A DNA stretch of 64,000 nucleotides from Rhizobium sp. (GTDB taxonomy: Bacteria; Pseudomonadota; Alphaproteobacteria; Rhizobiales; Rhizobiaceae): assembly GCA_002796995.1 (NCBI GenBank), contig PEKW01000005.1:512892-576891 (forward strand), written 5' to 3'. Positions within the stretch are counted from its first letter, which is position 1; every line of letters begins with the position of its first letter. This document shows positions 1-64,000 of this stretch, piece by piece. The notes below the pieces were generated by a model. The model was not told the DNA's origin and searched no databases. It saw nothing but the letters and a program-made list of their open reading frames with translations. A program made the translations under genes and the position numbers.

Positions 1-414
1 CGCCCCCGACAGCTCGGAAGGGGGAGCGCCGACGGCAAAAGCCAGGAGCGCTTCGTCGGACATATCCGTTTCCGTCCCGGCGGCCAGGTAGCCGCCGGCT
101 GCAAACAGGGCGACGACGACGGCCATGCTTGCCGCTGTCGCCGGGATCGGCCACGATCGAGCAACCATCGTCGGGCCAAAGGTTCGGCCCCTGGGCTTGG
201 CAAGTCTCGCCATCACCTGACGCGCAAGAGCCCGCTCGTCAGTCGGCATCCTTGCCGCCTCGAGTACGAGACGGTCGAGCCTTTCATCTTCGCCGAGGGC
301 GTCCTCTCCGTGCGCAGCAAGAAACTGCGACGCCTCCTGACGAAAGGGCGCCGGCCAGGACGCCACCTCGTCTCCAAATCTGATCTTCAGGTCCTCGAAT
401 TCGCCCCTGTTCAT
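1..414 (-). CDS. Putative membrane-anchored anti-sigma factor (partial, runs off the window start); not in the ORF track
   Basis: ATG at 414 overlaps the sigma stop (ATGA). Manual translation MNRGEFEDLKIRFGDEVASWPAP...SWPIPATAASMAVVVALFAAGGYLA is open to position 1, with a short N-terminal domain then a hydrophobic segment. Confidence 0.7.
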   Translation of the reverse strand, partial: MNRGEFEDLKIRFGDEVASWPAPFRQEASQFLAAHGEDALGEDERLDRLVLEAARMPTDERALARQVMARLAKPRGRTFGPTMVARSWPIPATAASMAVVVALFAAGGYLAAGTETDMSDEALLAFAVGAPPSELSGA

Positions 415-1028
415 CTCGATACCCCTTCTTCTTGTGATTCATTGTCAGCCGTCGCCAGCCGGGCACGCAGCGTCCGCCTCGCCCGCACAAGCAACTGCTC
501 CACCGACCCGGCGCTGGTTCCCATGACCTCGGCGATCGCCGGCACGTCGAGGTCTGCGACCGCCCGCAGGAGGAGCGCCATGCGCTGCCGTTCCGGCAAT
601 TTGTCGAGACCGGTCCGCACGATGGCCAGTTCCTGGCGTGCGCCGACCAAAATATCCGCCTGGGGATCTTCCGAGGCAAAGACATCGTCCGTGTCTTCGA
701 AGCCCAGGAACATCCGAAATCGCCGCCAGCGCCGGACGTCGATGCATCGATTGGCGGCGATCCGGTAGATCCAGGTGGTCGCGCGTCCTTTCGCGCGATC
801 GAAACGCTTGGCGTTGTTCCAGATGGAGAAGAAGACATCCTGAACGACATCTTCCGCATCGTGGGTACCGCCGAGAAAGCGCGCGGCGAAGAGTTGCAGG
901 CCGCGTCCATGCCGGTCTATCAGCTGCCGGAGCGCAGGCTGCTCGCCCGCGGCGACACGGGCGAGAAGCTCCTCGTCATCGAGGCGCTCCGGCAGTCTTG
1001 CTGCTTCCGGGACACGCGCTGGGTTCAC
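411..1028 (-). CDS. ECF (sigma-70 group 4) RNA polymerase sigma factor
   Basis: Region 2 (DAEDVVQDVFFSIW...TTWIYRIAANRCID) and region 4 (LDKLPERQRMALLL...IAEVMGTSAGSVEQLLVRARRTL); GTG start with GGAG RBS. Confidence 0.95.
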   Translation of the reverse strand: MNPARVPEAARLPERLDDEELLARVAAGEQPALRQLIDRHGRGLQLFAARFLGGTHDAEDVVQDVFFSIWNNAKRFDRAKGRATTWIYRIAANRCIDVRRWRRFRMFLGFEDTDDVFASEDPQADILVGARQELAIVRTGLDKLPERQRMALLLRAVADLDVPAIAEVMGTSAGSVEQLLVRARRTLRARLATADNESQEEGVSR

Positions 1029-1034
1029 GCGGAC

Positions 1035-1412
1035 TTATCTCCAGTGGCGGCGAATGATGCCGACCGTCCCGCCTGGGCCGTTGTGGACGCCGACGGATCG
1101 CACGCGATAGGGACCTCGCGCCGTCGCGGTGTTGCCCGAATAAGTCCGGCCATCCGGACCGGTGGCCGTGTAACTGCGCCGGCAGCGGTCGACAATACCG
1201 TCACGGCAGGTCGAATTCGAGGTGTAGGTGCCACCATTCGGTCCGACGCGCGTCGTCTGTCCCGAATAGATATTGCCGTCCCTCGTCACGTTACGGGTGA
1301 TCTCACCGCCGCCCGGCGTATTCCGCGTCCATTCGGCCGACAGGGCCTGGACCGGAACGAGCATTGCGACAAGCCCGAGCGTTGCAAACGTTGTCTTCCA
1401 GCCATCAATCAT
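1035..1412 (-). CDS. Secreted Gly/Thr/Arg-rich hypothetical protein with short beta-hairpin-like repeats
   Basis: 3' half of ORF 1035..1652; GAGGAG RBS; signal-peptide-like N-terminus; repeats GPNGGTYT / GPDGRTYS / GPGGTV. Confidence 0.7.
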   Translation of the reverse strand: MIDGWKTTFATLGLVAMLVPVQALSAEWTRNTPGGGEITRNVTRDGNIYSGQTTRVGPNGGTYTSNSTCRDGIVDRCRRSYTATGPDGRTYSGNTATARGPYRVRSVGVHNGPGGTVGIIRRHWR

Positions 1413-1464
1413 CGTCATCTCCTCGTTGCTCTTCAATTTTCTTGGGTTGCCGCCGCGGCCAGCC

Positions 1465-1872
1465 TCAACGGTTGAACAGAATGCCGCGGATGACGAGAAA
1501 CTCGGCGTCCGACAGCTTGCCGTCCCCGTCCCGGTCGGCGAGATCGAAAAGCGGCGTGCGGGCTTGAAACTCGGCTGCCGACACATTGCCGTCGCCACTG
1601 GTGTCGAACCGTCGCATCTGAACGCCGAGGAACGCCTGCATCGCGATGGCATGATCCATGATCGCGTCCCGGAAGCGTTCCGTTTCGTCTTCGTCGATGG
1701 CGCCGTCTCCGTTGCTGTCGAGCCGGGCGAACAATTGCGCTCGGGCCGCGCGCACCTCGTCGCGCGAAAGGGCGCTGTCCTTGTTCTGATCGAGCCGCTG
1801 CAGGACAGGCAAACTCGTTTCAGCCTCTGCCGAGAACGCCGGCATCGAAAGCGGCACGATGAGCGCCGCCAT
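1465..1872 (-). CDS. Secreted EF-hand calcium-binding protein (start approximate)
   Basis: Four EF-hand-like loops (DQNKDSALSRDE, DSNGDGAIDEDE, DTSGDGNVSAAE, DRDGDGKLSDAE) after a signal-peptide-like segment. Confidence 0.85.
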   Translation of the reverse strand: MAALIVPLSMPAFSAEAETSLPVLQRLDQNKDSALSRDEVRAARAQLFARLDSNGDGAIDEDETERFRDAIMDHAIAMQAFLGVQMRRFDTSGDGNVSAAEFQARTPLFDLADRDGDGKLSDAEFLVIRGILFNR

Positions 1873-1955
1873 CAGGGCGTATGGCTTCTGTCTGATTGAT
1901 CGTGGTCCTCTTGTTGCGTTGTTTCCGACTGCCGATCGGCAGCTACACCGACTGA

Positions 1956-1983
1956 TACGGCGCGCCGGCGAGCCTCCTACGCG
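1956..1983 (-). promoter_or_regulatory. Putative ECF promoter CGCGTAGGAG-N14-CGTA driving the leftward operon
   Basis: Same motif and spacing as at 2056..2083 on the opposite strand; CGTAGG-N16-CGTA fits ECF -35/-10 geometry. Confidence 0.65.
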
Positions 1984-2055
1984 GTCGTCGGTCGATTTTC
2001 GCAGGCCGTGTGTGCAGCGCTGATCGGAGGCCATCGGACAAAAAAGGAGAGACCA

Positions 2056-2083
2056 CGCGTAGGAGCCGCGGTTCGCGCGCGTA
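2056..2083 (+). promoter_or_regulatory. Putative ECF promoter CGCGTAGGAG-N14-CGTA driving the rightward EF-hand/BA14K genes
   Basis: cgcgtaggag ccgcggttcgcgcg cgta, ending 46 nt before the ATG at 2130. Confidence 0.65.
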
Positions 2084-2129
2084 GAAGACGGCATTGACAC
2101 CAAACTCAGCCGTCGAAGGGGAGAAGAAA

Positions 2130-2555
2130 ATGAATGTGAAACTGCTTGCCGGCGTGATGCTTGTCGTGGCGACCGGAAGCGCCTGTGCGGCCGACGGACA
2201 GAAGGCCCGCAAGGCCTTTCGCCAGATGGATCTCAACGGCGACCGCGCGCTTCAGTTCACCGAGTTGCAGGCGGCGCGCGCCAACCTGTTCGATCGCCTG
2301 GACGCAAATCGCGATGGCGTACTCGACGAGGGTGAGGCGAAGGCCGCCCTGCAGCGCGTGAGAGAAGGCGGCAGGCTCCAGATGGCGACGGCGGAAGGCC
2401 TGGATACGCAGGCCCGGCGCATGGACGCCAACGGCGACGGCCGGGTTGCACGGGCCGAGTTCGCCCAGTTCATTCCCGATCGCCTTCTGCGCGCCGACAC
2501 GAATGGCGACCGCACTCTCTCCCTCCCGGAGCTCAAGGCTTTGCGTCAGCGCTAG
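2130..2555 (+). CDS. Secreted EF-hand calcium-binding protein
   Basis: Signal peptide MNVKLLAGVMLVVATGSACA; loops DLNGDRALQFTE, DANRDGVLDEGE, DANGDGRVARAE, DTNGDRTLSLPE. Confidence 0.88.
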   Translation: MNVKLLAGVMLVVATGSACAADGQKARKAFRQMDLNGDRALQFTELQAARANLFDRLDANRDGVLDEGEAKAALQRVREGGRLQMATAEGLDTQARRMDANGDGRVARAEFAQFIPDRLLRADTNGDRTLSLPELKALRQR

Positions 2556-2593
2556 GCACCGTCTCCACTCTCAACCATAGGACACCAGATCCC

Positions 2594-3013
2594 ATGAAGA
2601 AGATTGCATCCTTCTGCGCCGCAGCCATCCTGCTTGTGGCCGCTTCCGTCCCTGCTTCCGCCACTTCGGTTCGACGGCCGCCGGTGAGCGTGAACACGGA
2701 CATCGTCCAGGAAGTCAGCCACCGCCACGGCGTGGTCGTCGTTCGCGGCGTCCACTATTACAACGGCTTCCGCGGCGTCGTCGTGGCGCGGCCAGGCTAC
2801 CGCTATTACCGCGGTTTCTGGTTTCCCCCCGCAGCCTTTGCCGCCGGCGTGATCGTCGACAGGACCCTGGCCCATCCGGTACCGGCCGCCAGGCGGCTAA
2901 CGGCCGCGCATATCGATTGGTGCTATGCCCATTATCGGTCCTACCGCGCCTACGACAACAGTTTCCAACCCTATGCGGGCCCGCGCGAACAGTGCTGGTC
3001 GCCCTACAACTGA
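2594..3013 (+). CDS. BA14K family secreted protein
   Basis: C-terminal HIDWCYAHYRSYRAYDNSFQPYAGPREQC matches the BA14K motif; signal peptide present. Confidence 0.92.
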   Translation: MKKIASFCAAAILLVAASVPASATSVRRPPVSVNTDIVQEVSHRHGVVVVRGVHYYNGFRGVVVARPGYRYYRGFWFPPAAFAAGVIVDRTLAHPVPAARRLTAAHIDWCYAHYRSYRAYDNSFQPYAGPREQCWSPYN

Positions 3014-3216
3014 ACGCCGCTGTCCGGTCCTAGAGGTGCGCACCCAGACATGTGAACGGCGCGACGGCAAGTGAGCCGTCGCTCCGACAATCGGTGTCGA
3101 ATGGCCTGCCCGGAAGCCGAAATCATGCCCCTGCGTGAGCAGAACTCCTGCTCATCTCCAGGCATCCATCATGTGGCGACGGCCAAGTCTCATCGAACGC
3201 CCCAAGGGCCTTCGCG

Positions 3217-4686
3217 CTACTTGCCTGTCACCACCGCCTCGGCCTCGATCTCGACTTCGTAGTCGCCGATCAGGGCGCCGGCTTGGATCAGGGTGTTGGC
3301 CGGCAGGATCTCGGAGAAGAAGCGGCCGTGAGCGCGGGACACGGGTTCCCATTGCGCGGCATCCTTGAGGTAGATGCGGGTGCGCACCACGTCCTCCATG
3401 CTCCCGCCGAGCGCCGCGATCGAGGCGGCGATCTTGTCGAGGATATAGGTGGTCTGTGCCCCTGGATCGCCGGGCGCGACGCAGCGGTCGCTGCCATGGG
3501 TCGCCGTGGTCCCCGAGACGAGGATTCGCTCGCCCACCCGCACCGCCCGGCTGTAACCCGCCAGCGGCTCCCAGATGCTGCCGGACGAGACCCGCATGCG
3601 GTCTTCCCTGCCCGGCACGGCCGCGGCCGTATAGACGGACGGGATCGCCGTCAGGTGATGGCTGAGATCGCCGGAGGCGGTGAGGAAGGGCGGCTTGCGG
3701 TACTCGTCGCCGCAATCGCCGGGAATGGGGCTTGAGGCGGCAAAGGCATTGCCGAGCAGCGTCTTGTCCTCCTCGTCCAACCGGAAGGTGAAGACCTTCA
3801 GGTTGTCGTCCCGATGCTCGTTTTCACCCAGCCGCGCGCCGATGATCGTAGCGGCGACGGCCTGATGTTCGAGGACCCAGCGGCTGGCGACATTGGAGAC
3901 CGAGACGCCGTGCTTACGGGCGATTTCGGCAGCGGCCGCGAGGATGCCCTGATAGACGGCCCAGCCGCCGGCCGCGTCGATGAAGCGCTTGTACTTGGAC
4001 CGGCTCCAGTCCGGGATCGTTTCCGGCTCCGCCTTGCCGAGCCATTTTTCCGAAAGAAAGCCGCCGCACAGCGTACCGTAGGCGAGAAGCTTTACGCCCT
4101 TGTTCTGGCAAAGGGCGGAGAGATCGCCCGCCGCGCGCCGGTCGATCAGGGAGAAAGACACCTGGTTGCTGGCGATCTCGATGCCGTCGGCAAGCGCCAG
4201 ACCCAGATGGGCAGCGTCGAAATTGGTGAGGCCGAGCGCGCCGATCAGACCCTCCTCCTTCATCGCCTGCATCTCGTGCAGGGCGTCCAGCCAGGCCGGG
4301 TGCTCGAAGGTCCACCAGTGGAACTGCAACAGATCGACCTTTTCGACGCCGAGCCGGACCAGCCGCTCCTCGACGCCACGCCGCACCACATCGCGGGTCA
4401 TCGGACCGGGCTCGGGGCACCATTTGGTGAAGGCGACGGGCCGTTCGGATCCGGCGGAGTAGCGCCTTAGCAGGTGGCCGGTGATGATCTCCGCAGAGCC
4501 ATAGTGGTCGGCCATGTCGAACGTATCGAAACCGGCCTTGGCATAAGCCTGCAGCGCGTCGGCCCCCTGCTCCGGATCGATCGTGCGGCCGTCCTTCTCG
4601 ATGTCGGCGACCTGCCACAGGCCGCAGACGAGCCGGCTGATCGACAGGCCCGGTGCAAGGGCGATGCGTTCGGGAAACTGGGGCAT
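3217..4686 (-). CDS. Aldo/keto reductase fused to a C-terminal Rid (YjgF/YER057c/UK114) domain
   Basis: AKR motifs GLWQ, FDMADHYG, TKW, DLLQFHWW, NQVSFSLIDRR; C-terminal SSGSIWEPLAGYSRAVRVG...PANT...VEIEAEA Rid domain. Confidence 0.9.
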   Translation of the reverse strand: MPQFPERIALAPGLSISRLVCGLWQVADIEKDGRTIDPEQGADALQAYAKAGFDTFDMADHYGSAEIITGHLLRRYSAGSERPVAFTKWCPEPGPMTRDVVRRGVEERLVRLGVEKVDLLQFHWWTFEHPAWLDALHEMQAMKEEGLIGALGLTNFDAAHLGLALADGIEIASNQVSFSLIDRRAAGDLSALCQNKGVKLLAYGTLCGGFLSEKWLGKAEPETIPDWSRSKYKRFIDAAGGWAVYQGILAAAAEIARKHGVSVSNVASRWVLEHQAVAATIIGARLGENEHRDDNLKVFTFRLDEEDKTLLGNAFAASSPIPGDCGDEYRKPPFLTASGDLSHHLTAIPSVYTAAAVPGREDRMRVSSGSIWEPLAGYSRAVRVGERILVSGTTATHGSDRCVAPGDPGAQTTYILDKIAASIAALGGSMEDVVRTRIYLKDAAQWEPVSRAHGRFFSEILPANTLIQAGALIGDYEVEIEAEAVVTGK

Positions 4687-4691
4687 GGAGA

Positions 4692-5660
4692 TCACTCCTT
4701 GGGTCGTTGTTGTGCGTCGAGCCGGCGCGAAAGCGGGCTCTTCTCGCCGAACAGGCCGCGAGGACGCAGCAGAAGCATGAGGCAGAGACCGACGCCGATG
4801 GCGACGATCTGCAAGGCGGCGGCGCGGGCCTGTTCTTCCGGCGGTACGGAGGCCGAGACGGCGGCGCCCGTCAGCGCCCAGAGCCCCCACACGAGAATGG
4901 CACCGGCAATGGCGCCGCGGTTGTTGCCTGAGCCGCCGACGATCAGCATGGCCCAGACCTGAAAGGTCAGGATCGGCATGTAGTTGTCCGGCGCGATGAA
5001 GCCGATGAAATGCGCCTGGGCGGCACCGGCAAGCCCCATGACGGCGCCGCCGACGGTGAACGCCTGCAGGCGAAAGCGGATGGGCCGCTTGCCGAGCGCC
5101 TGAGCCGCCGCCTCATCCTCGCGGATCGCCCGCAAGACGCGGCCCCACGGGCTTCGCGACAGATGCTGCAGACCGAGATAGAGCACAAGGACGATCACGG
5201 CCATGAGTCCGCAATTGGCGAGGCTGAACAGCAGCGCATCCCCCTGCAGTCCGGCGAAGGGCCGCGGGATGAAGCCGATGCCGAAGGCGCCGCCGGTCAG
5301 CGGCTGCAGGTTGAGCATGCAGAGCTGGACGGTGACCGCGACCCCGAAGGTGGCGATGGCAAGATAGTCGGCCCTGAGGCGGATGGTGAGCGCCCCCACG
5401 CCCCACGAGAGCGCGCCCGAGACGATGGCGGCGCCCAGCCAGCCGACGGCGATCGGCATGTCGAAACCGCCGAAACGGTCGGCGGTATCCGGCGTGGTGA
5501 GAATGGCCGAGGTGTAGGCGCCCACGGCGACAAAGGCCGCGATACCGACATTGAACAGCCCCGTCATGCCCCATTGCACGTTCAGTCCCAGGCTGATGAT
5601 CGCATAGGTCAGCGCCATGGAGAGGAAAAAGGCGCCGTAGGCAACGAGATCGAGGGTCAT
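4692..5660 (-). CDS. HAAT (LivM-like) ABC transporter permease
   Basis: GLNVQWGMTGLFNVGIAAF; SPWGRVLRAIREDEAAAQALG; multiple TM segments. Confidence 0.92.
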   Translation of the reverse strand: MTLDLVAYGAFFLSMALTYAIISLGLNVQWGMTGLFNVGIAAFVAVGAYTSAILTTPDTADRFGGFDMPIAVGWLGAAIVSGALSWGVGALTIRLRADYLAIATFGVAVTVQLCMLNLQPLTGGAFGIGFIPRPFAGLQGDALLFSLANCGLMAVIVLVLYLGLQHLSRSPWGRVLRAIREDEAAAQALGKRPIRFRLQAFTVGGAVMGLAGAAQAHFIGFIAPDNYMPILTFQVWAMLIVGGSGNNRGAIAGAILVWGLWALTGAAVSASVPPEEQARAAALQIVAIGVGLCLMLLLRPRGLFGEKSPLSRRLDAQQRPKE

Positions 5661-6568
5661 TGCGCTTTTCCAAACAGGCCGCGGGGGCGAACGAGAAGGA
5701 CGGCGATCAGAATGGCGAAGGACACCGCCGCCCGCCATTCCGCCCCGACGATCTGTACCGCGAGGGCTTCGCAAAGCCCGATGATGAGTCCGGCGATCAT
5801 GGCGCCCGGAACCGAACCGATGCCGCCGAGGATGGCGGCGGCAAAGAGGGGCAACAGAAGGTCGTGGCCGAGATAGGGACGGATCTGGATGATGAGGCCG
5901 CTCATGATCCCAGCCACGCAGGCGAGCGCCGCCCCCAGGAACCAGACGGTGCGGATGACGCGGCGCACGTCGATGCCGGCAATGCCGGCTAGAGCGGGAT
6001 TTTCGCTGACGGCGCGCATGGCCCGGCCGATATCGGTCCGGGTCATCACGAGATGCACGGCGATGACAGAGACCAGCGCCACGGCCAGCATGGCCAACTG
6101 GTCCGGCGTGGCGCGCAGGCCGCCGCCGAGCTTCATGGCGATCTGCAGCGCCTGAGTGAAATAGGCAGGCTTCGAGGTGAACAGGAACTCCAGCAGGCTA
6201 CGCAGCGCGAGCGAAGCGCCGAAGCTCGCCATGACCATGATGATGATGGCGCTGCCGCGTCTCCGGAAGCTGGAAAACAGCACCGCATCGACGGCAAGCG
6301 CCAGAAGTCCCGTCATTATGATAGCCAGCACGGCGGCGATGGGCAGAGACCAGCCGAAGGAGAACGGACCGAGCGGCGTGGTGAAGCCCGCGCCCAGCAC
6401 GCCGAGCGCACTGCTGATGCCGAGCGCCAGATAGGCGCCCCAGGACAGAAACTCGCCATGGGCGAAATTGGAGAAGCGCAGGATCGAATAGGTCAGCGTG
6501 ACGCCGATGGCGCCAAGTCCGATGATCGCTCCGGCGATCAGCCCGTCCATCAGGAATTGCGGATTCAT
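5657..6568 (-). CDS. HAAT (LivH-like) ABC transporter permease
   Basis: GVTLTYSILRFSNFAHGE; RTDIGRAMRAVSENPALA; AAILGGIGS. Confidence 0.92.
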   Translation of the reverse strand: MNPQFLMDGLIAGAIIGLGAIGVTLTYSILRFSNFAHGEFLSWGAYLALGISSALGVLGAGFTTPLGPFSFGWSLPIAAVLAIIMTGLLALAVDAVLFSSFRRRGSAIIIMVMASFGASLALRSLLEFLFTSKPAYFTQALQIAMKLGGGLRATPDQLAMLAVALVSVIAVHLVMTRTDIGRAMRAVSENPALAGIAGIDVRRVIRTVWFLGAALACVAGIMSGLIIQIRPYLGHDLLLPLFAAAILGGIGSVPGAMIAGLIIGLCEALAVQIVGAEWRAAVSFAILIAVLLVRPRGLFGKAQ

Positions 6569-7311
6569 TGGGCCAACTCGCCGGATGTATGCCGGGCCGA
6601 ACCGAGATAGATCTTGCCGATCAGCGGATCGTCGGCGAGATCGGCGGGCCTGCCCTCGTGGCGGATCTTTCCCTCCGCCAGGATGACGGCCCGATCGGCG
6701 ATCGCCATCGCCGCCTTCACATTCTGTTCGACCAGGACGATGGTCACGCCATCGCCGTTGATCCGCTTCAGCATGGCAAACACCTCTCCGACGATCTTCG
6801 GAGAAAGCCCGGCGGAGGGTTCGTCGAGGATCAGCACAGGCGGATCGAGCGCCAGCGCCCGCGCGACGGCCAGCATCTGCCGCTGCCCTCCCGAAAGGGA
6901 GCCGGCCGATCGCGTCGGCTTCACGGCAAGATCCGGAAAGCGCTGGAACAGCGCCGCGATCTTGGCGGCGCGCTCGGCCTTGGGCAGAAGCGCGACGGCG
7001 ATCTGCAGGTTCTCCAGAATGCTCATGCTGGCGAAGACGTTTTCGGTCTGCGGCACGAAGGCCAGACCTTCCGCCAGCTTGCGGTGCGGCGCGACCCTGG
7101 TGATGTCGCGCCCGTCGAGATGGATCGTGCCGGAATGGACCGGCACCATGCCGGCAATCGCCTTGACGAAGGTGGACTTGCCGGCGCCGTTCGGCCCGAG
7201 GAGAATGACCAGCTCCCCCTTGCCCACGGAGAAATCCACGCCGCGAACGATCGGCAGGTCGGGCTCGTAGCCGGCCACCAGCGATGTCGTCGAAAGCACG
7301 GGACCGGTCAC
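6565..7311 (-). CDS. ABC ATP-binding protein (LivF-like)
   Basis: Walker A GPNGAGKS, signature LSGGQ, Walker B LILDEP. Confidence 0.93.
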   Translation of the reverse strand: MTGPVLSTTSLVAGYEPDLPIVRGVDFSVGKGELVILLGPNGAGKSTFVKAIAGMVPVHSGTIHLDGRDITRVAPHRKLAEGLAFVPQTENVFASMSILENLQIAVALLPKAERAAKIAALFQRFPDLAVKPTRSAGSLSGGQRQMLAVARALALDPPVLILDEPSAGLSPKIVGEVFAMLKRINGDGVTIVLVEQNVKAAMAIADRAVILAEGKIRHEGRPADLADDPLIGKIYLGSARHTSGELAQ

Positions 7312-8120
7312 ACGCCGCCTCCCAGATAGGCTTCTATCACCGCGGGATTGGAAGCGACCTCCGCAGGCGTGCCCTGCGCCAGCGGCCTGCCGAGCGCCAT
7401 GGCGACGACGCGCGAGCAGAGCCGCGAGACCATGTCCATGTTGTGCTCGATCAGCAGGATGGACTTTCCCTGCGCATTGAGTGCCACGACCCGTTCGATG
7501 ATCACCTCAAGCAGAGCCGGGTTCACGCCGGCTGCCGGTTCATCGAGCAGGATCACCTGCGGATCGGCCATCAGCACGCGCGCCAGTTCCAGAAGCTTGC
7601 GCTGGCCGCCCGAAAGCACGCGCGCCGGCTTGTGGGCAAGCCGCGACAGCGTGACGAACTCCAGAAGGCCAAGCGCCTTTTCCAGCGCCGCCTTCTCTTC
7701 GCGGCGTACGATGCCTGGCATAAGGAAATTGGCAAACAGCCGCTCGCCATGCTGTTTCTGGGCGCCGACCAGCAGGTTCTCGAGCACGCTCATCTCGGAA
7801 AACGGTCGCGGGATCTGGAAGGTACGGGCCACGCCGTGGGCAATGCGCCGTTCGGGCGGCTCGCCGGACACTTCGCGGCCGCCGATCCATATCTCGCCCG
7901 AACTGGGCCTGAGGCTGCCGGCCAGCAGATTGAACATGGTGGTCTTGCCGGCACCGTTCGGGCCGATCAGTCCCACCATTTCGCCTTGGGCCACTGCCAG
8001 CGACATGTCGGAGACGACCGTCAGGCCATCGAACCGCTTCGTCAGGTGCCGTGCCTCGATGGCAGCCGGCGCTGCGGTCCTCATGACCGGCGCGGGCGGA
8101 TGGAGGGTTTCGGCATGCAT
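7308..8120 (-). CDS. ABC ATP-binding protein (LivG-like; start approximate)
   Basis: GPNGAGKT, LSGGQRK, ILLDEPAAGVNP, VIEAYLG. Confidence 0.93.
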   Translation of the reverse strand: MHAETLHPPAPVMRTAAPAAIEARHLTKRFDGLTVVSDMSLAVAQGEMVGLIGPNGAGKTTMFNLLAGSLRPSSGEIWIGGREVSGEPPERRIAHGVARTFQIPRPFSEMSVLENLLVGAQKQHGERLFANFLMPGIVRREEKAALEKALGLLEFVTLSRLAHKPARVLSGGQRKLLELARVLMADPQVILLDEPAAGVNPALLEVIIERVVALNAQGKSILLIEHNMDMVSRLCSRVVAMALGRPLAQGTPAEVASNPAVIEAYLGGGV

Positions 8121-8152
8121 CGTCAAAAAGGGGCCTTGATCTGATCGGTGAT

Positions 8153-8164
8153 GTTTGATCAAAC
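8153..8164. promoter_or_regulatory. Palindrome GTTTGATCAAAC, candidate GntR operator
   Basis: Perfect 12-bp palindrome in the divergent spacer between the LivG-like gene and gntR. Confidence 0.5.
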
Positions 8165-8220
8165 TTTACCGCAGAACCAAAATCAACCGATATTTGCTCA
8201 AAGGCGCACCAGTGGCAGGA

Positions 8221-8934
8221 ATGACGGAACCAGTCGGTCCGACGGATGACCTCCTCACCCCCGTCGGGCGCGAGACATTGCAGGACCGTGTCTACGACCA
8301 GCTGCGCCGGACATTGATCAATGGCGGCTTTGCCGCGGGCGACATGCTGCGCATCGTCGATCTGGCGGACCGGCTGAAGACCAGCACCATGCCGGTGCGC
8401 GAGGCGCTGGGCCGGCTCGTCTCCGAACAGGCGCTTGAGGCCCTCCCCAACCGCACCGTTCGGGTGCCCCTGATCACGCGGGAACGGCTCGACGATCTGG
8501 AGCGCGCCCGTATCCTGATCGAAGGCCGCCTGGTGGCGCTGGCCTGCAAGCGGCTGACGGCCGACGATCTGGAAGGTCTGAAACAGCTCAACCGCGACTG
8601 CGAGGCCGCCTTTGCAAGGCACGGCCAGGACATCGGCCCGGTGACCTCGGAAATCAACCAGCGCTTCCATTTCCAGATCTACCGGGCCGCGGGCTCCCAG
8701 GTGCTGATCCCCATGGTGGAAAGCCTGTGGCTGCAGTCCGGTCCGGTGGTGCGCCAGGCCGCCCATATTCACGACGAACAGGGTGGACTTGCCGCAACCA
8801 ACCACCACTGGACGATGGTGGCAGCGCTCGAGGCCGGAGACGAGCCGGCCGCCGTCCAGGCGCTCGCCAACGACATCGGCCGGTCCTTCGACCTGGTGCG
8901 CGGCCGTCTCGACGCCGGCGAAGAGGCGGCATGA
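8221..8934 (+). CDS. GntR family (FCD domain) transcriptional regulator
   Basis: ETLQDRVYDQLR...STMPVREALGRL HTH; C-terminal NQRFHFQIY...H FCD motif. Confidence 0.92.
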   Translation: MTEPVGPTDDLLTPVGRETLQDRVYDQLRRTLINGGFAAGDMLRIVDLADRLKTSTMPVREALGRLVSEQALEALPNRTVRVPLITRERLDDLERARILIEGRLVALACKRLTADDLEGLKQLNRDCEAAFARHGQDIGPVTSEINQRFHFQIYRAAGSQVLIPMVESLWLQSGPVVRQAAHIHDEQGGLAATNHHWTMVAALEAGDEPAAVQALANDIGRSFDLVRGRLDAGEEAA

Positions 8935-8944
8935 GGGCAAAGCC

Positions 8945-9292
8945 ATGAGCCATACCGACGACATGTTCGAACTTTTCGACCTGCGGGTCGACGTGGTGAT
9001 ACCGGAGAATGGCGCCGTCTATTGCGGCGCCAAGCCCGGAGACTATTTCGAGCTGCGCGGCGAGATGCTGCATCTGCCGGCGGGCCAGGGAATATCGATC
9101 TATTCGCTCGCGTCCGTCCTGCCACTCTTGGCCGCCAAGCAGCGCCCCACCCATGCGTATGACTGGATGACGACGGACAGCGACATCGCCTGCCCCGATC
9201 CCAATTGCTCGACCCGGTTGAGGATCAGGCGGACCGGCCTTCGCCGCTTCAGCCATGCCGCAACGACGGCCGTGCCCCTTGAGGAAAAGTAG
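8945..9292 (+). CDS. TIGR04076-like small Cys-containing protein
   Basis: YCGAKPGDYFEL...IACPDPNC pattern recognised from this uncharacterised family. Confidence 0.75.
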   Translation: MSHTDDMFELFDLRVDVVIPENGAVYCGAKPGDYFELRGEMLHLPAGQGISIYSLASVLPLLAAKQRPTHAYDWMTTDSDIACPDPNCSTRLRIRRTGLRRFSHAATTAVPLEEK

Positions 9293-9297
9293 TGACC

Positions 9298-10344
9298 ATG
9301 CAGCGCATCACCATCGCCCCCGGTTATGAAATTTCCCGTGTCATTCGCGGCGGCTGGCAGCTGGCCGGCGGACATGGCGCCGTCGACGGCGAGACGGCGA
9401 TCGACGACATGGTGGCCTTTGCCGATGCCGGCATCACCACCTTCGACTGCGCCGACATCTATACCGGCGTCGAGGAACTGATCGGTCGCTTTCGCCTGCG
9501 CTACCGCGACCTGCGCGGACAGGCCGCCCTGGATCGCATCCGCGTGCACACCAAGTTCGTGCCGGACCTCGGCGTCCTGCCGACCATCGACAAGGCCTAT
9601 GTGGAAGGCGTCATCGACACCTCGCGCAGGCGTCTCAACCTGGAGCGCCTTGATCTCGTGCAGTTCCACTGGTGGGACTATGACATGCCCGCCTGGCTCG
9701 ACACGCTCGGCTGGCTGAACGAGTTGAAGGAGGACGGCCGGATCGACAAGATCAGCGGCACCAATTTCGACAGCGACCACGTGCTCGCGATCCTCAATGC
9801 CGGGATTCCGTTCACCTCGCTGCAGCTGCAATATTCGCTGCTCGATCAACGGCCGGAAAAGCGCATGGTCGATCTGGCCGCCCGACATGATTTCGCGCTC
9901 TTCTGCTACGGCACCGTGGCCGGCGGCTTTCTCTCCGATCGCTGGCTGGGCAAGCCTGAACCGGAGCATCCGCTCGAGAACCGCTCGCTCACCAAATACA
10001 AGCTGATCATCGACGATCTCGGCGGCTGGGATCTTTTCCAGGGACTGCTTTCGGCCCTGCGCCAGATCGCCGACCGGCACCAAACCGACATCGCCACGAT
10101 CGCCAGCGCCGCCATGCTGCGCCGGCCGGGCGTGTCTGCCGTCATCGTCGGGGCGCGCAACCGCGCTCACCTCGCCTCGAACCTGGCGATCGCCGACATC
10201 GTCCTGTCGGATGCAGATCTCGGCGAAATCGACGCCGCCCTGGCCGGGGCACGAGACCTCGAAGGAGACGTCTACACGCTCGAGCGCGACCGTACGGGGC
10301 GTCACGGCAGCATCATGAAATACAATCTCAACAAAGGGGAATGA
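9298..10344 (+). CDS. Aldo/keto reductase (QFHWW subtype)
   Basis: GGWQLAGGHG, FDCADIYTGVE, HTKF, DLVQFHWWDY, LQYSLLDQRP. Confidence 0.92.
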   Translation: MQRITIAPGYEISRVIRGGWQLAGGHGAVDGETAIDDMVAFADAGITTFDCADIYTGVEELIGRFRLRYRDLRGQAALDRIRVHTKFVPDLGVLPTIDKAYVEGVIDTSRRRLNLERLDLVQFHWWDYDMPAWLDTLGWLNELKEDGRIDKISGTNFDSDHVLAILNAGIPFTSLQLQYSLLDQRPEKRMVDLAARHDFALFCYGTVAGGFLSDRWLGKPEPEHPLENRSLTKYKLIIDDLGGWDLFQGLLSALRQIADRHQTDIATIASAAMLRRPGVSAVIVGARNRAHLASNLAIADIVLSDADLGEIDAALAGARDLEGDVYTLERDRTGRHGSIMKYNLNKGE

Positions 10345-10363
10345 AATGGAAAAGGGGAACAAC

Positions 10364-11629
10364 ATGAAACGACTGGTACTTGCCTCGACTATGCTTGCCG
10401 GGCTGTCGCTCGCCGCCTCACCGGCCCTGTCGCAGGCCTGCGACATCACCGTCGGCGTGGTGATGGAACTGACCGGCCCTGCCGGCGAATACGGCAAGGC
10501 GGGCGCGAAATCCGTCGAAATGGCCTTCCGCGACTTCAACGAGGCGGGCGGCGTCGGCGGCTGCAAGCTCGTCATGGACACGCGCGACAGCCAGAGCCAG
10601 GGCAATGTCGCGGTCGACCAAGCGACCCAGCTCGTCAACATCAAGAAGGTGCCGGTCATCATCGGCGGCATCATTTCGTCGGTATCGATCCCGATCCTCA
10701 CCTCGGTGACGGCGCCGGCCGGCGTGGTCCAGGTCTCGCCCGCATCCTCCTCGCCGACGCTGACCGCACTCGGGCGCGACGGCAAGACCAATGGGGTCTT
10801 CTTCCGCACCATCACCTCGGACGCGCTGCAGGGCACGGCAGCCGCCAAATACGCGCTCGACCAGGGCCTGAAGAAGATCGCCATCATTCACGTCAACAAC
10901 GACTTCGGCAACAATCTGATGGCCGAGTTCACCGCCGCCTACACCAAGCTCGGCGGCACGATCACCTCGACGACGCCCTATAACGAGAAGCAGGCGAGCT
11001 ATTCCTCCGAAGCCTCCGTGGCCATGGCCGGCGAACCGGATGCGCTCTACCTGATCTCCACACCGGTCGACGGCGCCACCATCGCCCGCGCGTGGATCTC
11101 CGGCGGCGGCGTGCAGAAATTTCTGCTGAATGACGGCATGAACTCCAAGGATTTCATCACCAGCGTCGGCCCCCAGTATCTGAACGAAGCCTATGGCACG
11201 TCGTCGGGCACCACGCCGACGGCCTCGACCGAATATTTCAACGCCAATTACGAACAGTTCTCGGGCGGGATCGCGCCGTCCGCTCCGGCCGCCGACCGGT
11301 CCTATGACGCCGGCGCCATCGTCGCCCTGGCGATCGCCAAGGCCGGCAGCGCCGACAAGGCCGCCATCAGGGCCGCCATCTCCGAGGTGACGGCGCCGGG
11401 CGGGACGCCGATCCATGCCGGAAAGGCGGAGTTCGAAAAGGCGTTGGCGCTGATGAAGGACGGCAAGCCGGTCAAGTATGAAGGCGTCATCGGCCCGGTC
11501 AGCTTCGACCAGTACGGCGACATCACCGGCCCCTTCCGCCTGTGGAAGATCACCGATGGCGAGGTGACCACGGTCGGCGAGATGCCGGCGGAAGACGTCT
11601 CCAAGATCAAGGAATCGCTCGCCAAATAA
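10364..11629 (+). CDS. HAAT-type ABC substrate-binding protein
   Basis: Signal peptide; ELTGPAGEYG; SPASSSPTLT; FFRTITSDALQG. Confidence 0.92.
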   Translation: MKRLVLASTMLAGLSLAASPALSQACDITVGVVMELTGPAGEYGKAGAKSVEMAFRDFNEAGGVGGCKLVMDTRDSQSQGNVAVDQATQLVNIKKVPVIIGGIISSVSIPILTSVTAPAGVVQVSPASSSPTLTALGRDGKTNGVFFRTITSDALQGTAAAKYALDQGLKKIAIIHVNNDFGNNLMAEFTAAYTKLGGTITSTTPYNEKQASYSSEASVAMAGEPDALYLISTPVDGATIARAWISGGGVQKFLLNDGMNSKDFITSVGPQYLNEAYGTSSGTTPTASTEYFNANYEQFSGGIAPSAPAADRSYDAGAIVALAIAKAGSADKAAIRAAISEVTAPGGTPIHAGKAEFEKALALMKDGKPVKYEGVIGPVSFDQYGDITGPFRLWKITDGEVTTVGEMPAEDVSKIKESLAK

Positions 11630-11648
11630 GCGGGTTTGCACAGACGAC

Positions 11649-11681
11649 AAAGCGGGCGGCCTGCAAAGGGCCGCCCGCTTT
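11649..11681 (+). terminator. Intrinsic terminator
   Basis: aaagcgggcggcc / ggccgcccgcttt stem after the substrate-binding protein gene. Confidence 0.8.
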
Positions 11682-11969
11682 CGTGCCGGGATCATCGTCA
11701 ATCGTCCGAAAGCCTGCGCTGATCCGGTCAGACAAGCTGAGTGTCGGGCGCGCCATGGATCGCCACGCCGAAGCGGCCCCGGTCGGGCAAAGCATCCGCC
11801 TCCCCTGCCGCTGCACCAGATCTTCGCGAAGCGAGCAACCGACCACAGCGTCTCGCGCCCGGCCAAATCACCGCCCGCGGGCGTTACGCAAGGCGATCCG
11901 GACCTTCGCAAGCACGAGGACGTCACCGACGCCCGTTCGCGCCGGCCGTCAGGATCGACAGAGCCGCAC

Positions 11970-12341
11970 TCAGGCTCCGACGGTCTCGCTCACATCATCC
12001 AGCAGGAAATACACCACGACGTACTTCGTCGAATACGGCCGGCCGCTCTCCGAAACGCTTTCCACGGTTCCACCGTCGGCCGGGTGCCATTGGCCATAGT
12101 GCGGATTGTTGACGATCAGCGTCACAGCCTTGCCCGAAAACTTCCCCTGAAGCCTATGACGCGCCTCGGCGAATGGCCAGATCCGCTCATAGTCCTCCTG
12201 GGTGAGGCGCACCTTCAGCGCCTTGCGGTGGATCGCCTCACCGGCCGATCCGTCTTCGCGCTCCGTCGCCGGACTATCAAGCGTCACTTCCTCCGCCTCA
12301 TCGAAAATGAAGCGGAATTCATCGGGCCACATGCGTCTCAT
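11970..12341 (-). CDS. Hypothetical protein (123 aa)
   Basis: Strong GGAGGAG RBS before ATG 12341; MRRMWPDEFRFIFDEAEEV...KYVVVYFLLDDV; 3' part of ORF 11970..12584. Confidence 0.75.
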   Translation of the reverse strand: MRRMWPDEFRFIFDEAEEVTLDSPATEREDGSAGEAIHRKALKVRLTQEDYERIWPFAEARHRLQGKFSGKAVTLIVNNPHYGQWHPADGGTVESVSESGRPYSTKYVVVYFLLDDVSETVGA

Positions 12342-12613
12342 CAAATTGCTCCTCCCGAGCGTTTCCCGCTGAAGTGTACCGCGTCCGCCGCCGGAAACAA
12401 CGCATGAATCCATCGCCTTGCCCCGACCCACCGGAAAATCGCGGCCGCAGGCTCGGTTGTGCGATGGCCCGTGCTCCCGGCACATCCGAGCCCTCCGTAG
12501 CATCAACGTCGGCTTTGAGTGCCGGAAAAGCGACGTGGCCCACGATATTCCCCACCTCATCGAGGCGGAGATCCGGTGAGACAAATCGAAGAAAAACGTC
12601 GGAAAATGGAAAT

Positions 12614-12628
12614 TGGTGGGCCCGGAGG
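12614..12628 (-). repeat. att-like copy of the last 15 nt of tRNA-Ile2 (CCTCCGGGCCCACCA)
   Basis: Exact match to 14556..14570. Confidence 0.9.
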
Positions 12629-12725
12629 CTACCGGAATGCCAGGAGTTCTGGGCTTTCGGGAGAGTTCGATGGCACGTCACCCCCATAAAGACCCCACAT
12701 TTCTCTCAACCCAAATCCGGTTAGT

Positions 12726-13346
12726 TCAACTACCCTCCTTGGGCGGAGTCGTGATTCTGTCGGACGCCATTGTTTCCATCCTTTTAGCGACCTGAACAGG
12801 TGGCTCTCCATGTCCGCGCCATGAGTAGTGGTTTCCCGCGCTGTCGAAGGCGATCCTGAAATTCGGATAGTCGTTCCCAATGCGACGCATGAGATCCGTG
12901 TAGGCTGCGATCGGCACAAGCCAGAGGTGGCTATCATTGCGATCGGATGTCACAAAGAACCCGCTGACCCGGAGATCGCCCTCAGCGTAAACGCACTCCG
13001 AAAACACCCTACTATGGACAATGATGTCCAGCAGGTAGCCTACACCGAGCGCGCAGGTCGAGGGCGCTTCCACATCGAACGCTTCCCAGAAATTATGTCG
13101 CTTCCACCAATCCAGCTTCTGCCCTTGGAGAAGTCCATACCTTTCCGCTCGCAGGCTGCGCCCCTCGACATCGCTTGATACCTTCTCGCATTCGATGAGT
13201 TTCCGCATCGCGAAAGCCGAGACGAACACCTTTCTCTCGATCAGCATGGAGCCGCGCTCCGTGGCCCGCGTCTTTGCCGCCCACCGCTCTATAAGATCGG
13301 CATCGTTGAGCAACTGGTCTTTCCAGGGTGCGCTTTCGGCGATCAC
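12726..13346 (-). CDS. Hypothetical protein (206 aa), islet cargo
   Basis: GTG start overlaps the upstream stop (GTGA); globular-looking sequence (ERKVFVSAFAMRKLIE...LLDIIVHS...FFVTSDR). Confidence 0.8.
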   Translation of the reverse strand: MIAESAPWKDQLLNDADLIERWAAKTRATERGSMLIERKVFVSAFAMRKLIECEKVSSDVEGRSLRAERYGLLQGQKLDWWKRHNFWEAFDVEAPSTCALGVGYLLDIIVHSRVFSECVYAEGDLRVSGFFVTSDRNDSHLWLVPIAAYTDLMRRIGNDYPNFRIAFDSAGNHYSWRGHGEPPVQVAKRMETMASDRITTPPKEGS

Positions 13347-13996
13347 ACCTTTCGACCTCGATGTTCGGCAATTTGATGAGGGAGGTCGTATACGATTTTC
13401 AGCAGCATACTTAGATACTCGACCACTGCCAAAGCATCAGCGGCTAAAGTCCCAGACGCGCCCGGCATCGGATGCGCATTGCTGTTTCCAATCTCCCTCA
13501 CCTCATGCGCCCAATCCACCATGATCGGCGGCAATATGCCCTTGCTACCGAGGTCTTTGATCTCCTTAAACAGGCTGTCGCCTTCAGCCTCCTGATAACG
13601 AAGGATCAACTGCACGGCGCTTCGTGCCATCAGTGCAGCGGCGTCGTAGTTTGACGCCTCAACGCTTCGTTTCGCTTGCAGCCAATATCGCCCAACATCG
13701 TCAGGCCAGTGCTCGGGCCATCTCGTCGTATTGCGAGGCCACGGAACTTGGTGGATTCCGACAAGGCCAGAATTTCCCATGCCCCAAAATACGGAAGTCA
13801 GATTACCGCACTGCTGACAGACCAAAACGTCATAATGTAACTCTTTCGACTTATCCGGCTTCGTCTTGGATACCCTGCTTTCAAAGCCAAACCGACCGAC
13901 TTCTCCGCAGAAGCCGCAGGTAACTTCATTAAGCGGCAGGTCGCCGTCGTAGCTTCGGTATCCCCTTCCTTCCCCTAGATCCCACCAACTCATCAC
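13343..13996 (-). CDS. Zn-ribbon plus DUF4145 (HEPN-like) domain protein
   Basis: CGFC...CQQC; DAAALMARSAVQLIL, SLFKEIKDL, WAHEVREIGNSNAH (RxxxNxxxH). Confidence 0.82.
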   Translation of the reverse strand: MMSWWDLGEGRGYRSYDGDLPLNEVTCGFCGEVGRFGFESRVSKTKPDKSKELHYDVLVCQQCGNLTSVFWGMGNSGLVGIHQVPWPRNTTRWPEHWPDDVGRYWLQAKRSVEASNYDAAALMARSAVQLILRYQEAEGDSLFKEIKDLGSKGILPPIMVDWAHEVREIGNSNAHPMPGASGTLAADALAVVEYLSMLLKIVYDLPHQIAEHRGRKV

Positions 13997-14398
13997 TATG
14001 CCCTCTAACGCCGGGACTCGTTTCGTTCCCGATTCATCGGCTAAGCATGTGTTATTTTACTGATGCATTCAACGTAACCGCGTTTCGGCGTCGTGATCAT
14101 TCATACGCCGCTCGGCCTCACGCTTCCGTTCTTCCAAAACGCTTTGCCATTCTTCATATGACATTCCAGAAAAAGCGCTTGGTCATTGAAGATCGCTCTC
14201 ACGTATCCAGGAATATTCTCCTGGAGCATTGGGGATTGGCATCAGCGCGTCGGTATAAGTTGAACGATCCGGACTTGCACCGGCAACGTTTGGACACGAA
14301 CCCGCAACCATCAGACTGCAATACATGCTTCCGACTTGGGCCCTTGGATCGCTGGACTCCAACGTTTAGGTATAAACGGGTTGAGTAATCGCCTGGAG

Positions 14399-14444
14399 CG
14401 TCACCCCCCGGCGTTACCCCCGCATAAGCCTCAAGGGGTAACGC
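14399..14444. repeat. Cluster of CGT(C/T)ACCCC motifs (two direct, one inverted); a further copy at 12676..12685
   Basis: cgtcaccccc 14399, cgttaccccc 14412, ggggtaacg 14435, cgtcaccccc 12676. Confidence 0.7.
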
Positions 14445-14555
14445 GGTACTCGAACGCGGGGGCATCCTGCGCCTTTGATACCCTCAAAACCTCTGGATTG
14501 AGGCATTTGTGGGTTGCTAAACCATTGATTTTACTATTCACCGCAAAAGAGCGGA

Positions 14556-14631
14556 TGGTGGGCCCGGAGGGACTCGAACCCCCAACCAAGCGGTTATGAG
14601 CCGCCGGCTCTAACCATTGAGCTACAGGCCC
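14556..14631 (-). tRNA. tRNA-Ile2, anticodon CAT (lysidine type)
   Basis: GGGCCTGTAGCTCAATGGTTAGAGCCGGCGGCTCATAACCGCTTGGTTGGGGGTTCGAGTCCCTCCGGGCCCACCA; 76-nt cloverleaf with encoded CCA. Ile2 rather than Met is inferred from its resemblance to alphaproteobacterial Ile2. Confidence 0.93.
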
Positions 14632-14786
14632 AGCCCGGCGTCTGGCGCCGCAGGCGGCGGGCAATGGCACCCGTGCCTTGGCTGACGCTCTAGCCGAATT
14701 CGCCACAGGCGACAAGTCTCCGCCGCAATGGCTTCACAATCGCCCGTCATCAAGGCAAGTGTAAGGGACGCCAATTCGAGGAAACC

Positions 14787-15527
14787 ATGATGAACCATCT
14801 GAAGACAACGAGGCTTGCGCTCGCCGCCACCCTCTCCTGCGCCATGCTCCTGCCGCTGTCAGCCTTCGCCGCGGAGCCGGAAATCCGCGAGGCGACGATC
14901 ATCGTCTCGGGCGAAGGAGATGCGGCGATCGCACCCGACATGGCGGTGCTCAGCCTCAGCGTCGTGCGCGAGGCCGAAACCGCGGCCGAGGCGCTGAAGG
15001 CCAACAGCCAGGCCATGGCCGAGGTCATCGCCGACCTGAAAGCCAAGTCCATCGCCGACCGCGACATCCAGACCTCCGCCTTCTCCGTCGATCCGCTCTA
15101 TCGCCAGGACAAGGCCGACGACGACACCTATGAGGCGCCGGTGATCGTCGGCTACCGGGTCACCAACGGGCTGACGCTGCGGGTGCGCGACCTCACCATG
15201 CTCGGCGGGCTGATCGATGCGGCCGTCAAGCTCGGCGTCAACCAGGGCGGCGGGATCACCTTTACCAACGACAATCCGGAGGCGGCGATCACCGAGGCCC
15301 GCAAGAAGGCCGTGGCCGAAGCAATGGAGAAGGCGAAGGTGTTGACCGAAGCCGCCGGCGTCAAGCTCGGCCGCGTCGTCGAGATCAGCGAAAACTTCGC
15401 CCGCCCGATGCCGCAGCCGATGTACCGCGCGGCCATGGCCAAGGAAATGGCCGATGCCGCCCCGATCGCAGCCGGCGAGAACGAGTATACGGTGACCGTC
15501 AACATCACCTACGCCATCGCGCAATAA
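14787..15527 (+). CDS. SIMPL/DUF541 (BP26/Omp28-like) periplasmic protein
   Basis: Signal peptide; IIVSGEGDAAIAPDMA, DIQTS, AVKLGVNQGGGITF, PIAAGE. Confidence 0.92.
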   Translation: MMNHLKTTRLALAATLSCAMLLPLSAFAAEPEIREATIIVSGEGDAAIAPDMAVLSLSVVREAETAAEALKANSQAMAEVIADLKAKSIADRDIQTSAFSVDPLYRQDKADDDTYEAPVIVGYRVTNGLTLRVRDLTMLGGLIDAAVKLGVNQGGGITFTNDNPEAAITEARKKAVAEAMEKAKVLTEAAGVKLGRVVEISENFARPMPQPMYRAAMAKEMADAAPIAAGENEYTVTVNITYAIAQ

Positions 15528-15593
15528 CGACGACGTGCTACCCGCCTGACATCTTTCGGGCGGGCAGACGCGCTTCCGGACATCGTCAAAAGC

Positions 15594-15621
15594 AAAAGGC
15601 CCGCCTTCCGGCGGGCCTTTC
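15594..15621. terminator. Bidirectional intrinsic terminator
   Basis: aaaggcccgcc-ttcc-ggcgggccttt between convergent genes. Confidence 0.8.
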
Positions 15622-15640
15622 TCGTTCGAACTGTGGACGA

Positions 15641-16009
15641 TCAGTAGGTGATGACGGGGCAGCCGCGCACATTGGCGAAAACCATGCGGTCGAACTCGCC
15701 ATGGCGGAAGCCGGCGACGACGATCCGGCGCGGCGTCACATTGTGGACGCGGGCGCGGCGCAGGCCGCTCCAGCGGGCCTCTTCCACCGCGCGGCGCGGC
15801 GAGCAGCCTTCGGGACGGTGGCGGCGCGGCTGGTAGCCCCAGCCCGGACGCGGACCGTAGCGGTCGTGGTGGTTGTAGCCGGGCTCTCCGCCGCCGACAT
15901 AGATGCCCCAGCCGAATTCCTGGCCGGCGGCGGCGGTCGACACGGTGCCGACGGTGGAAGCGAAGGTGACGAGGGCAACGAGGCCGAATTTTGCAAGCAT
16001 GCCGGTCAT
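15641..16009 (-). CDS. Secreted hypothetical protein (Gly/His/Arg-rich linker, two Cys)
   Basis: Signal peptide, GGAG RBS; CSPRRAVEEARWSGL...FANVRGCP. Confidence 0.75.
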   Translation of the reverse strand: MTGMLAKFGLVALVTFASTVGTVSTAAAGQEFGWGIYVGGGEPGYNHHDRYGPRPGWGYQPRRHRPEGCSPRRAVEEARWSGLRRARVHNVTPRRIVVAGFRHGEFDRMVFANVRGCPVITY

Positions 16010-16155
16010 GGGGTTCTCTCCTGTGGCTGTCCGGCCTTGGCCGGGGTGACGCTCCCGCTTTCCTCAGCGATTGGGAAGAGATTGCCCGATCATGCCTGAA
16101 TGCGGTCCGAACCGCTTATTCAGCGATCGTTCATGCAGGAAAGGCGGTCATCGGT

Positions 16156-16578
16156 TCAACCGGCGATGTGCAGGATCACCTCGCGCCGATGCGGCAGATC
16201 CCGGTGCTCGAACAGGTAGAGCCCCTGCCACGTGCCCAGCAACAGGCGCCCGGCGGAAAACGGGATGCCGATCGACACCTGCGTCAGCGCCGCCTTGATA
16301 TGCGCCGGCATGTCGTCCGGCCCCTCCTGCCGATGCTCGATCCAGTCCATCACCGGATCGGAGGATGGCGGGACCAGACGACGGAAGAAGGCCTTGAGAT
16401 CGCGCTGGACCGACGGATCGGCATTCTCCTGGATCAGCAGGGAACAGGAGGTGTGGCGCACGAAGACCGTCAGCAGACCCTCCTCCGCGTCCTCGGCCTC
16501 GAGGAAGGCTACCGCCTCACGGGTGAACTCGTAGAGCCCCTGCCCTTCGGTCCGAATCACTATCCGCCGCAAGGCCAT
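16156..16578 (-). CDS. yjbQ: UPF0047/YjbQ family protein
   Basis: VRHTSCSLLIQENADP, EGPDDMPAHIK, LGTWQGLYLFEHR. Confidence 0.92.
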   Translation of the reverse strand: MALRRIVIRTEGQGLYEFTREAVAFLEAEDAEEGLLTVFVRHTSCSLLIQENADPSVQRDLKAFFRRLVPPSSDPVMDWIEHRQEGPDDMPAHIKAALTQVSIGIPFSAGRLLLGTWQGLYLFEHRDLPHRREVILHIAG

Positions 16579-16864
16579 GCTCTCCTCCATCGCGTTTCGC
16601 CGGCGCGCCGCCGCTATGGCTCTACATGGGCGCGATCGCCCCGGGGTCAAGCAAGACACCGGGGAAGGCCTGAGGGAAATGTCCCGGCGCCCGCTCATCC
16701 ATCAGCAAGACATGATATAAATCCCGACTATATTGACGTTCGTCATAAACACGCGCGAAAAACACCAGAAATGGCCATGCTGCGAAAGTACTGCTTTAAC
16801 TTTATGGAAAGGCGCTCATGATTGTCTTTGGAAATATACTGAATATCCTCGCACAGGCCATTTC

Positions 16865-19021
16865 ATGCAAGCCGTTTTGGACCAGCTTCGCGACAGCGAC
16901 AGACTAAGGGACCTCGAGAACTACAGCGTATTCGGAACGACAACCGAAGAGGACTATGATCACATCGTCCGGCTGACGGCCGAACTGTTCGATGCGCCGA
17001 TCGCCCTGATCAATTTCGTCGGCGGCGAGGAGGTCTGGGTGAAGGCGCGCATCGGCCTCGACGTCCAGTCCGTGCCCTGCGATATCGCCTTCTGCAGCTA
17101 CACCGTGCTCGACGACAAGCCGCTGGTCGTGCCCGACCTGTCACGCGATGATCGTTTCTCGGGCAATCCGCTGGTAACAGGGGAACCCGCTTTCCGCTTC
17201 TATGCCGGCGCGCCGCTGCGCTCGGCGAGCGGCTTTGGCATCGGCACGCTCTGCGTCATCGACAGCAGGACGCGCGAAGCGTTCGACGAGCGCCAGTCGC
17301 GCCGCCTGCAGGATCTCGCCCAGCTGGTGACCGACAAGCTCGAGCAGCGCCGGCTTTCCCGTCTGGAAGTCATCGCGTCGAAATTGATGTCGGCGACTGC
17401 CGACGCCGTGGTGATCACCGACAAGGACCGGCGCATCGCCGCCTGGAACCAGGCGGCCGAAACGGTCTTCGGCTACAGCGCCGAGGAAGTGCTCGGCAAG
17501 CCGCTCTCCACGGTCTTCCCGATGGGCTTCGACGAGGTAGACGCGGGCGACCACACGGGCGAGCCGGGTCTCAAGCACCGGCGCACCGAGCTCACCGCCT
17601 ATCACAAGCGCAATCATGAAATCACGCTCGAGGTATCGGCGATTTCCTGGCACGACGAGCGCCTCAACCTGTCGGGGCTCGGCCTGATCATCCGCGACGT
17701 GACCGAGCAGCGCATCGCCGACCGCCAGATCGCCTTCCTCGCCCATCACGACGAGCTGACCGGACTCGCCAATCGCAACAGCCTGCACCAGAAGATGGAA
17801 GACCTGCTGGAGCCGGGCTCGGACATCGCGCCGGCCCTCGCGGTCGTGTGCATCGACCTCGACCGCTTCAAGCTGGTCAACGAAACCCTCGGCCACAAGG
17901 TCGGCGACGCGCTTCTGCGCCAGGCCGCGGAGCGGCTGCGCGCCATCGCCGGCCAGGACGACATTCTCGCCCGGCTCGCCGGAGACGAATTCGCCATCGT
18001 CCGGCTTGGCGCCCAGGACGAGGAGGCCCTGTCGCTGTTTGCCGAGACCATCCTCGCTGCGATCAGCGATACGTTCGAGGTCGACGGCCATCTCGTCTCC
18101 ACCAGCGCCAGCCTCGGCATCGCCCGCTATCCGCGCGACGGAGAAGACTGTGACACGCTGCTCAACCACGCAGACCTCGCCACCTATCGCACCAAGATCG
18201 AGGGCCGCAACGGCTACCATTTCTTCGCTCCGGACATGGATGGCCAGACCCTGGTCAAGCGCGGGCTGGAACGGGATCTGCGCGGCGCGCTGAAGCGGGA
18301 CGAGTTCGAGATCCACTACCAGCTGCAGTTCGACATCGCGTCGGGCCGCCCGGTCGGCGCGGAAGCGCTGTTGCGCTGGAAACATCCGGTGCACGGCTAT
18401 GTCAGCCCGGCCGACTTCATTCCGATCGCCGAGACCACCGGACTGATGGTGTCGATCGGCCGCTGGGCCTTCCACAAGGCCTGCCACGACTTCGCCACCA
18501 CGGCGCCGGGGCTGAAGCTCGCGGTCAATCTCTCGCCCGTGCAGTTCCGCCGCGACGACATCGTCGCCCTGGTGCGCGAGGCGCTCGCTGCCTCCGGACT
18601 GCCGAGCAACCGGCTGGAGATCGAGATCACCGAATCCTTGCTGATGGAAAAGGATGCCGGCACGCTGGACGCGCTCAATGCGCTGAAGGACATGGGCGTC
18701 AGCATCGCGCTCGACGACTTCGGAACCGGCTATTCCTCGCTCAGCTACCTGCACAATTTTCCCTTCGACACGATCAAGATCGACCGGAGCTTCGTCAAGG
18801 AGGCCGAGACCAACAGCGATTGCGCCGCGATCCTGCAGGCGATCGCCGCCCTGGCCGCCGCGCTGAACCTGACGACGGTTGCCGAGGGCATCGAGACCGA
18901 ACAGCAGCTCGCCCGCGTCAAGGCGCTCGGCTACCAGGTCTGCCAGGGCTATCTGCTGGCCCGGCCGCAGCCGATCACGGCGCTCACGGAACTCGGCCAA
19001 GCGAGCCGCACCGCCGGCTGA
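16865..19021 (+). CDS. GAF-PAS-GGDEF-EAL c-di-GMP enzyme
   Basis: GAF (RFYAGAPL...GTLCVID), PAS (WNQAAETVFGYSAEEVLGK), AGDEF, EAL, DDFGTGYSSL. Confidence 0.93.
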   Translation: MQAVLDQLRDSDRLRDLENYSVFGTTTEEDYDHIVRLTAELFDAPIALINFVGGEEVWVKARIGLDVQSVPCDIAFCSYTVLDDKPLVVPDLSRDDRFSGNPLVTGEPAFRFYAGAPLRSASGFGIGTLCVIDSRTREAFDERQSRRLQDLAQLVTDKLEQRRLSRLEVIASKLMSATADAVVITDKDRRIAAWNQAAETVFGYSAEEVLGKPLSTVFPMGFDEVDAGDHTGEPGLKHRRTELTAYHKRNHEITLEVSAISWHDERLNLSGLGLIIRDVTEQRIADRQIAFLAHHDELTGLANRNSLHQKMEDLLEPGSDIAPALAVVCIDLDRFKLVNETLGHKVGDALLRQAAERLRAIAGQDDILARLAGDEFAIVRLGAQDEEALSLFAETILAAISDTFEVDGHLVSTSASLGIARYPRDGEDCDTLLNHADLATYRTKIEGRNGYHFFAPDMDGQTLVKRGLERDLRGALKRDEFEIHYQLQFDIASGRPVGAEALLRWKHPVHGYVSPADFIPIAETTGLMVSIGRWAFHKACHDFATTAPGLKLAVNLSPVQFRRDDIVALVREALAASGLPSNRLEIEITESLLMEKDAGTLDALNALKDMGVSIALDDFGTGYSSLSYLHNFPFDTIKIDRSFVKEAETNSDCAAILQAIAALAAALNLTTVAEGIETEQQLARVKALGYQVCQGYLLARPQPITALTELGQASRTAG

Positions 19022-19133
19022 CGCAGTCAAAAGCGTGTCGCGGCCGAGGCCGGTGCATAACATCGCCGCGGCCTTTGCGTGCCGCACGCAACGCGGTAAT
19101 CTCCCGCCAACACCGTGAGGGAGAGGAAACACC

Positions 19134-19610
19134 ATGTCGAACGACCGAGACCTGCTCGACACCCTGGCCGGCCAAGAAGACGCCCTGGTCTTCAAGGCCT
19201 TCAGCGAAATCACCGCGATCGAGGTGGGCGAGCACCTGCTGCGCGCCGCGCGCGCCGGCGACCTGCCGGTGGTGATCAACATCCGCACGGCCGACCGCGT
19301 TCTGTTCCACGCCGCCCTGCCCGGCTCCTCGCCGGACAATGACGAATGGGCGCGCCGCAAGAGCAATGTCACGCTGCGCTTCCACCGTTCCTCCATGCGC
19401 GTCGGCGAAAACTACCGGCTCAAGGGCCGCGAAGTCTGCGTCGAACTGGGGCTCGATCCGATCGACTATGCGAGCCACGGCGGCAGCTTTCCCGTGCGCG
19501 TCGCCGGGACCGGCGTGGTTGCCGCCATCACCGTTTCGGGGCTGACCTCCGAGGACGATCACGGCCTGATCGTACGGGTGCTGGAAGACTATCTTTCGGA
19601 AGAACAATAG
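19134..19610 (+). CDS. UPF0303/DUF336 heme-degrading-like domain protein
   Basis: PGSSPDNDEWARRKSN, YASHGGSFP, TVSGLTSEDDH. Confidence 0.88.
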   Translation: MSNDRDLLDTLAGQEDALVFKAFSEITAIEVGEHLLRAARAGDLPVVINIRTADRVLFHAALPGSSPDNDEWARRKSNVTLRFHRSSMRVGENYRLKGREVCVELGLDPIDYASHGGSFPVRVAGTGVVAAITVSGLTSEDDHGLIVRVLEDYLSEEQ

Positions 19611-19632
19611 GCTCCCGAGAGCCGGATGATCG

Positions 19633-20007
19633 TCAAAGCGCGCTCGACAGGTAAAGGCTGAGCCGGGTCAGGTGATCGTCTTCGCCTTCGAAGACCAGGA
19701 CGCAGGGCAGCGAGAACCGCGCGCCCTCACCCGATCCGGACGTGCCCGCGCTGTCGGTGCCGTCGATCGTGCCGTCATAGGCGCCGCGCAGGCCGGCCTC
19801 GTCGGCCATGGCCACGCCATTGGCGAAGCGCGCGTCGTGACGCAGCAGGTAGGCCGACAGTGTGTCGCGGATCGAGTCGAAGCCGATGACCCGCTGGCCG
19901 TCCGGCATGTCGAGCACGGCATCGGCATCGAACAGGGCTTCGAGGGCGGCAAAATCGCGCTGGTTGAGCGCCTCGATGGCGCGCGACATCTGCTGTCGGA
20001 TGGGCAT
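19633..20007 (-). CDS. SnoaL/NTF2-like protein
   Basis: IEALNQRDFAALEALFDADAVLDMP...G...IR pattern. Confidence 0.8.
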   Translation of the reverse strand: MPIRQQMSRAIEALNQRDFAALEALFDADAVLDMPDGQRVIGFDSIRDTLSAYLLRHDARFANGVAMADEAGLRGAYDGTIDGTDSAGTSGSGEGARFSLPCVLVFEGEDDHLTRLSLYLSSAL

Positions 20008-20075
20008 GGACGAATTCCTCCGCTGGACTGGTCCAGTGCACTTAGGGCAGCACACACGCCTCGGCAATGGCGGCT

Positions 20076-20975
20076 CTAGCCGGCAGGCGCGTGGGGCGGG
20101 CGCAGCATGGCTCGCGCCGTTTCACCGACCGCCGCGTTCAACGGCCTGAGGGCCGTGGCGACCGAGCGGCTCCAGTGCCAGTAGAGCGGCACGTCATAGG
20201 CGGCATCGGAGAGCAGCGGCACGAGCCGACCCGCGGCGATCGCGTCAGAAACCAGCCCCTCCGGGTTGAGCCCCCAGCCGAGACCGGCAAGCGTCGCATC
20301 GACGAAGGCCTGCGACGAGGGCAGCCAGTGGGTCGGTGGCACGATTCCTTCGCCGACATGCGCCTCGATCCAGCGGGCCTGCAGCATGTCCTTGGTGTTG
20401 AAGGTCAAGGCCGGCGCCCGCGATAGCGTCTGCGCACTCACCCCGTCGGCAAACCAGCGGCGAACGAAGGCCGGGCTCGCCGTCGCGATGTAGCGCAGCG
20501 TGCCGAGCGGCCGGCAGTCGCATCCCTGCACCGGCGCATCGGAACCGCTGACCGCAGCCCGCACCTCGCCGCGGCGCAGCCATTCGGCGCTGTGTTCCTG
20601 GTCGTCGAGCACCAGATCGAACAGGCAATCGGGCACGGCCGCCATCGCCCCGACGAACCAGGTCGCCAGACTGTCCGCATTCACGGCAATCCGGATGGTA
20701 GGCATCCGGCCGTCCAGCGCCCCGCGGCCGAGGTCGAGGCTCAGCGTGCGCTCGAGCAGCGCCACCTCATCCGCATGCCGCGCCAGCCGCAGCCCCGCCT
20801 CGGTACCCTTGCACGGCTGGCCACGGATGACGAGCACGGCGCCGACGCGTTCCTCGAGCAGCTTGACGCGCTGCGAGATGGCAGACGGCGTGACGCCGAT
20901 CTGCCGGGCGGCGCGCTCGAAGCTGCCAGTCCGGACGACGGAGGCCAGCGCATCCAGAAGCGCATAGTCGAGCAT
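20076..20975 (-). CDS. argP: LysR family regulator ArgP/LysG
   Basis: GSFERAARQIGVTPSAISQRVKLLEER; IAVNADSLATWF; LYWHWSR; divergent from a LysE exporter. Confidence 0.9.
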   Translation of the reverse strand: MLDYALLDALASVVRTGSFERAARQIGVTPSAISQRVKLLEERVGAVLVIRGQPCKGTEAGLRLARHADEVALLERTLSLDLGRGALDGRMPTIRIAVNADSLATWFVGAMAAVPDCLFDLVLDDQEHSAEWLRRGEVRAAVSGSDAPVQGCDCRPLGTLRYIATASPAFVRRWFADGVSAQTLSRAPALTFNTKDMLQARWIEAHVGEGIVPPTHWLPSSQAFVDATLAGLGWGLNPEGLVSDAIAAGRLVPLLSDAAYDVPLYWHWSRSVATALRPLNAAVGETARAMLRPPHAPAG

Positions 20976-21068
20976 AAGTAAGCAAACCTAATCTGGTGGA
21001 AGAAATATTAGCTTCTCTAAATTTCACACGATCGCTAGTCAAGGCAACGTCTTATCCGGAGCCTTGTC

Positions 21069-21674
21069 ATGCTGATTGCCGCCACCGCCGGTTTTTTCCT
21101 CGGCCTGAGCCTGATCGTCGCGATCGGGGCGCAGAACGCCTTCGTGCTGCGTCAGGGGCTGCGGCGCAGCCACGTCTTCGCCATCTGCCTCACCTGTGCG
21201 GCCTCGGACGCGGCGCTGATCGCCGCCGGCGTCGGCGGGCTCGGCAAGGCCATCGCCGCCCTGCCCTGGCTGACACCCCTCATGCGCTATGGCGGGGCCG
21301 CCTTTCTTGCGTATTACGGGCTTCGCAGCCTTCGGGCGGCGCTGAGCGGCAATGCGGCGCTGAAGCCGGAAGGAGAGGCGCAGGAAAGCCTGGCCGCAGC
21401 GCTTTTTACCTGCCTGGCGCTCACCTGGCTCAACCCGCATGTCTATCTCGACACCGTGGTCCTGCTCGGCTCCATCTCCACGCAGTATCCGGGCCAAGGT
21501 CTGGCCTTCGGCCTCGGCGCCACGACCGCTTCCTTCCTCTTCTTCTTTTCCCTGGGCTTCGGCGCGCGCTATCTGCGCCCGCTTTTCGCCCGTGCCGCCG
21601 CCTGGCGCGTGCTCGACGGGCTGATCGCGCTGGTGATGGGATCGATCGCCATCAATCTGGTGTGGAGCAGTTGA
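21069..21674 (+). CDS. lysE: LysE/ArgO amino-acid exporter
   Basis: LIVAIGAQNAFVLRQG; LTWLNPHVYLDTV. Confidence 0.92.
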   Translation: MLIAATAGFFLGLSLIVAIGAQNAFVLRQGLRRSHVFAICLTCAASDAALIAAGVGGLGKAIAALPWLTPLMRYGGAAFLAYYGLRSLRAALSGNAALKPEGEAQESLAAALFTCLALTWLNPHVYLDTVVLLGSISTQYPGQGLAFGLGATTASFLFFFSLGFGARYLRPLFARAAAWRVLDGLIALVMGSIAINLVWSS

Positions 21675-21754
21675 CCCGCCGACTATCGGCGATGGGCTAC
21701 AGCGAACAACCGGTGTAGGTTCGCGGCAGTATCGTCTTGCACGGGATGCGCCTG

Positions 21755-22930
21755 ATGTTCCTCACCAATCACGACATGGTCGATCTCATCGACTTCCGCC
21801 ACGAACTCCACCGCCATCCGGAAATCTCCGGCGAGGAAGAGCAAACCGCGCGCCGCGTTGCGGGCTTCCTTGAGCCCATGAAGCCCGCCCGCATCCTGAA
21901 GGGGCTCGGCGGCCATGGCGTCGCGGCCGTGTTCGAAGGCGCCGAGCCCGGCCCGACCCTGCTGTTCCGCTCCGAGATCGACGCCCTGCCGATCGAGGAG
22001 AAGACGCAGATCCCCCATGCCTCCACCATTCCCGGCAAGGGCCATCTGTGCGGCCATGACGGCCATTCGGCCACCCTGCTGGCTCTCGCGCTCGGGCTTT
22101 CGCGTGCCGCTCCCAGGCGTGGCCGGGTCGTTCTGCTGTTCCAGCCGGCGGAAGAGAACGGCGCGGGCGCCGCCGCCGTCATCGCCGATCCGCGCTTTGC
22201 CGAGATCCGGCCAGACTTCGCCTTCTCACTCCACAACATGCCGGGGCTGGCGCTCGGGCGTGTCGCCCTGACCGACGGCCCGGTCAACTGCGCCTCGCGC
22301 GGCATGAAGATCAAGCTCTCCGGCAAGGCGGCCCATGCCTCCCAGCCGGAAACCGGCCTCTCGCCGATGAAGGCCATGGCAAGCCTGATGCCGGCCCTGA
22401 CCGCCCTCTCCCGCAGCGCGCCGCCCGACCGCGGCTTCCGCCTGGCAACCGTCACCCATGCCGCGCTCGGCGAGCGAGCGTTCGGCATCGCCCCCGGCGA
22501 CGGCGAGATCTGGGTGACGCTGCGCACCCTGATCGACGACCGCATGGCCGAACTCTGCGCCGAGGCCGAAGCGCTCGCCAGCCAGGCGGCCAAGGCGGAA
22601 GGGCTTGCTCTGGACATCACTTACGACGACGTCTTCCTGCATTGCGAGAACGCGCCGGAGGCCGTCGCTCACCTTGTCTGCGCACTCGACGCCGAGGGGA
22701 TCAACCACGACCGCGGCAATCTGCCGATGCGGGCTTCCGAAGATTTCGGCCGCTTCCGCGCTTTCGCGCCGTCCGCCATGTTCTTTCTCGGATCGGGCGA
22801 AGACCACCCCGCCCTGCACAATCCGGACTACGACTTCCCGGACGCGCTGATTGCCATCGGCGCGCGGGTGTTCATGCGCGTGGTGCGCGACATCCTGGGC
22901 CAAGCCAGGCCAGGCGCGACTGCAGACTAG
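21755..22930 (+). CDS. M20D family amidohydrolase
   Basis: RHELHRHPEISGEE, HLCGHDGH, FQPAEE, ASEDF, LHNPDYDF. Confidence 0.92.
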   Translation: MFLTNHDMVDLIDFRHELHRHPEISGEEEQTARRVAGFLEPMKPARILKGLGGHGVAAVFEGAEPGPTLLFRSEIDALPIEEKTQIPHASTIPGKGHLCGHDGHSATLLALALGLSRAAPRRGRVVLLFQPAEENGAGAAAVIADPRFAEIRPDFAFSLHNMPGLALGRVALTDGPVNCASRGMKIKLSGKAAHASQPETGLSPMKAMASLMPALTALSRSAPPDRGFRLATVTHAALGERAFGIAPGDGEIWVTLRTLIDDRMAELCAEAEALASQAAKAEGLALDITYDDVFLHCENAPEAVAHLVCALDAEGINHDRGNLPMRASEDFGRFRAFAPSAMFFLGSGEDHPALHNPDYDFPDALIAIGARVFMRVVRDILGQARPGATAD

Positions 22931-24081
22931 AAGTCGGGAAAGCCGTATCGCTTCCACTCGGACTTCGGAATCGACCGTCCGACCTCGAAGGCGAAGGACA
23001 GGACGCGCGTGGCGTCGGTGTCGATCTCGCAGCGGAAGCGCAGATCGAACCACTGGCCGGCGGCGCGGAATGCCGCCTTGTTGACCTCCAGCACATTGCC
23101 GTCCTGCAGGCGGAACGACGGCAGAAGCTCCGGTCGGTAGGCCGGCGTTCCGTGGCGCAACTGCTCCCGCAGTTCGGTGACGCACAGCTGGTCGGCCCGG
23201 TCGGGACGCGGAACGTCGCTCATCGCCGTCATCGCCGCCGCGTCGCCCGAAAGACTGGTCGAATAGAGCGTCTTCACCTCGTCGAGCTCGGCCTTGGCCG
23301 GCTTTGCTTCGTCCGTCGATTCCTCCGCGGCCTTCGGCTCGGCGGCCGGCGGCTCGGGCTTCTTGGGAGGCGTTTGGCGAGCAAAGGCGACCGTCGTCTC
23401 CTCCGGCTCTTCCGCTGACTTTGCCCCATCGGCCTCGGCGCCGTCCTGACCGGTGTCGACTTCGGGCAGGGCTATGTCATCCGGCAGCGGCGTGCCCTCC
23501 GGCTCGTCGGCCTCGGCGGTCTTCTCTTCCTCGGCTGGCGCCGTTTCCGGCTCCTCTGCCGGCGGCTCGCGTTCTTCGGGCGGCGCTTCGGCGGGCTTCG
23601 CCGCTTCCTCGACCTCCTTGCCGCTTGTGTCCTGGCGCGGCCCGGCATCCTTCTCACCGAACTGGATCACGGGACGCAGCACCGGCATGGGCGGCGCCTG
23701 CTCTTCGTTTGCTGCCTCCTCAACCGGCGGCTGCTCGGCCGGCCTCTCGGGCGGCGTCGGCACGCTCTCCGGCGGCGGTGGTTGCGGCGCCGGCGGCGGA
23801 GGCGGTGGCGCCGCTGCCTGCTCCTGCTTCGGCGGCGCAGGCTCGGGCTCTTCGGTTTTCTCCGGTTCCGGCTCATTCTCCTCCGGCGGCGGCACGATCT
23901 CGACCGCGACGCTTTCCTCCGGCTCCGGCTGGGACATGGGCTCCGGCATTTCGACGAACAGGACGGCAAAGGCGAGGAAATGCAGAAGGATGGAGACGAC
24001 GAGCCCCCCACCCAACTTTCCCCAACGCTTTGACGGTGCCTTCTCCATGCCGCTCGATAGCCTTTCCCAGGTCCGGCTCAT
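22927..24081 (-). CDS. DUF930 domain protein with an N-terminal TM anchor and a long Pro/Glu/Ala-rich linker (start uncertain)
   Basis: SILLHFLAFAVL anchor; C-terminal QLCVTELREQL...AAFRAAGQWFDLRFRCEID. Confidence 0.85.
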   Translation of the reverse strand: MSRTWERLSSGMEKAPSKRWGKLGGGLVVSILLHFLAFAVLFVEMPEPMSQPEPEESVAVEIVPPPEENEPEPEKTEEPEPAPPKQEQAAAPPPPPPAPQPPPPESVPTPPERPAEQPPVEEAANEEQAPPMPVLRPVIQFGEKDAGPRQDTSGKEVEEAAKPAEAPPEEREPPAEEPETAPAEEEKTAEADEPEGTPLPDDIALPEVDTGQDGAEADGAKSAEEPEETTVAFARQTPPKKPEPPAAEPKAAEESTDEAKPAKAELDEVKTLYSTSLSGDAAAMTAMSDVPRPDRADQLCVTELREQLRHGTPAYRPELLPSFRLQDGNVLEVNKAAFRAAGQWFDLRFRCEIDTDATRVLSFAFEVGRSIPKSEWKRYGFPDF

Positions 24082-24208
24082 GTGGTCCCAAAAGGCGACG
24101 CCATCAAGGGACAAATGCGTGATCGCCGCTCGATATCACCGCGGCCAAAAGAAAACCCGACTGGATCGCTCCGGCCGGGTTGTCGTTTCGTCGGACCTTT
24201 GATGCGGC

Positions 24209-26263
24209 TCAGCTGTCCAGGAACGAGCGCAGCTTGCGGCTCCGGCTCGGGTGCTTGAGCTTGCGCAGCGCCTTGGCTTCGATCTGGCGGATACGTTCGC
24301 GGGTGACCGAGAACTGCTGGCCGACCTCTTCGAGCGTGTGGTCGGTGTTCATGCCGATGCCGAAGCGCATGCGCAGCACGCGTTCTTCACGCGGGGTGAG
24401 CGAGGCGAGAACGCGGGTCGTGGTTTCGCGCAGGTTCGCCTGGATGGCAGCGTCGATCGGCAGAAGCGCGTTCTTGTCCTCGATGAAGTCGCCGAGATGC
24501 GAATCCTCTTCGTCACCCACGGGGGTTTCGAGCGAGATCGGCTCCTTCGCGATCTTCAGGACCTTGCGGACCTTTTCGAGCGGCATGGCGAGCTTTTCGG
24601 CCAGTTCTTCCGGCGTCGGCTCGCGGCCGATCTCGTGCAGCATCTGGCGCGAGGTACGGACGATCTTGTTGATCGTCTCGATCATGTGCACCGGAATGCG
24701 GATCGTGCGGGCCTGGTCGGCGATCGAACGGGTGATCGCCTGCCTGATCCACCAGGTCGCATAGGTCGAGAACTTGTAGCCGCGGCGATACTCGAACTTG
24801 TCGACCGCCTTCATCAGGCCGATATTGCCTTCCTGAATGAGGTCGAGGAACTGCAGGCCGCGGTTCGTGTATTTCTTGGCGATGGAGATGACGAGACGCA
24901 GGTTGGCCTCGACCATTTCCTTCTTGGCGATGCGCGCTTCGCGCTCGCCCTTCTGCACCATGTGCACGATGCGGCGGAATTCCGTCACCGAAATGCCGGT
25001 CTCGGTCGCGAGATTCTGGATCTCGCCGCGGATGTCGCGGATCGTCTGGTTCTCTTCGCGGGCAAAATCCTTCCAGCCACGGGCCGAGAGGTTGCCGATC
25101 GACTTCATCCAGTTCGGATCGAGTTCCGCACCCTGATACTGCTCAAGGAAGCTGTCACGCTTGACGCCGTAGGATTCGGCGAGACGCAGCAGCTTGCCCT
25201 CGTTCTGAACGAGGCGCTTGTTGATGTCGTAGAGCTGCTCGACCAGGCTGTCGATGCGGTTCTGGTTGAGCGACAGCGACTTGACCGCCGTGATCAGCTG
25301 ATCCTTGAGCTCCTTGTAGCGGCGCTCCTGGCCGGACGACAGGGTGCCGGCGCATGCAAGGCGCGCCTCGACCTGCTGGTCCTGCAGCTTGCGGAGCTTC
25401 TTGTAGGTGTCGGCGATCGTGTCGAGGGTTTCCATGACCTGCGGGCGCAGTTCCGCTTCCATGGCGGCCAGCGACAGGTTCGATTCGTCCTCGTCCTCTT
25501 CCTCCTCTTCCGGCGGAGCACCGTCGCCGCCGACATCGGTGATGTCGTCGTCGCCGCTCGGCGCGCGGGCGCGGCGGGTCTTTTCCTTCTCCTCGGCCGC
25601 CTTGCGGTCGGCCTCGATCTTTTCCGGGCTCTGGAACTGCGGCGCAGCCTTGGCTTCCGGGCCGGAATAGGTGGTTTCGAGATCGATGATCTCGCGCAGA
25701 AGAGTCGTGCCTTCGTTGAGTTCGTCGCGCCAGATGATCAGCGCCTGGAAGGTCAACGGGCTTTCGCACAGGCCGGAGATCATCGTCTCGCGGCCGGCCT
25801 CGATGCGCTTGGCGATGGCGATTTCGCCTTCGCGCGACAGAAGCTCGACCGAACCCATTTCGCGCAGATACATGCGCACCGGGTCGTCCGTGCGGTCGGT
25901 CGGCTCTTTCTTCTTGGCGGTCGCCAGCTGCGTGCCCTGCGACGGCGCAAGTTCGCTGCCCTCGCCGTCACCGTCGCTGTCGTCGTCGTTGTCCTCGGCC
26001 GGAGCCGCCTCTTCGGCGTCCTCGTCCTCGATGACGTTGATACCCATGTCGGACAACATGGCCATGGTGTCCTCGATCTGCTCGGAGGTGACTTCCTCCG
26101 ACGGCAGGACCGAGTTCAGTTCGTCCATGGTGACATAGCCGCGCTTCTTGGCGGCCTTGATCATTTTTTTGACCGCGTCATCCGAAAGGTCGAGAAGCGG
26201 ACCGTCGGTAGCGCCGTCGCGTTCGCTGTCTGCTTCTTCGTTTTCTTTGACTTTGGATGCCAT
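24209..26263 (-). CDS. rpoD: RNA polymerase primary sigma factor
   Basis: [60 protein letters not shown]. Confidence 0.99.
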
Positions 26264-26692
26264 CTATTTCGTCGCTTTCCTGACGTGTGATCTTGTCCGC
26301 ACGATGCAAAGCGGAGAGCGGCCCCAAGGCCCCTGCCCGCTACGATTTCTGTCAATGACCTAACGGAATGGTGCTTAATTCCCGATTAACTAAGGACTGC
26401 ATCGCCGCCGCGCAAAGCCCTCGTTCTTCCGAATGACCGGTCATGGTACTAGAGATTCGCCTGGACCCACTTCACCCTTGTGTGCCTGTATTGGTGATTC
26501 CCACAATTTTCCCTGCCGTCAAGCTTTTCCCGTACGATTGCCTGGGAAAACGGGAAAATTCTTAACACTGATGCCTGTCTTTGCTGCTGTGGGCAGATGT
26601 AGGTCCGAAAGCGCAGGAAACAAGGGGTAGTGGTTCGGCAGGCCCCGGCCCGCCTGTCACAGACCGTCTGCCCTGCCCGCGGAACCGCGCAC

Positions 26693-28021
26693 CTACACCT
26701 TCCGGCCGTTAAGAAACCAGACGCGCATCGCCCCCTTGCCCTTGACCTCGATCTCACCGCGCAGTTCGAAGTCGAACCGGTCTTCCAGCATGCCCTTCAG
26801 ATGCTCCCCGACCTGGATGCGCCCGGCCACGCCGTGCGATTCCATGCGCGCCGCCATGTTCACCGTATCGCCCCAGACGTCGTAGAGCAGCTTGTTGGAG
26901 CCGATCACGCCGGCGACCACCGGACCGCTGTCGAGGCCGATGCGCACATCGACCGTTTCGCCGTATTCCGCCGAGATCTGCCGGCAGCATTCCAGGATGT
27001 CCAGCGCCATCAGCGCCACGCTCTCGGCATGGTCGGCCCGGGGCTCGGGAAGACCGCCGGCCACCATGTAGGCGTCGCCGATCGTCTTGATCGTCTCCAA
27101 CCCGTGAGCGGCCGCCAGATCGTCGAAGCTGCGAAACACCCGGCCGAGAAAGGTCACCAGGTCCCTGGGCGGCCACTTGGCGGCCCGGGGGGTGAAGTCG
27201 ACGATATCGGCAAAGAGAATGGTCGCCGAATCGACGTGATCGGCGACCATGGCCGTTTCGCGGTGCTTGAGGCGAAGGGCCACGGCGCGCGGCAGGATGT
27301 TCTCCAGCAGGCGCGTCGAAAACCGGTGCTCCTTTTCCAGCGCCACCTCCGCCAGGCTCGCCTCCTGGAAGGCGAAATAGACGGTGGTGAAGATCAGCAG
27401 GAAGACGAACGGTACGGTCAGCAGGAAGAGGATATCGAGCAGGGCCGGATCGGCGGCAGCAAGAGCCGGGGTCGGGAAGAATATCGCGGTGCCGAGGAAA
27501 GCGAGGAGAGCCAGCACCGTCAACAGGGCCGACAGCAGCACCCGTTCGGCACCGAAGATCAACATCGCCGCGGCCGCGCCCGCCAGGAAATAGAGGGCAA
27601 GGCCTGACTCGCGCCCGAAGAGAAAACAGTAGACGACGGCGAAGGCCAGCCAGATGACGCTGAAATAGAGCGCGGCGGCGGACGGTCCGAGCCGGTGAAA
27701 GCACGGCGTGACCGCATAGAGCACGATCTGCGGCGACAGGACCACGATCGCCGGCCACAGGCCCTCATAGTCATAGAGCGCATAGAGCAGGATATACGGC
27801 ACGGTCATCAGGCTGCAGAGCAGCGAGACGACATTGGTCACTGCCATCCGTCGGCGCACATGCGGCGGATAACCCGCAGTCCCGCAGCCTGCGAGCAGGC
27901 GCGACACCGGTAGAGACTGTCGGGAACCGGTGCGGCGTTCCCGACGTGATGGTATTTCCAGGTCTTGCGTCGACACAACTTGTTCCGCTTGGCCGTTTGC
28001 ACAGCTGAATGAAGTATTCAC
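26693..28021 (-). CDS. Membrane-bound class III adenylate cyclase (true start probably downstream of 28021)
   Basis: About 6 TM segments; ILFADIVDFT, IKTIGDAYM, YDVWGDTVNMAARMES. Confidence 0.9.
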   Translation of the reverse strand: MNTSFSCANGQAEQVVSTQDLEIPSRRERRTGSRQSLPVSRLLAGCGTAGYPPHVRRRMAVTNVVSLLCSLMTVPYILLYALYDYEGLWPAIVVLSPQIVLYAVTPCFHRLGPSAAALYFSVIWLAFAVVYCFLFGRESGLALYFLAGAAAAMLIFGAERVLLSALLTVLALLAFLGTAIFFPTPALAAADPALLDILFLLTVPFVFLLIFTTVYFAFQEASLAEVALEKEHRFSTRLLENILPRAVALRLKHRETAMVADHVDSATILFADIVDFTPRAAKWPPRDLVTFLGRVFRSFDDLAAAHGLETIKTIGDAYMVAGGLPEPRADHAESVALMALDILECCRQISAEYGETVDVRIGLDSGPVVAGVIGSNKLLYDVWGDTVNMAARMESHGVAGRIQVGEHLKGMLEDRFDFELRGEIEVKGKGAMRVWFLNGRKV

Positions 28022-28053
28022 CGCGTTACGGCAACCGTTTAAAGCGAAACGTT

Positions 28054-30057
28054 CTACGAATTGTGACCCGAAGCCGCTCCCTTGACACGCCCGGACATGA
28101 CGCCGAAGCCGTCGATGATCGCCTCCTGGTTCTCCATGCGGGTGATCTCGAGCTGAACCTGATGCAGCGCACCGATCACCTGGTCGATCCGTCCTCCATC
28201 CTCGGCCTCCGTCGCCTCGGCGACCTCACGCTCGAGCTCGATGCGCTGGCGTCTCAGCGCATTGGTCCGCTTGTGCAGCGAAAGCGCCTGGCGATAGCCC
28301 TCGCCCGCATCCTCGGGGGCTGCGATCTCGGTCGCCGTCCACAGCCGCGCATTGCGGATCTGCTGGTCGAGGCTCTTGATCAGCCCGCCATGGCCCTGTT
28401 CTTCGAGGCGGGCGATCAGCGTCTCACGCGTCAGCTGGGCGCCGGCGCCGGCGGCGATCGTCAGCAGCGAGGACCACAGCTTCTGCAGCTCGCGATTCTC
28501 GTAGTCGATCGACGCGATCTCGTCATACTCGTCCTGCAGCAGTTGCGGGTGGTTGACGATGGTCAGCGCCAGAACGCTCTCGCGAAGCGCCGGCTGGTCC
28601 TGATGTCCCTTGACGAGACCCGATCTCGCCAGCCGATCGGAGACGCCCGCGCTCGTCGCCGAAAAACCGGTGCCCGGCCGCCCCTGCTTGCCCTTGTCGC
28701 CGCCGCGTCCGCCGCGATTGCCCCCGTCGAAGTTGCCGCGCCGTTCGCCGCGATTGGCCGAAGCAGGCTGGAAGAAGGCATTCAGCCGGTCGCGAACGTC
28801 CTGCTGGTAGTGCCGGCGCACGTTCTCGTCGGCGATGACCGCGACCACCTGCTTCATCCGCGCTTCGAGTTCCGCGCGCTTCTCCGGCGTGTCGAACTGT
28901 CCGGCGCCGAGTTCGCGGATCCACAGCATTTCCGCCAGCGGCCGCGCCTCTGCAAGCACCTTGTCGAACGGCGCGCGGCCGTCCTGCTTGACGAGGTCGT
29001 CCGGATCCTTGCCGTCGGGCAGCATGGCAAACCGCACCGAGCGGCCGGGCTTGAGGTGCGGCAGGGCCAGGTCCACGCCGCGGAAGGCCGCACGCTGGCC
29101 GGCGCCGTCGCCGTCGAAGCAGAGCACCGGCACCGGCGTCATCTTCCACATCAGCTCGAGCTGGTTCTCGGTGAGCGCCGTGCCCAGCGGCGCAACGACA
29201 TTCTCGATGCCGGCCTGGTAGAGCGCGATCACGTCCATATAGCCTTCGACGGCGATCAGCGTGTCGGCCCCGTCGGCGCCCTGGAGCGCACGGCGCGCCC
29301 GGGAGAAATTGAAGAGCACATTGCCCTTGCGGAAGAGCTCGGTCTCTGGCGAGTTCATGTATTTCGCCATGGCATCCTGCGCCATCGCCCGGCCACCGAA
29401 CGCGATCACCTTGTCGCGCGACGACAGGATCGGAAACATGATGCGGTCGCGGAAATAATCGTAGGAGACCGGAATGTCCGGTCCATGCCGCACCAGCCCG
29501 CAGGCCTCGATCTGCTCCTTGGGCACGCCTTTGCCCGCCAGATATTCCTTCAGCGCATTGCGGCTTTCGGGCGCATAACCGAGCCGGAAGGTCTCGATCG
29601 TCCGCCCCGATAGCCCGCGCTCGCGCAGATAGGCCCTGGCCCTCGCGCCGCTCGCGGTCTGCAGCTGATCCTGGAAGAACTGCGTCGCCATTTCCATGAC
29701 GTCCTGCAGCGTGGTGCGTTCCTTCTCGCGACGCTCCGCCTGCGGATCGGCCTTGGGCATGGCAATGCCGGCCATGTCGGCGATCTGCTGGACGGCCTCG
29801 GGAAAGCTCAGACCCTCGAGATCGGTCAAGAAGCGGAAATGGTCGCCCGACACACCGCAGCCGAAGCAGTGGTAGCGGCCCTTGCGATCCTCGCAGTGAA
29901 AGCTCGGGCTCTTCTCGCCGTGGAACGGGCAGCAGGCCCAATAGTCGCCGCGCGACACATTGGTCTTCTTGCGATCCCACGCCACGCGCCGACCGACCAC
30001 GGCCGAAATCGGCACGCGGTCGCGTATCTCGTCGAGAAAGTCGTTGGAAAAGCGCAT
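28054..30057 (-). CDS. dnaG: DNA primase
   Basis: CPFHGEKSPSF zinc finger, KYMNSPET, VEGYMDVI, FDGDGAG, DPDD Toprim motifs. Confidence 0.99.
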   Translation of the reverse strand: MRFSNDFLDEIRDRVPISAVVGRRVAWDRKKTNVSRGDYWACCPFHGEKSPSFHCEDRKGRYHCFGCGVSGDHFRFLTDLEGLSFPEAVQQIADMAGIAMPKADPQAERREKERTTLQDVMEMATQFFQDQLQTASGARARAYLRERGLSGRTIETFRLGYAPESRNALKEYLAGKGVPKEQIEACGLVRHGPDIPVSYDYFRDRIMFPILSSRDKVIAFGGRAMAQDAMAKYMNSPETELFRKGNVLFNFSRARRALQGADGADTLIAVEGYMDVIALYQAGIENVVAPLGTALTENQLELMWKMTPVPVLCFDGDGAGQRAAFRGVDLALPHLKPGRSVRFAMLPDGKDPDDLVKQDGRAPFDKVLAEARPLAEMLWIRELGAGQFDTPEKRAELEARMKQVVAVIADENVRRHYQQDVRDRLNAFFQPASANRGERRGNFDGGNRGGRGGDKGKQGRPGTGFSATSAGVSDRLARSGLVKGHQDQPALRESVLALTIVNHPQLLQDEYDEIASIDYENRELQKLWSSLLTIAAGAGAQLTRETLIARLEEQGHGGLIKSLDQQIRNARLWTATEIAAPEDAGEGYRQALSLHKRTNALRRQRIELEREVAEATEAEDGGRIDQVIGALHQVQLEITRMENQEAIIDGFGVMSGRVKGAASGHNS

Positions 30058-30160
30058 GTCTGTCCCTTGATGGTTTCCCTCATATAGGCGGGTGCCCCGG
30101 CAAGCGCCAAGGGTTTTGCGGCTTGCACCCGCTATTCACAGCCTTGACCGAAATGACAGA

Positions 30161-30170
30161 TGTATATACA
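30161..30170. promoter_or_regulatory. Palindrome TGTATATACA, candidate brnTA operator
   Basis: Perfect 10-bp palindrome just downstream of TTGACC (30144) and upstream of the brnT remnant. Confidence 0.5.
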
Positions 30171-30228
30171 CGGCGAAAATCAGACATGACCGGATGCGCC
30201 TGAATTCAATCGGCCCAAAGAGTCGCCA

Positions 30229-30456
30229 ATGCGATCGGAGTTGGCTCCCGTCTTCGCGACCTTCGAATGGGACGAGAACAAGCGGCATCCCAATTTGCTG
30301 AAGCACGGCATGGATTTCATCCGCGCGGCTTAAGCGCTGCAAAGACCGCACGTGAAGATAAGGTCGAACAGAGTTGGAGGCCAAGCATGTCGGATCATCT
30401 CGGCCTGAGTGGCACGGAAATATGAGCAAAGAGCGTATCGTCAGATACTCGGCTGA
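30229..30456 (+). pseudogene. brnT: BrnT toxin pseudogene
   Basis: MRSELAPVFATFEWDENKRHPNLLKHGMDFIRAA*...CRIISA*VARKYEQRAY; in-frame TAA at 30331 and TGA at 30406; middle looks shortened. Confidence 0.8.
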
Positions 30457-30754
30457 GGAGATCGAGGAGAAGATCGCCCGCGGCGAAAAGAGCAAAACCG
30501 ACTGGGCCCGCGTCGACGCGCTGACCGATGAGGACATCGAACGCGCCATGCGTGACGATCCCGACTGGCAGGATCTGATGGACATCGACTGGTCCAAGGC
30601 CGTGATGGTGAATCCGCAGAGGAAGAAGGCGATCTCGATCCGGCTGGACGAGGATATCGTCGATTTCTTCCAGGCTTCGGGCAAGGGATACCAGACCCGC
30701 ATCAATGCTGTGCTGCGCCATTTCATCACCGAACAGAAGCGTTCGAAGGGCTGA
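30422..30754 (+). CDS. brnA: BrnA antitoxin family protein
   Basis: KTDWARVDALTDEDI; KKAISIRLDEDIVDFFQASGKGYQTRINAVLR. Confidence 0.9.
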   Translation: MSKERIVRYSAEEIEEKIARGEKSKTDWARVDALTDEDIERAMRDDPDWQDLMDIDWSKAVMVNPQRKKAISIRLDEDIVDFFQASGKGYQTRINAVLRHFITEQKRSKG

Positions 30755-30760
30755 ACGCAA

Positions 30761-30782
30761 AACTCCGCCCGAAGGCGGAGTT
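30761..30782. terminator. Hairpin terminator between convergent genes
   Basis: aactccgcc-cgaa-ggcggagtt. Confidence 0.7.
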
Positions 30783-30807
30783 CTGGTCGTCCATTGCGAA
30801 GCGATCC

Positions 30808-31257
30808 TTACTTCAGCAGATCCTTCACCACGCCGGAGGCTTTGGCGAAATCGATCTGTCCGGGATAACGCTCCTTCAGCGTATTCATGCACTTGCCCAT
30901 GTCGCGCAATCCTTGCGCCCCGGTTTCGGTGATGACCGAAGCGCAAAGCTCGCGCACCTTTTCCTCGGGCAACTGCTCCGGCATGAAGCTTTTGATGATG
31001 CAGATTTCCTGGCGCTCCTGCTCGGCAAGCTCAGGCCTGCCGTTGTCGGCGTAGATCTTTGCCGATTCGTCGCGCTGTTTGATCATCTTCATCAGGATCT
31101 GCATGATCTCGTCATCGGTGACCGGATCCTTGCCGACACCGCGATTGGCAATGTCGCGATCCTTGATCGCCGTCTGGATCAACCGCACAGTCGACGTGCG
31201 GCGCACATCCTTCGCCTTGAGCGATTCCTTCATAACGTCGGTAAGCCTGTCGCGCAT
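30808..31257 (-). CDS. GatB/YqeY domain protein
   Basis: MKESLKAKD...LIQTAIKDRDI, ESAKIYADNGRPELAEQE, RDMGKCM. Confidence 0.92.
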   Translation of the reverse strand: MRDRLTDVMKESLKAKDVRRTSTVRLIQTAIKDRDIANRGVGKDPVTDDEIMQILMKMIKQRDESAKIYADNGRPELAEQERQEICIIKSFMPEQLPEEKVRELCASVITETGAQGLRDMGKCMNTLKERYPGQIDFAKASGVVKDLLK

Positions 31258-31586
31258 CATCTCTTCATCTCCACGGAAAAGCCGGTTGGCGGGCTCCGCC
31301 AATTGTGGCTTTTCCTTGTCATTTTGGTCGAACTCTTAACCAGACCTGCAGGTCCACGCAAATCAATTAGACAACCCATTGAAATACATGGGTCTAAATT
31401 CCACGCTTTCCACAACGGCGAATTGACCTCGCGGATCGATCCGTCTATTTTCCGGCACCTGCACGAAAATTGTCATCAGGGGAAAAGCGCGCGCTTCGCT
31501 GCGCGACCTTGATCTGCGAACATAAATGGCGCGTGGGCTCCGGTTCTTCAAGGGATCGGCGGTCCTCGGCCGGACAAGGAACGAAC

Positions 31587-32792
31587 ATGACCTCGACAGC
31601 CCCATGGACCACCCGCAAGCCGACCGCGCTTCTCGTTCTTGCCGACGGCACCGTCATCGAAGGCCACGGGATCGGCGCCACCGGCAAGGTACAGGCCGAA
31701 GTCTGCTTCAACACGGCGCTGACGGGTTATGAGGAAATCCTGACCGACCCGTCCTATCTCGGCCAGATCGTCACCTTCACCTTCCCGCATATCGGCAATG
31801 TCGGCACCAATGAGGAAGACATCGAAGACCTGACGCCGGCGGCCCGCCACGGCGCGGTCGGCGTGATCTTCAAGGCCGACATCACCGAACCTTCGAATTA
31901 TCGCGCGGCAAAGCATCTCGACGCCTGGCTGAAGGCCCGCGGCATCATCGGCCTGTGCGGGGTCGACACCCGCGCGCTCACCGCCTGGATCCGCGAACAC
32001 GGCGCACCGAACGCGGTCATCGCCCATGACCCGGGCGGCGTCTTCGACATCGATACGCTGAAGGCCGAAGCCAAGGCCTGGAGCGGCCTCGTCGGCCTCG
32101 ACCTCGCCAAGGTCGCGACATCCGGCCAGTCCTCGACCTGGGACGAAAAGCCCTGGGTGTGGAACGAAGGTTATTCGACGCTGGGTGCAGCGGACGCCAG
32201 GTATCACGTCGTCTGCGTCGATTTCGGCGTGAAGCGCAACATCCTGCGCCTCTTTGCCGGCCTCGACTGCAAGGTCACCGTCGTTCCGGCATCGACCAGT
32301 GCGGAAGACATCCTGGCGCTCAATCCGGACGGCATCTTCCTGTCGAACGGCCCGGGCGACCCGGCCGCGACCGGCGAATATGCCGTTCCGGTGATCCAGA
32401 ACCTGATCAAGTCGGACAAGCCGCTCTTCGGCATCTGCCTCGGCCACCAGATGCTGGGCCTGGCGCTCGGCGGCAAGACCGAGAAGATGCACCAGGGCCA
32501 CCATGGCGCCAACCACCCGGTCAAGGACTTCACCACCGGCAAGGTCGAGATCGTCTCGATGAACCACGGCTTCGCGGTCGATTCGAAGTCGCTGCCGGAA
32601 GGCGTTGAAGAGACTCACGTTTCCCTGTTCGACGGTTCGAACTGCGGCCTGCGCCTCGCCGGAAAGCCGGTCTTTTCGGTGCAGCACCACCCGGAAGCTT
32701 CGCCCGGCCCGCAGGACAGCCACTATCTCTTCCGCCGCTTCATCAACATGGTGCGCGAGACGAAGGGTGAGCCGGCGCTCGCAGAGCGCTGA
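31587..32792 (+). CDS. carA: Carbamoyl-phosphate synthase small subunit
   Basis: FNTALTGYEEILTDPSY, LSNGPGDP, GICLGHQ, HHGANHPV, QHHPE. Confidence 0.99.
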   Translation: MTSTAPWTTRKPTALLVLADGTVIEGHGIGATGKVQAEVCFNTALTGYEEILTDPSYLGQIVTFTFPHIGNVGTNEEDIEDLTPAARHGAVGVIFKADITEPSNYRAAKHLDAWLKARGIIGLCGVDTRALTAWIREHGAPNAVIAHDPGGVFDIDTLKAEAKAWSGLVGLDLAKVATSGQSSTWDEKPWVWNEGYSTLGAADARYHVVCVDFGVKRNILRLFAGLDCKVTVVPASTSAEDILALNPDGIFLSNGPGDPAATGEYAVPVIQNLIKSDKPLFGICLGHQMLGLALGGKTEKMHQGHHGANHPVKDFTTGKVEIVSMNHGFAVDSKSLPEGVEETHVSLFDGSNCGLRLAGKPVFSVQHHPEASPGPQDSHYLFRRFINMVRETKGEPALAER

Positions 32793-32821
32793 TCCGACTC
32801 TCACATTAGAAATCGAAGATG

Positions 32822-32848
32822 CGGCCCGGTCAGACCCGGGCCGTTTTC
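32822..32848 (+). terminator. Probable intrinsic terminator of carA
   Basis: cggcccgg / ccgggccg stem followed by a T-run. Confidence 0.6.
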
Positions 32849-34230
32849 ATTTCGTAGCGTACCTTGTGGAAGAAGCGCAGGCAGAGCAGCAGCGCCGCGC
32901 TCATCAGGCCGATCAGGAAGCCGAGCCAGATGCCGATGCCGCCGAAACCGAGCGGAAAGGCCATGACCCAGGCGAGGAAGAATCCGATCGGCCAGTAGGA
33001 AATCAGCGCCATCACCATCGGGATGCGCGCATCCTTCAGGCCGCGCAGCAGGCCGCTGGCGATCGCCTGCAGGCCGTCGACCAGCTGGAAGATGCCGGCG
33101 ATCACCACCAGCGGCACGGCGAAGTCGAGCACGGCGGCAGCCTCCGGCGTATTGGCATCGATAAAGGCGCCGCTGAGCGCGCGCGGCATCAGGTAGAAAA
33201 GTAGTCCGCCGGCAATCGCGATCGCGCTGGCGATCCCCAAAACGGCGATCGCCGCACGCATCAAGTCGGCGTAGTCGCCCCGTCCATGGGCCACCCCGAT
33301 CCGCACCGTCGCGGCTTGCGACAGGCCAAGCGGAATCATGAAGGCGATCGAGGCGAGCTGCAGCGCGATGCCATGCGCCGCAAGCTCGATCGTGCCGATC
33401 TTGCCCATCATCAGCGAGGCGGCGGTGAACAGGCTAACTTCGGCCAGCACCGTGATGCTGATCGGCAGACCGAGATGCACCACTTCCCAGAGCGCGTGCC
33501 AGTCCGGCCGCCAGAAGCGGACGAACAACTCGTAGCGGCGAGTCTCCGGCCGTGTCTGGATATAGGCGACCATGAACAGGAAGCTCGCCGTCTGGACGAT
33601 CACGGCGACGATGGCCGCGCCGATCATGCCGAGCCGTGGCAGGCCGAAATGGCCAAGCACCAGCGCATAGGCGAGCACCGCATTCATAAGGAGCACGGCA
33701 ACCGTGACATAGAGGATGATCCCTGCCCGGCCGATCGCGCTGACAAGGGATCGCAGCACGGCAAAGAGCAGCGCCGGCAAGAGGCCGAACTGCACGATCA
33801 TCACGTAGTTGGCGGCAAGCGCCGCGACTTCCGGTTTCTGACCAAGCGCAAGAAGGATCGTCTCGGCATTGAAGAACAGCGGCGCGGTCAGGAGCGTGTA
33901 GCCGATCGCCACCCACATGCCCATGCGGATGGCCCGGCGAACCGAAACCACGTCGCCGCGGCCAAAGGCCTGCGCCACCATCGGCACGACGGCGATGGAG
34001 AAACCCGAGCCGAAGATGAAGATCGTGAAGAAGAACTGGCCCGACAGCACCATGGCGGCCAGCGACTGCGCGCCGAGCTGCCCGACGATCACCACGTCCG
34101 TCGTGTGAATGCCGAGCTGCGCCAGTTGCGCGCCGATCAGCGGAATGCCGAGCGCAAGCGTCGCGCGAATGTGCGACGACCAACTGCTGGCAGCTTTGCC
34201 GGTTCCCGCGAATGCATAGTGGCTAGACAT
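32830..34230 (-). CDS. MATE family efflux transporter (NorM-like)
   Basis: LALGIPLIGAQLAQ, LGLPISITVLAEVSLF, FQLVDGLQAIASGLLRGLKD. Confidence 0.93.
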   Translation of the reverse strand: MSSHYAFAGTGKAASSWSSHIRATLALGIPLIGAQLAQLGIHTTDVVIVGQLGAQSLAAMVLSGQFFFTIFIFGSGFSIAVVPMVAQAFGRGDVVSVRRAIRMGMWVAIGYTLLTAPLFFNAETILLALGQKPEVAALAANYVMIVQFGLLPALLFAVLRSLVSAIGRAGIILYVTVAVLLMNAVLAYALVLGHFGLPRLGMIGAAIVAVIVQTASFLFMVAYIQTRPETRRYELFVRFWRPDWHALWEVVHLGLPISITVLAEVSLFTAASLMMGKIGTIELAAHGIALQLASIAFMIPLGLSQAATVRIGVAHGRGDYADLMRAAIAVLGIASAIAIAGGLLFYLMPRALSGAFIDANTPEAAAVLDFAVPLVVIAGIFQLVDGLQAIASGLLRGLKDARIPMVMALISYWPIGFFLAWVMAFPLGFGGIGIWLGFLIGLMSAALLLCLRFFHKVRYEMKTARV

Positions 34231-34388
34231 GACGATATCCAAGACGAAAAAAGCCGCTTCCAGACGATACTGGCGAGCGGCGCGTGTTCACTGGATAGAA
34301 GAAACCCGCTGCGGTAGCAAGCCGCAGCGGGATAGTGCAAAAAATTTCGTCGATTGTTCACAAAGGCTGATGGACGACCGAAATCGCC

Positions 34389-35315
34389 TCAGATCGCGCC
34401 GGAAAACGTGTCACAGGCCGTGAACTCGCCGCTTTCGAAGCCGCGCTTGAACCATTTCGCCCGCTGGGCGGAGGTGCCGTGGTTGAAGCTGTCGGGCACG
34501 ACATAGCCCTGGCTGCGCTTCTGCAGCGTGTCGTCGCCGATCTGATGAGCGGCATTCAGCGCCTCTTCGAGGTCGCCGGCCTCGAGCAGGCCCTTCTGCT
34601 CGGTATACTTGCCCCAGATCCCGGCAAAGCAGTCGGCCTGGAGCTCGACGCGGACCGACATCTGGTTGGCTTCCACTTCGCTCATCGACTGGCGCATCTG
34701 GTTGAACTTCGGTAGCACGCCGGTCAGGTTCTGCACGTGATGGCCGATCTCGTGGGCGATCACATAGGCTTCGGCGAAGTCGCCGGAGGCGCCGAACTGA
34801 TCGCTGAGCTGCTGGAAGAAGGCCGTGTCGAGATAGACCTTGCGGTCGCCCGGGCAATAGAACGGCCCCGTCGCCGAGGATGCGAAACCGCAGGCCGAGC
34901 TGACCTGGCCGGAGAACAGAACCAGCGTGGGCTCTTCATAGGTCTCGCCTTCCGCCTTGAAGATGCCGTTCCAGGTATCCTCGGTCTCGGCGAGCACGGT
35001 GCGCACGAAGGCGGTCATCTCGTCGGCTGCGGGCGAGGTCGGTCGCTCGCCCACCGTCTGCTCGTAGCCCGGCTGCTGCATCGAGCCGTCGTCCAGCATC
35101 TGCAGCATGTCGATGCCCATCATCTTCAGGACGAAGTAGATGACCACCAGGAAAATGATCGTGCCGATGCTCAAGCCGCCGCCGCGACGGCCGCTGCCCA
35201 TCGGGATCTGGATGCCGGAACGGCCGAACGGGTTGCGTCCGCCACCGGTGGGGCCGACAGAACTGCCGCGGCGATCCTCGATATTGTCCGACTGACGTCG
35301 ACCCTTCCATTCCAT
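34389..35315 (-). CDS. YpfJ-like neutral zinc metallopeptidase
   Basis: MEWKGRRQSDNIEDRRG, GPFYCPGD, AHEIGHHVQ, ELQADCFAG, HGTSAQR. Confidence 0.92.
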   Translation of the reverse strand: MEWKGRRQSDNIEDRRGSSVGPTGGGRNPFGRSGIQIPMGSGRRGGGLSIGTIIFLVVIYFVLKMMGIDMLQMLDDGSMQQPGYEQTVGERPTSPAADEMTAFVRTVLAETEDTWNGIFKAEGETYEEPTLVLFSGQVSSACGFASSATGPFYCPGDRKVYLDTAFFQQLSDQFGASGDFAEAYVIAHEIGHHVQNLTGVLPKFNQMRQSMSEVEANQMSVRVELQADCFAGIWGKYTEQKGLLEAGDLEEALNAAHQIGDDTLQKRSQGYVVPDSFNHGTSAQRAKWFKRGFESGEFTACDTFSGAI

Positions 35316-35427
35316 GATGTGCTTCCTCTCCGTCACGACTGCCTGCGGCTTGAAACACTTCATAAAGCAAAGCGTTCCCGCGGGCCACGCAAATTAGGGA
35401 ACAATTGTGTAGCCCTCCGTTCGGTAT

Positions 35428-36102
35428 TCAGGTCGTGGCGAAGCTGTAGGCGCCGCCGCGCGCCAGCGCGCGCTGGTAAGCCGGTCGGGACCGGATCGCC
35501 TCGAGATGACGACGGACCGCGGTCAACGGCCGCTCCCTCCCCTTTTCCATCCGCGACATGGCGGCCTCAAGAGGAAAACTCATGGCGATGTCGGCGGCCG
35601 AGAAAGCGCCGCCGGCAAAATAGCCGTCACGGGCGAGTTCGCTTTCCCAGAAGGCGACGTGATCCTCGAGTTGCGGATCGATGAAGCTTTTCGCCGCACC
35701 CTTGGCGATCAGCGCCGCGAAGGGCCGGACGAAGAACGGCACCTGGCCCGGCAGCTTGGCGAAGATCAGTTTCATAACCAGCAGGGGCATCGCCGAACCT
35801 TCGGCATAGTGCAGGAAATAGGTGTAGCGCAGCCGCTCGTCGGTTGCGACGGCCGGTCGCAGCGCCTCGCCGCCATAACAGTCGATCAGGTATTCGATGA
35901 TCGCGCCGCTTTCGGCGATCACCTTGCCGCCATCCTCGATCACCGGCGATTTGCCGAGCGGATGCACCGCCTTCAGGTTTCTCGGCGCCCGCATGTCTGA
36001 ACCGCGACGATAGACATTGATGTCGTAGGGAATGCCGAGTTCTTCGAGCAGCCAGAGGATGCGGTGGGCGCGGGAATTTTCGAGATAGTGTACGATGATC
36101 AT
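35428..36102 (-). CDS. Glutathione S-transferase
   Basis: SRAHRILWLLEELG, HPLGKSPVIED, ESGAIIEYL. Confidence 0.93.
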   Translation of the reverse strand: MIIVHYLENSRAHRILWLLEELGIPYDINVYRRGSDMRAPRNLKAVHPLGKSPVIEDGGKVIAESGAIIEYLIDCYGGEALRPAVATDERLRYTYFLHYAEGSAMPLLVMKLIFAKLPGQVPFFVRPFAALIAKGAAKSFIDPQLEDHVAFWESELARDGYFAGGAFSAADIAMSFPLEAAMSRMEKGRERPLTAVRRHLEAIRSRPAYQRALARGGAYSFATT

Positions 36103-36211
36103 CGGCGGCTCCGTGGCGAGGCCTGCCGGAGATGCGGCGGGCGACATGGTACCTATACGCCCCGACCGCCCCGGCGGTTTCATCGCCGCGGCACATTCCG
36201 CCCTATCCGGT

Positions 36212-37696
36212 TCAGGCCGGCGGGCGCCGATCCTTCCAGGGCCTAGCCTGTTCCAGCTCGCCCGCAAGGCTGAACAAGGTCACCTCGTCGGCGAAGCGGC
36301 CGACGAAATGCATGCCGATCGGCAGCCCCTCGGGTGACCAGTTCAGCGGCACGGACATGGCCGGCTGGCCGGTGACGTTGAATACCGGCGTCCAGGGAAT
36401 GAACTCGAAGGTCTGGGCGGCGAGCTGGTTGGCGATGCCAAGCTTCTTCAGCAGCGAGCCGCCGTGGATATGCCCCATGAAGCGGATCAGCTTCTTCTCG
36501 ATCGGTTTCGGCTGGAGCGCGCCGATCTTCACCGGCAGGCTGGAGAGGACCGGCGTCATCAGCACGTCGTGGGTCTCGAAGAAGCCGAGAACGGACCGCG
36601 CCGAGAGCTTCAGGTAGCGCAGCGCCGCAGCCAGTTCGGCGGCGGAGAAAGCCTGGCCGAGCAGGCCGAGGCCGAACGAGGACGCATCGAAATCCTCCGG
36701 CCGCACCCGCACCCCGCTCAATTCGGCGATGAACTCGATGTCGGCGCGCAGTTCGGCGGCAAGCACCGTGAGGAAGGCGAGCGAGAACCGCTCGCGCTCG
36801 ACCGGGGGCGCCGCCTCCACCACCTCATGCCCCATTCCTTCGAGCAGGCCAACCGTCTCGGCAAAGGCCGCGCGAACCTCGGGCGCGACCGCCTTGCCGA
36901 GCATGGGCTCGCAGGAGACCGCGATCCGCAGGCGCTTCGGCGCGCGGCCGACCGCCTCGAGCCACGAGCCGCGAAACTCCGGCAGCGGATGCGGATTGCC
37001 GATGTCCGGCCCATGGGTGGCGTCCAGCATGGCGGCCGAATCGCGCACCGAGCGGGTCAGCACGTGCTCGCCGGCAAAGCCCGACCAGGCCTCGCCGATG
37101 AAGGGGCCGACCGGTGTTCTGCCGCGCGTCGGCTTCATGCCGAACAGGCCGCACGCGGAAGCCGGGATGCGGATCGAGCCGCCGCCGTCGCCCCCGGAGG
37201 CGAGCGGCACCATGCCCGAGGCAACCGCCGCCGCCGAACCGCCGGACGAGCCGCCCGGCGTACGCGTCAGGTCCCAGGGGTTGCGGGTCGGGCCAAAGGT
37301 ATCCGGCTCGGTATAGGGTGTCAGGCCGAATTCGGGCGTATTGGTCTTGCCGAGGATGATCAATCCCGCCCGTTTCCAGCGCTTGACCAGTTCGTTGTCG
37401 CCGGAGGCCGGGATCTTCGCCCAGAGATGGTTACCCTGCGAGGTCGGGATGCCGGCCACCTGCGAGAGCAGGTCCTTGAGCAGGAAGGGCACGCCGGCAA
37501 ACGGGCCGTCGCCGAGCGGCCCCGCTGCCGCCTTCCGCGCCTCGTCGAACATCGGCCGGATCACCGCGTTGAGCGGTGGATTGAGCCGCTCGATCGCGGC
37601 GATCGCGGTCTCCACCAGCTCCGGCGCGCTGACTTCGCCGCGCCGGACCAGGTCGGCGAGCCCCAATCCGTCATGTTCAAAATAGGAAGAATACAT
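36212..37696 (-). CDS. Amidase signature family protein
   Basis: GVPFLLKDL, GGSSGGSAAAV, GGDGGGSIRIPAS. Confidence 0.94.
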   Translation of the reverse strand: MYSSYFEHDGLGLADLVRRGEVSAPELVETAIAAIERLNPPLNAVIRPMFDEARKAAAGPLGDGPFAGVPFLLKDLLSQVAGIPTSQGNHLWAKIPASGDNELVKRWKRAGLIILGKTNTPEFGLTPYTEPDTFGPTRNPWDLTRTPGGSSGGSAAAVASGMVPLASGGDGGGSIRIPASACGLFGMKPTRGRTPVGPFIGEAWSGFAGEHVLTRSVRDSAAMLDATHGPDIGNPHPLPEFRGSWLEAVGRAPKRLRIAVSCEPMLGKAVAPEVRAAFAETVGLLEGMGHEVVEAAPPVERERFSLAFLTVLAAELRADIEFIAELSGVRVRPEDFDASSFGLGLLGQAFSAAELAAALRYLKLSARSVLGFFETHDVLMTPVLSSLPVKIGALQPKPIEKKLIRFMGHIHGGSLLKKLGIANQLAAQTFEFIPWTPVFNVTGQPAMSVPLNWSPEGLPIGMHFVGRFADEVTLFSLAGELEQARPWKDRRPPA

Positions 37697-37914
37697 CCCA
37701 TACCCCCGCTTTTTACCCAAACTAGCAGGTCAAACCCCGCGGACAACGCAATAAATCGAGTAAAGCGCCGAAACGGCACGCAGATCGGCCGTGCTTAAAC
37801 ACCTGCTTAACCACGAAAAGTCTAATCTGGCCCGGCCGCGCTGAACACCGCGCGGTCGCCTGCCGGTTCGCGCTGTGGACCGAGGGTTCAGTAACTTGCT
37901 CGGAGGGGGCATTC

Positions 37915-40263
37915 ATGCTTTTCAAATCGGCCACAAGCCGCAACATATTCTCGGCGGTCGCGCTCGGCGTCGTGACGACGATCGGCGTGGCAGCCACGCT
38001 AGTCACGATTTCGTACGACAATATCCGCACCGCGAGCCTCAACGAAATGCGCGCAGCCGCGCAGCAGGCCGCAGCCGAGATCAATGCGGGTCTGCGCGAC
38101 GGGCACAGAATGGTCAGCGGCCTCGAAGCGGCGATCACTTCGCTGCGCGAATCCGGCTCGGCGACCCGCGAGAATACCGTGGCCGTGATGCACAAGACGC
38201 TCGAAGGTTATCCGGGCGCGATCGGGCTTTCGACCGGCTGGGAACCCAACGCCTTCGACGGCAAGGATGCGGACTTTGTCGGCAAGCCTTACCATGACGC
38301 GAGCGGCCGCTTCGTGCCTTACGTGTTCCGCGCGGGCAGCGACATCAAGGTCGAGGTTCTCGTCGACTACGACAAGCCGGGCGCCGGCGATTATTACCAG
38401 CTGCCGGTGAAGACCGGCAAACCGGTCCTCATGGAGCCTTACGTCTATCCGGTGAACGGCAAGGACGTGCTGATGACCACCTTGTCGCTGCCGACCCGCG
38501 TCAATGGTGCGGTCGTCGGCTATGTCGGCGCCGACATCGACCTCGACAAGACGGCCGCCGACCTTGCCGCCAAACGTCCGCTGGGCGACGGTTACATCGC
38601 GCTTCTCTCTTCCGCCAATGCTTTCGTCAGCCACCCGGACAAGGCTGTGATGGGCAAGGCGCTCAAGGAAAGCGGCGTCGACGCCGCAGCCTGGGAGCGC
38701 GCCCTGGCCAAGCCCGGCGAGGCCCAGACCATCGTTCGGCCCGACGGCACCGAAGACCTTGCCATGGCGCTGCCGATCGTGCCGTTTGAAGGCGCCGTGT
38801 GGAACGTCGTCGTCTCGGTCCCGAGCGCCACGGTCTATGCGAGCCTGACGAAGATCGTGTGGAACTCCGCAGCGATCATCGGCCTTGCCGCAGTCCTTCT
38901 GGTCGTCGCCGGCTGGCTGCTCGCCCGTGGCTTCATCGGCCGCATCAACCGCGTGATCCACCAGACCACGCAGATCGCCGAAGGCCGCCTCGACGTCGAG
39001 CTGACCGACCGCGAAAAGTCCGACGAACTGGGCGACCTTTCCCGCTCGCTGCAGATCCTGCTGGAGAACAACCGCCGCAAGGTTCAGCTCGAGAACGAAG
39101 CCGAAGCCCACCGCGTGCAGGAAGAAATCGAGCGCAACGAACGCTCCAAGGGCCACCACGCCCGCGAGGAGGAGATCCGCTTCGTGGTCGGCGAACTCGG
39201 CAACGGCCTTGCCCGCCTGTCCGACGGCGACATGACGGTTCGCCTCGAACAGCCGTTCAGCGGCGCCCTCGATTCCATCCGTGGCAATTTCAACGAGTCG
39301 GTCGAGAAGCTCCAGGCCGCGATGCTCTCTTTCCGCGAGAACGCCTCGACCATCCAGAACGGCTCGAACGAGATTCGCTCCGCCGCCGACGACCTCGCCC
39401 GCCGCACGGAGCAGCAGGCTGCTTCCGTCGAGCAGACGGCCGCGGCACTGGCCGAGATCACCCGGTCGGTCCACGAATCGACCCAGCGTGCCGAAGACGC
39501 CGGCCTTCAGGTCAGCCGCACCAAGGAAGGTGCCGAGCGCTCGGGCGAAGTGGTCCGCACCGCCGTCGACGCCATGAGCGCGATCGAGCAGTCGTCGCAG
39601 TCGATCTCCAACATCATCGGCGTGATCGACGAAATCGCCTTCCAGACCAACCTGCTGGCTTTGAACGCTGGCGTCGAAGCGGCGCGCGCCGGTGAAGCCG
39701 GCAAGGGCTTTGCCGTCGTCGCACAGGAGGTGCGCGAGCTTGCCCAGCGGTCCGCCAATGCCGCCAAGGAAATCAAGGCGCTGATCACCGCCTCGGGCGA
39801 GCAGGTACGCAACGGCGTCTCGCTGGTCGGCCAGACCGGCGAAGCGCTGCAGGCAATCGTCTCCGAGGTCCAGCAGATCAACACCAACGTCCAGGCGATC
39901 GTGCTGGCCGCCCGCGACCAGTCGACGGGGCTGAGCGAGATCAACTCGGCCGTCAACATCATGGACCAGGGCACGCAGAAGAACGCCGCCATGGTCGAGG
40001 AAACCAACGCTGCCTCGCATACGCTGGTGTCGGAAGTCTCGGCCCTTTCGGCCCGTCTCGACCAGTTCAACCTCGGCAATGGCCGCGGCACCGGCGCCCC
40101 GATGCGGACGGCATCCGCCGCAAGCGCCCCGGCCCGGCCGGTCGCGGCAAGCCCCACCCGCTCCGCACCGGTCGCCTCCCCGGCCCGCGCCCTCGGCAAC
40201 CGGCTCGCTGCCGCGATCGGCGCCAAGCCCGCGCCGGCCAGCAGCGACTGGGAAGAGTTCTGA
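37915..40263 (+). CDS. Methyl-accepting chemotaxis protein with periplasmic Cache domain and HAMP
   Basis: Two TM segments; YYQLP...MEPYVY Cache-like motif; [30 protein letters not shown]. Confidence 0.96.
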
Positions 40264-40290
40264 GCGTCAGGGACGGTACACCGAAACTGC

Positions 40291-40319
40291 AAATGGCGGG
40301 CCGCGAGCCCGCCATTTTT
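40291..40319. terminator. Bidirectional intrinsic terminator
   Basis: aaatggcgggc-cgcga-gcccgccattttt. Confidence 0.8.
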
Positions 40320-40337
40320 CGTTTTGCGGGCCTGCGG

Positions 40338-41321
40338 TCAGCGGGCCTTGAAGGTCGGAAGCGGCAGGGCGACCGAGACCTTGCCGATCAGGGTGCTGCG
40401 CTGGATGGCGGCCACGGCAAGCAGCGCGAGCAAGGCCAGAACCATGCCGGCGAGCACGTCGATCAGATAGTGCCCGCCATGGGTCAGCGTCGAGACGACC
40501 ATCAACACGTTCAGCACCAGGACCGGATAACGCAGCAGGACATGGCTCGAGGCCGCCGCCGCGCACAAGATGGCGACCGCGGTATGCAGCGAGGGAAAGG
40601 TCAGGATGCCCTGGGCGGTCGCCACCGACAGCACGAAGGTCGCCTGGTCCCTGACCGCATGGAATTCGTTCAGGAATGCATAGCCGAAATGGAGGTTCAC
40701 CGATGAGAGCGCCTGCGATGCGATGCCGTAGGTCACATGGGCGCCAAGCGCCGGAAACCACACCGAGATCGCGCTCGCGGCGAAACCGGCCATGCCGTAG
40801 CTCAGAACCAGGGTGAAGGCAGGGCCAGGCTGGCTGAGCAGGATCAGCAGTATCGGAAGCACCAGCAGCTGCGGCGCAAAGGACGCATAGGAATACATCA
40901 GCAGCCAGCTGAGCACCGGCACGCCGTCGACCCATTTGACGAGCGCGAGGCCGTCGAAACCGAGCCAGCGATCCAGCCGCGCGAGAAACGGGTCGGCCAG
41001 AGGATAATCGGTCGAAATGGCCAGATAGGATGAAATCAGGACCAGGAGCGAAAGTGCGATCCCGCAGGCCAGGATCTCGATCAACAGCGAGGCGGTCTTC
41101 AGGCCCCGCATTCTGGTGAGCAGCGCACCGAAGACCAGCAAAACCAGCGTCGCGGCTGCGGGCGCGAAAGAGCGGTCGTCGATCACGATCTTCGATGCAG
41201 CGAGCAGCGCCAGAACGCCGGCGGCACCGATCAGGACCATGCCGATAAGGGCCAGCCGAAAATTGGTCACTCCGTCAGATGCCACCCTCGCCCCCTCACC
41301 GAGACACGCCATCAGACTCAT
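40338..41321 (-). CDS. PAP2-superfamily membrane protein (PAP2_3/IPC-synthase-like)
   Basis: LARLDRWLGFD; TFPSLHTA; HGGHYLIDVLAG; multiple TM segments. Confidence 0.85.
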   Translation of the reverse strand: MSLMACLGEGARVASDGVTNFRLALIGMVLIGAAGVLALLAASKIVIDDRSFAPAAATLVLLVFGALLTRMRGLKTASLLIEILACGIALSLLVLISSYLAISTDYPLADPFLARLDRWLGFDGLALVKWVDGVPVLSWLLMYSYASFAPQLLVLPILLILLSQPGPAFTLVLSYGMAGFAASAISVWFPALGAHVTYGIASQALSSVNLHFGYAFLNEFHAVRDQATFVLSVATAQGILTFPSLHTAVAILCAAAASSHVLLRYPVLVLNVLMVVSTLTHGGHYLIDVLAGMVLALLALLAVAAIQRSTLIGKVSVALPLPTFKAR

Positions 41322-41556
41322 GCCCGTTTTGCATTAAGATTCGGTTGGCCGCGCAGCCGGTTCGGCGGTTCGCCCGCCTGTGAAGCTAGCCCTCGGAGGA
41401 TCTCGGAATTTTCCTGCCGAATGTGTAATTTCGGGGTTCCGCTCCGGTCAACATTTCCCTATAAGCCGCTTCTAGCCTTAAAAGACCTCGTTTGCGCCCC
41501 GGCCGGTGAATTCACCCTGGCTGGCCTTTCGCGCAACTGAAAATTGGAAGACGCCG

Positions 41557-45039
<3,483 letters not shown>

Positions 45040-45047
45040 GAGAGCCC

Positions 45048-45232
45048 ATGAACAAGCCGCTCCGCTTCACCGCTCATTCGCAGACGGTGATTTCGGAGCG
45101 GCAGTTCGGCACACCGTGACTGATTGGCGATAGGCACAGGGTCCGGCCTTCGGGACAATTTGCCTGGAAACCGAAGAAGGAATCCGTATCATCACGGCGT
45201 TCCTCGATCGGAAAGCACGGATGCCGCAATGA
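45048..45232 (+). pseudogene. DUF4258-like toxin remnant
   Basis: N-terminal MNKPLRFTAHSQTVISERQ then a stop; a different frame gives CLETEEGIRIITAFLDRKARMPQ*, whose stop overlaps the DUF2283 ATG (ATGA). Confidence 0.65.
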
Positions 45233-45423
45233 AGCCGAAGCTCGAATACGATCCAGCGGCAGATGCCGCCTATATCCGCTTTTCCAGCGAGCCCGTGCTC
45301 GAATCCGAGGAAGTATCGCAGGGCATCGTCCTGGATTACGATCGCGACGGACACATCGTCGGTATGGAAGTCCTCAACGCCCGCACCAACCTGCCGCCTG
45401 CCGTGCTCGACGACGCGGCCTGA
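45229..45423 (+). CDS. DUF2283 domain protein (putative antitoxin)
   Basis: LEYDPAADAAYIRF...SEEVSQGIVLDYDRDGHIVGMEVLNA. Confidence 0.88.
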   Translation: MKPKLEYDPAADAAYIRFSSEPVLESEEVSQGIVLDYDRDGHIVGMEVLNARTNLPPAVLDDAA

Positions 45424-45497
45424 GCCTTTCCATCTCCCTTGAGCAGATATCCATAGGAATCCTGAACGCCAGGCGTTGACAGACTTTTTCTCCTCCT

Positions 45498-45537
45498 TTA
45501 TTTAGCCATTCAGTTAATTAACCGATGAGCTAAATAA
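45498..45537. promoter_or_regulatory. Nested palindromic operator overlapping the arsR start
   Basis: TTATTTAGC...GTTAATTAAC...GCTAAATAA; both dyads centred at 45517.5. Confidence 0.7.
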
Positions 45538-45890
45538 TGTCTCTCGACCCCCTCTCCGATACGCTCTCCGCGCTCGCCGACCCCACACGCCGGGCGATCC
45601 TGGCGCGGCTGGCGCACGGCGAGGCGACGGTCAACGAACTGGCCGAGCCCTTCGCCATGAGCCTTCCGGCGGTTTCCAAGCACCTGAAGGTGTTGGAGCG
45701 GGCCAAGCTGATCTCGCGAAGCCGCACCGCCCAGTGGCGCCCCTGCCGGCTGGAACCGGAGCCACTGCAGAAGCTGGACAGTTGGCTCGAGGAATACCGC
45801 GATCTCTGGGAGCACCGCTTCGACCGACTGGAAACCTATCTCGAAACCATCAAGCACGACGCTGACAAGAAAGGCGACGATCATGAGTGA
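45537..45890 (+). CDS. ArsR/SmtB family regulator
   Basis: ALADPTRRAILARL...SLPAVSKHLKVLERAKLI. Confidence 0.93.
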   Translation: MSLDPLSDTLSALADPTRRAILARLAHGEATVNELAEPFAMSLPAVSKHLKVLERAKLISRSRTAQWRPCRLEPEPLQKLDSWLEEYRDLWEHRFDRLETYLETIKHDADKKGDDHE

Positions 45891-46329
45891 CAAGCTTGAA
45901 ATCCTGAACACGCGTCTGCTTGCGGCGAGCCCCCGGGCGGTGTTCGATGCCTTCGCCGAGCCCGACCAACTGAGGCACTGGTGGGGTCCCCACGGCTTCA
46001 CCAATACCGTCCCCGAATTCGACTTCAGGCCGGGCGGCAAGTGGCGGATCGTCATGACGGCCTCCAACGGCACCGATTTCGACAACCACGCCACGTTCGA
46101 GGAGATCGTCGTGCCGGAGCGGATCAGCTACGTGCACCACCTGCCCATGCACGTCTTCACCATGACCATGACCTTCGACGAGGAGGCGGACGGCACGCGG
46201 CTCACCTGGCGCATGCTGTTCGAGCCCACCGAAGAAAACCTGCAGCTGGAGAAATTCCTGGCGGCGGCCAACGAGCAGAACTTCGACCGCCTGGAAGACC
46301 ACCTTGAAAACAAGACCGGGAAGGCTTGA
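45883..46329 (+). CDS. SRPBCC/AHSA1 family protein
   Basis: VFDAFAEPDQLRHWWGPHGF, FDFRPGGKW. Confidence 0.9.
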   Translation: MSDKLEILNTRLLAASPRAVFDAFAEPDQLRHWWGPHGFTNTVPEFDFRPGGKWRIVMTASNGTDFDNHATFEEIVVPERISYVHHLPMHVFTMTMTFDEEADGTRLTWRMLFEPTEENLQLEKFLAAANEQNFDRLEDHLENKTGKA

Positions 46330-46796
46330 CCATGACAGTCCACGCAGATCCGAACAGAACCCTCTCCGTCTCGCGCCTCGTCGGCGCTCCTCCCGAACTC
46401 GTCTTCAGGATGTTTTCCGAGGCTCGGCATCTCGACGCCTGGTGGGGGCCGGACGGTTTCACCAACGAGACCCATGAAATGGATTTCTCCGTCGGCGGCG
46501 TGTGGCGCTACACGATGCATGGCCCGGACGGCAAGGCCTGGCCGAACTGGATCCGCTACCGCGAGATCAGCCCGCCGACGCGCCTCTTCTATGATCACGG
46601 CGGCGAGATCGGCGAGCCCGCCCATTTCGAGGGCGAGATCCGCTTCGAGGCGGAAGGCGACAAGACCCGCGTGACGCTGACCCTCGTCTTCCCCACGCCC
46701 GAGGCGCGCAATGCGACGCTGAAGTTCGGCGCGGTCGAGGGCGGCAACCAGACGCTCGCCAAGCTCGACGCCTATCTCAGCACGCAGACCGGCTGA
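46326..46796 (+). CDS. SRPBCC/AHSA1 family protein
   Basis: LDAWWGPDGF, MDFSVGGVWRYTMHGPDG, GGNQTLAKL. Confidence 0.9.
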   Translation: MTMTVHADPNRTLSVSRLVGAPPELVFRMFSEARHLDAWWGPDGFTNETHEMDFSVGGVWRYTMHGPDGKAWPNWIRYREISPPTRLFYDHGGEIGEPAHFEGEIRFEAEGDKTRVTLTLVFPTPEARNATLKFGAVEGGNQTLAKLDAYLSTQTG

Positions 46797-46888
46797 ACCA
46801 CCGGGAGTTGCGGCCGGACGAAATTGACACTTGCCAAGGCGGAGAATTCGCGAAATTCTCCGCCGGATTTTTTCGAGGACACGAGGTC

Positions 46889-48427
46889 ATGACCGAATCT
46901 TTGCCCATTGCAGCGCGGGCGACCAGCCGCGAATGGATCGGACTGTTCGTCCTTTCCATCGCCTGCCTGGTCTATTCCATGGACCTCTCCGTCCTGTTTC
47001 TCGCCATGCCCGCGATCACCGCCGATCTGGCGCCGTCGGCCGCCGAGCTCCTCTGGATCAACGACATCTACGGGTTCATGGTCGCCGGCTTCCTGGTGAC
47101 GATGGGTACTCTCGGCGACCGGGTCGGGAGGCGCCGGATCCTGATGATCGGCGCTGCCGCCTTCGGTCTGGCCTCGCTCTTCGCCGCCTTTGCCACGACG
47201 GCGTCGATGCTCATCTTTGCCCGCGCCCTGCTCGGCATCGCCGGAGCCACCATCGCCCCCTCCACGCTCTCGCTGGTCGTCAACCTGTTCTCTGACGAAT
47301 CCGAGCGTAACCGGGCCATCGGCATCTGGGGCACGGCCTTTGCCCTTGGTGGTCTGATCGGACCTCTACTCGGCGGCGTCCTGCTGGAGTTCTTCCACTG
47401 GGGATCGGTGTTCCTGATCAACGTCCCGGTCATGCTGGCGCTGGTCGTCGCCTCCCCCTTCCTGCTGCCGGAATTCCGCAGCGAAGAGTCGGGCCGGATC
47501 GATGTCGCAAGCGTGCTTCTGTCGCTGGCGACCGTCCTGCCGGTCATCTATGGCCTCAAACACATCGCCACGGACGGCTTCGAGCCCATCCACCTGCTGC
47601 CGATAGCGGTCGGCCTCGCTCTGGGCGTCGTGTTCCTCCGCCGCCAGATGCGCCTGCAAGACCCATTGATCGACCTGTCGCTGTTCGCCATCCCCTCCTT
47701 CACCGCATCGCTGCTGGTCAACCTGTTCGGCGTCTTCTTCGTCTTCGGCATCTTCCTGTTCCAGAACCAGTTCCTGCAGCTGGTGCTCGGGCTTTCGCCG
47801 CTGCAGGCCGCGCTCTGGTCGATCGCGCCGAGCCTGGTCTTCACCGTCATGTCGCTCCAGGCCTACCGGATCACCAACCGGCTGGGCCCGGTCCGCACCG
47901 TGTTGCTCGGGCTTGCCGTCAATGCAATCGGCGCGGCCGTCATGGCGATGGCGGCCTATGACCAGAGCCTCTACGGGGTGCTGTTCGCCAGCATGCTGAT
48001 CGGCCTCGGCTTCGTGCCGGTCGTCTTGACCACGACCGGCCTCATCGTCGGCTCCGCCCCGCCGGAGCGTGCCGGCGCAGCCTCGGCGATCTCCGAGACC
48101 AGTGCGGAATTCGGCGGCGCCATGGGCGTTGCCCTGCTCGGAAGCCTCGCCAGCGTCATCTACCGGCTGGCCATGGCCACCACGGACCTCGGCGCCTTGC
48201 CCCCGCCGCTGGCCGAGGCCAGCCGTTCGACGCTTGCCGCCGCCGTCGAGGTCGCTGGCGGCATGAAGGGCGAAGAGACGCCCTGGCTCGGCGTGGCGCG
48301 CGACAGCTTCTCGCTCGGCTTTGCCGTTTCCTGCGCCGTGGCGGCAATCACGCTGGTAGCGCTCGCCCTCCTCGCGCGCAAGGTCTACGGCACGAACCCG
48401 CCGGCAGCGGCAGCCGCCGCCCACTGA
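46889..48427 (+). CDS. MFS drug:H+ antiporter (DHA2, 14 TM)
   Basis: MDLSVLFLAMP, GTLGDRVGRRRIL, WGSVFLINVP. Confidence 0.92.
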   Translation: MTESLPIAARATSREWIGLFVLSIACLVYSMDLSVLFLAMPAITADLAPSAAELLWINDIYGFMVAGFLVTMGTLGDRVGRRRILMIGAAAFGLASLFAAFATTASMLIFARALLGIAGATIAPSTLSLVVNLFSDESERNRAIGIWGTAFALGGLIGPLLGGVLLEFFHWGSVFLINVPVMLALVVASPFLLPEFRSEESGRIDVASVLLSLATVLPVIYGLKHIATDGFEPIHLLPIAVGLALGVVFLRRQMRLQDPLIDLSLFAIPSFTASLLVNLFGVFFVFGIFLFQNQFLQLVLGLSPLQAALWSIAPSLVFTVMSLQAYRITNRLGPVRTVLLGLAVNAIGAAVMAMAAYDQSLYGVLFASMLIGLGFVPVVLTTTGLIVGSAPPERAGAASAISETSAEFGGAMGVALLGSLASVIYRLAMATTDLGALPPPLAEASRSTLAAAVEVAGGMKGEETPWLGVARDSFSLGFAVSCAVAAITLVALALLARKVYGTNPPAAAAAAH

Positions 48428-48515
48428 GACCCCGGCCGAAAGGCTCCAGACCAGACCGCATCGCGGGTGGGCGCGGGGCAAGGCGCTATGATGGGCGCCT
48501 CGCCCAGCCCTGCCT

Positions 48516-49556
48516 TCAGACGGCGGGACCGGTGATCGTGGCGACCACGGGGGCATGGTCGGACGCGATGCCGCGTTCCGGCCCCTCGCGGAAATGCGCA
48601 TCGAACACCTCGACCTTGCTCACCGTGCCCCGACGCCGCGGATTCTTCGGATTGAGGCCGTTCGACAGGATCGCATAGTCGAGCACCGAGCCATGGCCGA
48701 AACTGCTGTGGGTCACCGGCCGGGTATTCAGCTGGGTCGGCACGAGATGCCAGGCATCGTAGAGCTTGTAGACGTGTTTCAGATAGGCGAATTCCTCCGG
48801 GATCGCGTCGCCGGCGACGCTGCCCCAGGAGAACACGCGCTCGCCCTGCGTCAGGATGCCGAGCGTGTGGGATTCGGGATCCTCGTTCATGTCGCCGAGC
48901 AGGATGACGGCCGCTTCAGGATCGACGTCCAGCGTGCGCCTGAATGTACGGTAGAGAGCCCCGGCCTCGGCCGCCCGCTTGGCGACTTGGTCGACCCCTG
49001 CCATGGTCCTCAGCGCATAGTAGCGCTTGATCTTGTCGGCCCAGTCGGCGATCGCATCGATCTCGTCCGGATCGACGAAGGCACCCTGCGACTTCAGATG
49101 GCAGACATAGACCTTGATTTCGCCGATGCCCGGCGCCTGCACGATCGCCTCGACCGGAACGCGGGAGAAGCCGAAGCCCTCGTCGATCACCGTGTCGGCA
49201 GGGATGCCGGCGACACCGGCAAGATCGTTCACGGAAACGAACGGCAGCCGCGAGGCGATCGCCACGGTGGCGTTGACATAGATCTCCGGATCGTCCAGAT
49301 CGAAGATCGCCCGCGCCGCATTGTAGAAGTAGGGATAGCCCGCCGCCTGGGTCAGTACCCTCAGGGCCTCGTCGGACACCACTTCCTGGAAACCGACGAC
49401 ATCGGCGTTCATCTTGGTCAGCATGCCGGAAATCCAGGCGAGCTTCGCTGCCCATTGCTCCGGTGTGTAGATCGCATTCGCCTTGCGCTCGTGCCAGAAG
49501 ATGCCCGGCGCGGCAAAATGGTAGAGATTGAAGGTGGCCACTCTCAGATCAGGCAT
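48516..49556 (-). CDS. Endonuclease/exonuclease/phosphatase (EEP) family protein
   Basis: VATFNL, VVGFQEV, HLKS, LGDMNED, LDY, SDHAPV. Confidence 0.9.
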   Translation of the reverse strand: MPDLRVATFNLYHFAAPGIFWHERKANAIYTPEQWAAKLAWISGMLTKMNADVVGFQEVVSDEALRVLTQAAGYPYFYNAARAIFDLDDPEIYVNATVAIASRLPFVSVNDLAGVAGIPADTVIDEGFGFSRVPVEAIVQAPGIGEIKVYVCHLKSQGAFVDPDEIDAIADWADKIKRYYALRTMAGVDQVAKRAAEAGALYRTFRRTLDVDPEAAVILLGDMNEDPESHTLGILTQGERVFSWGSVAGDAIPEEFAYLKHVYKLYDAWHLVPTQLNTRPVTHSSFGHGSVLDYAILSNGLNPKNPRRRGTVSKVEVFDAHFREGPERGIASDHAPVVATITGPAV

Positions 49557-49677
49557 GTTCCGTCCTCCCCTTGCCCGCAATCCTCGACAGGATGTCGCAA
49601 GACTGCGGCATCCACTTAAAATTGTAAACATGACGGGGTTGTGATAGCGTCCGACCGTCACGGTGATGGGGCAGACC

Positions 49678-50907
49678 ATGGGCAAGAACATCGTCCTTCT
49701 GTTCGACGGAACCTCGAACGAGATCGCCGCCGACCGCACCAATATCCTGCGCCTGTTCGGCACGCTCAGGCGCACCGACGAACAGATCGTCTACTACGAT
49801 CCGGGCGTCGGCACCTTCGGCGCGGACAATGCCTGGTCGCGCTGGTGGCGCAAGGCGGTCGAGATCTGGGGCCTTGCCACAGGCTGGGGCATCGACGCCA
49901 ACGTCAAGCAGGCCTATCGCTTCATCGTCGAGAACTTTAAGGCCGCCCCGCGCGACAAGGACGGCAAGAGGATCGGCGAGGACGACCGGATCTATCTCTT
50001 CGGCTTCAGCCGCGGCGCCTATACGGCACGGGTTCTCGCCGGCTTCATCCATAGTCTCGGCCTCGTGCGTCCCGAGCAGCTCAACCTGGTCGACTATGCC
50101 TACCGCACCTACAAGGGCATCTCCGAACACAAGACCACGGCCGACGGCGAGGACGAAGCCGACAATTCCGCCTTTGCCGACATGCGCCTCTACGAACGCA
50201 CGCTCAAGGGCTACCGCCCGGCCATCGAACTGCTCGGCCTGTTCGACACCGTCGCCTCGGTGATCGAATCCGGCCGGGTCGGCCTCAAGTTCAAGACCCA
50301 TCCCTTCACCCATCGCAATCCGAGCGTAAGGCGGGTGCGCCATGTCGTGGCCATCGACGAGAAGCGGACGATGTACCGTGCGGAGCCCTGGACCCCGGAC
50401 CAGCCCTTCTGGGGCAGCCCCTTCCGGCCGCCCAAGGACAAGCCGGTGGTGCCGCAGGACGTCAAGGAGGTGTGGTTCAGCGGCGTGCACGGCGATGTCG
50501 GCGGCGGCTACCCCGAAAAAGAGAGCGCGCTCATCAAGCGGCCGCTTGCCTGGATGATCGAGCAGACCAAGCCGATGGGCCTCGATTATGCGACGCTCAC
50601 CGTCAACGAGGTGGTGCTCGGCAAGAACCCAAAGAAGGCCTATGTCGAGCCCGATGCGATGGCCCGGGCGCATGATTCGATGAACCTCGTCTGGCGGGCG
50701 GTCGAATTCCTGCCGCGGCGCGTGCCCTCCTCGTCCTGGCGGCATGGCGGCAAGGGCGGCGGCATCTACCTGCCGCTGTCAGATCCGCGCTTCATTCCCG
50801 AGGATGCGTTGATCCACCAGTCCGTGGTCGACCGCCTGAACGGCATGCCGGCCGACGGCCCCTACCGCCCGCGCAACCTGCCGAAGAACTACCGGATCGA
50901 ACCCTGA
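49678..50907 (+). CDS. DUF2235 alpha/beta hydrolase (Tle1-like)
   Basis: IVLLFDGT, YDPGVGT, FGFSRGAYTAR, GLFDTV, WFSGVHGDVGGG. Confidence 0.92.
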   Translation: MGKNIVLLFDGTSNEIAADRTNILRLFGTLRRTDEQIVYYDPGVGTFGADNAWSRWWRKAVEIWGLATGWGIDANVKQAYRFIVENFKAAPRDKDGKRIGEDDRIYLFGFSRGAYTARVLAGFIHSLGLVRPEQLNLVDYAYRTYKGISEHKTTADGEDEADNSAFADMRLYERTLKGYRPAIELLGLFDTVASVIESGRVGLKFKTHPFTHRNPSVRRVRHVVAIDEKRTMYRAEPWTPDQPFWGSPFRPPKDKPVVPQDVKEVWFSGVHGDVGGGYPEKESALIKRPLAWMIEQTKPMGLDYATLTVNEVVLGKNPKKAYVEPDAMARAHDSMNLVWRAVEFLPRRVPSSSWRHGGKGGGIYLPLSDPRFIPEDALIHQSVVDRLNGMPADGPYRPRNLPKNYRIEP

Positions 50908-51094
50908 CCGGCACCTGGCGGTGCTGCTTGCCGGAGGTTCCGCCGAAAGGAAAAATTAAATCTCTGGAAATTGCGCGATCCTATCTGCTATAGTTCCCTC
51001 ATCGTTGATTTGAACTGGTTCCGTAGCTTCGCTTCGGGACCTGTTTTCTTTTATGTCCAGCGCCAAGCGGGCATGAAATGCGAAGGAAAATGAC

Positions 51095-51571
51095 ATGGTA
51101 GAAAAGGTACCGATGACGCAGTCCGGCTTCACGAAGCTGAACGAGGAGTTGCGTTGGCGCCAGCAGGAAGAACGCCCCCGCATCATCGAGGCGATCGCCG
51201 AAGCGCGCGCCCATGGCGACCTTTCCGAAAACGCCGAGTATCACGCCGCCAAGGAGGCCCAGAGCCATAACGAAGGCCGGATTGGCGAGCTCGAAGACCT
51301 GATTGCGCGCGCCGAGGTCATCGACCTGTCGAAGATGTCCGGCTCCACCATCAAGTTCGGCGCGACCGTCAAGCTCGTCGACGAAGACACCGAGGAGCAG
51401 AAGACCTATCAGATCGTCGGCGACCAGGAAGCCGACGTGAAGGCCGGCCGCATCTCGATCTCCTCGCCCATCGCCCGTGCCCTGATCGGCAAGGAAGTCG
51501 GCGACAATATCGAAGTCGTCGCCCCCGGCGGCTCCAAGGCCTACGAGATCCTCGCGATCAACTGGGGCTGA
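51095..51571 (+). CDS. greA: Transcription elongation factor GreA
   Basis: [33 protein letters not shown]. Confidence 0.99.
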
Positions 51572-51593
51572 CCCCGCCCGGAAGGCCCATCCC

Positions 51594-52646
51594 TTGCCTC
51601 CCCTCGACGACATCACGGTGATCGCGCCGCATTTCAAGCGGCGCCTTTCCGGCGTGACTTCGACCGTCGTCCAGCTCATCCCCGAACAGCGACGGCTCGG
51701 GCGTGGCATCGTCACGCTCGGCCCCGGTCTGCCGGACGATCTGCCGAAGATGTCGTGGGCGCAACTGCCGGCGCTCTGGCGCCGGCCGAAATCCGCCCGC
51801 CACCGCGTCTGGCACGCCCGCCGCAACAACGAGATGTTGTTCGGCCTCTTGCTGCGCGACATTCTGCGCATGCCGCTGAAGCTGCTGTTCACCTCGGCCG
51901 CCCAGCGTCGCCACACCGCCTATACCCGCTGGCTGATCGCGAAGATGGATGCCGTGGTCGCCACGAGCGCCCGCTCAGGCTCGTTCCTCGAAGTGCCGCA
52001 TACGGTGATCCGCCACGGCGTCGACATCGACCGTTTCCATCCAGGAGACGGTTCCGATGACACGATCGCCGCGACCGGCCTTCCCGGACGATATCTCGTC
52101 GGCTGTTTTGGCCGCGTGCGCCATCAGAAGGGCACCGACCTCTTCGTCCGCGCCATGATCGAGCTCCTGCCGCGCTATCCCGACTGGACGGCCGTGATCA
52201 GCGGACGCGTGACGCCGGACAACAAGGCTTTCGCCGACCAGCTGAAGGCCGACATCGCGGCTGCCGGCCTGTCGTCGCGCATCGTCTTTCTCGGCGAGGT
52301 GGATGACATCAGGCCCTGGTACCGGCGGCTCACCCTCTATGTCGCGCCCTCGCGCAACGAAGGCTTCGGCCTCACCCCGCTCGAAGCGATGGCATCCTCC
52401 ACCGCATCCGTCGCCAGCGATGCCGGCGCCTATGCCGAACTGATCGCCGAAGGTGAAACCGGCAAGGTCGTGCCCGCCGACGACTACGAGGGGCTGCGCG
52501 ACGCGATCGCCGGCTATCTCGCCGACCCGAACGAGGCGATCGAAGCCGGCCGGCGCGGACGCGCCCATGTGGTCGAGAATTTCGCCCTGGTGCGGGAAGC
52601 GACGGCGCTGGAGATGGTCTATAACCGGCTTCTCCTCGAGAACTGA
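51594..52646 (+). CDS. lpsB: GT4 LPS core glycosyltransferase (LpsB/LpcC)
   Basis: IAPHFKRRLSGVTSTV, WHARRNNE, RNEGFGLTPLEAMAS; directly after greA as in rhizobia. Confidence 0.88.
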   Translation: MPPLDDITVIAPHFKRRLSGVTSTVVQLIPEQRRLGRGIVTLGPGLPDDLPKMSWAQLPALWRRPKSARHRVWHARRNNEMLFGLLLRDILRMPLKLLFTSAAQRRHTAYTRWLIAKMDAVVATSARSGSFLEVPHTVIRHGVDIDRFHPGDGSDDTIAATGLPGRYLVGCFGRVRHQKGTDLFVRAMIELLPRYPDWTAVISGRVTPDNKAFADQLKADIAAAGLSSRIVFLGEVDDIRPWYRRLTLYVAPSRNEGFGLTPLEAMASSTASVASDAGAYAELIAEGETGKVVPADDYEGLRDAIAGYLADPNEAIEAGRRGRAHVVENFALVREATALEMVYNRLLLEN

Positions 52647-52657
52647 CGGACCGCGCC

Positions 52658-53851
52658 ATGGGCAACAGGGATTTCATCGTCTGCCGGACCAGCCACGTAC
52701 GCGGCTTCGTCGCGCGCTTCCAGGACCGCGTCGCCGCATTGCCGTCTGACCTGAAGAGCGCGGTGAAGACGGTTCTGAAACGCAAGGGCCTGTCCGGCCT
52801 GCTGCGCACGGTATTCGTCAATGGCGGGCCGGTGCTCGACGAACTGGCCGAGCGCAACCTGAAGCGCCGGCAGATCCGTTTCCGCGCGGTGTTTTCCAAT
52901 CCGCTGGTCGCCTGGATCTATCGCAAGGGAACGCGCATTCAGTGCCGCCTGATCGCCGCCGTCTTCGAGGCGCGGCTCGAGGAAGACCCGCAGGCGAGTG
53001 TCGTCGTGTTCAACGGCTATCTCATGCCGGATTCGATCCTCGCCGCCGTGGCGACCCGTGAGAAACGTCGCGTGGTGTTCCTGGAGAAGGGATTCTTTCC
53101 CGGCACGCTGCAATGCGACCCGCACGGCATCAACCACCAGAGTTCGCTGCCGCGCGATCCCGACTTCTACCTCGCCTTCGACCCTGCCGAACTGGGCGAA
53201 AAGCCGACCGCACTGGTCAAACGTGCGTCCAAGCTGAAGGACGATGGCCCGGCCGCCCTGCCCGACCGCTATGTCTTCGTTCCCTTCCAGGTGCCGAGCG
53301 ACATGCAGATCCTGGCGCTGTCGCCGTGGATCCGGGACATGCGCCACCTCTATGACGAGATCTATCGGCTGTCGGAGGCGGAAGGCCAGAGCCATTTCGT
53401 CATCAAGGAGCATCCGAGCTTTCCGCTGTCGATCCGCGCCGAGGTCACGCCGCATCCGCGCATCCACTTCGCCAACCACCACGACACGCAAGCGCTGATC
53501 GAGGGCGCCGACGCGGTGATCACGGTCAACTCCACGGTCGGTCTCGAATCGGTGCTGCTGGAGAAGAAGGTCATCACCCTAGGCCTTGCGCCCTATGACA
53601 TCGAGGGACTGGTCTTAAAGGCCGCCAATGGCGCGGAACTGCTCACCGCCTTTCGCTCGCTCGACAGCTGGTCACCCGACGCGGACCTGCGCGAACGGGT
53701 CATCCGCTATATCCAGAACGTCTTCCTGCTGCAGGGCGAGCTGAAGAATCCCGATCCCCACCTGCCTGACATGATCGCGGCGCGGCTTGCCGGCACGGAT
53801 CGGCACGGTCAGGCGGTCGCGGCCTTTGCTGCGGCGAAGCGCGGATCATAA
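52658..53851 (+). CDS. KpsS/LipB-like capsule biosynthesis protein (Capsule_synth)
   Basis: PGTLQCDPHGINHQSSL, FVPFQVPSDMQI, IKEHP, TVNSTVGLES. Confidence 0.82.
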   Translation: MGNRDFIVCRTSHVRGFVARFQDRVAALPSDLKSAVKTVLKRKGLSGLLRTVFVNGGPVLDELAERNLKRRQIRFRAVFSNPLVAWIYRKGTRIQCRLIAAVFEARLEEDPQASVVVFNGYLMPDSILAAVATREKRRVVFLEKGFFPGTLQCDPHGINHQSSLPRDPDFYLAFDPAELGEKPTALVKRASKLKDDGPAALPDRYVFVPFQVPSDMQILALSPWIRDMRHLYDEIYRLSEAEGQSHFVIKEHPSFPLSIRAEVTPHPRIHFANHHDTQALIEGADAVITVNSTVGLESVLLEKKVITLGLAPYDIEGLVLKAANGAELLTAFRSLDSWSPDADLRERVIRYIQNVFLLQGELKNPDPHLPDMIAARLAGTDRHGQAVAAFAAAKRGS

Positions 53852-54753
53852 GGGAAACCCGCGCCGATCAGGGCGGAGACCGGCGAAAAATTCAGGATCT
53901 CAATGCGATCCGCGGCGCAGATCCGGCGTGCGAGCGCGAAATGCGCGACGATGCGCCCTGCCGCCCCGGCGATCCCCGACCCTGCCGTATCGCCGGCCTT
54001 CTCGTAGAAACGCGGCTCGCCGGCATTCGAAATGTCGATGCCGAACAGGCCGATGATGGCCGGCCGGCAAAAGGCGGCGAACTGCAGCGCCGATACGGCG
54101 ACCGAGCCGCCCTGGAACACGCCCCGCGACGGGTCGCGGGAAAACCCGGCGCCGTCGTCCGCGAGCACAGTAAAGTCCAGGCACTTGAGATCTTCGTCCG
54201 AATGCCGCCGCACCCGGTAGGGCTTGCGCAGGTCGTCGATCAGAATGACCCGTTTGTCGGCGAGCCAGCCCCGATCCGTCTCGCAGATCGCCCGGATGAC
54301 ACCGACCGACAGCAGGCAGATCGTCCCAGCATTGATCTTCTCGCGCATCAGCGGAAAATGTCGCCAGACGAAGCGCTCGTCCTCGATGGCGACCGCCAGG
54401 GGCGCCCCGATGCGCGTTCCGATCAGGTTGATGGCGCCGTTGAGCAGGACCGCCTCACCGGGCTCGACCCGCGAGAAATCGACGCCGGCGATCGAAGGCC
54501 CCGAACCAACAATGTGAATCGTCTCATGCGCAGTCTTGCGCAGCAGATCGGCATGATGAAGCGCGGCGACCCGCTCGCCCTTGTAGAGGATTGCCCCCTC
54601 GCCCAGCGGCGTCGTGGGGAGGCGTAGTTCCAGCCCCGGAAGCCAGTTCTGCGCGTGCGCCCAGGTCTTGCCGAAGAAGACGGTCGCAGCGAGCTTGACG
54701 ATCGAACGCTTGAGCGGGCGCTCCGATTTCAGTTTCAACGCCGTTCTCCCCAT
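53809..54753 (-). CDS. Putative glycosyltransferase with CstII/GT42- or DUF115-like motifs
   Basis: IHIVGSGPSI...LLNGAI; GGSVAVSALQFA...IGLFGIDIS. Confidence 0.65.
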   Translation of the reverse strand: MGRTALKLKSERPLKRSIVKLAATVFFGKTWAHAQNWLPGLELRLPTTPLGEGAILYKGERVAALHHADLLRKTAHETIHIVGSGPSIAGVDFSRVEPGEAVLLNGAINLIGTRIGAPLAVAIEDERFVWRHFPLMREKINAGTICLLSVGVIRAICETDRGWLADKRVILIDDLRKPYRVRRHSDEDLKCLDFTVLADDGAGFSRDPSRGVFQGGSVAVSALQFAAFCRPAIIGLFGIDISNAGEPRFYEKAGDTAGSGIAGAAGRIVAHFALARRICAADRIEILNFSPVSALIGAGFPYDPRFAAAKAATA

Positions 54754-54893
54754 TCCCGGACCGCACCCGGCAGCCGCGCATCCAGCCGCTGCCAAGAAAC
54801 TTGATTGTGCCGTGCCTCTCGGCCTAAATGCTCGCCAATCCACGCATGGCCTGCCAGAGACGGCCATTCCGGCATACGCGAAAGATCGGTCCC

Positions 54894-55937
54894 TTGCCAC
54901 TCAAAGCCGTCATATTGAACGACACCCGCGGCGACAACCATTTTGGCTGCATGCGGGTGATGCGGATCATCGAGCAGAACCTCGAGGCCCGCGGCATCGA
55001 GATCGCCGCGACCAGCCTGGTGCGCAACGACTGGAAGCGGGACGAGGCTTTCCTGAACGCCATGCGCACCGCCGACCTCATCGTCATCAATGGCGAGGGC
55101 ACGCTGCACCACGGCAGCAAGCAGGGTGTAAGACTGCTCGACGTGGTCGATCACCCGGCCCGCGGCGCGACGCCGGTGGCGCTGATCAATGCGGTCTACC
55201 AGGACAATCCACCGGCCTGGAACGAGCGCCTCGCCCGTATCGACCTGATCTCGACGCGCGATTCCTGGAGTGCGGCCGAAGTCGAAAAGGCGATCGGCCG
55301 GAAGGTCGGTTTCGTGCCCGATCTCTCGCTGGCCGAAGGAGCGATCGCAACACCCGGGACGGCGCGGCGCGATCGGCTGCTGGTCGGCGATTCCGTCAAT
55401 CGCGATATCGGCCGGCAGCTGCTGGCCTTTGCCGACCAGCGGGACGATGCGCGCTATCTGCCGATCCTCACCTCGATCAAGCCACCCAAGCCACACTATC
55501 CGCCCCCCCTGCGGGCGCTGCGCCAGGCCTATATCGACCTGCACGCCACGCTCTTCGGCTGGCGTCACCGGCACACCGAGTTCAACAACTCCGAGGCCGG
55601 ATTCCTCAAGAGCCTGCAGTCCGGCTACCTGCATGTTAGCGGCCGCTTCCACGCCGTCTGCCTCTGCCTTGCGACCGGCACGCCCTTCCTGGCGCTCGAA
55701 TCGAATTCCTGGAAGATCGCCGCCCTGCTCCATGACTTCGGCCTCGGCGCCGAGCGCATCGTCACGCTCGATGAAGCCCGGCGCCGCATCGAAGCGAACG
55801 AGCGCTTCGACTTCACCCCGGAGGAACGCCACACCATCGCGACCGGCCTTGCCGCGGCCAGCAAGGGGGCCGGCGACCTGTTCGACAGCCTGCTGGCGCT
55901 CGCCAGATCCAAGCCCGCCGGAGCCGAAGCGCCATGA
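54894..55937 (+). CDS. Polysaccharide pyruvyl transferase family protein
   Basis: HFGC, VINGEGTLHH, RDSWS, GRFHAVCLCLATGTPF. Confidence 0.85.
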   Translation: MPLKAVILNDTRGDNHFGCMRVMRIIEQNLEARGIEIAATSLVRNDWKRDEAFLNAMRTADLIVINGEGTLHHGSKQGVRLLDVVDHPARGATPVALINAVYQDNPPAWNERLARIDLISTRDSWSAAEVEKAIGRKVGFVPDLSLAEGAIATPGTARRDRLLVGDSVNRDIGRQLLAFADQRDDARYLPILTSIKPPKPHYPPPLRALRQAYIDLHATLFGWRHRHTEFNNSEAGFLKSLQSGYLHVSGRFHAVCLCLATGTPFLALESNSWKIAALLHDFGLGAERIVTLDEARRRIEANERFDFTPEERHTIATGLAAASKGAGDLFDSLLALARSKPAGAEAP

Positions 55938-57019
55938 AGAATGCCTATGCCCGGATCGCCGACATCCTTGCCCGCTCGCTCGGTGCCGGCCACCTGACGC
56001 TTCACGGCGAAGGCATCGCCGCCCGGCAGATCGCAGCGCTGCCGATCGCGCGCCCTGCGGCCAGCCCCGCCCCAGCCGAAGCCACATTGGTGGTTTCGGT
56101 AAACGAGCTGGAGAAGACGGAGCCGGCCGACCTCGACGCGCTCATCGAGAGCCGCAAGAATGGCGGCACGCACCAGATCTTCGTCGTCTCGACCATCTTC
56201 TCGCTGAAGCTTGATGACGCGGGCATCAACGTCAACCGCATCATCGAACGGCCGGAATGGTGGCGCGACCGTCTGGCGGCGCATTTTCCCGACGTCACCC
56301 GACTGCCGGAGGTCGAGCCGCACGAGGTGATGTTCCTCAGCTGGACGCCCGAGCCGGCCGTGCGCAAGCGTCTGGGCAAGGCGTTGAGAACGCTGAAGCT
56401 CGCCAGCCGCATCCAGGCCCTGCCCGGCCGGCTCTTGCAGCGCTTTCGCGTCAAGCGCGCCGGCTTCATGTCCGAGCGAGTGCTATCGCATCTGCTCAAC
56501 GGCAAGTCGGCAGCGCTGGTCGGCAATGCGGTCAGTCTTCGGGAAACGGCCTTTGGCACGGCGATCGACGCAAACGACATCGTCATCCGTTGCAACCGCG
56601 CGCCGATCATCACCACCCGCTCGCACGGCGCACGAACCGACTGGATCGCCACCAGCATCGACATTCCCGAAGACGTGCCCCGCGAGCGCGGCGCCCGCCT
56701 CATTCTCTGGATGTCGCCGAAACTGAAACGCCTGCCGTCCTGGCTGTTCCGCTGGCCGCAGGTGTTCATGAACACCCGGGCCGGCAACCAGCGGCTCGCC
56801 GACCAGCTCGGCAGCCGGCCTTCGACCGGGGCCATGGTGATCGATCTCCTGGTTCGCTCCAACTGCCGCAGCGTCGAACTCTATGGCTTCGATTTCTTCA
56901 GCGGCCTGTCGCTGTCGGGCGTGCACACGCGCGAGACGACACCGCACGACTTCGGTTCAGAAGAGGTCTGGGTCCAGCAGCTACTGGAAATGGACAAGCG
57001 CTTTTCACTGCACCGCTAG
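55934..57019 (+). CDS. GT29 (sialyltransferase-like) domain protein with an extra N-terminal domain
   Basis: KSAALVGNA...IDANDIVIRCNRAP...GARTD (L-motif-like); RPSTGAMVI...LYGFDFF (S-motif-like); HDFGSE. Confidence 0.78.
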   Translation: MKNAYARIADILARSLGAGHLTLHGEGIAARQIAALPIARPAASPAPAEATLVVSVNELEKTEPADLDALIESRKNGGTHQIFVVSTIFSLKLDDAGINVNRIIERPEWWRDRLAAHFPDVTRLPEVEPHEVMFLSWTPEPAVRKRLGKALRTLKLASRIQALPGRLLQRFRVKRAGFMSERVLSHLLNGKSAALVGNAVSLRETAFGTAIDANDIVIRCNRAPIITTRSHGARTDWIATSIDIPEDVPRERGARLILWMSPKLKRLPSWLFRWPQVFMNTRAGNQRLADQLGSRPSTGAMVIDLLVRSNCRSVELYGFDFFSGLSLSGVHTRETTPHDFGSEEVWVQQLLEMDKRFSLHR

Positions 57020-57046
57020 GCAGGGTCCTGCACAACGGGGGAGCGC

Positions 57047-57511
57047 TCAGATCTCCACCAGCCCCGCCTTCTTCACCTGGCGGATGGTCAGCATGGTGCG
57101 CACCGTGTGGACGTGTTCGTTGGCGGTCAGCACCTCGATGACGAAGTCCTGGAACTTGGTCAAGTTCTCCGCCACGCAATGCAGGAGGAAATCGCTGTCG
57201 CCCGAGACCATCCAGGCCTGGCGGACCATCGGCCAGCCGTCGGTGGCCGCGGCAAAGGCCTTGAGATTGCTTTCCGACTGATGCTTGAGGCCGATCATGC
57301 AGAAGGCGACGAGGTCGAAGCCCAGCTTCGGGGCATTGAGCATCGCATGATAGCCTTCGATGATACCCGCCTCTTCCAGCTTGCGCACCCTTCTGAGGCA
57401 GGGCGGCGCCGAAATGCCCACGCGCTCGGACAGCTCGACATTGGTCATGCGACCGTCGCGCTGCAATTCCCGCAGGATCTTCAGATCAATAGCGTCCAGC
57501 TCGGCTCTCAC
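57047..57511 (-). CDS. lrp: Lrp/AsnC family regulator
   Basis: LDAIDLKILRELQRDGRMTNVELSERVGISAPPCLRRVRKLE. Confidence 0.93.
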   Translation of the reverse strand: MRAELDAIDLKILRELQRDGRMTNVELSERVGISAPPCLRRVRKLEEAGIIEGYHAMLNAPKLGFDLVAFCMIGLKHQSESNLKAFAAATDGWPMVRQAWMVSGDSDFLLHCVAENLTKFQDFVIEVLTANEHVHTVRTMLTIRQVKKAGLVEI

Positions 57512-57740
57512 CAGGGATCGACCTTTCATGGGAGGATGATCCCGATATCTAGCGGAAACGCGCGAATAAGCAAGAATCTGTCGGAGACGAGCACAAAAAT
57601 TGCCGTAGACCCCATTGCCTTGTTGGTATTGCAAAGCTGACCTTGAATAAATGCATGGACCAATCATAAATGAGGCTACAAACGAGCGGCGCGCGGTCTT
57701 ATATCGCCCCTCCCTTTGCTCCGCTTTGAAAGGACAAGCC

Positions 57741-58715
57741 ATGACTGCCCGCCATACCAAGGTGCTGATCATCGGTTCCGGCCCGGCCGGATATACCGCA
57801 GCGATCTACGCCGCCCGCGCAATGCTGAAGCCCGTCCTGATCGCCGGCATGGAACAGGGCGGCCAGCTGATGATCACTACGGACGTGGAGAACTATCCGG
57901 GCTTCGGCGATCCGATCCAAGGCCCATGGCTGATGGAACAGATGCTGAAACAGGCGACGCATGTCGGCGCCGAGATCGTCAACGACCTCGTGACCGAGGT
58001 CGACCTGTCGCGCCGTCCCTTCACCGCCAGGACCGATTCCGGCGCCGTCTGGACCGCCGACACGCTGATCATCGCCACCGGCGCCAAAGCCAAGTGGCTC
58101 GGCATCGAGAGCGAGCAGCATTTCCAGGGCTTCGGCGTCTCGGCCTGCGCCACCTGCGATGGCTTCTTCTACCGCAACAAGGATGTCATTGTCGTCGGCG
58201 GGGGCAATTCCGCGGTCGAGGAGGCGCTCTATCTGTCACACATCGCCAAGTCCGTCACCGTCGTGCACCGCCGCGATTCGTTCCGCTCGGAAAAGATCCT
58301 GCAGGAGCGCCTGTTCGCCAAGGACAATATCCGCGTGATGTGGAACACCGAAGTCGCCGAGATCACCGGCGCGCGCGCCAAGCCGCCGATGCCGCCGTCG
58401 GTCAGCGGCGTCAGGCTGCGCGACACGCAGACCGGCGCGATCACCGACATGCCGATCGACGGCGTCTTCGTCGCCATCGGCCATGCGCCGGCCGTCGAAC
58501 TGTTCAAGGGCAAGCTGAAGCTCAAGCCCAACGGCTATCTGTGGACCGCGCCGGATTCGACCGCCACGGACATCGAGGGCGTCTTTGCCGCCGGTGACGT
58601 GACCGACGACATCTATCGCCAGGCGATCACCGCCGCCGGCATGGGCTGCATGGCAGCGCTTGAGGCCGAACGCTTCCTGTCAGCCGTTCCGGTGCGGGCC
58701 GAAGCGGCAGAATAA
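57741..58715 (+). CDS. trxB: Thioredoxin reductase
   Basis: GSGPAGYTAA, CATCDGFF, GGGNSAVEEA, FAAGDV. Confidence 0.98.
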   Translation: MTARHTKVLIIGSGPAGYTAAIYAARAMLKPVLIAGMEQGGQLMITTDVENYPGFGDPIQGPWLMEQMLKQATHVGAEIVNDLVTEVDLSRRPFTARTDSGAVWTADTLIIATGAKAKWLGIESEQHFQGFGVSACATCDGFFYRNKDVIVVGGGNSAVEEALYLSHIAKSVTVVHRRDSFRSEKILQERLFAKDNIRVMWNTEVAEITGARAKPPMPPSVSGVRLRDTQTGAITDMPIDGVFVAIGHAPAVELFKGKLKLKPNGYLWTAPDSTATDIEGVFAAGDVTDDIYRQAITAAGMGCMAALEAERFLSAVPVRAEAAE

Positions 58716-58735
58716 CGATAAAGAGAGGGGGCGTA

Positions 58736-59632
58736 ATGCCTTTGGATTGGGACAAGCTGCGCATTTTTCACGCGGCAGCGGAAGCGGGGTCATTCACCCA
58801 CGCGGCCGACAGGTTGCATTTGTCCCAGTCGGCCATCAGCCGTCAGGTCAGCGCGCTGGAGCAGGAGATCGGCGTCAAGCTGTTCCACCGCCATGCGCGC
58901 GGCCTGATCCTGACCGAACAGGGCGAGCTGCTCTATCGCACCGCCCATGACGTGCTGCTGAAGCTCGAAACGGTCAAGATGCAGCTGACCGAGACCACGG
59001 AAAAGCCGAGCGGCAAGCTGCGCGTCACCACCACGGTCGGTCTCGGCCAGGGCTGGCTCACCGACAAGATCCAGGAATTCCTCCAGCTCTATCCCGACAT
59101 GTCGATCCAGCTGATCCTCGACAACGAGGAGCTGGACGTCAACATGCGCCATGCCGACTGCGCCATCCGCCTTCGTCAGCCGCAGCAGTCCGACCTCATC
59201 CAGCGCAAGCTGTTCACCGTGCACATGCACGTCTACGCGGCGCCCTCCTACATCAACCGCTACGGCGAGCCGCAGTCGATCGAGGATCTCGACAACCACC
59301 GCATCATCACCTTCGGCGAACCGGCACCGGGCTACCTGCTCGACGTCAACTGGCTGGAAGTGGCCGGGCGCACCTCCGACAATCCGCGCCAGCCGCATCT
59401 GCAGATCAACAGCCTGACCTCGATCAAGCGCGCCGCCCTGCTGGGAATCGGTATCGCCATGCTGCCCGACTACATTGTCGGGCGTGATCCGGGGCTGCTG
59501 CAGCTGGTGACCAGCGCTGACGTGCCCTCGTTCGACACCTATTTCTGCTATCCGGACGAAATGAAGAATGCCGCGAAACTGAAAGCTTTCCGCGATTTCA
59601 TCGTGGCAAAGGCCAGAAACTGGAACTTTTGA
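58736..59632 (+). CDS. lsrB: LysR regulator LsrB/VtlR
   Basis: MPLDWDKLRIFHAAAEAGSFTHAA; trxB-lsrB-AbcR synteny known in Rhizobiales. Confidence 0.88.
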   Translation: MPLDWDKLRIFHAAAEAGSFTHAADRLHLSQSAISRQVSALEQEIGVKLFHRHARGLILTEQGELLYRTAHDVLLKLETVKMQLTETTEKPSGKLRVTTTVGLGQGWLTDKIQEFLQLYPDMSIQLILDNEELDVNMRHADCAIRLRQPQQSDLIQRKLFTVHMHVYAAPSYINRYGEPQSIEDLDNHRIITFGEPAPGYLLDVNWLEVAGRTSDNPRQPHLQINSLTSIKRAALLGIGIAMLPDYIVGRDPGLLQLVTSADVPSFDTYFCYPDEMKNAAKLKAFRDFIVAKARNWNF

Positions 59633-59672
59633 CGGGAAACCGCGCGACCAAAGGTTAAGGCCTGCGGTCAGC

Positions 59673-59687
59673 GCATGTCTGCATTGC
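59673..59687 (+). promoter_or_regulatory. Candidate LsrB/VtlR-binding site upstream of AbcR
   Basis: GCATGTCTGCATTGC about 50-60 nt upstream of the sRNA; its position fits a LysR activator site. Confidence 0.4.
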
Positions 59688-59733
59688 ATAAAAAAGCATT
59701 GTTCACTGCACAAAAAACCACCATATCGCACTC

Positions 59734-59850
59734 AGTTGATGCACATGGTGGCTTTTTCCTCCCAGTTCCACCGCATCAGCTGTTCCCCTCTGGAGGTTTT
59801 TGACCTTCATAATTAAAGGGCCCTGGAGCAATCCGGCGGCCCTCTTTTTT
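59734..59850 (+). ncRNA. abcR1: AbcR (alpha-r15) small RNA (ends approximate)
   Basis: AGTTGATGCAC...TTCCTCCCAGTTCCACC...GCTGTTCCCCTCTGGAGG; anti-SD loops; Rho-independent terminator; lies between lsrB and arsR. Confidence 0.88.
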
Positions 59851-60019
59851 TGTGCACTCGGCGAATGACGGCGTTCAGCCGGAAGCCGCATCGTGAAATT
59901 TTGTGCAGCAGAGTGTACCAAAATTGGACACTTTTCCATGATCTTTCACGCGAGCGTGAGTTGACCCCCGGCATTCCTACCATATGTGAAACGGCATACA
60001 CCGATACGGACGACGGCTG

Positions 60020-60313
60020 ATGAACCTCGATGAAACTCTCAAAGCGCTTGCACACCCTGCACGCATCGAAATGCTGAACTGGTTGAAGGAGCCGGAACGC
60101 CATTTTGCCGCGCAGCTCCAGCCCCTGGCGCTGGGTGTCAGTGCGGGCCAGTTCGAACGTTGCGGCCTGTCGCAGTCCACCGTTTCAGCCCATCTCGCGA
60201 CGCTGCAGCGCGCAGGCCTGATCTCCTCGACCCGCGTCGGCCAATGGGTGCTCTATCGCCGCAACGAAGATACCATCAACGCCTTCCTCGCCGCCTTGAA
60301 CAAGATACTCTGA
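60020..60313 (+). CDS. ArsR family regulator
   Basis: LKALAHPARIEML...GLSQSTVSAHLATLQRAGLI. Confidence 0.9.
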   Translation: MNLDETLKALAHPARIEMLNWLKEPERHFAAQLQPLALGVSAGQFERCGLSQSTVSAHLATLQRAGLISSTRVGQWVLYRRNEDTINAFLAALNKIL

Positions 60314-60373
60314 AGCACCAGATTTGATCGGCCGGCGCCCTCCTCCCATTCCGTCGGCTTTCTGGAGATCTTC

Positions 60374-61474
60374 ATGACCAGCCTCTTTGATCCGATCCAA
60401 ATCGGAAATATTTCTCTTTCCAACCGCATCGCCATGGCGCCGCTCACCCGCAACCGCTCGCCGGGTGCCGTGCCCAACGATCTCAACGTCACCTATTACG
60501 AACAGCGCGCCTCCGCCGGCCTGCTGATCTCCGAAGGCACCCCGATCAGCCATCAGGGCCAGGGCTATGCGCAGGTACCCGGCCTCTATCTTCCCGAGTC
60601 GCTCGAAGGCTGGAAGCGCGTGACCTCCGCCGTGCATGCCGCCGGCGGCCACATCGCCGCCCAGATCTGGCATGTCGGCCGCGTGTCGCATACCTCCCTC
60701 CAGCCGAATGGCGGCCAGCCCGTCGCCCCGTCGGCCATCCGCGCCAAGTCCAAGACCTATATCGTCCACGAGGACGGCACCGGCGGCTTCGTCGAGACGT
60801 CCGAGCCGCGGGCCCTCACGCTCGACGAGATACCGGGCATTGTCGAGGTCTATCGCCGCGCCGCCCGCGCCGCGATCGACGCCGGTTTCGACGCGATCGA
60901 GATCCACGCCGCCAACGGCTACCTGATCGACCAGTTCCTGCGCTCGAACTCCAACACCCGCACCGACGCCTATGGCGGCTCGATCGAGAACCGCACGCGT
61001 TTCGCCATCGAGGTGGTGGATGCGATCGTCAAGGAAATCGGCGCGGAGCGCACCGGCATCCGGCTTTCGCCCGTGACGGCGGCCAACGACGTCTCCGACC
61101 CCGATCCGCAGCCGCTGTTCAACCACCTCATTGAAAAGCTGGCGGCCTATGACCTCGCCTTCATCCACGTGATCGAAGGCGCCACCGGCGGACCGCGCGA
61201 CAACATTCCCTTCGACTGGGCAGGCTTCAAGGCGGCCTATCGCGCCAAGGGCGGCAAGGCGGCCTGGATGGTCAACAACGGTTATGACCGCGCCATGGCG
61301 ATGGATGCCGTTGCCTCCGGCCGGGCCGACATGGTCTCCTTCGGCAAGGCCTTCATCGCCAATCCGGACCTGGTGCAGCGCCTGAAGGTCGATGCGCCGC
61401 TCAACGAGGCGGACCGCGCGACCTTCTACGGCGGCGGCGCCGACGGCTACACCAACTACCCGAAAATGGCCTGA
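60374..61474 (+). CDS. Old yellow enzyme family alkene reductase (NemA-like)
   Basis: MAPLTRNR, QIWHVGR, EIHAANGYL, DAYGGSIENR. Confidence 0.94.
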   Translation: MTSLFDPIQIGNISLSNRIAMAPLTRNRSPGAVPNDLNVTYYEQRASAGLLISEGTPISHQGQGYAQVPGLYLPESLEGWKRVTSAVHAAGGHIAAQIWHVGRVSHTSLQPNGGQPVAPSAIRAKSKTYIVHEDGTGGFVETSEPRALTLDEIPGIVEVYRRAARAAIDAGFDAIEIHAANGYLIDQFLRSNSNTRTDAYGGSIENRTRFAIEVVDAIVKEIGAERTGIRLSPVTAANDVSDPDPQPLFNHLIEKLAAYDLAFIHVIEGATGGPRDNIPFDWAGFKAAYRAKGGKAAWMVNNGYDRAMAMDAVASGRADMVSFGKAFIANPDLVQRLKVDAPLNEADRATFYGGGADGYTNYPKMA

Positions 61475-61484
61475 TCTGGACGGC

Positions 61485-61518
61485 AGGAACCCCGGCACGT
61501 TACCGGGGTTCCTCCTTT
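61485..61518. terminator. Intrinsic terminator between convergent genes
   Basis: aggaaccccgg / ccggggttcct 11-bp stem. Confidence 0.75.
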
Positions 61519-61925
61519 CAGGCCCTGCGGTCGCCCTGCCCGCCGAACGCCTCGTTCACCAACCCTACGGCCGCGCCCATCATGAAAAGCCCGTTGACCG
61601 GATGCAGTGCCGAGATGAAGGCAAGGCCGAGCTCGCGTCCGAGGATCACCAGCAGGACCTGCAGGCAATAGAGGCTAAACAGCAGAACCGTGTGGCGGCG
61701 ATAGCGGTGCGCTGAAGGGCTCGCCAGCGACAGCGCCAGCAGACCGATGACCGGCAGAGACAGGCCGCCGCCGACCGCCCCGTGCAGCGACCAGAGCGCT
61801 GCGTCGGAGAAGATCGACAACCCGGCGAGGAAGAACTGTCCGCAGATGCCCAAGACCAGCGCCGCAGACAGCAGGCGGATGCCGCGGCCGGCACGGGCCG
61901 TCTGGACGGCCGAAACGGAACTCAT
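61518..61925 (-). CDS. Small membrane protein (DUF6220-like)
   Basis: QFFLAGL...H...LQ...ALHPVNGL; 4 TM segments; ATG overlaps the upstream stop. Confidence 0.75.
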   Translation of the reverse strand: MSSVSAVQTARAGRGIRLLSAALVLGICGQFFLAGLSIFSDAALWSLHGAVGGGLSLPVIGLLALSLASPSAHRYRRHTVLLFSLYCLQVLLVILGRELGLAFISALHPVNGLFMMGAAVGLVNEAFGGQGDRRA

Positions 61926-62956
61926 GCCGACCTCCCGCGCGCGAGGCTTGGCGCGACCTGGGCGGTCGACGGGGTCGTAGCGGGTTTGTCGAGACACCCC
62001 AGCGATGAAAGCGTCGCCCGCACGGCCTCGTCGATGGGAGTCTGCGGCTCGCTTCCAAGCGTCGCCACCAGCCGGGCGTTGCGCATGCGGACCGGCTGGC
62101 GCCACAGATAGCGCATTTCAGCCAGTTCCCGGAACAGCGGCACGAACGGCGAAGCCAGCCGGACCACCATCCACGGAAAGCGCTTGATCTTCAGATCCGG
62201 CTTGCCGGTCACCCGGCGGATTGCCGCCGCCATCTCCGTTCCGTCGGTATCGAAGAAGCCATTCATCTGGAAGCGCGCGAAGGGCGGAAGTCTGTCGGCC
62301 CGCTCGATCAGCTGCATCATGGTTTCGGCGACATCCGGAAGATAGGCCCATTGATGGCCAACGCCGCGCTTGCCGGGATTGGTGACGAAGGCGACCGGCT
62401 TGCCCGGCTTGATCAGCCCCTGCGCAAACCAGTTGTTGCCGGCACCGGGGCCGAAGAAGTCACCGGCGCGGACGATCAGCACCGGCGTACCGCGCCCGGC
62501 CGCCGCTTCGAGACGCTGCTCGAGGGCGACGCGGATCCGGCCCTTGGCCGTCTGCGGGTTCTGCGGGCTATCCTCGTCGATCAGCGGAAAGGCATCGGGG
62601 CCGAAATTGTAGACGGTCCCCGGCATGACGATCCGCGCGCCGACGGCGCCGGCGGCAGCGATCGTATTGTCGATCATCGGCAGAACCAGTTCGCCCCAGT
62701 TGCGATAGCCCGGCGGATTGACGGCATGGACGATCAGGCTGGCCCCTTGCGCGGCCTTGACGACATCCTCGCGGCGCATGGCGTCCCCCGGCACCCATTC
62801 GAACTGCGAATGGCGCAGCGCCATATCCCTGGCATTCCTGTGCATGGCGCGCACGCGGTAGCCTCGGGCGGCAAGCTTTTGAGCCATGGCGCCACCGATC
62901 CCGCCGGTGGCGCCAAGCACGAGAGCAAGCGGCAATTGCATCAATTCCTGTGCCAT
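61922..62956 (-). CDS. NAD(P)-binding extended SDR / epimerase-like protein
   Basis: LVLGATGGIGG, PGTVYNFG, VRAGDFFGP, HQWAYLPD. Confidence 0.9.
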   Translation of the reverse strand: MAQELMQLPLALVLGATGGIGGAMAQKLAARGYRVRAMHRNARDMALRHSQFEWVPGDAMRREDVVKAAQGASLIVHAVNPPGYRNWGELVLPMIDNTIAAAGAVGARIVMPGTVYNFGPDAFPLIDEDSPQNPQTAKGRIRVALEQRLEAAAGRGTPVLIVRAGDFFGPGAGNNWFAQGLIKPGKPVAFVTNPGKRGVGHQWAYLPDVAETMMQLIERADRLPPFARFQMNGFFDTDGTEMAAAIRRVTGKPDLKIKRFPWMVVRLASPFVPLFRELAEMRYLWRQPVRMRNARLVATLGSEPQTPIDEAVRATLSSLGCLDKPATTPSTAQVAPSLARGRSA

Positions 62957-63058
62957 GACGTGTCTCCTGTGTCCGGCATGTTTGCGATGACTGGAGTATC
63001 GCCTGCAGCGGAATTATACGGAATTGCCTATTTTTCTGGGTTTGCTATACATATTCGA

Positions 63059-63952
63059 ATGACAGAGCCGAACGCGAACTGGGACTATTACCGCACCTTT
63101 CTTGCCGTGCTGCGCGAGGGATCGCTGTCGGCTGCCGCCAGGGACCTGGGCCTGACCCAGCCGACCGTCGGCCGGCATATCGATGCGCTGGAAGCACTCT
63201 CCGGCGCTCCGCTCTTCCTGCGCTCGCAGCAGGGCCTGCTGCCGACGGAAACCGCGCAACAAATGAAGCCCTATGCCGAGACGATGGCGGCCACCGCGGC
63301 AAGCCTCGCGCGTGCGGCGAGCGGCCAGCCCGGCAGCGTCACCGGCACGGTGCGCATCAGCGCCAGCGAGGTGATCGGCATCGAAGTCCTGCCGCCGATC
63401 ATAGCCGAGCTTCAGGAACGCCATCCCGCCCTCAATGTGGAACTCTCGGTCTCGGACGCCGTCGAGGACCTGCTGCGCCAGGAGGCCGATATCGCCGTGC
63501 GCATGGTGCCGCCGTCGCAGGGCGCGCTGGTGAGCCGCCGGATCGCCGCCATCCCGCTCGGACTGCATGCGCACCGCCGCTATCTCGAGCGCCACGGCAC
63601 GCCGACCGGGCTCGACCAACTCTCCTCCCACCGGCTGATCGGCTTCGACCGACAGCTCGCCTATATCCGGGCGATCCTCAAGGACAAGCCGATGCTCGCC
63701 GACATCCATTTTTCCATGCGCACCGACAGTAATCTCGCCCAGATGGCGATGATCCGGGCGGGCGGTGGCATCGGCATGTGCCAGAACACGCTTGCCCGGC
63801 GCGATCCCGACCTCGTGCCGGTCCTGGCCGACGCCATCGAATTGTCGCTGGAAACCTATGTCGTCATGCATGAGAACCTGAAGACGGCGGCCCGCTGCCG
63901 CGTTGCCTTCGACGCATTGGTGGCCGGGCTGCTCGACTATGTTTCCCGATGA
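63059..63952 (+). CDS. LysR family regulator
   Basis: WDYYRTFLAVLREGSLSAAARDLGLTQPTVGRHI; DLLRQEADIAVR. Confidence 0.93.
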   Translation: MTEPNANWDYYRTFLAVLREGSLSAAARDLGLTQPTVGRHIDALEALSGAPLFLRSQQGLLPTETAQQMKPYAETMAATAASLARAASGQPGSVTGTVRISASEVIGIEVLPPIIAELQERHPALNVELSVSDAVEDLLRQEADIAVRMVPPSQGALVSRRIAAIPLGLHAHRRYLERHGTPTGLDQLSSHRLIGFDRQLAYIRAILKDKPMLADIHFSMRTDSNLAQMAMIRAGGGIGMCQNTLARRDPDLVPVLADAIELSLETYVVMHENLKTAARCRVAFDALVAGLLDYVSR

Positions 63953-63962
63953 GGAGAATGGG

Positions 63963-64000
63963 ATGACCGAAATCTCACGCGCCGAACGCGACGCGTCGGC
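63963..64000 (+). CDS. Start of a CDS truncated by the window end
   Basis: GAGGAG RBS, then ATGACCGAAATC (MTEISRAERDAS). Confidence 0.45.
   Translation, partial: MTEISRAERDAS

Follow-up and report, generated by a model that had tools for sequence, protein, structure and literature searches.

At the left end of the window, i.e., the whole 64,000-nt stretch of Rhizobium sp. DNA that was analysed, a gene for an ECF sigma factor belongs to an operon opened by a gene for a secreted EF-hand protein, and a second EF-hand gene diverges from it across a spacer carrying a promoter-like motif on each strand. This arrangement raises the question of which factor reads the two motifs, which genes they govern, and which signal is conveyed. 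Our results indicate that the locus is probably an envelope signalling module built like CnrYXH, with a sigma factor of the ECF20-derived (CnrH-like) clade and a regulon of its own. Seven genes are predicted to integrate this regulon, encoding two four-EF-hand proteins, a secreted beta protein, a BA14K protein and a triad of sigma factor, anti-sigma factor and CnrX-like protein.

Gene organization of the locus

The leftward operon lies on the minus strand and is opened by the gene for EF-hand protein L (1465..1896), followed by the genes for a secreted protein of 127 aa (1035..1418), a CnrH-like ECF sigma factor of 205 aa with a GTG start (411..1028), and a candidate anti-sigma factor (1..414). 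The last ORF encodes 149 aa, 138 of which are inside the window, its last 11 codons and stop being located to the left of base 1 (33 nt past the window edge), and it overlaps the sigma stop codon (ATGA). A fifth gene, which encodes a CnrX-family protein (PF13801, 'Metal_resist'), is found on the same strand just outside the window, overlapping the anti-sigma stop codon (GTGA), and an intrinsic terminator is present 88 nt 3' of it. The rightward unit, on the plus strand, consists of the genes for EF-hand protein R (2130..2555) and a secreted BA14K-family protein (2594..3013). In the original prediction, the leftward unit comprised an EF-hand gene, a secreted protein gene, the ECF sigma gene and an anti-sigma gene, all of which were recovered here, the last as a candidate; the fifth gene, outside the window, had been missed. 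The proposed rightward pair of EF-hand and BA14K genes agrees with Pfam.

The sigma factor displays matches to Sigma70_r2 (E 6.8e-18, residues 36-102) and Sigma70_r4_2 (E 1.1e-14, residues 137-187), and is assigned to the ECF sigma factors (group 4) by TIGR02937 sigma70-ECF (85.6 bits, cut-off 42.9), its top NCBIfam model being PRK05602, below the cut-off of that model. The nearest solved relative is CnrH (4cxf, E 3.9e-23), followed by SigW (7.4e-16); this closeness to CnrH, which refers to solved structures only and not to an ECF Hub classification, places the protein in the ECF20-derived clade (ECF281/289/290/291). Within the genome, its closest paralog shares 31% identity, and among 400 sampled genomes of the class, sigma factors at E <1e-30 were confined to four families.

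The anti-sigma factor is a candidate by position, topology and conservation. It is predicted to have a cytoplasmic N-terminus, one TM helix (~residues 88-113) and a periplasmic tail of ~35 aa, and the alignment of 9 orthologs revealed two conserved stretches, MxxxEFxxLxxRFGxDxxxWPxPxRxEA at the N-terminus and ALLAFAxG in the periplasmic part. No match was obtained in Pfam (E up to 1), NCBIfam or PDB, the latter searched also with a 9-sequence profile, and similarity to CnrY, RskA or any ASD model was not detected; the family comprises 51 clusters among 5.8 billion proteins, every one named 'hypothetical'. Since the protein contains zero Cys, along with one His, it is not of the zinc-binding (ZAS) type, and zf-HC2 gave no match at E up to 1.

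The product of the fifth gene is membrane-anchored and periplasmic, and scores 38.4 bits against PF13801 (cut-off 29.2); the gene is kept in all eight close orthologous loci. CnrX is its best PDB sequence match, over the full length, and CnrX and NccX were also the top hits in a fold search, with weak E-values (0.2-0.6) and TM scores of 0.36-0.53. ZraP appeared among the fold matches as well. Fold and family are those of CnrX, whereas the CnrX metal site (His42, His46, Glu63, His119; Met123) is not matched: the positions of CnrX His42 and His46 are occupied by residues that are not ligands, and 7 orthologs share no invariant His or Cys, so a CnrX-style metal site is absent.

Secreted proteins encoded by the locus

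EF-hand proteins L and R are both canonical, with four paired loops each (D at position 1, D/N at 3, D at 5, E at 12) and Pfam EF-hand_1/5/6/7 matches above cut-offs. Protein L harbors a signal peptide and the 12-residue loops DQNKDSALSRDE, DSNGDGAIDEDE, DTSGDGNVSAAE and DRDGDGKLSDAE (EF-hand_5/1/6/7, E 1e-14 to 1e-17), and protein R a signal peptide and the loops DLNGDRALQFTE, DANRDGVLDEGE, DANGDGRVARAE and DTNGDRTLSLPE (EF-hand_1/6/7/5, E 1e-14 to 1e-16); the two share 36-37% identity, and R was found in 8/8 close orthologous loci. The start of L is either an ATC at 1896 or an ATG at 1872, and the L ortholog of Phyllobacterium trifolii has an ATG start exactly at the ATC of this genome, 9 nt after GAGGA. 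Like LanM, L and R are small periplasmic proteins with four EF-hands that match the NCBIfam LanM model in part; their identification as lanmodulins was rejected, as they score 52.0 and 45.4 bits against NF053806 (cut-off 135). Pro at loop position 2 is typical of LanM, and none of the EF loops of L and R has it.

The 127-aa protein, with GPxGxTYS-type repeats and two invariant Cys, gave no Pfam or NCBIfam match. An AlphaFold2 model from 6 orthologs (mean pLDDT 79.5, strands E26-126) predicts an eight-strand antiparallel beta meander, and no match better than E 0.086 was obtained in a fold search against PDB. Its family includes about 100 clusters, all 'hypothetical' and mostly from Hyphomicrobiales, and the protein was found in six of the eight close orthologous loci. 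The second gene of the rightward unit encodes a C-terminal BA14K domain (PF07886, E 5.3e-13, 49.1 bits, cut-off 26), present in at least 3 of the 8 orthologous loci and in plasmid copies, with another gene in its place in L086.

Divergent promoter motifs and their conservation

The spacer between the two EF-hand genes contains one copy per strand of CGCGTAGGAG-N14-CGTA, at 1956-1983 (minus) and 2056-2083 (plus), and no other copy exists in the 4.77-Mb genome. The plus strand reads CGCGTAGGAGCCGCGGTTCGCGCGCGTA at 2056-2083 and the reverse complement of 1956-1983 is CGCGTAGGAGGCTCGCCGGCGCGCCGTA, with the same N14 spacing in both. The pattern CGTAGGAG-N14-CGTA had 2 matches in the window against 0.00 expected (100 shuffles), and its genome-wide matches were exactly these two spacer sites (0 in the reversed control). 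In a position-weight scan both sites scored 29 bits, whereas the runner-up in the genome reached 18 and the reversed-genome control did not exceed 20.9.

The predicted leftward promoter P_L (1955..1983, minus strand) has its -35 element CGCGTAGGAG at 1983-1974 (core GTAGG, 1980-1976), a 16-nt spacer and the -10 element CGTAT at 1959-1955. The predicted rightward promoter P_R (2056..2085, plus strand) has its -35 element CGCGTAGGAG at 2056-2065 (core GTAGG, 2059-2063), likewise a 16-nt spacer, and the -10 element CGTAGA at 2080-2085. Transcription would start near 1948-1950 and 2089-2091, respectively. Both assignments are based on motif match and conservation, and the GTAGG-N16/17-CGTA geometry corresponds to an ECF promoter.

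All eight close orthologous loci (sigma identity 62-92%) carry the twin motif, one copy per strand, and in them its position, orientation and internal spacing are kept and the surrounding spacer has diverged. In the alignment of seven spacers, the invariant columns are mostly GCGTAGGA on each strand and the -10 element of P_R (TACG columns), with the longest invariant runs falling in the pair of -35 elements taken together; outside these, invariance is limited to the rightward gene's start codon and four isolated columns. The -10 element of P_L, CGTAT, is conserved across the 8 close loci, and that of P_R is CGTAGA in 7 of the 9 loci (window included) that have a rightward promoter, with L006 reading CGTAGG and L008 CGTAAG. 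The internal spacer from GTAGG to CGTA measures 16 nt in 20/23 sites and 17 nt in 3/23, a set in which the invariance of GTAGG and CGT is partly circular, because the motif positions were chosen by pattern. Among orthologs, the two copies lie 25 to 79 nt apart, which fits two separate promoters and not one operator.

Further variation was observed elsewhere, more distant modules (sigma 43-47% identical) being preceded by a single copy. No EF-hand gene intervenes in L086 and L089, where the motif directly precedes the sigma gene, and in L092-L094, from another order, it is located before EF-hand/sigma/anti-sigma/PF13801 operons whose sigma shares 43-44% identity with ours by BLASTP and 46-47% in the genome search. 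The copy before the operon is single and non-palindromic in L087, L089 and L092-L094, and a clear motif was not found in L088 and L090, which have the same gene order and a sigma 44-46% identical. In g208, a genus of the other order, the motif has a second conserved copy, located 5' of an RND efflux operon whose pump is of the multidrug (HAE-1) type (RND_permease_2 551 bits vs CzcA-type 222 bits). Among 401 genomes of the order, the strict divergent pair was found only in G000 and G385, whereas in G269 one copy is strict and the other reads CCGTAGG; these three genomes carry the sigma, and the pair occurs only in sigma carriers.

Taken together, the scan of the genome and its relatives, in which the motif tracks the sigma, supports several claims of the original prediction: the twin motif with identical N14 spacing, its behaviour as an ECF-type -35/-10 pair tied to the sigma factor, and a predicted regulon that is compact and local, as no other genomic site scores like these two.

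Comparison with known systems

The CnrYXH system of Cupriavidus metallidurans (ECF20, now ECF291) is constituted by the sigma factor CnrH, the anti-sigma factor CnrY and the periplasmic sensor CnrX. The locus shares with it a small single-pass anti-sigma factor, a candidate in our case, and a membrane-anchored periplasmic protein of the PF13801/CnrX family; because the fifth gene belongs to the CnrX family and CnrH is the closest solved relative of the sigma, we read the locus as a CnrYXH-type sigma/anti-sigma/sensor triad. Both systems have a second promoter for output genes, a predicted one in the locus, and the positive autoregulation of CnrYXH from an ECF promoter with a CGTAT-type -10 element has a putative counterpart here, the verified -10 element of the CnrH promoter cnrYp, CCGTATA, resembling the CGTAT of P_L (PMC13492112). 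The gene orders differ, i.e., sigma, anti-sigma, sensor in the locus versus cnrY-cnrX-cnrH. The anti-sigma factor is also longer, with 149 aa against the 95 aa of CnrY, and shows no sequence similarity to it, the PDB search having included the CnrH-CnrY entry. Regarding the outputs, those of CnrYXH are an RND nickel/cobalt pump, whereas those predicted for the locus are secreted EF-hand proteins, the beta-meander protein and BA14K, and neither of the two genomic sites precedes a metal efflux pump or any other pump; the motif before the g208 RND pump parallels CnrH driving cnrCBA.

The order sigma, anti-sigma at +1 and PF13801 at +2 matches that of ECF281 and ECF290, ECF20-derived groups defined by the PF13801 protein at +2 (Casas-Pastor et al. 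2021, PMC7826278). ECF281 has a zinc-finger (ZAS) anti-sigma factor at +1, unlike the Cys-free protein of the locus. ECF290 has an RskA-like one, and the locus protein gave no RskA match at E up to 1, although its topology (N-in, single pass) is compatible. No characterised member of either group was apparent in the searchable literature.

In Caulobacter vibrioides, EGTA and acid induce the periplasmic EF-hand protein CaBP and the adjacent ECF sigma factor SigV, each of which affects expression of the other (dos Santos and Simao 2026, PMC13171946). The promoters reported there read GGAAA-N13-CGTTCA and, inside a gene, GGAAGCTTCG-N16-GCTTCA; the genes are described as monocistronic, and neither an anti-sigma factor nor a sensor was identified (PMC13171946). 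Both loci have a gene for a Sec-exported multi-EF-hand protein 5' of the ECF sigma gene, immediately so in Caulobacter; one small gene separates them in our locus, and they are directly adjacent in L008, L088, L090 and L092-L094. The Caulobacter system has three EF-hands and no divergent second unit, versus four EF-hands per protein and a divergent unit here, and the promoters reported are of another type (GGAA-type -35 in Caulobacter versus GTAGG), the likeness drawn here being one of gene layout. The Caulobacter genome also encodes a PF13801 protein.

The original remark that a characterised system with this layout was not recognised was therefore overstated, considering the CnrYXH paradigm, the catalogued ECF20-derived groups with PF13801 at +2 (PMC7826278) and the EF-hand/ECF pair studied in Caulobacter in 2026 (PMC13171946). 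The module is a well-built example of an already catalogued, almost unstudied kind of envelope sensor.

Proposed mechanism and signal

In the proposed mechanism, the single-pass anti-sigma factor would hold the sigma at the membrane, and the likely sensing part would be the CnrX-like protein, probably with the conserved periplasmic tail of the anti-sigma factor; we give even chances to a sensing role of the CnrX-like protein. Once released, the sigma would read the two divergent promoters GCGTAGGAG-N14-CGTA, that is, GTAGG, a 16-nt spacer and CGTA. Transcription from P_L would cover the genes for EF-hand L, the beta-meander protein, the sigma, the anti-sigma and the CnrX-like protein, ending at the intrinsic terminator and, by including the sigma gene, providing positive autoregulation, and P_R would serve EF-hand R and BA14K. 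On sequence grounds, dependence of both promoters on the adjacent sigma is very probable.

As for the signal, our best guess, which is tentative, is periplasmic cation status, either Ca2+ or another hard cation. It is possible, if somewhat unlikely, that the trigger of the same architecture is instead a toxic compound or damage to the envelope in general, with the EF-hand proteins acting as protective cation buffers or chaperone-like outputs that sense nothing. This would accord with the motif found 5' of a multidrug (HAE-1) RND pump in the other order, with the grouping of PF13801 with Spy/CpxP/ZraP-like stress proteins (ZraP being among the fold matches) and with a CnrX-like protein devoid of conserved metal ligands. 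Nevertheless, an EF-hand gene comes first in the operon of the sigma in several lineages whose sigma sequences stand 43-47% apart, a conservation more typical of regulatory partners than of cargo, and the Caulobacter data tie the EF-hand protein to Ca2+ limitation and sigma expression (PMC13171946).

Going beyond cation status as the signal, the secreted EF-hand proteins might themselves be the ligand-sensing arm of the switch and not mere cargo, an idea we consider doubtful, in which their Ca2+ occupancy-dependent binding to the CnrX-like protein, which has no histidine ligands, or to the conserved ALLAFAxG tail of the anti-sigma factor would set sigma release. If true, the locus would represent a periplasmic Ca2+ sensor that is protein-mediated, in the manner of calmodulin, and feeds an ECF sigma. 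The module, equipped with a sigma, a sensor and just two promoters of its own, would then act as a portable and orthogonal cassette responsive to Ca2+, which would fit its spread on rhizobial megaplasmids and into a high-GC block of clinical gammaproteobacterial plasmids.

It is very improbable that these ECF-type promoters are mainly read by a different sigma factor (EcfG or another ECF), with the adjacent sigma as an output and not the driver, a situation that would recall the proposal of Caulobacter cabp and sigV as members of the SigT regulon (PMC13171946) and the fact that CGTA/CGTT-type -10 elements are common to several ECF groups (PMC13492112, table). The genome holds no further copy of the motif, an unusual situation for a general stress sigma; among the 401 genomes of the order, the pair was found only where the adjacent sigma is present, and this sigma lacks a close paralog in the genome. 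Furthermore, the -35 element GCGTAGG is unlike that of EcfG-type promoters, whose consensus is GGAAC. The pair also travels with the sigma on plasmids into Gammaproteobacteria, which should not normally carry an alphaproteobacterial EcfG.

Least probable of all, and hardly to be entertained, is that the GCGTAGGAG boxes serve as operators, bound for instance by a dimeric repressor or activator, the true promoters being of another kind: the boxes do form an inverted repeat (15-nt arms, 87% complementary), and the -10 region of P_R repeats the box in part (CGCGTAGAAG), but the distance between the arms is variable among orthologs, CGTA always lies 16-17 nt 3' of GTAGG with each box pointing at a gene, five loci have the single non-palindromic copies described above, no conserved regulator gene stands beside the module, and a sigma-70-like promoter was sought in the spacer and not found.

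The module, read as a CnrYXH-type unit with its own sigma factor, is accessory and often plasmid-borne: it has spread on rhizobial megaplasmids, and clinical plasmids of Acinetobacter and Pseudomonas carry it as well, in a high-GC block next to Tn7-like genes.

Gene content and operon organization

The ECF sigma locus at positions 1-3013 displays the gene content originally predicted, with the sigma factor, both EF-hand proteins and the BA14K protein confirmed by Pfam. The ECF sigma gene is located at 411-1028 (-), EF-hand L at 1465-1896 (-), EF-hand R at 2130-2555 (+) and the BA14K gene at 2594-3013 (+), both EF-hand proteins carrying a signal peptide and four canonical loops; identity with lanmodulin was rejected for these proteins. 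No family match was obtained for a 127-aa secreted protein (1035-1418, -) or for the anti-sigma candidate (1-414, -), which is cut by the window edge and comprises 149 aa in the genome. The leftward unit had been proposed to consist of EF-hand L, the secreted protein, sigma and anti-sigma; these four genes stand, and the operon is completed by a fifth gene beyond the window, whose 140-aa product is anchored in the membrane at the N-terminus and carries a PF13801 "Metal_resist" domain, scoring 38.4 bits against a cut-off of 29.2. An ATGA overlap joins the sigma and anti-sigma genes, the anti-sigma stop overlaps the start of the fifth gene at GTGA, and a hairpin with a T-tract is found 88 nt past the latter; thus, the leftward unit constitutes a five-gene operon, ordered as EF-hand L, the 1035-1418 secreted protein, sigma, anti-sigma and the PF13801 protein.

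For the 1035-1418 product, which has two invariant Cys, the predicted fold is an antiparallel beta meander of eight strands (pLDDT 79.5), and the family of this protein comprises about 100 clusters, nearly all from Hyphomicrobiales. A fold search with this model returned only de novo barrels and porins, none of them significant (E 0.09 or worse), and a functional assignment was rejected on these grounds. Regarding EF-hand L, its start is apparently ATC (1896-1894, -), 9 nt past a GAGGA (region 1872-1911); in the Phyllobacterium trifolii ortholog, the very same position is an ATG (MTQRSYAL in place of IRQKPYAL). The next ATG (1872) lacks a Shine-Dalgarno sequence, and its use would deprive the signal peptide of its charged n-region. 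Judging from the sequence, EF-hand L seems either to use a rare AUC start or to be poorly translated in the Rhizobium strain. To the left of the operon, and of the window, lie an SDR gene, a LysR regulator gene and the gene of an ECF sigma of 294 aa whose C-terminus bears a long extension (6002-6886 (-), 7604-8566 (+) and 8529-9338 (-) of the fetched locus L003; genome C30:509001-512337), a flank that is not kept beside the module in relatives.

Promoter motif and predicted regulon

The twin motif was borne out by the sequence, with one copy of CGCGTAGGAG-N14-CGTA on each strand, at 1956-1983 (-) and 2056-2083 (+), between the divergent EF-hand genes, where no sigma-70-like promoter was found. 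The core CGTAGGAG-N14-CGTA occurs twice in the window, as opposed to 0.00 times expected from window shuffles, and a scan of the 4.77-Mb genome returned these same two sites as sole matches, with none for the reversed-pattern control. Using a two-block weight matrix trained on 23 sites from 14 loci, both window sites scored 29 bits, whereas the next genomic site reached 18, below the best score of the reversed-genome control (20.9); therefore, no further target is predicted in the genome, and the predicted regulon in this Rhizobium comprises seven local genes. In the whole high-GC genomes scanned, patterns containing GCGTAGG were several-fold rarer than the same pattern reversed, a rarity from which promoter specificity partly derives.

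Conservation of the motif before orthologous EF-hand genes, which the original prediction required, was assessed in eight close loci (sigma 62-92% identical) from P. trifolii, two Chelatococcus species, an Aquamicrobium MAG and four others (two of them Hyphomicrobiales), and GTAGG-N15-17-CGTA was found once per strand in the equivalent spacer of all eight. In an alignment of seven spacers, GCGTAGGA on either strand and the rightward -10 account for most of the invariant columns, the longest invariant runs lying in the two -35 elements taken together; the other columns correspond to the rightward gene start codon and four single positions, and the remaining spacer has diverged. The distance from GTAGG to CGT is 16 nt in 20 of 23 sites and 17 nt in the other three; ECF promoters usually have spacers of 16-17 nt. 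Conversely, the distance between the two copies varies from 25 to 79 nt among loci, which fits two independent promoters rather than a single palindromic operator. The -10 is extended as CGTAT before the sigma operon (1955-1959 in the window) and, before the divergent EF-hand gene, as CGTAGA in 7/9 loci including the window (2080-2085), CGTAGG in L006 or CGTAAG in L008; these distinct extensions suggest selection for different strengths or start sites in the two promoter classes. Conservation gives good support to the predicted promoters and regulon, with transcription starts predicted at about 2089-2091 (+) and 1948-1950 (-).

Across the loci compared, the motif tracks the sigma gene and not the EF-hand genes. 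In locus L086, where the leftward EF-hand and beta-meander genes are missing, the motif stands directly before sigma; in L089, whose sigma is 43-44% identical, one GCGTAGGAG-N14-CGTT copy stands before sigma, with no EF-hand gene nearby; and an EF-hand/sigma/anti-sigma/PF13801 operon follows one copy in L087 and in L092-L094, the latter being three genomes of a different order with sigma identities of 43-47% according to the search used. A clear motif was not found in L088 and L090, which display the same gene order; therefore, the motif rule is not universal across the wider family. In a sample of 401 genomes of the order, strict GCGTAGGA-N15-16-CGTA gave 57 scattered matches, and the divergent strict pair was present only in the Rhizobium genome and G385, both carrying the sigma; in another sigma carrier, G269, one copy is strict and the other reads CCGTAGG. 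Lone GCGTAGGA-N16-CGTA sites with near-identical spacers were also observed in two genome pairs (G212:C13:24227/G048:C81:27743 and G170:C175:833/G089:C23:7475) that belong to two other families and have no close sigma ortholog; these may be promoters of related CnrH-like sigmas.

The 5' leaders (1897-1950 (-) and 2087-2129 (+) in the window, and the matching regions of L004-L009, L085 and L086) were also examined. Most start with a GC-rich hairpin whose sequence differs among orthologs, such as CTGCCGATCGGCAG at 1926-1939. Single-sequence folds show hairpins, with a mean z-score of only -0.69 relative to shuffles; RNAalifold on a MAFFT alignment of the leaders gave no pairs and no consensus fold, and an Rfam search gave no match. 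We do not claim an RNA element in the 5' UTR on these results.

Relationship to CnrYXH and ECF20-derived groups

The closest solved relative of the sigma factor is CnrH (E 3.9e-23), the sigma of the Cupriavidus metallidurans CnrYXH triad, followed by SigW (7.4e-16). When PDB sequences were searched, the fifth protein matched the periplasmic sensor CnrX best, over its full length (E 0.03); the AlphaFold2 model of the fifth protein has pLDDT above 85 at residues 50-130 (means of 10-residue blocks; 71 in the last block), and CnrX and NccX chains ranked on top in a PDB fold search with this model, although weakly (E 0.2-0.6, TM 0.36-0.53). Furthermore, the PF13801 protein is located at +2 from sigma, as in groups ECF281 and ECF290 (PMC7826278), and the CGTAT -10 before the sigma operon is close to the experimentally verified -10 CCGTATA of the CnrH promoter cnrYp (PMC13492112). 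Considering the relatedness to CnrH and CnrX, this layout and the cnrYp-like -10, the module is best read, from sequence comparison, as a CnrYXH-type triad, and the sigma group would be designated "ECF20-derived, 281/290-like"; beyond PMC7826278, no further mention of ECF281, 289 or 290 was found in the searchable literature.

Several traits depart from these relatives. The gene order differs from that of CnrYXH. The anti-sigma, unlike that of ECF281, has no Cys and is therefore not of the ZAS type; it gave no match to RskA or any other Pfam family and no PDB match by single sequence or profile, and its small family, searched for in 5.8 billion proteins, amounts to 51 clusters that all bear the name "hypothetical". 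In the CnrX-like protein, other residues stand in place of the CnrX ligands His42 and His46, and seven orthologs share no conserved His or Cys, which excludes a CnrX-style nickel/cobalt site. Candidate signal carriers could be conserved blocks, namely ALLAFAxG in the periplasmic part of the anti-sigma and, in the CnrX-like protein, YP(D/E)(D/E)VRxEFR and AMxDVRxAT.

We have good confidence in the architecture of the module. The view that no characterised system has this layout was overstated, given that this kind of system is already catalogued and work exists on one related pair; the module constitutes a variant of a catalogued, barely studied kind and opens no new category. It stands out by its pair of divergent promoters sharing a defined motif, its second unit of EF-hand and BA14K genes, an anti-sigma family not described before and a histidine-free CnrX-like protein.

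Candidate signals

To our knowledge, extracytoplasmic signal sensing by ECF sigma factors is understood for few groups only, and bacterial sensing of periplasmic calcium is a largely open question. As a first guess, held with low confidence, the signal would be periplasmic Ca2+ or another hard cation. In Caulobacter vibrioides, the gene of a periplasmic EF-hand protein adjoins the ECF sigma gene sigV and is induced by EGTA and acid; this protein affects sigV expression, and the study puts a question mark on its link to the membrane (PMC13171946). A PF13801 protein is present in Caulobacter.

The rival possibility is a toxic compound or envelope stress as the signal. Genus g208, of the other order noted above, has a second conserved GCGTAGGAGAA-N-CGTATC site about 10 kb from the EF-hand/sigma module (2676-2702 (-) in L102 and 2609-2635 (-) in L103), intergenic and before an operon of an RND adaptor and permease. 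The loose pattern GCGTAGG-N15-17-CGT gave many matches in seven relatives, fewer than the reversed control, and was uninformative except for this site. The arrangement resembles that of CnrH driving cnrCBA, although the g208 pump is of the multidrug and not the CzcA type; the homologous sigma in g208 probably also drives this efflux pump, and through the shared motif the family is linked, in that lineage, to an RND pump.

The locus offers a clean minimal test case. It combines a single sigma with a single anti-sigma, whose family is undescribed, and a single CnrX-like protein that lacks metal ligands; its two private promoters have GCGTAGG as a distinctive -35, and its four secreted outputs include two EF-hand proteins with four sites each. 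The promoters are predicted precisely enough for direct testing with reporters, and the small regulon, with no cross-talk candidates, would suit an orthogonal expression switch.

Distribution and mobility

The module is accessory: the sigma is at least 69% identical in 3/401 genomes of the order and matches at E 1e-40 or better in 7/401. It is often plasmid-borne, on pSymA of several Sinorhizobium meliloti and S. medicae strains and on Shinella and Chelatococcus plasmids. A survey covering every ECF sigma of S. meliloti 1021 mentions no ECF20-type sigma, EF-hand, BA14K or CGTA motif (PMC6180224); the pSymA copies belong to strains other than 1021, and the laboratory strains with the module include Rm41.

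Unexpectedly, the whole module was found on plasmids recorded from clinical isolates of P. aeruginosa, A. baumannii, A. nosocomialis, K. pneumoniae, Providencia and Vibrio (e.g., NZ_MH547561.1, 11560-14549). This copy is about 74% identical to the window and 85% to the S. meliloti pSymA copy, has both promoters intact, and lies among soil-type genes in a block about 15 kb long and high in GC (58-71%; NZ_CP042557.1, 7300-22060), which also carries LysR, cupin, DJ-1/PfpI, second sigma, YciI, VOC and MATE genes. In the latter plasmid, pE47_001, the block adjoins Tn7-like tnsD and tnsE, a DDE transposase, a recombinase and aac(3)-IId.

What the first reader, a model, noticed from the sequence alone, without database searches (positions are those of the whole stretch)
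12614..14631. Miniature integrase-less islet in tRNA-Ile2 bounded by a 15-bp att duplication
Seen: the last 15 nt of the tRNA, including CCA, are repeated exactly 1,942 bp away. The enclosed DNA is visibly more AT-rich than its flanks and has only two clear genes and no integrase. Known: tyrosine integrases target tRNA 3' ends and leave such duplications. Inference: either a non-autonomous cassette mobilised in trans or the reduced relic of a larger island.
Basis: partly seen in the sequence, partly recalled or inferred. Interest (0 to 1): 0.72.

Follow-up and report, generated by a model that had tools for sequence, protein, structure and literature searches.

The report
Integrase-less defence islet at tRNA-Ile2
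A real 1.9-kb piece of foreign DNA sits at the end of a tRNA gene, carries a known type of anti-phage RNase gene plus an unknown conserved gene but no integrase, and belongs to a recurring family of such tiny islets whose means of moving is unknown.

Summary
The last 15 nt of a tRNA(CAU) gene (14556-14631, minus strand; tRNA-Ile2) recur exactly at 12614-12628. These are the only two copies in the 4.77-Mb genome. The 1,927 bp between them have 54% GC against 64% for the genome. They are absent from 40 relatives and form a clean insertion relative to a sister species.

The islet holds two translationally coupled genes and no recombinase. Gene A is a RAZR/PD-T7-4-type zinc-ribbon/DUF4145 HEPN RNase. 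Gene B is a 206-aa protein with a confident predicted fold and no match in any library searched.

Two new points:
- The distal repeat abuts the decayed 3' tail of a P4-type integrase. In the sister species that integrase is intact, abuts the tRNA and bounds a 12.9-kb island with the same core. This is a tandem array.
- The islet belongs to a family. About a dozen repeat-bounded units without an integrase all keep B beside the distal repeat. The upstream gene varies: RAZR-like, methyltransferase, others or none. Targets are tRNA-Ile2, tRNA-Gly, tRNA-Ser, tRNA-Gln and aroC.

My best reading (about 0.55) is a CIME-like, non-autonomous defence islet moved by a helper tyrosine integrase. A B-encoded new recombinase is not excluded (about 0.12).

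The parts
14556..14631 (-). tRNA-Ile2 gene (anticodon CAT), the integration target. Its 3' 15 nt (14556-14570) form the tRNA-side att core.
   Evidence: ARAGORN. Rfam tRNA, 67.5 bits. Best E. coli matches are annotated tRNA-Ile. The other two CAT tRNAs of the genome are initiator-like and elongator-like.
12614..12628 (.). Distal att core: an exact 15-nt direct repeat of the tRNA 3' end.
   Evidence: Only two copies exist in the genome. Chance expectation is given.
12629..14555 (.). Islet interior, 1,927 bp, low GC, absent from relatives.
   Evidence: GC 0.543 against 0.643 for the genome. No match in 40 relatives, 24 of them in the same genus. Clean insertion relative to G010.
13343..13996 (-). 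Gene A, 217 aa: Cys4 zinc ribbon plus a DUF4145 (divergent HEPN) RNase. It is a RAZR/PD-T7-4-family abortive-infection defence protein.
   Evidence: Pfam DUF4145, E=4.7e-15. PADLOC PD-T7-4, E=3.3e-11. phrog_1305, E=8.7e-21. PDB 9y9c (24 chains of a DUF4145 protein, the RAZR ring; my identification), E=2.9e-5, with CxxC...CxxC and the R-x7-H motif aligned. Function of RAZR is from PMC13017515.
12726..13346 (-). Gene B, 206 aa, function unknown. Its start overlaps the stop of A by 4 nt. It is the one gene shared by all related islets, always next to the distal repeat.
   Evidence: ORF. No hit in Pfam, PADLOC, NCBIfam, PHROGs or PDB sequences. AlphaFold2 pLDDT 89.4, pTM 0.84, and no Foldseek match in PDB or BFVD. 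Family of 1,443 clusters. Contexts.
13997..14555 (-). 559-nt non-coding leader, or tRNA-side arm.
   Evidence: No integrase remnant by tblastn. Window 14309 to 13997 is conserved with the Rhizobium sp. J15 islet.
14518..14530 (-). Perfect IHF-site consensus (WATCAANNNNTTR), 26 nt from the tRNA end and preceded by an A-tract.
   Evidence: It is the only perfect match in the 64-kb window. Perfect matches lie at +22 to +35 in seven of the ten related islets examined, including tRNA-Gln islets.
14539..14555 (-). Small hairpin directly after the tRNA 3' end (TCCGCTCTTTTGCGGTG).
   Evidence: Read from the sequence. Analogous hairpins occur in L048, L052 and L058.
14399..14443 (.). Three copies of GGGGT[A/G]ACG (14399 and 14412 on the minus strand, 14435 on the plus strand): candidate arm-type protein-binding sites on the tRNA-side arm.
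   Evidence: Four of the five copies of this motif in the 64-kb window lie inside the islet, near its ends.
12676..12684 (-). Fourth copy of GGGGT[A/G]ACG, 48 nt from the distal repeat.
   Evidence: It also appears as repeat D20.
14271..14309 (-). Two tandem T-arm-like elements (GGTTGCGGGTTCGTGTCC and ACGTTGCCGGTGCAAGTCC). The part of the leader conserved across the islet family starts here.
   Evidence: Their role is unexplained.
14069..14224 (-). Conserved near-palindrome CCAGGAGAATATTCCTGG (14207-14224), followed by a small conserved ORF or regulatory block (14069-14164; ...EERKREAER...) upstream of A.
   Evidence: Alignment with L046. tblastn of the peptide. Coordinates.
12502..12613 (+). 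Decayed 3' tail and spacer of a P4-type tyrosine integrase gene. It lies outside the islet and directly abuts the distal repeat.
   Evidence: 77% DNA identity to the tail of the intact 416-aa integrase ORF of G010, which abuts the tRNA there. tblastn finds only the tail.
11970..12416 (-). ORF-C, about 148 aa, unknown function, intermediate GC. It is probably part of the older decayed island.
   Evidence: GC 0.60, GC3 0.72. A homologue lies next to the same tRNA in G002, and another elsewhere in G016. No family hit.

Best explanation
The segment 12629-14555 is a miniature mobile islet without an integrase. It was inserted by site-specific recombination into the 3' end of tRNA-Ile2, duplicating a 15-nt core.

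It lies between the tRNA and an older integrase-bearing island. Only the integrase tail (12502-12613) and perhaps ORF-C survive of that island. The locus is therefore a tandem array.

The cargo is an abortive-infection gene of the RAZR/PD-T7-4 type. It is translationally coupled to a conserved gene B of unknown function.

The islet keeps what looks like a complete attP-type layout: the core, an IHF site 26 nt from the core, and short repeated motifs near both ends. It has no recombinase of its own. The most likely mechanism is that it is a non-autonomous, CIME-like hitchhiker, excised and integrated by a tyrosine integrase supplied by another island at or near the same tRNA. In this strain that helper is gone, so the islet is now probably fixed in place.

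Shown: the insertion, its limits, its gene content, the tandem array, and the family of related islets.
Inferred: the helper integrase, the role of the arm motifs, and the defence function of A and B.
For: **The repeat and the insertion**
- Exact 15-nt repeat, unique in the genome.
- Low GC and low GC3.
- Interior absent from 40 relatives.
- In G010 the integrase tail is joined directly to the tRNA with no islet.
- G016 has an empty site, with the core flank 57 bp from the tRNA.

**An integrase that uses this core exists in the genus**
- The 12.86-kb integrase island of G010 is bounded by the same core, 16 nt.
- Another integrase remnant sits behind its distal repeat, so tandem accretion recurs at this site.

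**The islet recurs as a unit**
- The same A-B islet lies at tRNA-Ile2 in Rhizobium sp. J15. DNA identity is 79% over 1,624 bp, against 69% for the adjacent host SIMPL gene. Its distal repeat matches 14 of 15 nt.
- A version with most of A deleted carries a 14/15 repeat.
- B-only islets of 0.85-1.2 kb also occur.
- Related islets sit at tRNA-Gly (22-nt exact repeat), tRNA-Ser (17 nt with one mismatch) and aroC (81 nt).
- None of about 12 repeat-bounded units holds an integrase.

**attP-like arms**
- IHF consensus at a conserved offset from the core.
- Four of the five window copies of GGGGT[A/G]ACG lie at the islet ends.
- GGTAnC motifs run at 5.8 per kb in the arms against about 0.9 per kb background. 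They are absent upstream of B homologues outside tRNA islets, except single copies in three of 19 loci.

**Cargo and definition**
- A is a RAZR homologue (PMC13017515).
- The CIME definition and tandem accretion are described in PMC5704250.
Against: - No helper integrase has been identified. The genome has no paralogue of the G010-type integrase. None of its seven PF00589 genes sits at this tRNA.
- The arms of the G010-type islands do not clearly resemble the islet's arms. That particular integrase may therefore not be the helper.
- No integrase-bearing parent island carrying B within the same pair of repeats was found. This is unexpected if the islets arise by decay of such islands.
- Hitchhiking at five different targets would need several helpers of different specificity.
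Confidence: 0.55

Rival explanations
1. The islet is a relic reduced in place. A larger integrase-bearing island inserted at tRNA-Ile2 and lost everything except A, B and the two att cores. It has never moved as a 1.9-kb unit.
For: Decay of islands is evident at this very locus: integrase tails in the window, in G010 and in G007. An internal deletion of gene A is seen in L076. In L109, B lies at the far end of a tandem array that includes an AlpA/VapE island.
Against: The same boundaries recur in different genera and at five different targets: a leader starting right after the tRNA, and B lying 65-220 nt before the distal repeat. That would need many parallel reductions to the same end state. 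No integrase remnant lies inside the islet. The islet is more conserved between genera (79%) than the neighbouring host gene (69%). In L109 an att copy separates B from the larger island.
Confidence: 0.2
2. The islet is autonomous. Gene B encodes a new kind of small site-specific recombinase or integration factor, and the upstream gene (here RAZR-like A) is swappable cargo.
For: B is the only gene common to all repeat-bounded units. It always sits next to the distal repeat and is always transcribed towards it. It occurs at tRNA-Ile2, tRNA-Gly, tRNA-Ser, tRNA-Gln and aroC. Minimal units hold B alone: 0.66 kb at aroC with an 81-nt repeat, 0.85 kb in L109 and 1.2 kb in L049. No integrase lies in any unit. 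B has a confident fold unlike anything in PDB or BFVD, and it has invariant polar residues (D15, E37, K39, R48, K55, H111, S112, D135, R154, D159).
Against: B resembles no known recombinase or nuclease in sequence or fold, and has no invariant tyrosine. The family is large (1,443 clusters). Many members sit without tRNAs or repeats, in conserved synteny in Actinomycetota and as ordinary accessory genes on plasmids. B is translationally coupled to defence-type partners, twice to DNA methyltransferases. That suggests an operon function rather than mobility. The arm motifs are absent upstream of B outside tRNA islets. There is one copy per genome here.
Confidence: 0.12
3. The islet was acquired by homologous recombination of flanking DNA, after conjugation, transduction or gene-transfer-agent delivery. 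The 15-nt repeat was inherited with the fragment and reflects no recombination event in this lineage.
For: The tRNA is 100% identical across the genera examined. The adjacent SIMPL gene is syntenic in many of them.
Against: The left flank differs between hosts: an integrase tail here, other DNA in L046, L049 and L076. There is therefore no shared left homology arm. Identity of the flanks between genera is only about 69%.
Confidence: 0.06
4. The 15-nt repeat is a chance match and the segment is ordinary host DNA.
For: None beyond the shortness of the repeat.
Against: The expected number of copies in the whole genome is 0.06. Composition is in the lowest 0.5% of windows. Relatives have empty sites. 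Homologous repeat-bounded islets exist elsewhere.
Confidence: 0.01

Closest known systems
CIMEs (cis-mobilizable elements) and tandem accretion of integrative elements, described for the ICESt1/ICESt3 family of Streptococcus thermophilus; reviewed in PMC5704250
   Same: Bounded by attL and attR at the 3' end of a target gene. No integration or transfer genes. Lies in tandem with an integrase-bearing element, here decayed, that uses the same core.
   Different: CIMEs are defined as decay products of ICEs or IMEs. Here no integrase-bearing parent with the same backbone was found. The tiny architecture recurs across genera and across five targets with one constant gene (B). Mobilisation has not been shown.
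P4-type tyrosine-integrase genomic islands at tRNA 3' ends, such as the 12.9-kb restriction-modification island of the sister species G010 at the same tRNA
   Same: Same target tRNA and same core (15 of 16 nt). Direct repeat of the tRNA 3' end. Low GC. Defence cargo.
   Different: No integrase and no AlpA/Xis gene. One-sixth of the size. Arm sequences are not clearly homologous.
RAZR (PD-T7-4), a single-gene abortive-infection system of E. coli (PMC13017515)
   Same: Gene A has the Cys4 zinc ribbon, the DUF4145 HEPN domain and the R-x7-H catalytic pair. It aligns to the protein of PDB entry 9y9c, which I take to be RAZR.
   Different: Identity is low (E=2.9e-5). Here the gene is translationally coupled to a second conserved gene, B, whereas RAZR works alone. 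No activity has been tested.
Non-autonomous hitchhiking units moved by a recombinase supplied in trans: integron gene cassettes, and IMEX elements that use host XerCD (from general knowledge)
   Same: A very small unit of one or two genes plus recombination sites, with no recombinase of its own.
   Different: Integron cassettes vary in their gene and share attC. Here one gene (B) is constant. The sites are tRNA or gene 3' ends with lambda-like arms that include an IHF site.
Variable defence hotspots flanked by conserved backbone genes in P2 prophages and P4-like satellites (from general knowledge; not checked in a paper here)
   Same: A slot directly upstream of a conserved gene is filled by different defence-type genes in different hosts: RAZR-like, methyltransferase, a phrog_6191 protein, an ImmA-like pair, or nothing.
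   Different: The whole element is only 0.7-3.2 kb. It lacks the integrase, primase and capsid-hijacking genes of satellites.

Membership tests
tRNA-integrated genomic island (tyrosine-integrase type) | Insert bounded by the tRNA gene and a direct repeat of its 3' end | tested here: met
   Exact 15-nt repeat at 12614-12628 and 14556-14570, unique in the genome.
tRNA-integrated genomic island (tyrosine-integrase type) | Empty site in related genomes | tested here: met
   G010: the left flank is joined to the tRNA without the islet. G016: the core flank lies 57 bp from the tRNA. Interior absent from 40 relatives.
tRNA-integrated genomic island (tyrosine-integrase type) | Integrase gene inside the element | tested here: not met
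   Only two ORFs, neither matching PF00589 or any recombinase family. tblastn with the G010 integrase finds nothing inside the islet.
tRNA-integrated genomic island (tyrosine-integrase type) | Composition differing from the host | tested here: met
   GC 0.543 against 0.643. GC3 0.58 and 0.68 against about 0.88.
CIME (cis-mobilizable element) | Retains attL and attR but lacks integration and transfer genes (definition in PMC5704250) | tested here: met
CIME (cis-mobilizable element) | Derived by decay of an ICE or IME | tested here: inconclusive
   No integrase-bearing relative with B inside the same pair of repeats among about 12 units examined. In L109 the larger island is separated from B by an att copy.
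CIME (cis-mobilizable element) | Tandem accretion with an element whose integrase uses the same att, allowing mobilisation | tested here: inconclusive
   The architecture is present: an integrase tail abuts the distal repeat, and the G010 island uses the same core. The integrase is decayed, its arms differ, and movement could not be tested.
RAZR / PD-T7-4 (gene A) | N-terminal Cys4 zinc ribbon | tested here: met
   CGFC...CQQC aligns with the CxxC...CxxC of PDB 9y9c. Domain description in PMC13017515.
RAZR / PD-T7-4 (gene A) | C-terminal DUF4145 HEPN domain with the catalytic Arg and His (R146 and H154 in RAZR) | tested here: met
   Pfam DUF4145, E=4.7e-15. PADLOC PD-T7-4, E=3.3e-11. 'REIGNSNAH' aligns with 'RIVGNQAVH'.
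RAZR / PD-T7-4 (gene A) | Acts as a stand-alone gene that gives phage defence by abortive infection | not testable with these tools
   Here A overlaps the start of B by 4 nt. Activity needs an experiment.
tRNA-Ile2 (lysidine-dependent, anticodon CAU) | CAT anticodon, but neither the initiator nor the elongator methionine tRNA | tested here: met
   Three CAT tRNAs in the genome. One has the C1xA72 initiator feature and one is elongator-like. The best E. coli matches of this one are annotated tRNA-Ile. The lysidine modification itself cannot be tested here.
Known recombinase families (tyrosine, serine, DDE, HUH) for gene B | Sequence or fold similarity to a catalytic domain | tested here: not met
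   No Pfam, NCBIfam, PHROG, PADLOC or PDB-sequence hit. No Foldseek hit with E<=0.001 in PDB or BFVD, despite pLDDT 89. No invariant tyrosine.
Type II restriction endonuclease (gene B) | Paired with a cognate DNA methyltransferase and having a nuclease fold | tested here: not met
   B homologues follow an N6_N4 methyltransferase in L048 and L074. In the window, however, the partner is a RAZR-like gene, many homologues stand alone, and no nuclease fold was detected.

The most novel reading that the evidence does not exclude
Gene B defines a new class of very small integrative elements of 0.7-3.2 kb. These insert at the 3' ends of tRNA-Ile2, tRNA-Gly, tRNA-Ser, tRNA-Gln and aroC. B itself would be a previously unrecognised site-specific recombinase or essential integration factor with a new fold. 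The slot upstream of B would carry swappable defence genes such as the RAZR homologue here.
Probability: 0.12. Interest if true: 0.9.

Novelty: new variant of a known kind. Interest (0 to 1): 0.62.

Why it matters
Integrase-less islets are usually dismissed as debris. Here the same tiny layout recurs in at least five alphaproteobacterial genera and at five target genes. Its elements, in order, are:
- the tRNA end;
- an IHF site;
- short repeats;
- an optional defence gene;
- the conserved gene B;
- a copy of the target's 3' end.

Two outcomes are possible. It may be an efficient hitchhiker on tRNA-specific integrases, which would be a cheap way to spread single defence genes such as RAZR. Or it may carry an unrecognised recombinase.

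Either way it offers:
- a testable model for how minimal defence cassettes move;
- a 1,443-cluster protein family with a confident, unmatched fold, tied to mobile DNA and worth characterising;
- a natural RAZR homologue coupled to a partner gene.

Tried and rejected
- **Third att copy.** I looked for one further left that would bound the older island. None was found with up to 4 errors in 11000-12613, nor at the junction with the core flank defined by G016.
- **The 24.6-kb block.** I asked whether all the DNA that separates the tRNA from the G016-type core flank is one island. It has host-like GC and ordinary regulatory and metabolic genes, with no mobile-element gene. I treat it as lineage-specific host DNA.
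- **Integrase remnants in the leader.** I searched the 559-nt leader with the G010 integrase. Nothing was found.
- **Shared arms with G010-type islands.** Only about 19 nt of weak similarity follow the core. I do not claim homology.
- **A fold or family for B.** There was no significant hit anywhere: Pfam, PADLOC, NCBIfam, PHROGs, PDB by sequence profile, Foldseek against PDB and BFVD.
- **The T-arm-like leader element as a target-matched guide.** The tRNA-Gly islets have a similar element at the same offset. However, the elements resemble each other about as much as they resemble their targets. This is left unexplained.
- **The arm repeats as operators for B.** They are absent upstream of B outside tRNA islets, bar single copies in three of 19 loci. 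I rejected this as the main reading.
- **DNA searches of plasmid and phage collections.** The islet gave no plasmid match and B gave no phage match. Weak B homologues on five plasmids are unannotated.
Full report
**1. The observation.** A 76-nt tRNA gene with anticodon CAT lies at 14556-14631 on the minus strand. Its last 15 nt, TGGTGGGCCCGGAGG in plus-strand letters, recur exactly at 12614-12628, which is 1,942 bp away start to start. The base after the repeat differs. The 15-mer occurs nowhere else in the 4.77-Mb genome. Base composition predicts 0.06 copies genome-wide and 7e-5 within 10 kb in the same orientation.

The enclosed 1,927 bp have GC 0.543 against 0.643 for the genome, the lowest 0.47% of equal-sized windows. 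GC3 of the two genes is 0.58 and 0.68, against about 0.88 for the flanking host genes.

The tRNA is Ile2. The genome has three CAT tRNAs, one with the C1xA72 initiator feature and one elongator-like. The best matches of this tRNA in complete E. coli genomes, 83% over all 76 nt, are annotated tRNA-Ile.

**2. It is an insertion.** The interior has no DNA match in 40 relatives, 24 of them in the same genus. The tRNA and the SIMPL gene next to it are syntenic in most of those.

In sister species G010, which is 87% identical across the tRNA and SIMPL gene, the DNA homologous to window 12502-12596 lies about 30 bp from the tRNA 3' end, with no islet between. Relative to G010, the window has gained exactly the islet plus one copy of the core.

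In the closest relative, G016 (89% identical), a core flank lies 57 bp from the tRNA. That flank corresponds to a stretch of the window's own contig lying 10 kb before the window start.

**3. Contents.**

- *Gene A* (13343-13996, minus strand, 217 aa) has a Cys4 zinc ribbon and a DUF4145 domain. Support:
  - Pfam E=4.7e-15 and PADLOC PD-T7-4 E=3.3e-11.
  - phrog_1305 E=8.7e-21.
  - It aligns to the 24-chain DUF4145 protein of PDB 9y9c (E=2.9e-5), with both CxxC pairs and the R-x7-H pair conserved.
  PD-T7-4 was renamed RAZR. It is a zinc-finger HEPN RNase that assembles on ring-shaped phage proteins and aborts infection (PMC13017515).
- *Gene B* (12726-13346, minus strand, 206 aa) starts 4 nt before A's stop.
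  - It has no hit in Pfam, PADLOC, NCBIfam, PHROGs or PDB sequences.
  - AlphaFold2 gives a confident model (pLDDT 89.4, pTM 0.84).
  - Foldseek finds nothing at E<=0.001 in PDB or BFVD.
  - A profile search finds 1,443 clusters of stand-alone proteins of about 170-210 aa.
- *The leader.* The 559 nt between A and the tRNA are non-coding and hold no integrase remnant.

**4. Just outside the islet.** Window 12502-12613 is the decayed 3' tail and spacer of a P4-type tyrosine integrase. In G010 the intact 416-aa integrase ORF ends at the tRNA. It belongs to an island with AlpA, XRE regulators, a PLD-type nuclease and a methyltransferase. That island is 12.86 kb and is bounded by a 16-nt repeat containing the window's 15-mer. 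Behind its distal repeat lies yet another integrase remnant, and G007 has an integrase tail next to its tRNA.

The tRNA-Ile2 3' end is therefore a hot spot in this genus, where islands pile up in tandem and decay. In the window the order is: tRNA, islet, 15-nt core, integrase tail, ORF-C. I found no further att copy to the left.

The own genome has no paralogue of that integrase. None of its seven PF00589 genes lies at this tRNA.

The 24.6 kb that separate the tRNA from the G016-type core flank are mostly host-like in GC and hold ordinary regulatory and metabolic genes. I do not count that block as part of the element.

**5. A family of islets.** Homologues of B were traced in genomes and metagenomes.

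| Locus | Target | Genes between target and distal repeat | Distal repeat |
|---|---|---|---|
| Window | tRNA-Ile2 | A, B | 15/15 exact |
| L046, Rhizobium sp. J15 | tRNA-Ile2 | A, B (79% DNA identity over 1,624 bp; host SIMPL gene 69%) | 14 of 15 nt, one deleted |
| L076, Xaviernesmea-like contig | tRNA-Ile2 | internally deleted A, B | 14/15 |
| L048, Xaviernesmea oryzae | tRNA-Ile2 | N6_N4 methyltransferase, B, then an IS | not seen (contig ends in the IS) |
| L047 | tRNA-Ile2 | phrog_6191 protein, B | none seen |
| L049, Mesorhizobium sp. KR2-14 | tRNA-Ile2 | B only, 1.2 kb | 10-13 nt |
| L109 | att copy behind an AlpA/VapE island | B only, 0.85 kb | degenerate |
| L074, L079 | tRNA-Gly(UCC) | methyltransferase, B | 22 nt exact |
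| L081 | tRNA-Ser(UGA) | ImmA-like pair, B; 3.2 kb | 17 nt, one mismatch |
| Bosea and Chelatococcus loci | tRNA-Gln | B, about 150-175 nt after the tRNA | none clear; 9 nt in L099 |
| L051, Micropepsales MAG | aroC 3' end | B only, in a 658-nt insertion | 81 nt, 86% identical |

In every repeat-bounded unit B is the last gene, 19-220 nt before the distal repeat (19 nt at aroC, 65-220 nt at the tRNAs), and is transcribed towards it. Where an upstream partner is present it usually overlaps B's start. No unit contains an integrase.

Other B homologues sit without tRNAs or repeats. These include conserved synteny in Actinomycetota, Brevundimonas, and five plasmids.

**6. The arms.** The islet's tRNA-side arm begins with a small hairpin. 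An A-tract and a perfect IHF consensus follow at 14518-14530. That is the only perfect match in the 64-kb window. Perfect matches lie at +22 to +35 from the tRNA end in seven of the ten related islets examined, including tRNA-Gln islets.

Four of the five window copies of GGGGT[A/G]ACG lie within about 50-160 nt of the islet's two ends. An earlier first-reader note saw the same motif. Across the islets, GGTAnC-type motifs reach 5.8 per kb in the arms against about 0.9 per kb in the background. They are missing upstream of B homologues outside tRNA islets, apart from single copies in three of 19 loci.

This layout of core, IHF site and short repeats is what attP arms of lambda-type tyrosine integrases look like (general knowledge). 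It argues that the islets are, or recently were, substrates of such an enzyme, and that the repeats are not simply B's operators.

Further in, the leader has two tandem T-arm-like elements (14271-14309), a near-palindrome (14207-14224) and a small conserved ORF or regulatory block (14069-14164). Their roles are unexplained.

**7. Mechanism.**

- *Most likely, about 0.55.* The islet is a non-autonomous, CIME-like element, with attL and attR kept and no integration genes (definition in PMC5704250). It carries a RAZR-type defence gene and is moved by a tyrosine integrase supplied by another island. The tandem position next to a decayed integrase that uses the same core is exactly the accretion layout in which such mobilisation is known. 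In this strain no helper remains, so the islet is probably immobile now.
- *Weak points.* The helper is unidentified. The G010-type arms do not match the islet's. No integrase-bearing parent with B was seen. Five targets would need several helpers.
- *Rivals.*
  - A relic reduced in place (0.2). This fits the local decay but not the recurrent identical boundaries.
  - B as a new recombinase (0.12). This fits B's constancy, position and the B-only units. It lacks any homology support and conflicts with the many non-mobile-looking family members and with B's operon coupling to defence genes.
  - Acquisition through flanking homology (0.06).
  - Chance (0.01).

**8. What A and B do.** A most likely acts as RAZR does, as a phage-triggered RNase (inferred from homology; the catalytic and zinc ligands are conserved). 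B is unknown. Its coupling to RAZR-like, methyltransferase and phage-family partners suggests a shared accessory or effector role in defence operons. That is inference only.

**9. Limits.** The survey of B contexts covers about 60 loci, not the whole family.

**10. Verdict.** The individual parts are known kinds: a tRNA att duplication, a CIME-like islet and a RAZR homologue. Two things are new and worth following up. One is the recurrent, integrase-less B-islet architecture across genera and targets. The other is the uncharacterised B family itself.

Noticed in passing
window 11970-12416 (-): ORF-C, about 148 aa, has no family hit and intermediate GC. A homologue sits directly next to the same tRNA in G002, in inverted orientation, and another lies elsewhere in G016. 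It may be a recurrent passenger of islands at this tRNA.
   Followed up: partly
own contig C30:502833-525504 (window 1-12613 plus 10 kb before the window): About 22.7 kb of host-like DNA separates the islet from the core flank that abuts the tRNA in G016. It holds an AcoR-like regulator, dehydrogenases, an ECF sigma unit and an ABC transporter cluster. It is absent from G010 and G016, and parts lie on other contigs in G002 and G007. No att copy marks its far end.
   Followed up: partly
G013 contig C22:15684-15698 and 480372-480386: Two exact copies of the 15-nt core lie on the same strand 465 kb apart, one of them at the tRNA. This could bound a very large integrated element at tRNA-Ile2.
   Followed up: no
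L051:4168-4906 (Micropepsales MAG): A B homologue is the only gene in a 658-nt insertion at the 3' end of aroC. The insertion is flanked by an 81-nt direct repeat (86% identical) that rebuilds the end of aroC. This is the smallest unit seen.
   Followed up: partly
window 14271-14309 (-); L046:6034-6081; L049:6714; L048:6058; L050:6589; L074 at +242 to +276 from its tRNA: A conserved element resembling the 5' stem and loop of a tRNA T-arm (GCGGGTTCGnnTCC), often in two tandem copies, lies about 125-300 nt inside the islets. In several islets a TCAAC-N5-GTTGA hairpin follows it. No explanation.
   Followed up: partly
L069:1680-1924 (G010) and L039:998-1162 (G007): More decayed integrase fragments lie next to att copies at this tRNA in other species of the genus. 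They indicate repeated insertion and decay.
   Followed up: partly
L099:3501-3725: A tRNA-Gln islet in which B is cut off after about 70 codons, exactly at a 9-nt copy of the tRNA 3' end. It looks like a deletion that ended at the att site.
   Followed up: no
L081:1151-3006 (-): The tRNA-Ser islet carries a 478-aa protein with an HExxH (ImmA/IrrE-like) motif, overlapping a 140-aa protein. This is a possible two-gene defence or toxin-antitoxin module.
   Followed up: no
window 15586-15629: A weak Rfam ctRNA_p42d match (25.5 bits, below threshold) coincides with a GC-rich hairpin after the SIMPL gene. It is most likely just a terminator.
   Followed up: no

Follow-up and report, generated by a model that had tools for sequence, protein, structure and literature searches.

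The closest described system to the locus reported here is PD-T7-4, which was found by functional selection in E. coli (Vassallo et al. 2022, PMC9519451) and was renamed RAZR, for ring-activated zinc-finger RNase, once the mechanism of the protein from E. coli UMB1727 had been solved (Zhang et al. 2026, PMC13017515). RAZR is one protein, in which a Cys4 zinc-finger domain at the N terminus precedes a DUF4145 HEPN RNase domain at the C terminus, and it forms a 24-mer around ring-shaped phage proteins, either the recombinase-like Gp77 or the portal (PMC13017515). Once assembled, it cuts single-stranded RNA, leading to abortive infection; the zinc-finger domain sets its specificity, and R146 and H154 are essential, with substitutions at these positions abolishing defence (PMC13017515). 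RAZR is autonomous in E. coli, where the single gene suffices, and its structural comparison drew on the HEPN proteins HepT, 7ae6, 5yep and 2hsb (PMC13017515).

We compared this system with two overlapping genes, here called A and B, in a 64,000-nucleotide stretch of Rhizobium sp. DNA (contig PEKW01000005.1; hereafter, the window). An earlier sequence-only reading of the window had proposed the pair as a new defence module, with A as a HEPN-type RNase and B as a possible divergent HEPN. The two genes and the motifs of A are the following:

13343-13996, minus strand: gene A, RAZR/PD-T7-4-like, with an N-terminal Cys4 zinc ribbon and a predicted C-terminal DUF4145 HEPN RNase domain (ORF, profiles and model)
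13808-13918, minus strand: zinc-ribbon cysteines of A, CGFC (residues 27-30) and CQQC (60-63), invariant and aligned to the 9y9c zinc finger
13472-13498, minus strand: predicted catalytic motif of A, R167-x3-N171-x3-H175 (REIGNSNAH, residues 167-175), invariant and aligned to RIVGNQAVH of RAZR
12726-13346, minus strand: gene B, 206 aa, of a stand-alone and uncharacterised family, conserved at the distal end of the islets described below (ORF, profiles and model)

Sequence and predicted fold place A in the RAZR/PD-T7-4 family as a distant member. Every feature by which we judged membership was found, namely a Cys4 zinc ribbon, a DUF4145 domain with a HEPN fold, R-x7-H spacing and a match to the PD-T7-4 profile. 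The gene encodes 217 aa from a GTG start, with database entries beginning one codon later at ATG (216 aa), and is thus close in length to RAZR (219 aa), with the same order of Cys4 zinc ribbon, linker and DUF4145 HEPN domain. It matched Pfam DUF4145 (PF13643) with an E value of 4.7e-15 (55.9 bits; cut-off, 23.1), phrog_1305 in PHROGs, and the PADLOC profile for PD-T7-4 (PDLC04109) with an E value of 3.3e-11 (41 bits), the latter being a profile without a curated cut-off of which positions 12-155 of 211 were covered and the final quarter was unmatched. Among solved structures, the sole significant match was RAZR itself (9y9c chain OA, one of 24 copies of a 219-aa 'DUF4145 domain-containing protein'; phmmer E value, 2.9e-5). 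The alignment ran from the first CxxC through the catalytic motif, with both CxxC pairs and the R-x7-H aligned and REIGNSNAH lying on RIVGNQAVH, so that the spacing is identical residue by residue to that of R146 and H154 in the E. coli protein. The sequence-only reading had picked out both the paired CxxC motifs and the RxxxNxxxH motif, and these proved to be invariant, with C27, C30, C60, C63, R167, N171 and H175 unchanged across 34 homologues.

The predicted structure of A points in the same direction. The AF2 model (pLDDT, 91.7) consists of a four-stranded beta ribbon (residues 36-84) and a helical C-terminal domain, and the latter superposed on the HEPN toxins HepT, 7ae6, 5yep and 2hsb with Foldseek probabilities of 0.97-1.0 and TM scores of 0.5-0.72. 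The structure 9y9c was not itself among the Foldseek matches for the model of A, and the link between A and RAZR thus rests on the sequence match together with common HEPN neighbours. Like RAZR, A is carried on a mobile-element-like islet. It differs from RAZR in being only ~25% identical and in its alphaproteobacterial host, and its trigger, oligomeric state and RNase activity are predicted here from those of RAZR. The matches to DUF4145, PD-T7-4 and 9y9c bear out the idea of a predicted HEPN-superfamily RNase of defence type on a tRNA-linked islet. The novelty claimed for the module did not survive, because RAZR/PD-T7-4 has already been described as a single-gene system, and A is therefore not new in kind.

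HEPN-MNT modules (HepT-MntA, type VII toxin-antitoxin) offer a further comparison, given that A superposes on HepT-type toxins through its C-terminal domain and that A and B are overlapping genes arranged as a two-gene operon. However, B has neither a nucleotidyltransferase (MNT) domain nor any other known domain, A bears a sensor zinc ribbon that HepT lacks, and A is also found without B. We rejected a HEPN-MNT toxin-antitoxin assignment for A and B on the grounds that the adjoining gene encodes no nucleotidyltransferase domain.

Gene B belongs to a family of its own, made up of stand-alone proteins ~175-210 aa in length. A profile search against 1.84 billion cluster representatives returned 1,406 relatives (as 50%-identity clusters) at E ≤1e-3 and 923 at E ≤1e-10; the best 150 of the 1,406 were mostly 150-260 aa long and matched in a single stretch, with no fused domains seen. 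The most conserved positions are M1, I2, S5, W8, K9, L12, E37, R48, K49, L50, K55, H111, S112, S134 and D135. Several of these fall in two segments that had already been noted as conserved-looking, RKLIE (residues 48-52) and IIVHS (108-112), where at least 92% of 122 aligned sequences retain R48, K49, L50, H111 and S112. The absence of a recognisable domain was likewise upheld: B had no matches in Pfam, NCBIfam, PADLOC or PHROGs, none of 126 diverse family members had a credible match to a Pfam family (HEPN families included), sequence profiles of B had no matches in the PDB, and no homologues were present in phage records.

The AF2 model of B is confident (pLDDT, 88.8; pTM, 0.83) and opens with two long helices that lead into an alpha/beta domain with a seven-stranded sheet; Foldseek found nothing for the model under an E value of 0.1 in the PDB or BFVD. 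We also saw weak, scattered matches of the model to GAF and LuxR-ligand domains, with TM scores of at most 0.2, which we distrust. As a separate matter, the suggestion that B is a divergent HEPN was rejected because a relation to DUF4145, the Rx4-6H motif and a helical-bundle fold were all absent: hhalign against the DUF4145 profile gave a probability of 0.1%, Rx4-6H is not conserved, and the fold is alpha/beta.

Both genes are under strong purifying selection and are thus real genes. The dN/dS ratio was 0.03 for A and 0.06-0.12 for B in all comparisons, including those with copies whose partner has been deleted or has decayed.

We then considered whether A and B travel together, using 94 B-family loci from outside the genome of the window and 13 A-type loci that lack B (individual loci are given as L-numbers). 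The 4-nt overlap reported earlier is present, with the GTGA at 13343-13346 on the minus strand supplying both the TGA stop of A and the GTG start of B. Overall, an intact A preceded B at only 1 of the 94 other B loci, L001 from Rhizobium sp. J15, where A is 93% and B 83% identical to the copies in the window and where the two genes have been co-inherited at 79% DNA identity. At a second locus (L088), A has been cut down to its first 27 and last 20 codons, with an intact B behind it. Each gene occurs without the other at the very same tRNA site: L004 has B without A, and L107 and L108, next to the same tRNA and SIMPL genes, have A (78% identity) with no traceable B. Close homologues of A (70-78% identity) stand without B, and A is found by itself at other sites as well (L099-L106). 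A and B thus do not form a two-gene defence system conserved across lineages. The sequence-only reading had put the pair forward as such a system and had named in advance a failure to co-occur elsewhere as evidence against it; co-occurrence largely failed, with one intact pair and one remnant among the 94 B loci and 13 loci where A lacks B.

Sequence comparisons around the junction told the same story. The closest B of all, at 92% identity (L127), lies behind a beta-class DNA methyltransferase gene, not behind A, and a maximum-likelihood tree of B placed the window copy as sister to this methyltransferase-linked copy with support of 100/98. Methyltransferase-linked copies were basal in the tree, and partners were shuffled within the crown clade. 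When the window is aligned with islets that carry other partners, the DNA becomes homologous precisely at the start codon of B, and homology with an A-only islet stops ~10 nt short of that codon. Together, the dN/dS ratios, the loci with either gene alone, the partner swaps, the homology breakpoint and the tree of B show that A and B are two independently selected modules and not an obligate pair.

Several features place A and B in a small islet at a tRNA gene. The ends and associated motifs are the following:

14556-14631, minus strand: tRNA gene with anticodon CAU, the integration target, called by ARAGORN as tRNA-Met (possibly tRNA-Ile2) and carrying the attL repeat copy in its 3' end
14556-14570: attL-side copy of the 15-nt direct repeat TGGTGGGCCCGGAGG, the tRNA 3' end (repeat search)
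14399-14407, 14412-14420 and 14435-14443 (inverted): three CGTYACCCC motifs, possible arm-type recombinase sites, clustered within 14399-14443
12676-12684: a fourth such motif, CGTCACCCC, between the stop codon of B and attR
12614-12628: attR-side copy of the 15-nt repeat, 98 nt past the stop codon of B

The att-like repeats at the ends and the low GC content of the stretch between them (55-59% compared with ~65%) put both genes within an islet of 1.94 kb. The 15-mer TGGTGGGCCCGGAGG was found only at the two islet ends when the whole 4.77-Mb genome was searched; the genome contains three CAU tRNA genes, including the target. This tRNA(CAU) gene, which adjoins a SIMPL gene, is also the insertion site of L001-L004, L088, L089, L107 and L108, and in four islets (those of the window, L004, L088 and L089) the tRNA 3' end is repeated 65-100 nt past the stop codon of B. 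A Pfam scan found no integrase domain in any ORF of the islets, and no integrase remnant was seen in the gap between the tRNA and A or past B, where the small ORFs of the non-coding ends had no Pfam match.

The insert is CIME-like, in that it is bounded by direct repeats of a tRNA 3' end and has no integrase inside. It resembles CIMEs at tRNA genes in exactly these att-like repeats and in the missing integrase, and it resembles CIMEs, gene-exchange slots and defence hotspots more broadly in holding variable, defence-type cargo between two conserved arms, the tRNA and B. It differs from these in that its distal arm (B) is a rare accessory gene and not a core gene, and in that its junction falls exactly on the start codon of B; the mobility of the islet is putative. 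The CGTYACCCC motif occurs 71 times genome-wide, with the tRNA-side cluster being the sole place where three or more fall inside 300 nt. We rejected the motif as a common trait of the islet family because it is confined to the islet of the window and absent from related islets.

Within the Rhizobiales clade, B is consistently the final gene of a small tRNA-linked insert, and what precedes it varies widely. Among copies with 77-79% identity to B, the gene in front encodes a 407-aa uncharacterised protein in L002 and a 122-aa membrane protein in L119, whereas in L090 a methyltransferase pseudogene with four in-frame stops stands before an intact B, and in further copies there is no gene in front at all. 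Other neighbours in this clade include a RiboL-PSP-HEPN-like protein (L041) and two methylases with a PLD-like protein (L084). All-against-all neighbour clustering and family tallies found no same-strand partner conserved across all B loci.

A DNA methyltransferase of a single family stood directly before B at 10 of the 94 loci, with either an overlap or a gap of 0-60 nt. The methyltransferases of L003 and L125 are 60% identical, and the B of L125 is 53% identical to that of the window; this co-divergence suggests that the methylase-B arrangement is probably the older one. In the dcm-vsr layout, the gene for a small non-restriction enzyme overlaps the end of a DNA methyltransferase gene. In its ancestral-looking arrangement, B likewise lies directly behind a DNA methyltransferase gene and overlaps it, yet does not act as a restriction partner would, and the analogy is one of layout only; the methylase linked to B is a beta-class N6A/N4C enzyme and not a C5 enzyme, and B is unlike Vsr in both sequence and fold. 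The methyltransferase has been reduced to a remnant in L004, where B is kept. In the genome of the window, the only methylases are CcrM and a Type III-like Mod, neither of which closely resembles the partner methylase (28% identity to CcrM), and none is a cognate methylase for B. Because B repeatedly outlives the methylase and this genome has only CcrM and Mod, a classical restriction-enzyme role for B is unlikely.

Outside the Rhizobiales clade, B follows tRNA-Gln in Bosea and Chelatococcus, and elsewhere aroC, recG or queF. It is present on plasmids next to transposases and RelBE, adjoins Cas3 and PDC-S33 at other loci, and in Actinomycetota shares conserved synteny with genes for a ThrE-type exporter and WhiB. 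The gene is rare, being found in only 5 of 401 genomes of the order, and is spread over several phyla. The neighbourhoods beyond the Rhizobiales clade are mostly housekeeping, which is a poor fit with a pure islet-backbone role.

Given these patterns, we consider it likely that the islet combines a RAZR-type, single-protein abortive-infection RNase with an unrelated and independently selected anchor gene, B, that has become coupled to it. By analogy with RAZR, A would be an autonomous abortive-infection RNase held at rest as inactive oligomers. Its zinc-ribbon domain would bind a ring-shaped phage protein, either a portal or a recombinase ring, and the templated assembly of A would then turn on the HEPN R-x7-H site, resulting in RNA cleavage and a halt to translation.

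B, for its part, is probably the fixed last gene of a slot that extends from the tRNA to its own start codon and is refilled with changing cargo, which includes the beta-class DNA methyltransferase (probably the ancestral partner), RAZR, the 122-aa membrane protein, the 407-aa protein or nothing. The simplest account of this exchange would be that alleles are swapped through homologous recombination in which the tRNA and B serve as the flanking arms. Because the invariant ATGA or GTGA start of B (Met-Ile) offers an in-frame upstream gene a stop, 4-nt overlaps can form easily, and B in the window is probably expressed through translational coupling to A. A promoter-like internal site is present at 13404-13432. 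In this reading, B is not the toxin, antitoxin or HEPN partner of A; our best guess is a protein that works independently, in an accessory or defence-associated role, and whose small polar site (E37, R48, K49, K55, H111, S112, S134 and D135) serves for catalysis or binding.

Several other accounts of the two genes were weighed against this one. That A and B make up a true two-component system, with B as antitoxin, regulator or adaptor of the RAZR-like RNase or with A sensing and B executing, appears quite unlikely, even though the 4-nt start/stop overlap, the co-inheritance of both genes under purifying selection in the window and J15, and the remnant of the same junction in L088 would all be expected of such a system. 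Either gene can be found without its neighbour at this one tRNA site, an intact pair was seen at 1 of 94 other B loci and 0 of 13 other A loci, the nearest homologue of B is partnered with a methyltransferase, and RAZR is autonomous in E. coli (PMC13017515). B has also remained constrained after the deletion of A; an orphan antitoxin could persist likewise, but an obligate toxin-antitoxin pair would not tolerate the loci where A exists without B. We regard as very unlikely a second account in which B supplies the nuclease, and the beta-class methyltransferase the methylase, of a small restriction-modification-like pair, with B orphaned here by the insertion of RAZR. The recurrence of methyltransferase and B at 10 of 94 loci, closely spaced or overlapping, speaks for this account, as do their co-divergence in L003 and L125, the basal position of methyltransferase-linked copies in the tree of B, and the alpha-beta-beta-beta-alpha-beta order of its core elements. 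Yet Foldseek identified no nuclease fold, a D...(D/E)xK motif is not conserved, and B is intact where the methyltransferase is a pseudogene (L090), a remnant (L004) or absent (L088 and the window), a state that would be lethal with a classical restriction enzyme; moreover, CcrM and the Type III-like Mod in the genome of the window do not closely resemble the partner methylase.

The remaining accounts concern what B does by itself. One that we hold as a tentative possibility is that B is a stand-alone protein directed against phages or mobile elements, making the islet a mini defence island of two independent systems, a view compatible with our main reading on the question of the pair. Its patchy and seemingly horizontal spread (5 of 401 genomes of the order, yet several phyla, and plasmids with transposases and RelBE) fits such a role, together with defence-type neighbours in Rhizobiales (RAZR, methyltransferases, RiboL-PSP-HEPN-like and PLD-like proteins), Cas3 and PDC-S33 neighbours elsewhere, and strong purifying selection. 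The fit is poorer for the many homologues amid housekeeping genes (aroC, recG and queF, and ThrE/WhiB synteny in Actinomycetota), and B has no PADLOC match, is absent from phage records and contains no recognisable effector-like domain. In a broader version, which seems unlikely on balance, B would be the fixed tail of a gene-exchange slot at tRNA genes in Rhizobiales, with arriving cargo (RAZR RNase, DNA methylase or membrane protein) joined precisely to its start codon and translationally coupled to it, and B would serve as a common downstream component for plug-in defence genes (a shared regulator, safeguard or effector) or as a new stand-alone defence protein. Most improbable in our judgement is that B serves the islet itself, through maintenance, recombination directionality or mobilisation in trans of a CIME-like, cis-mobilisable element. 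The constant position and orientation of B beside the distal att repeat in four islets would agree with this service, and so would the absence of an integrase from every islet and the candidate arm-type CGTYACCCC motifs at both ends of the window's islet, with a cluster unique in the genome; but B can also lie at a distance from tRNA genes and repeats, its fold is not recognisable as that of a DNA-binding protein or recombinase, and it is kept in related islets that are missing the motif.

For the RAZR family, whose mechanism was solved in 2026, A provides an extension to rhizobia with no new principle. The two genes are an example of a tight 4-nt overlap being misleading, with modules that recombine independently. 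B marks an unannotated and fairly large protein family with a confident predicted fold that is unmatched in the PDB or BFVD, and it is repeatedly joined to differing defence-type genes in very small tRNA islets that lack an integrase. Should B turn out to act in defence or regulation, the stretch from the tRNA to B would be a handy hunting ground for new cargo genes in Alphaproteobacteria. As for the pair in the window, the 4-nt overlap implies co-translation of A and B, and at least three lineages have inherited the junction (the window, L001 and, as a remnant, L088), so that a functional interaction between A and B may exist within this sub-clade.

The two ends of the islet, a 1.94-kb insert without an integrase gene that lies behind a tRNA(CAU) gene, carry copies of a short motif, CGTYACCCC. 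These are listed below with the other features of the window discussed here.

Features at the islet ends, within the islet and beyond its distal repeat (window coordinates)
14399-14443: cluster of three CGTYACCCC copies in 45 nt, one of them inverted, near the tRNA end
12676-12684: fourth CGTYACCCC copy, beside the distal att repeat
13404-13432, minus strand: promoter-like site, TTGGCA-17-TATGCT, inside the 3' end of gene A (the RAZR/PD-T7-4-like DUF4145 HEPN protein gene)
11970-12410: open reading frame of about 120 aa, conserved in 15 of 41 related genomes

Genome-wide, the motif occurs 71 times, and the islet cluster is the sole one with at least three copies within 300 nt. A motif search of the six related islets carrying gene B (the 206-aa protein gene that overlaps A by 4 nt) at the same tRNA (L001-L004, L088 and L089) found no copy. 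At the islet ends, the repeated motifs may be arm-type sites for a recombinase supplied in trans. The 76-nt target tRNA itself (14556-14631) was called Met(CAU) by ARAGORN; since the genome holds three CAU tRNA genes (on contigs C17, C30 and C31), it may instead be a lysidine-modified tRNA-Ile2.

Past the attR repeat, the product of the roughly 120-aa open reading frame had no family match. In two relatives (G411 and G402), this segment directly adjoins the same tRNA gene in inverted orientation, so the region could be a further cassette that moves or inverts. Within the islet, the promoter-like site lies about 60 nt upstream of the start of B and could serve as an internal promoter for that gene; because the number of such matches was not above shuffled expectation, it is only a candidate.

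Relatives of B also occur elsewhere, including a distant paralogue in the window's own genome:

G000:C31:2147-2572 (locus L038, 1357-2007), minus strand: 216-aa B paralogue, B profile E = 8e-6

The two proteins have a W-K...E...CMRRLIE pattern in common, and a further genome from the order (L037) has a near-identical copy of the paralogue beside GNAT acetyltransferase-like genes. Actinomycetota, including Mycolicibacterium and Mycobacterium (L019-L028, L064, L068 and L073), have shorter homologues of about 160 aa, whose genes form a conserved block with those for a ThrE-type exporter and a WhiB-family protein; these homologues look vertically inherited, not mobile.

A RAZR-like gene of Rhizobium tibeticum (L105/L106; 70% identical) lies within a larger island, together with genes for a RES-domain toxin and putAbiC and numerous small unknown genes. 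The unknown 211-230-aa gene that follows it is no homologue of B. In the window's genome, a second DUF4145 match was weak (23.9 bits, barely above the cut-off; 255-aa open reading frame, G000:C28:14157-14435, L032). Elsewhere in that genome (L129, in the region of G000:C6:66173-67330), a 333-aa open reading frame is followed by the gene for a 656-aa Type III-like Mod methyltransferase, possibly another defence locus.
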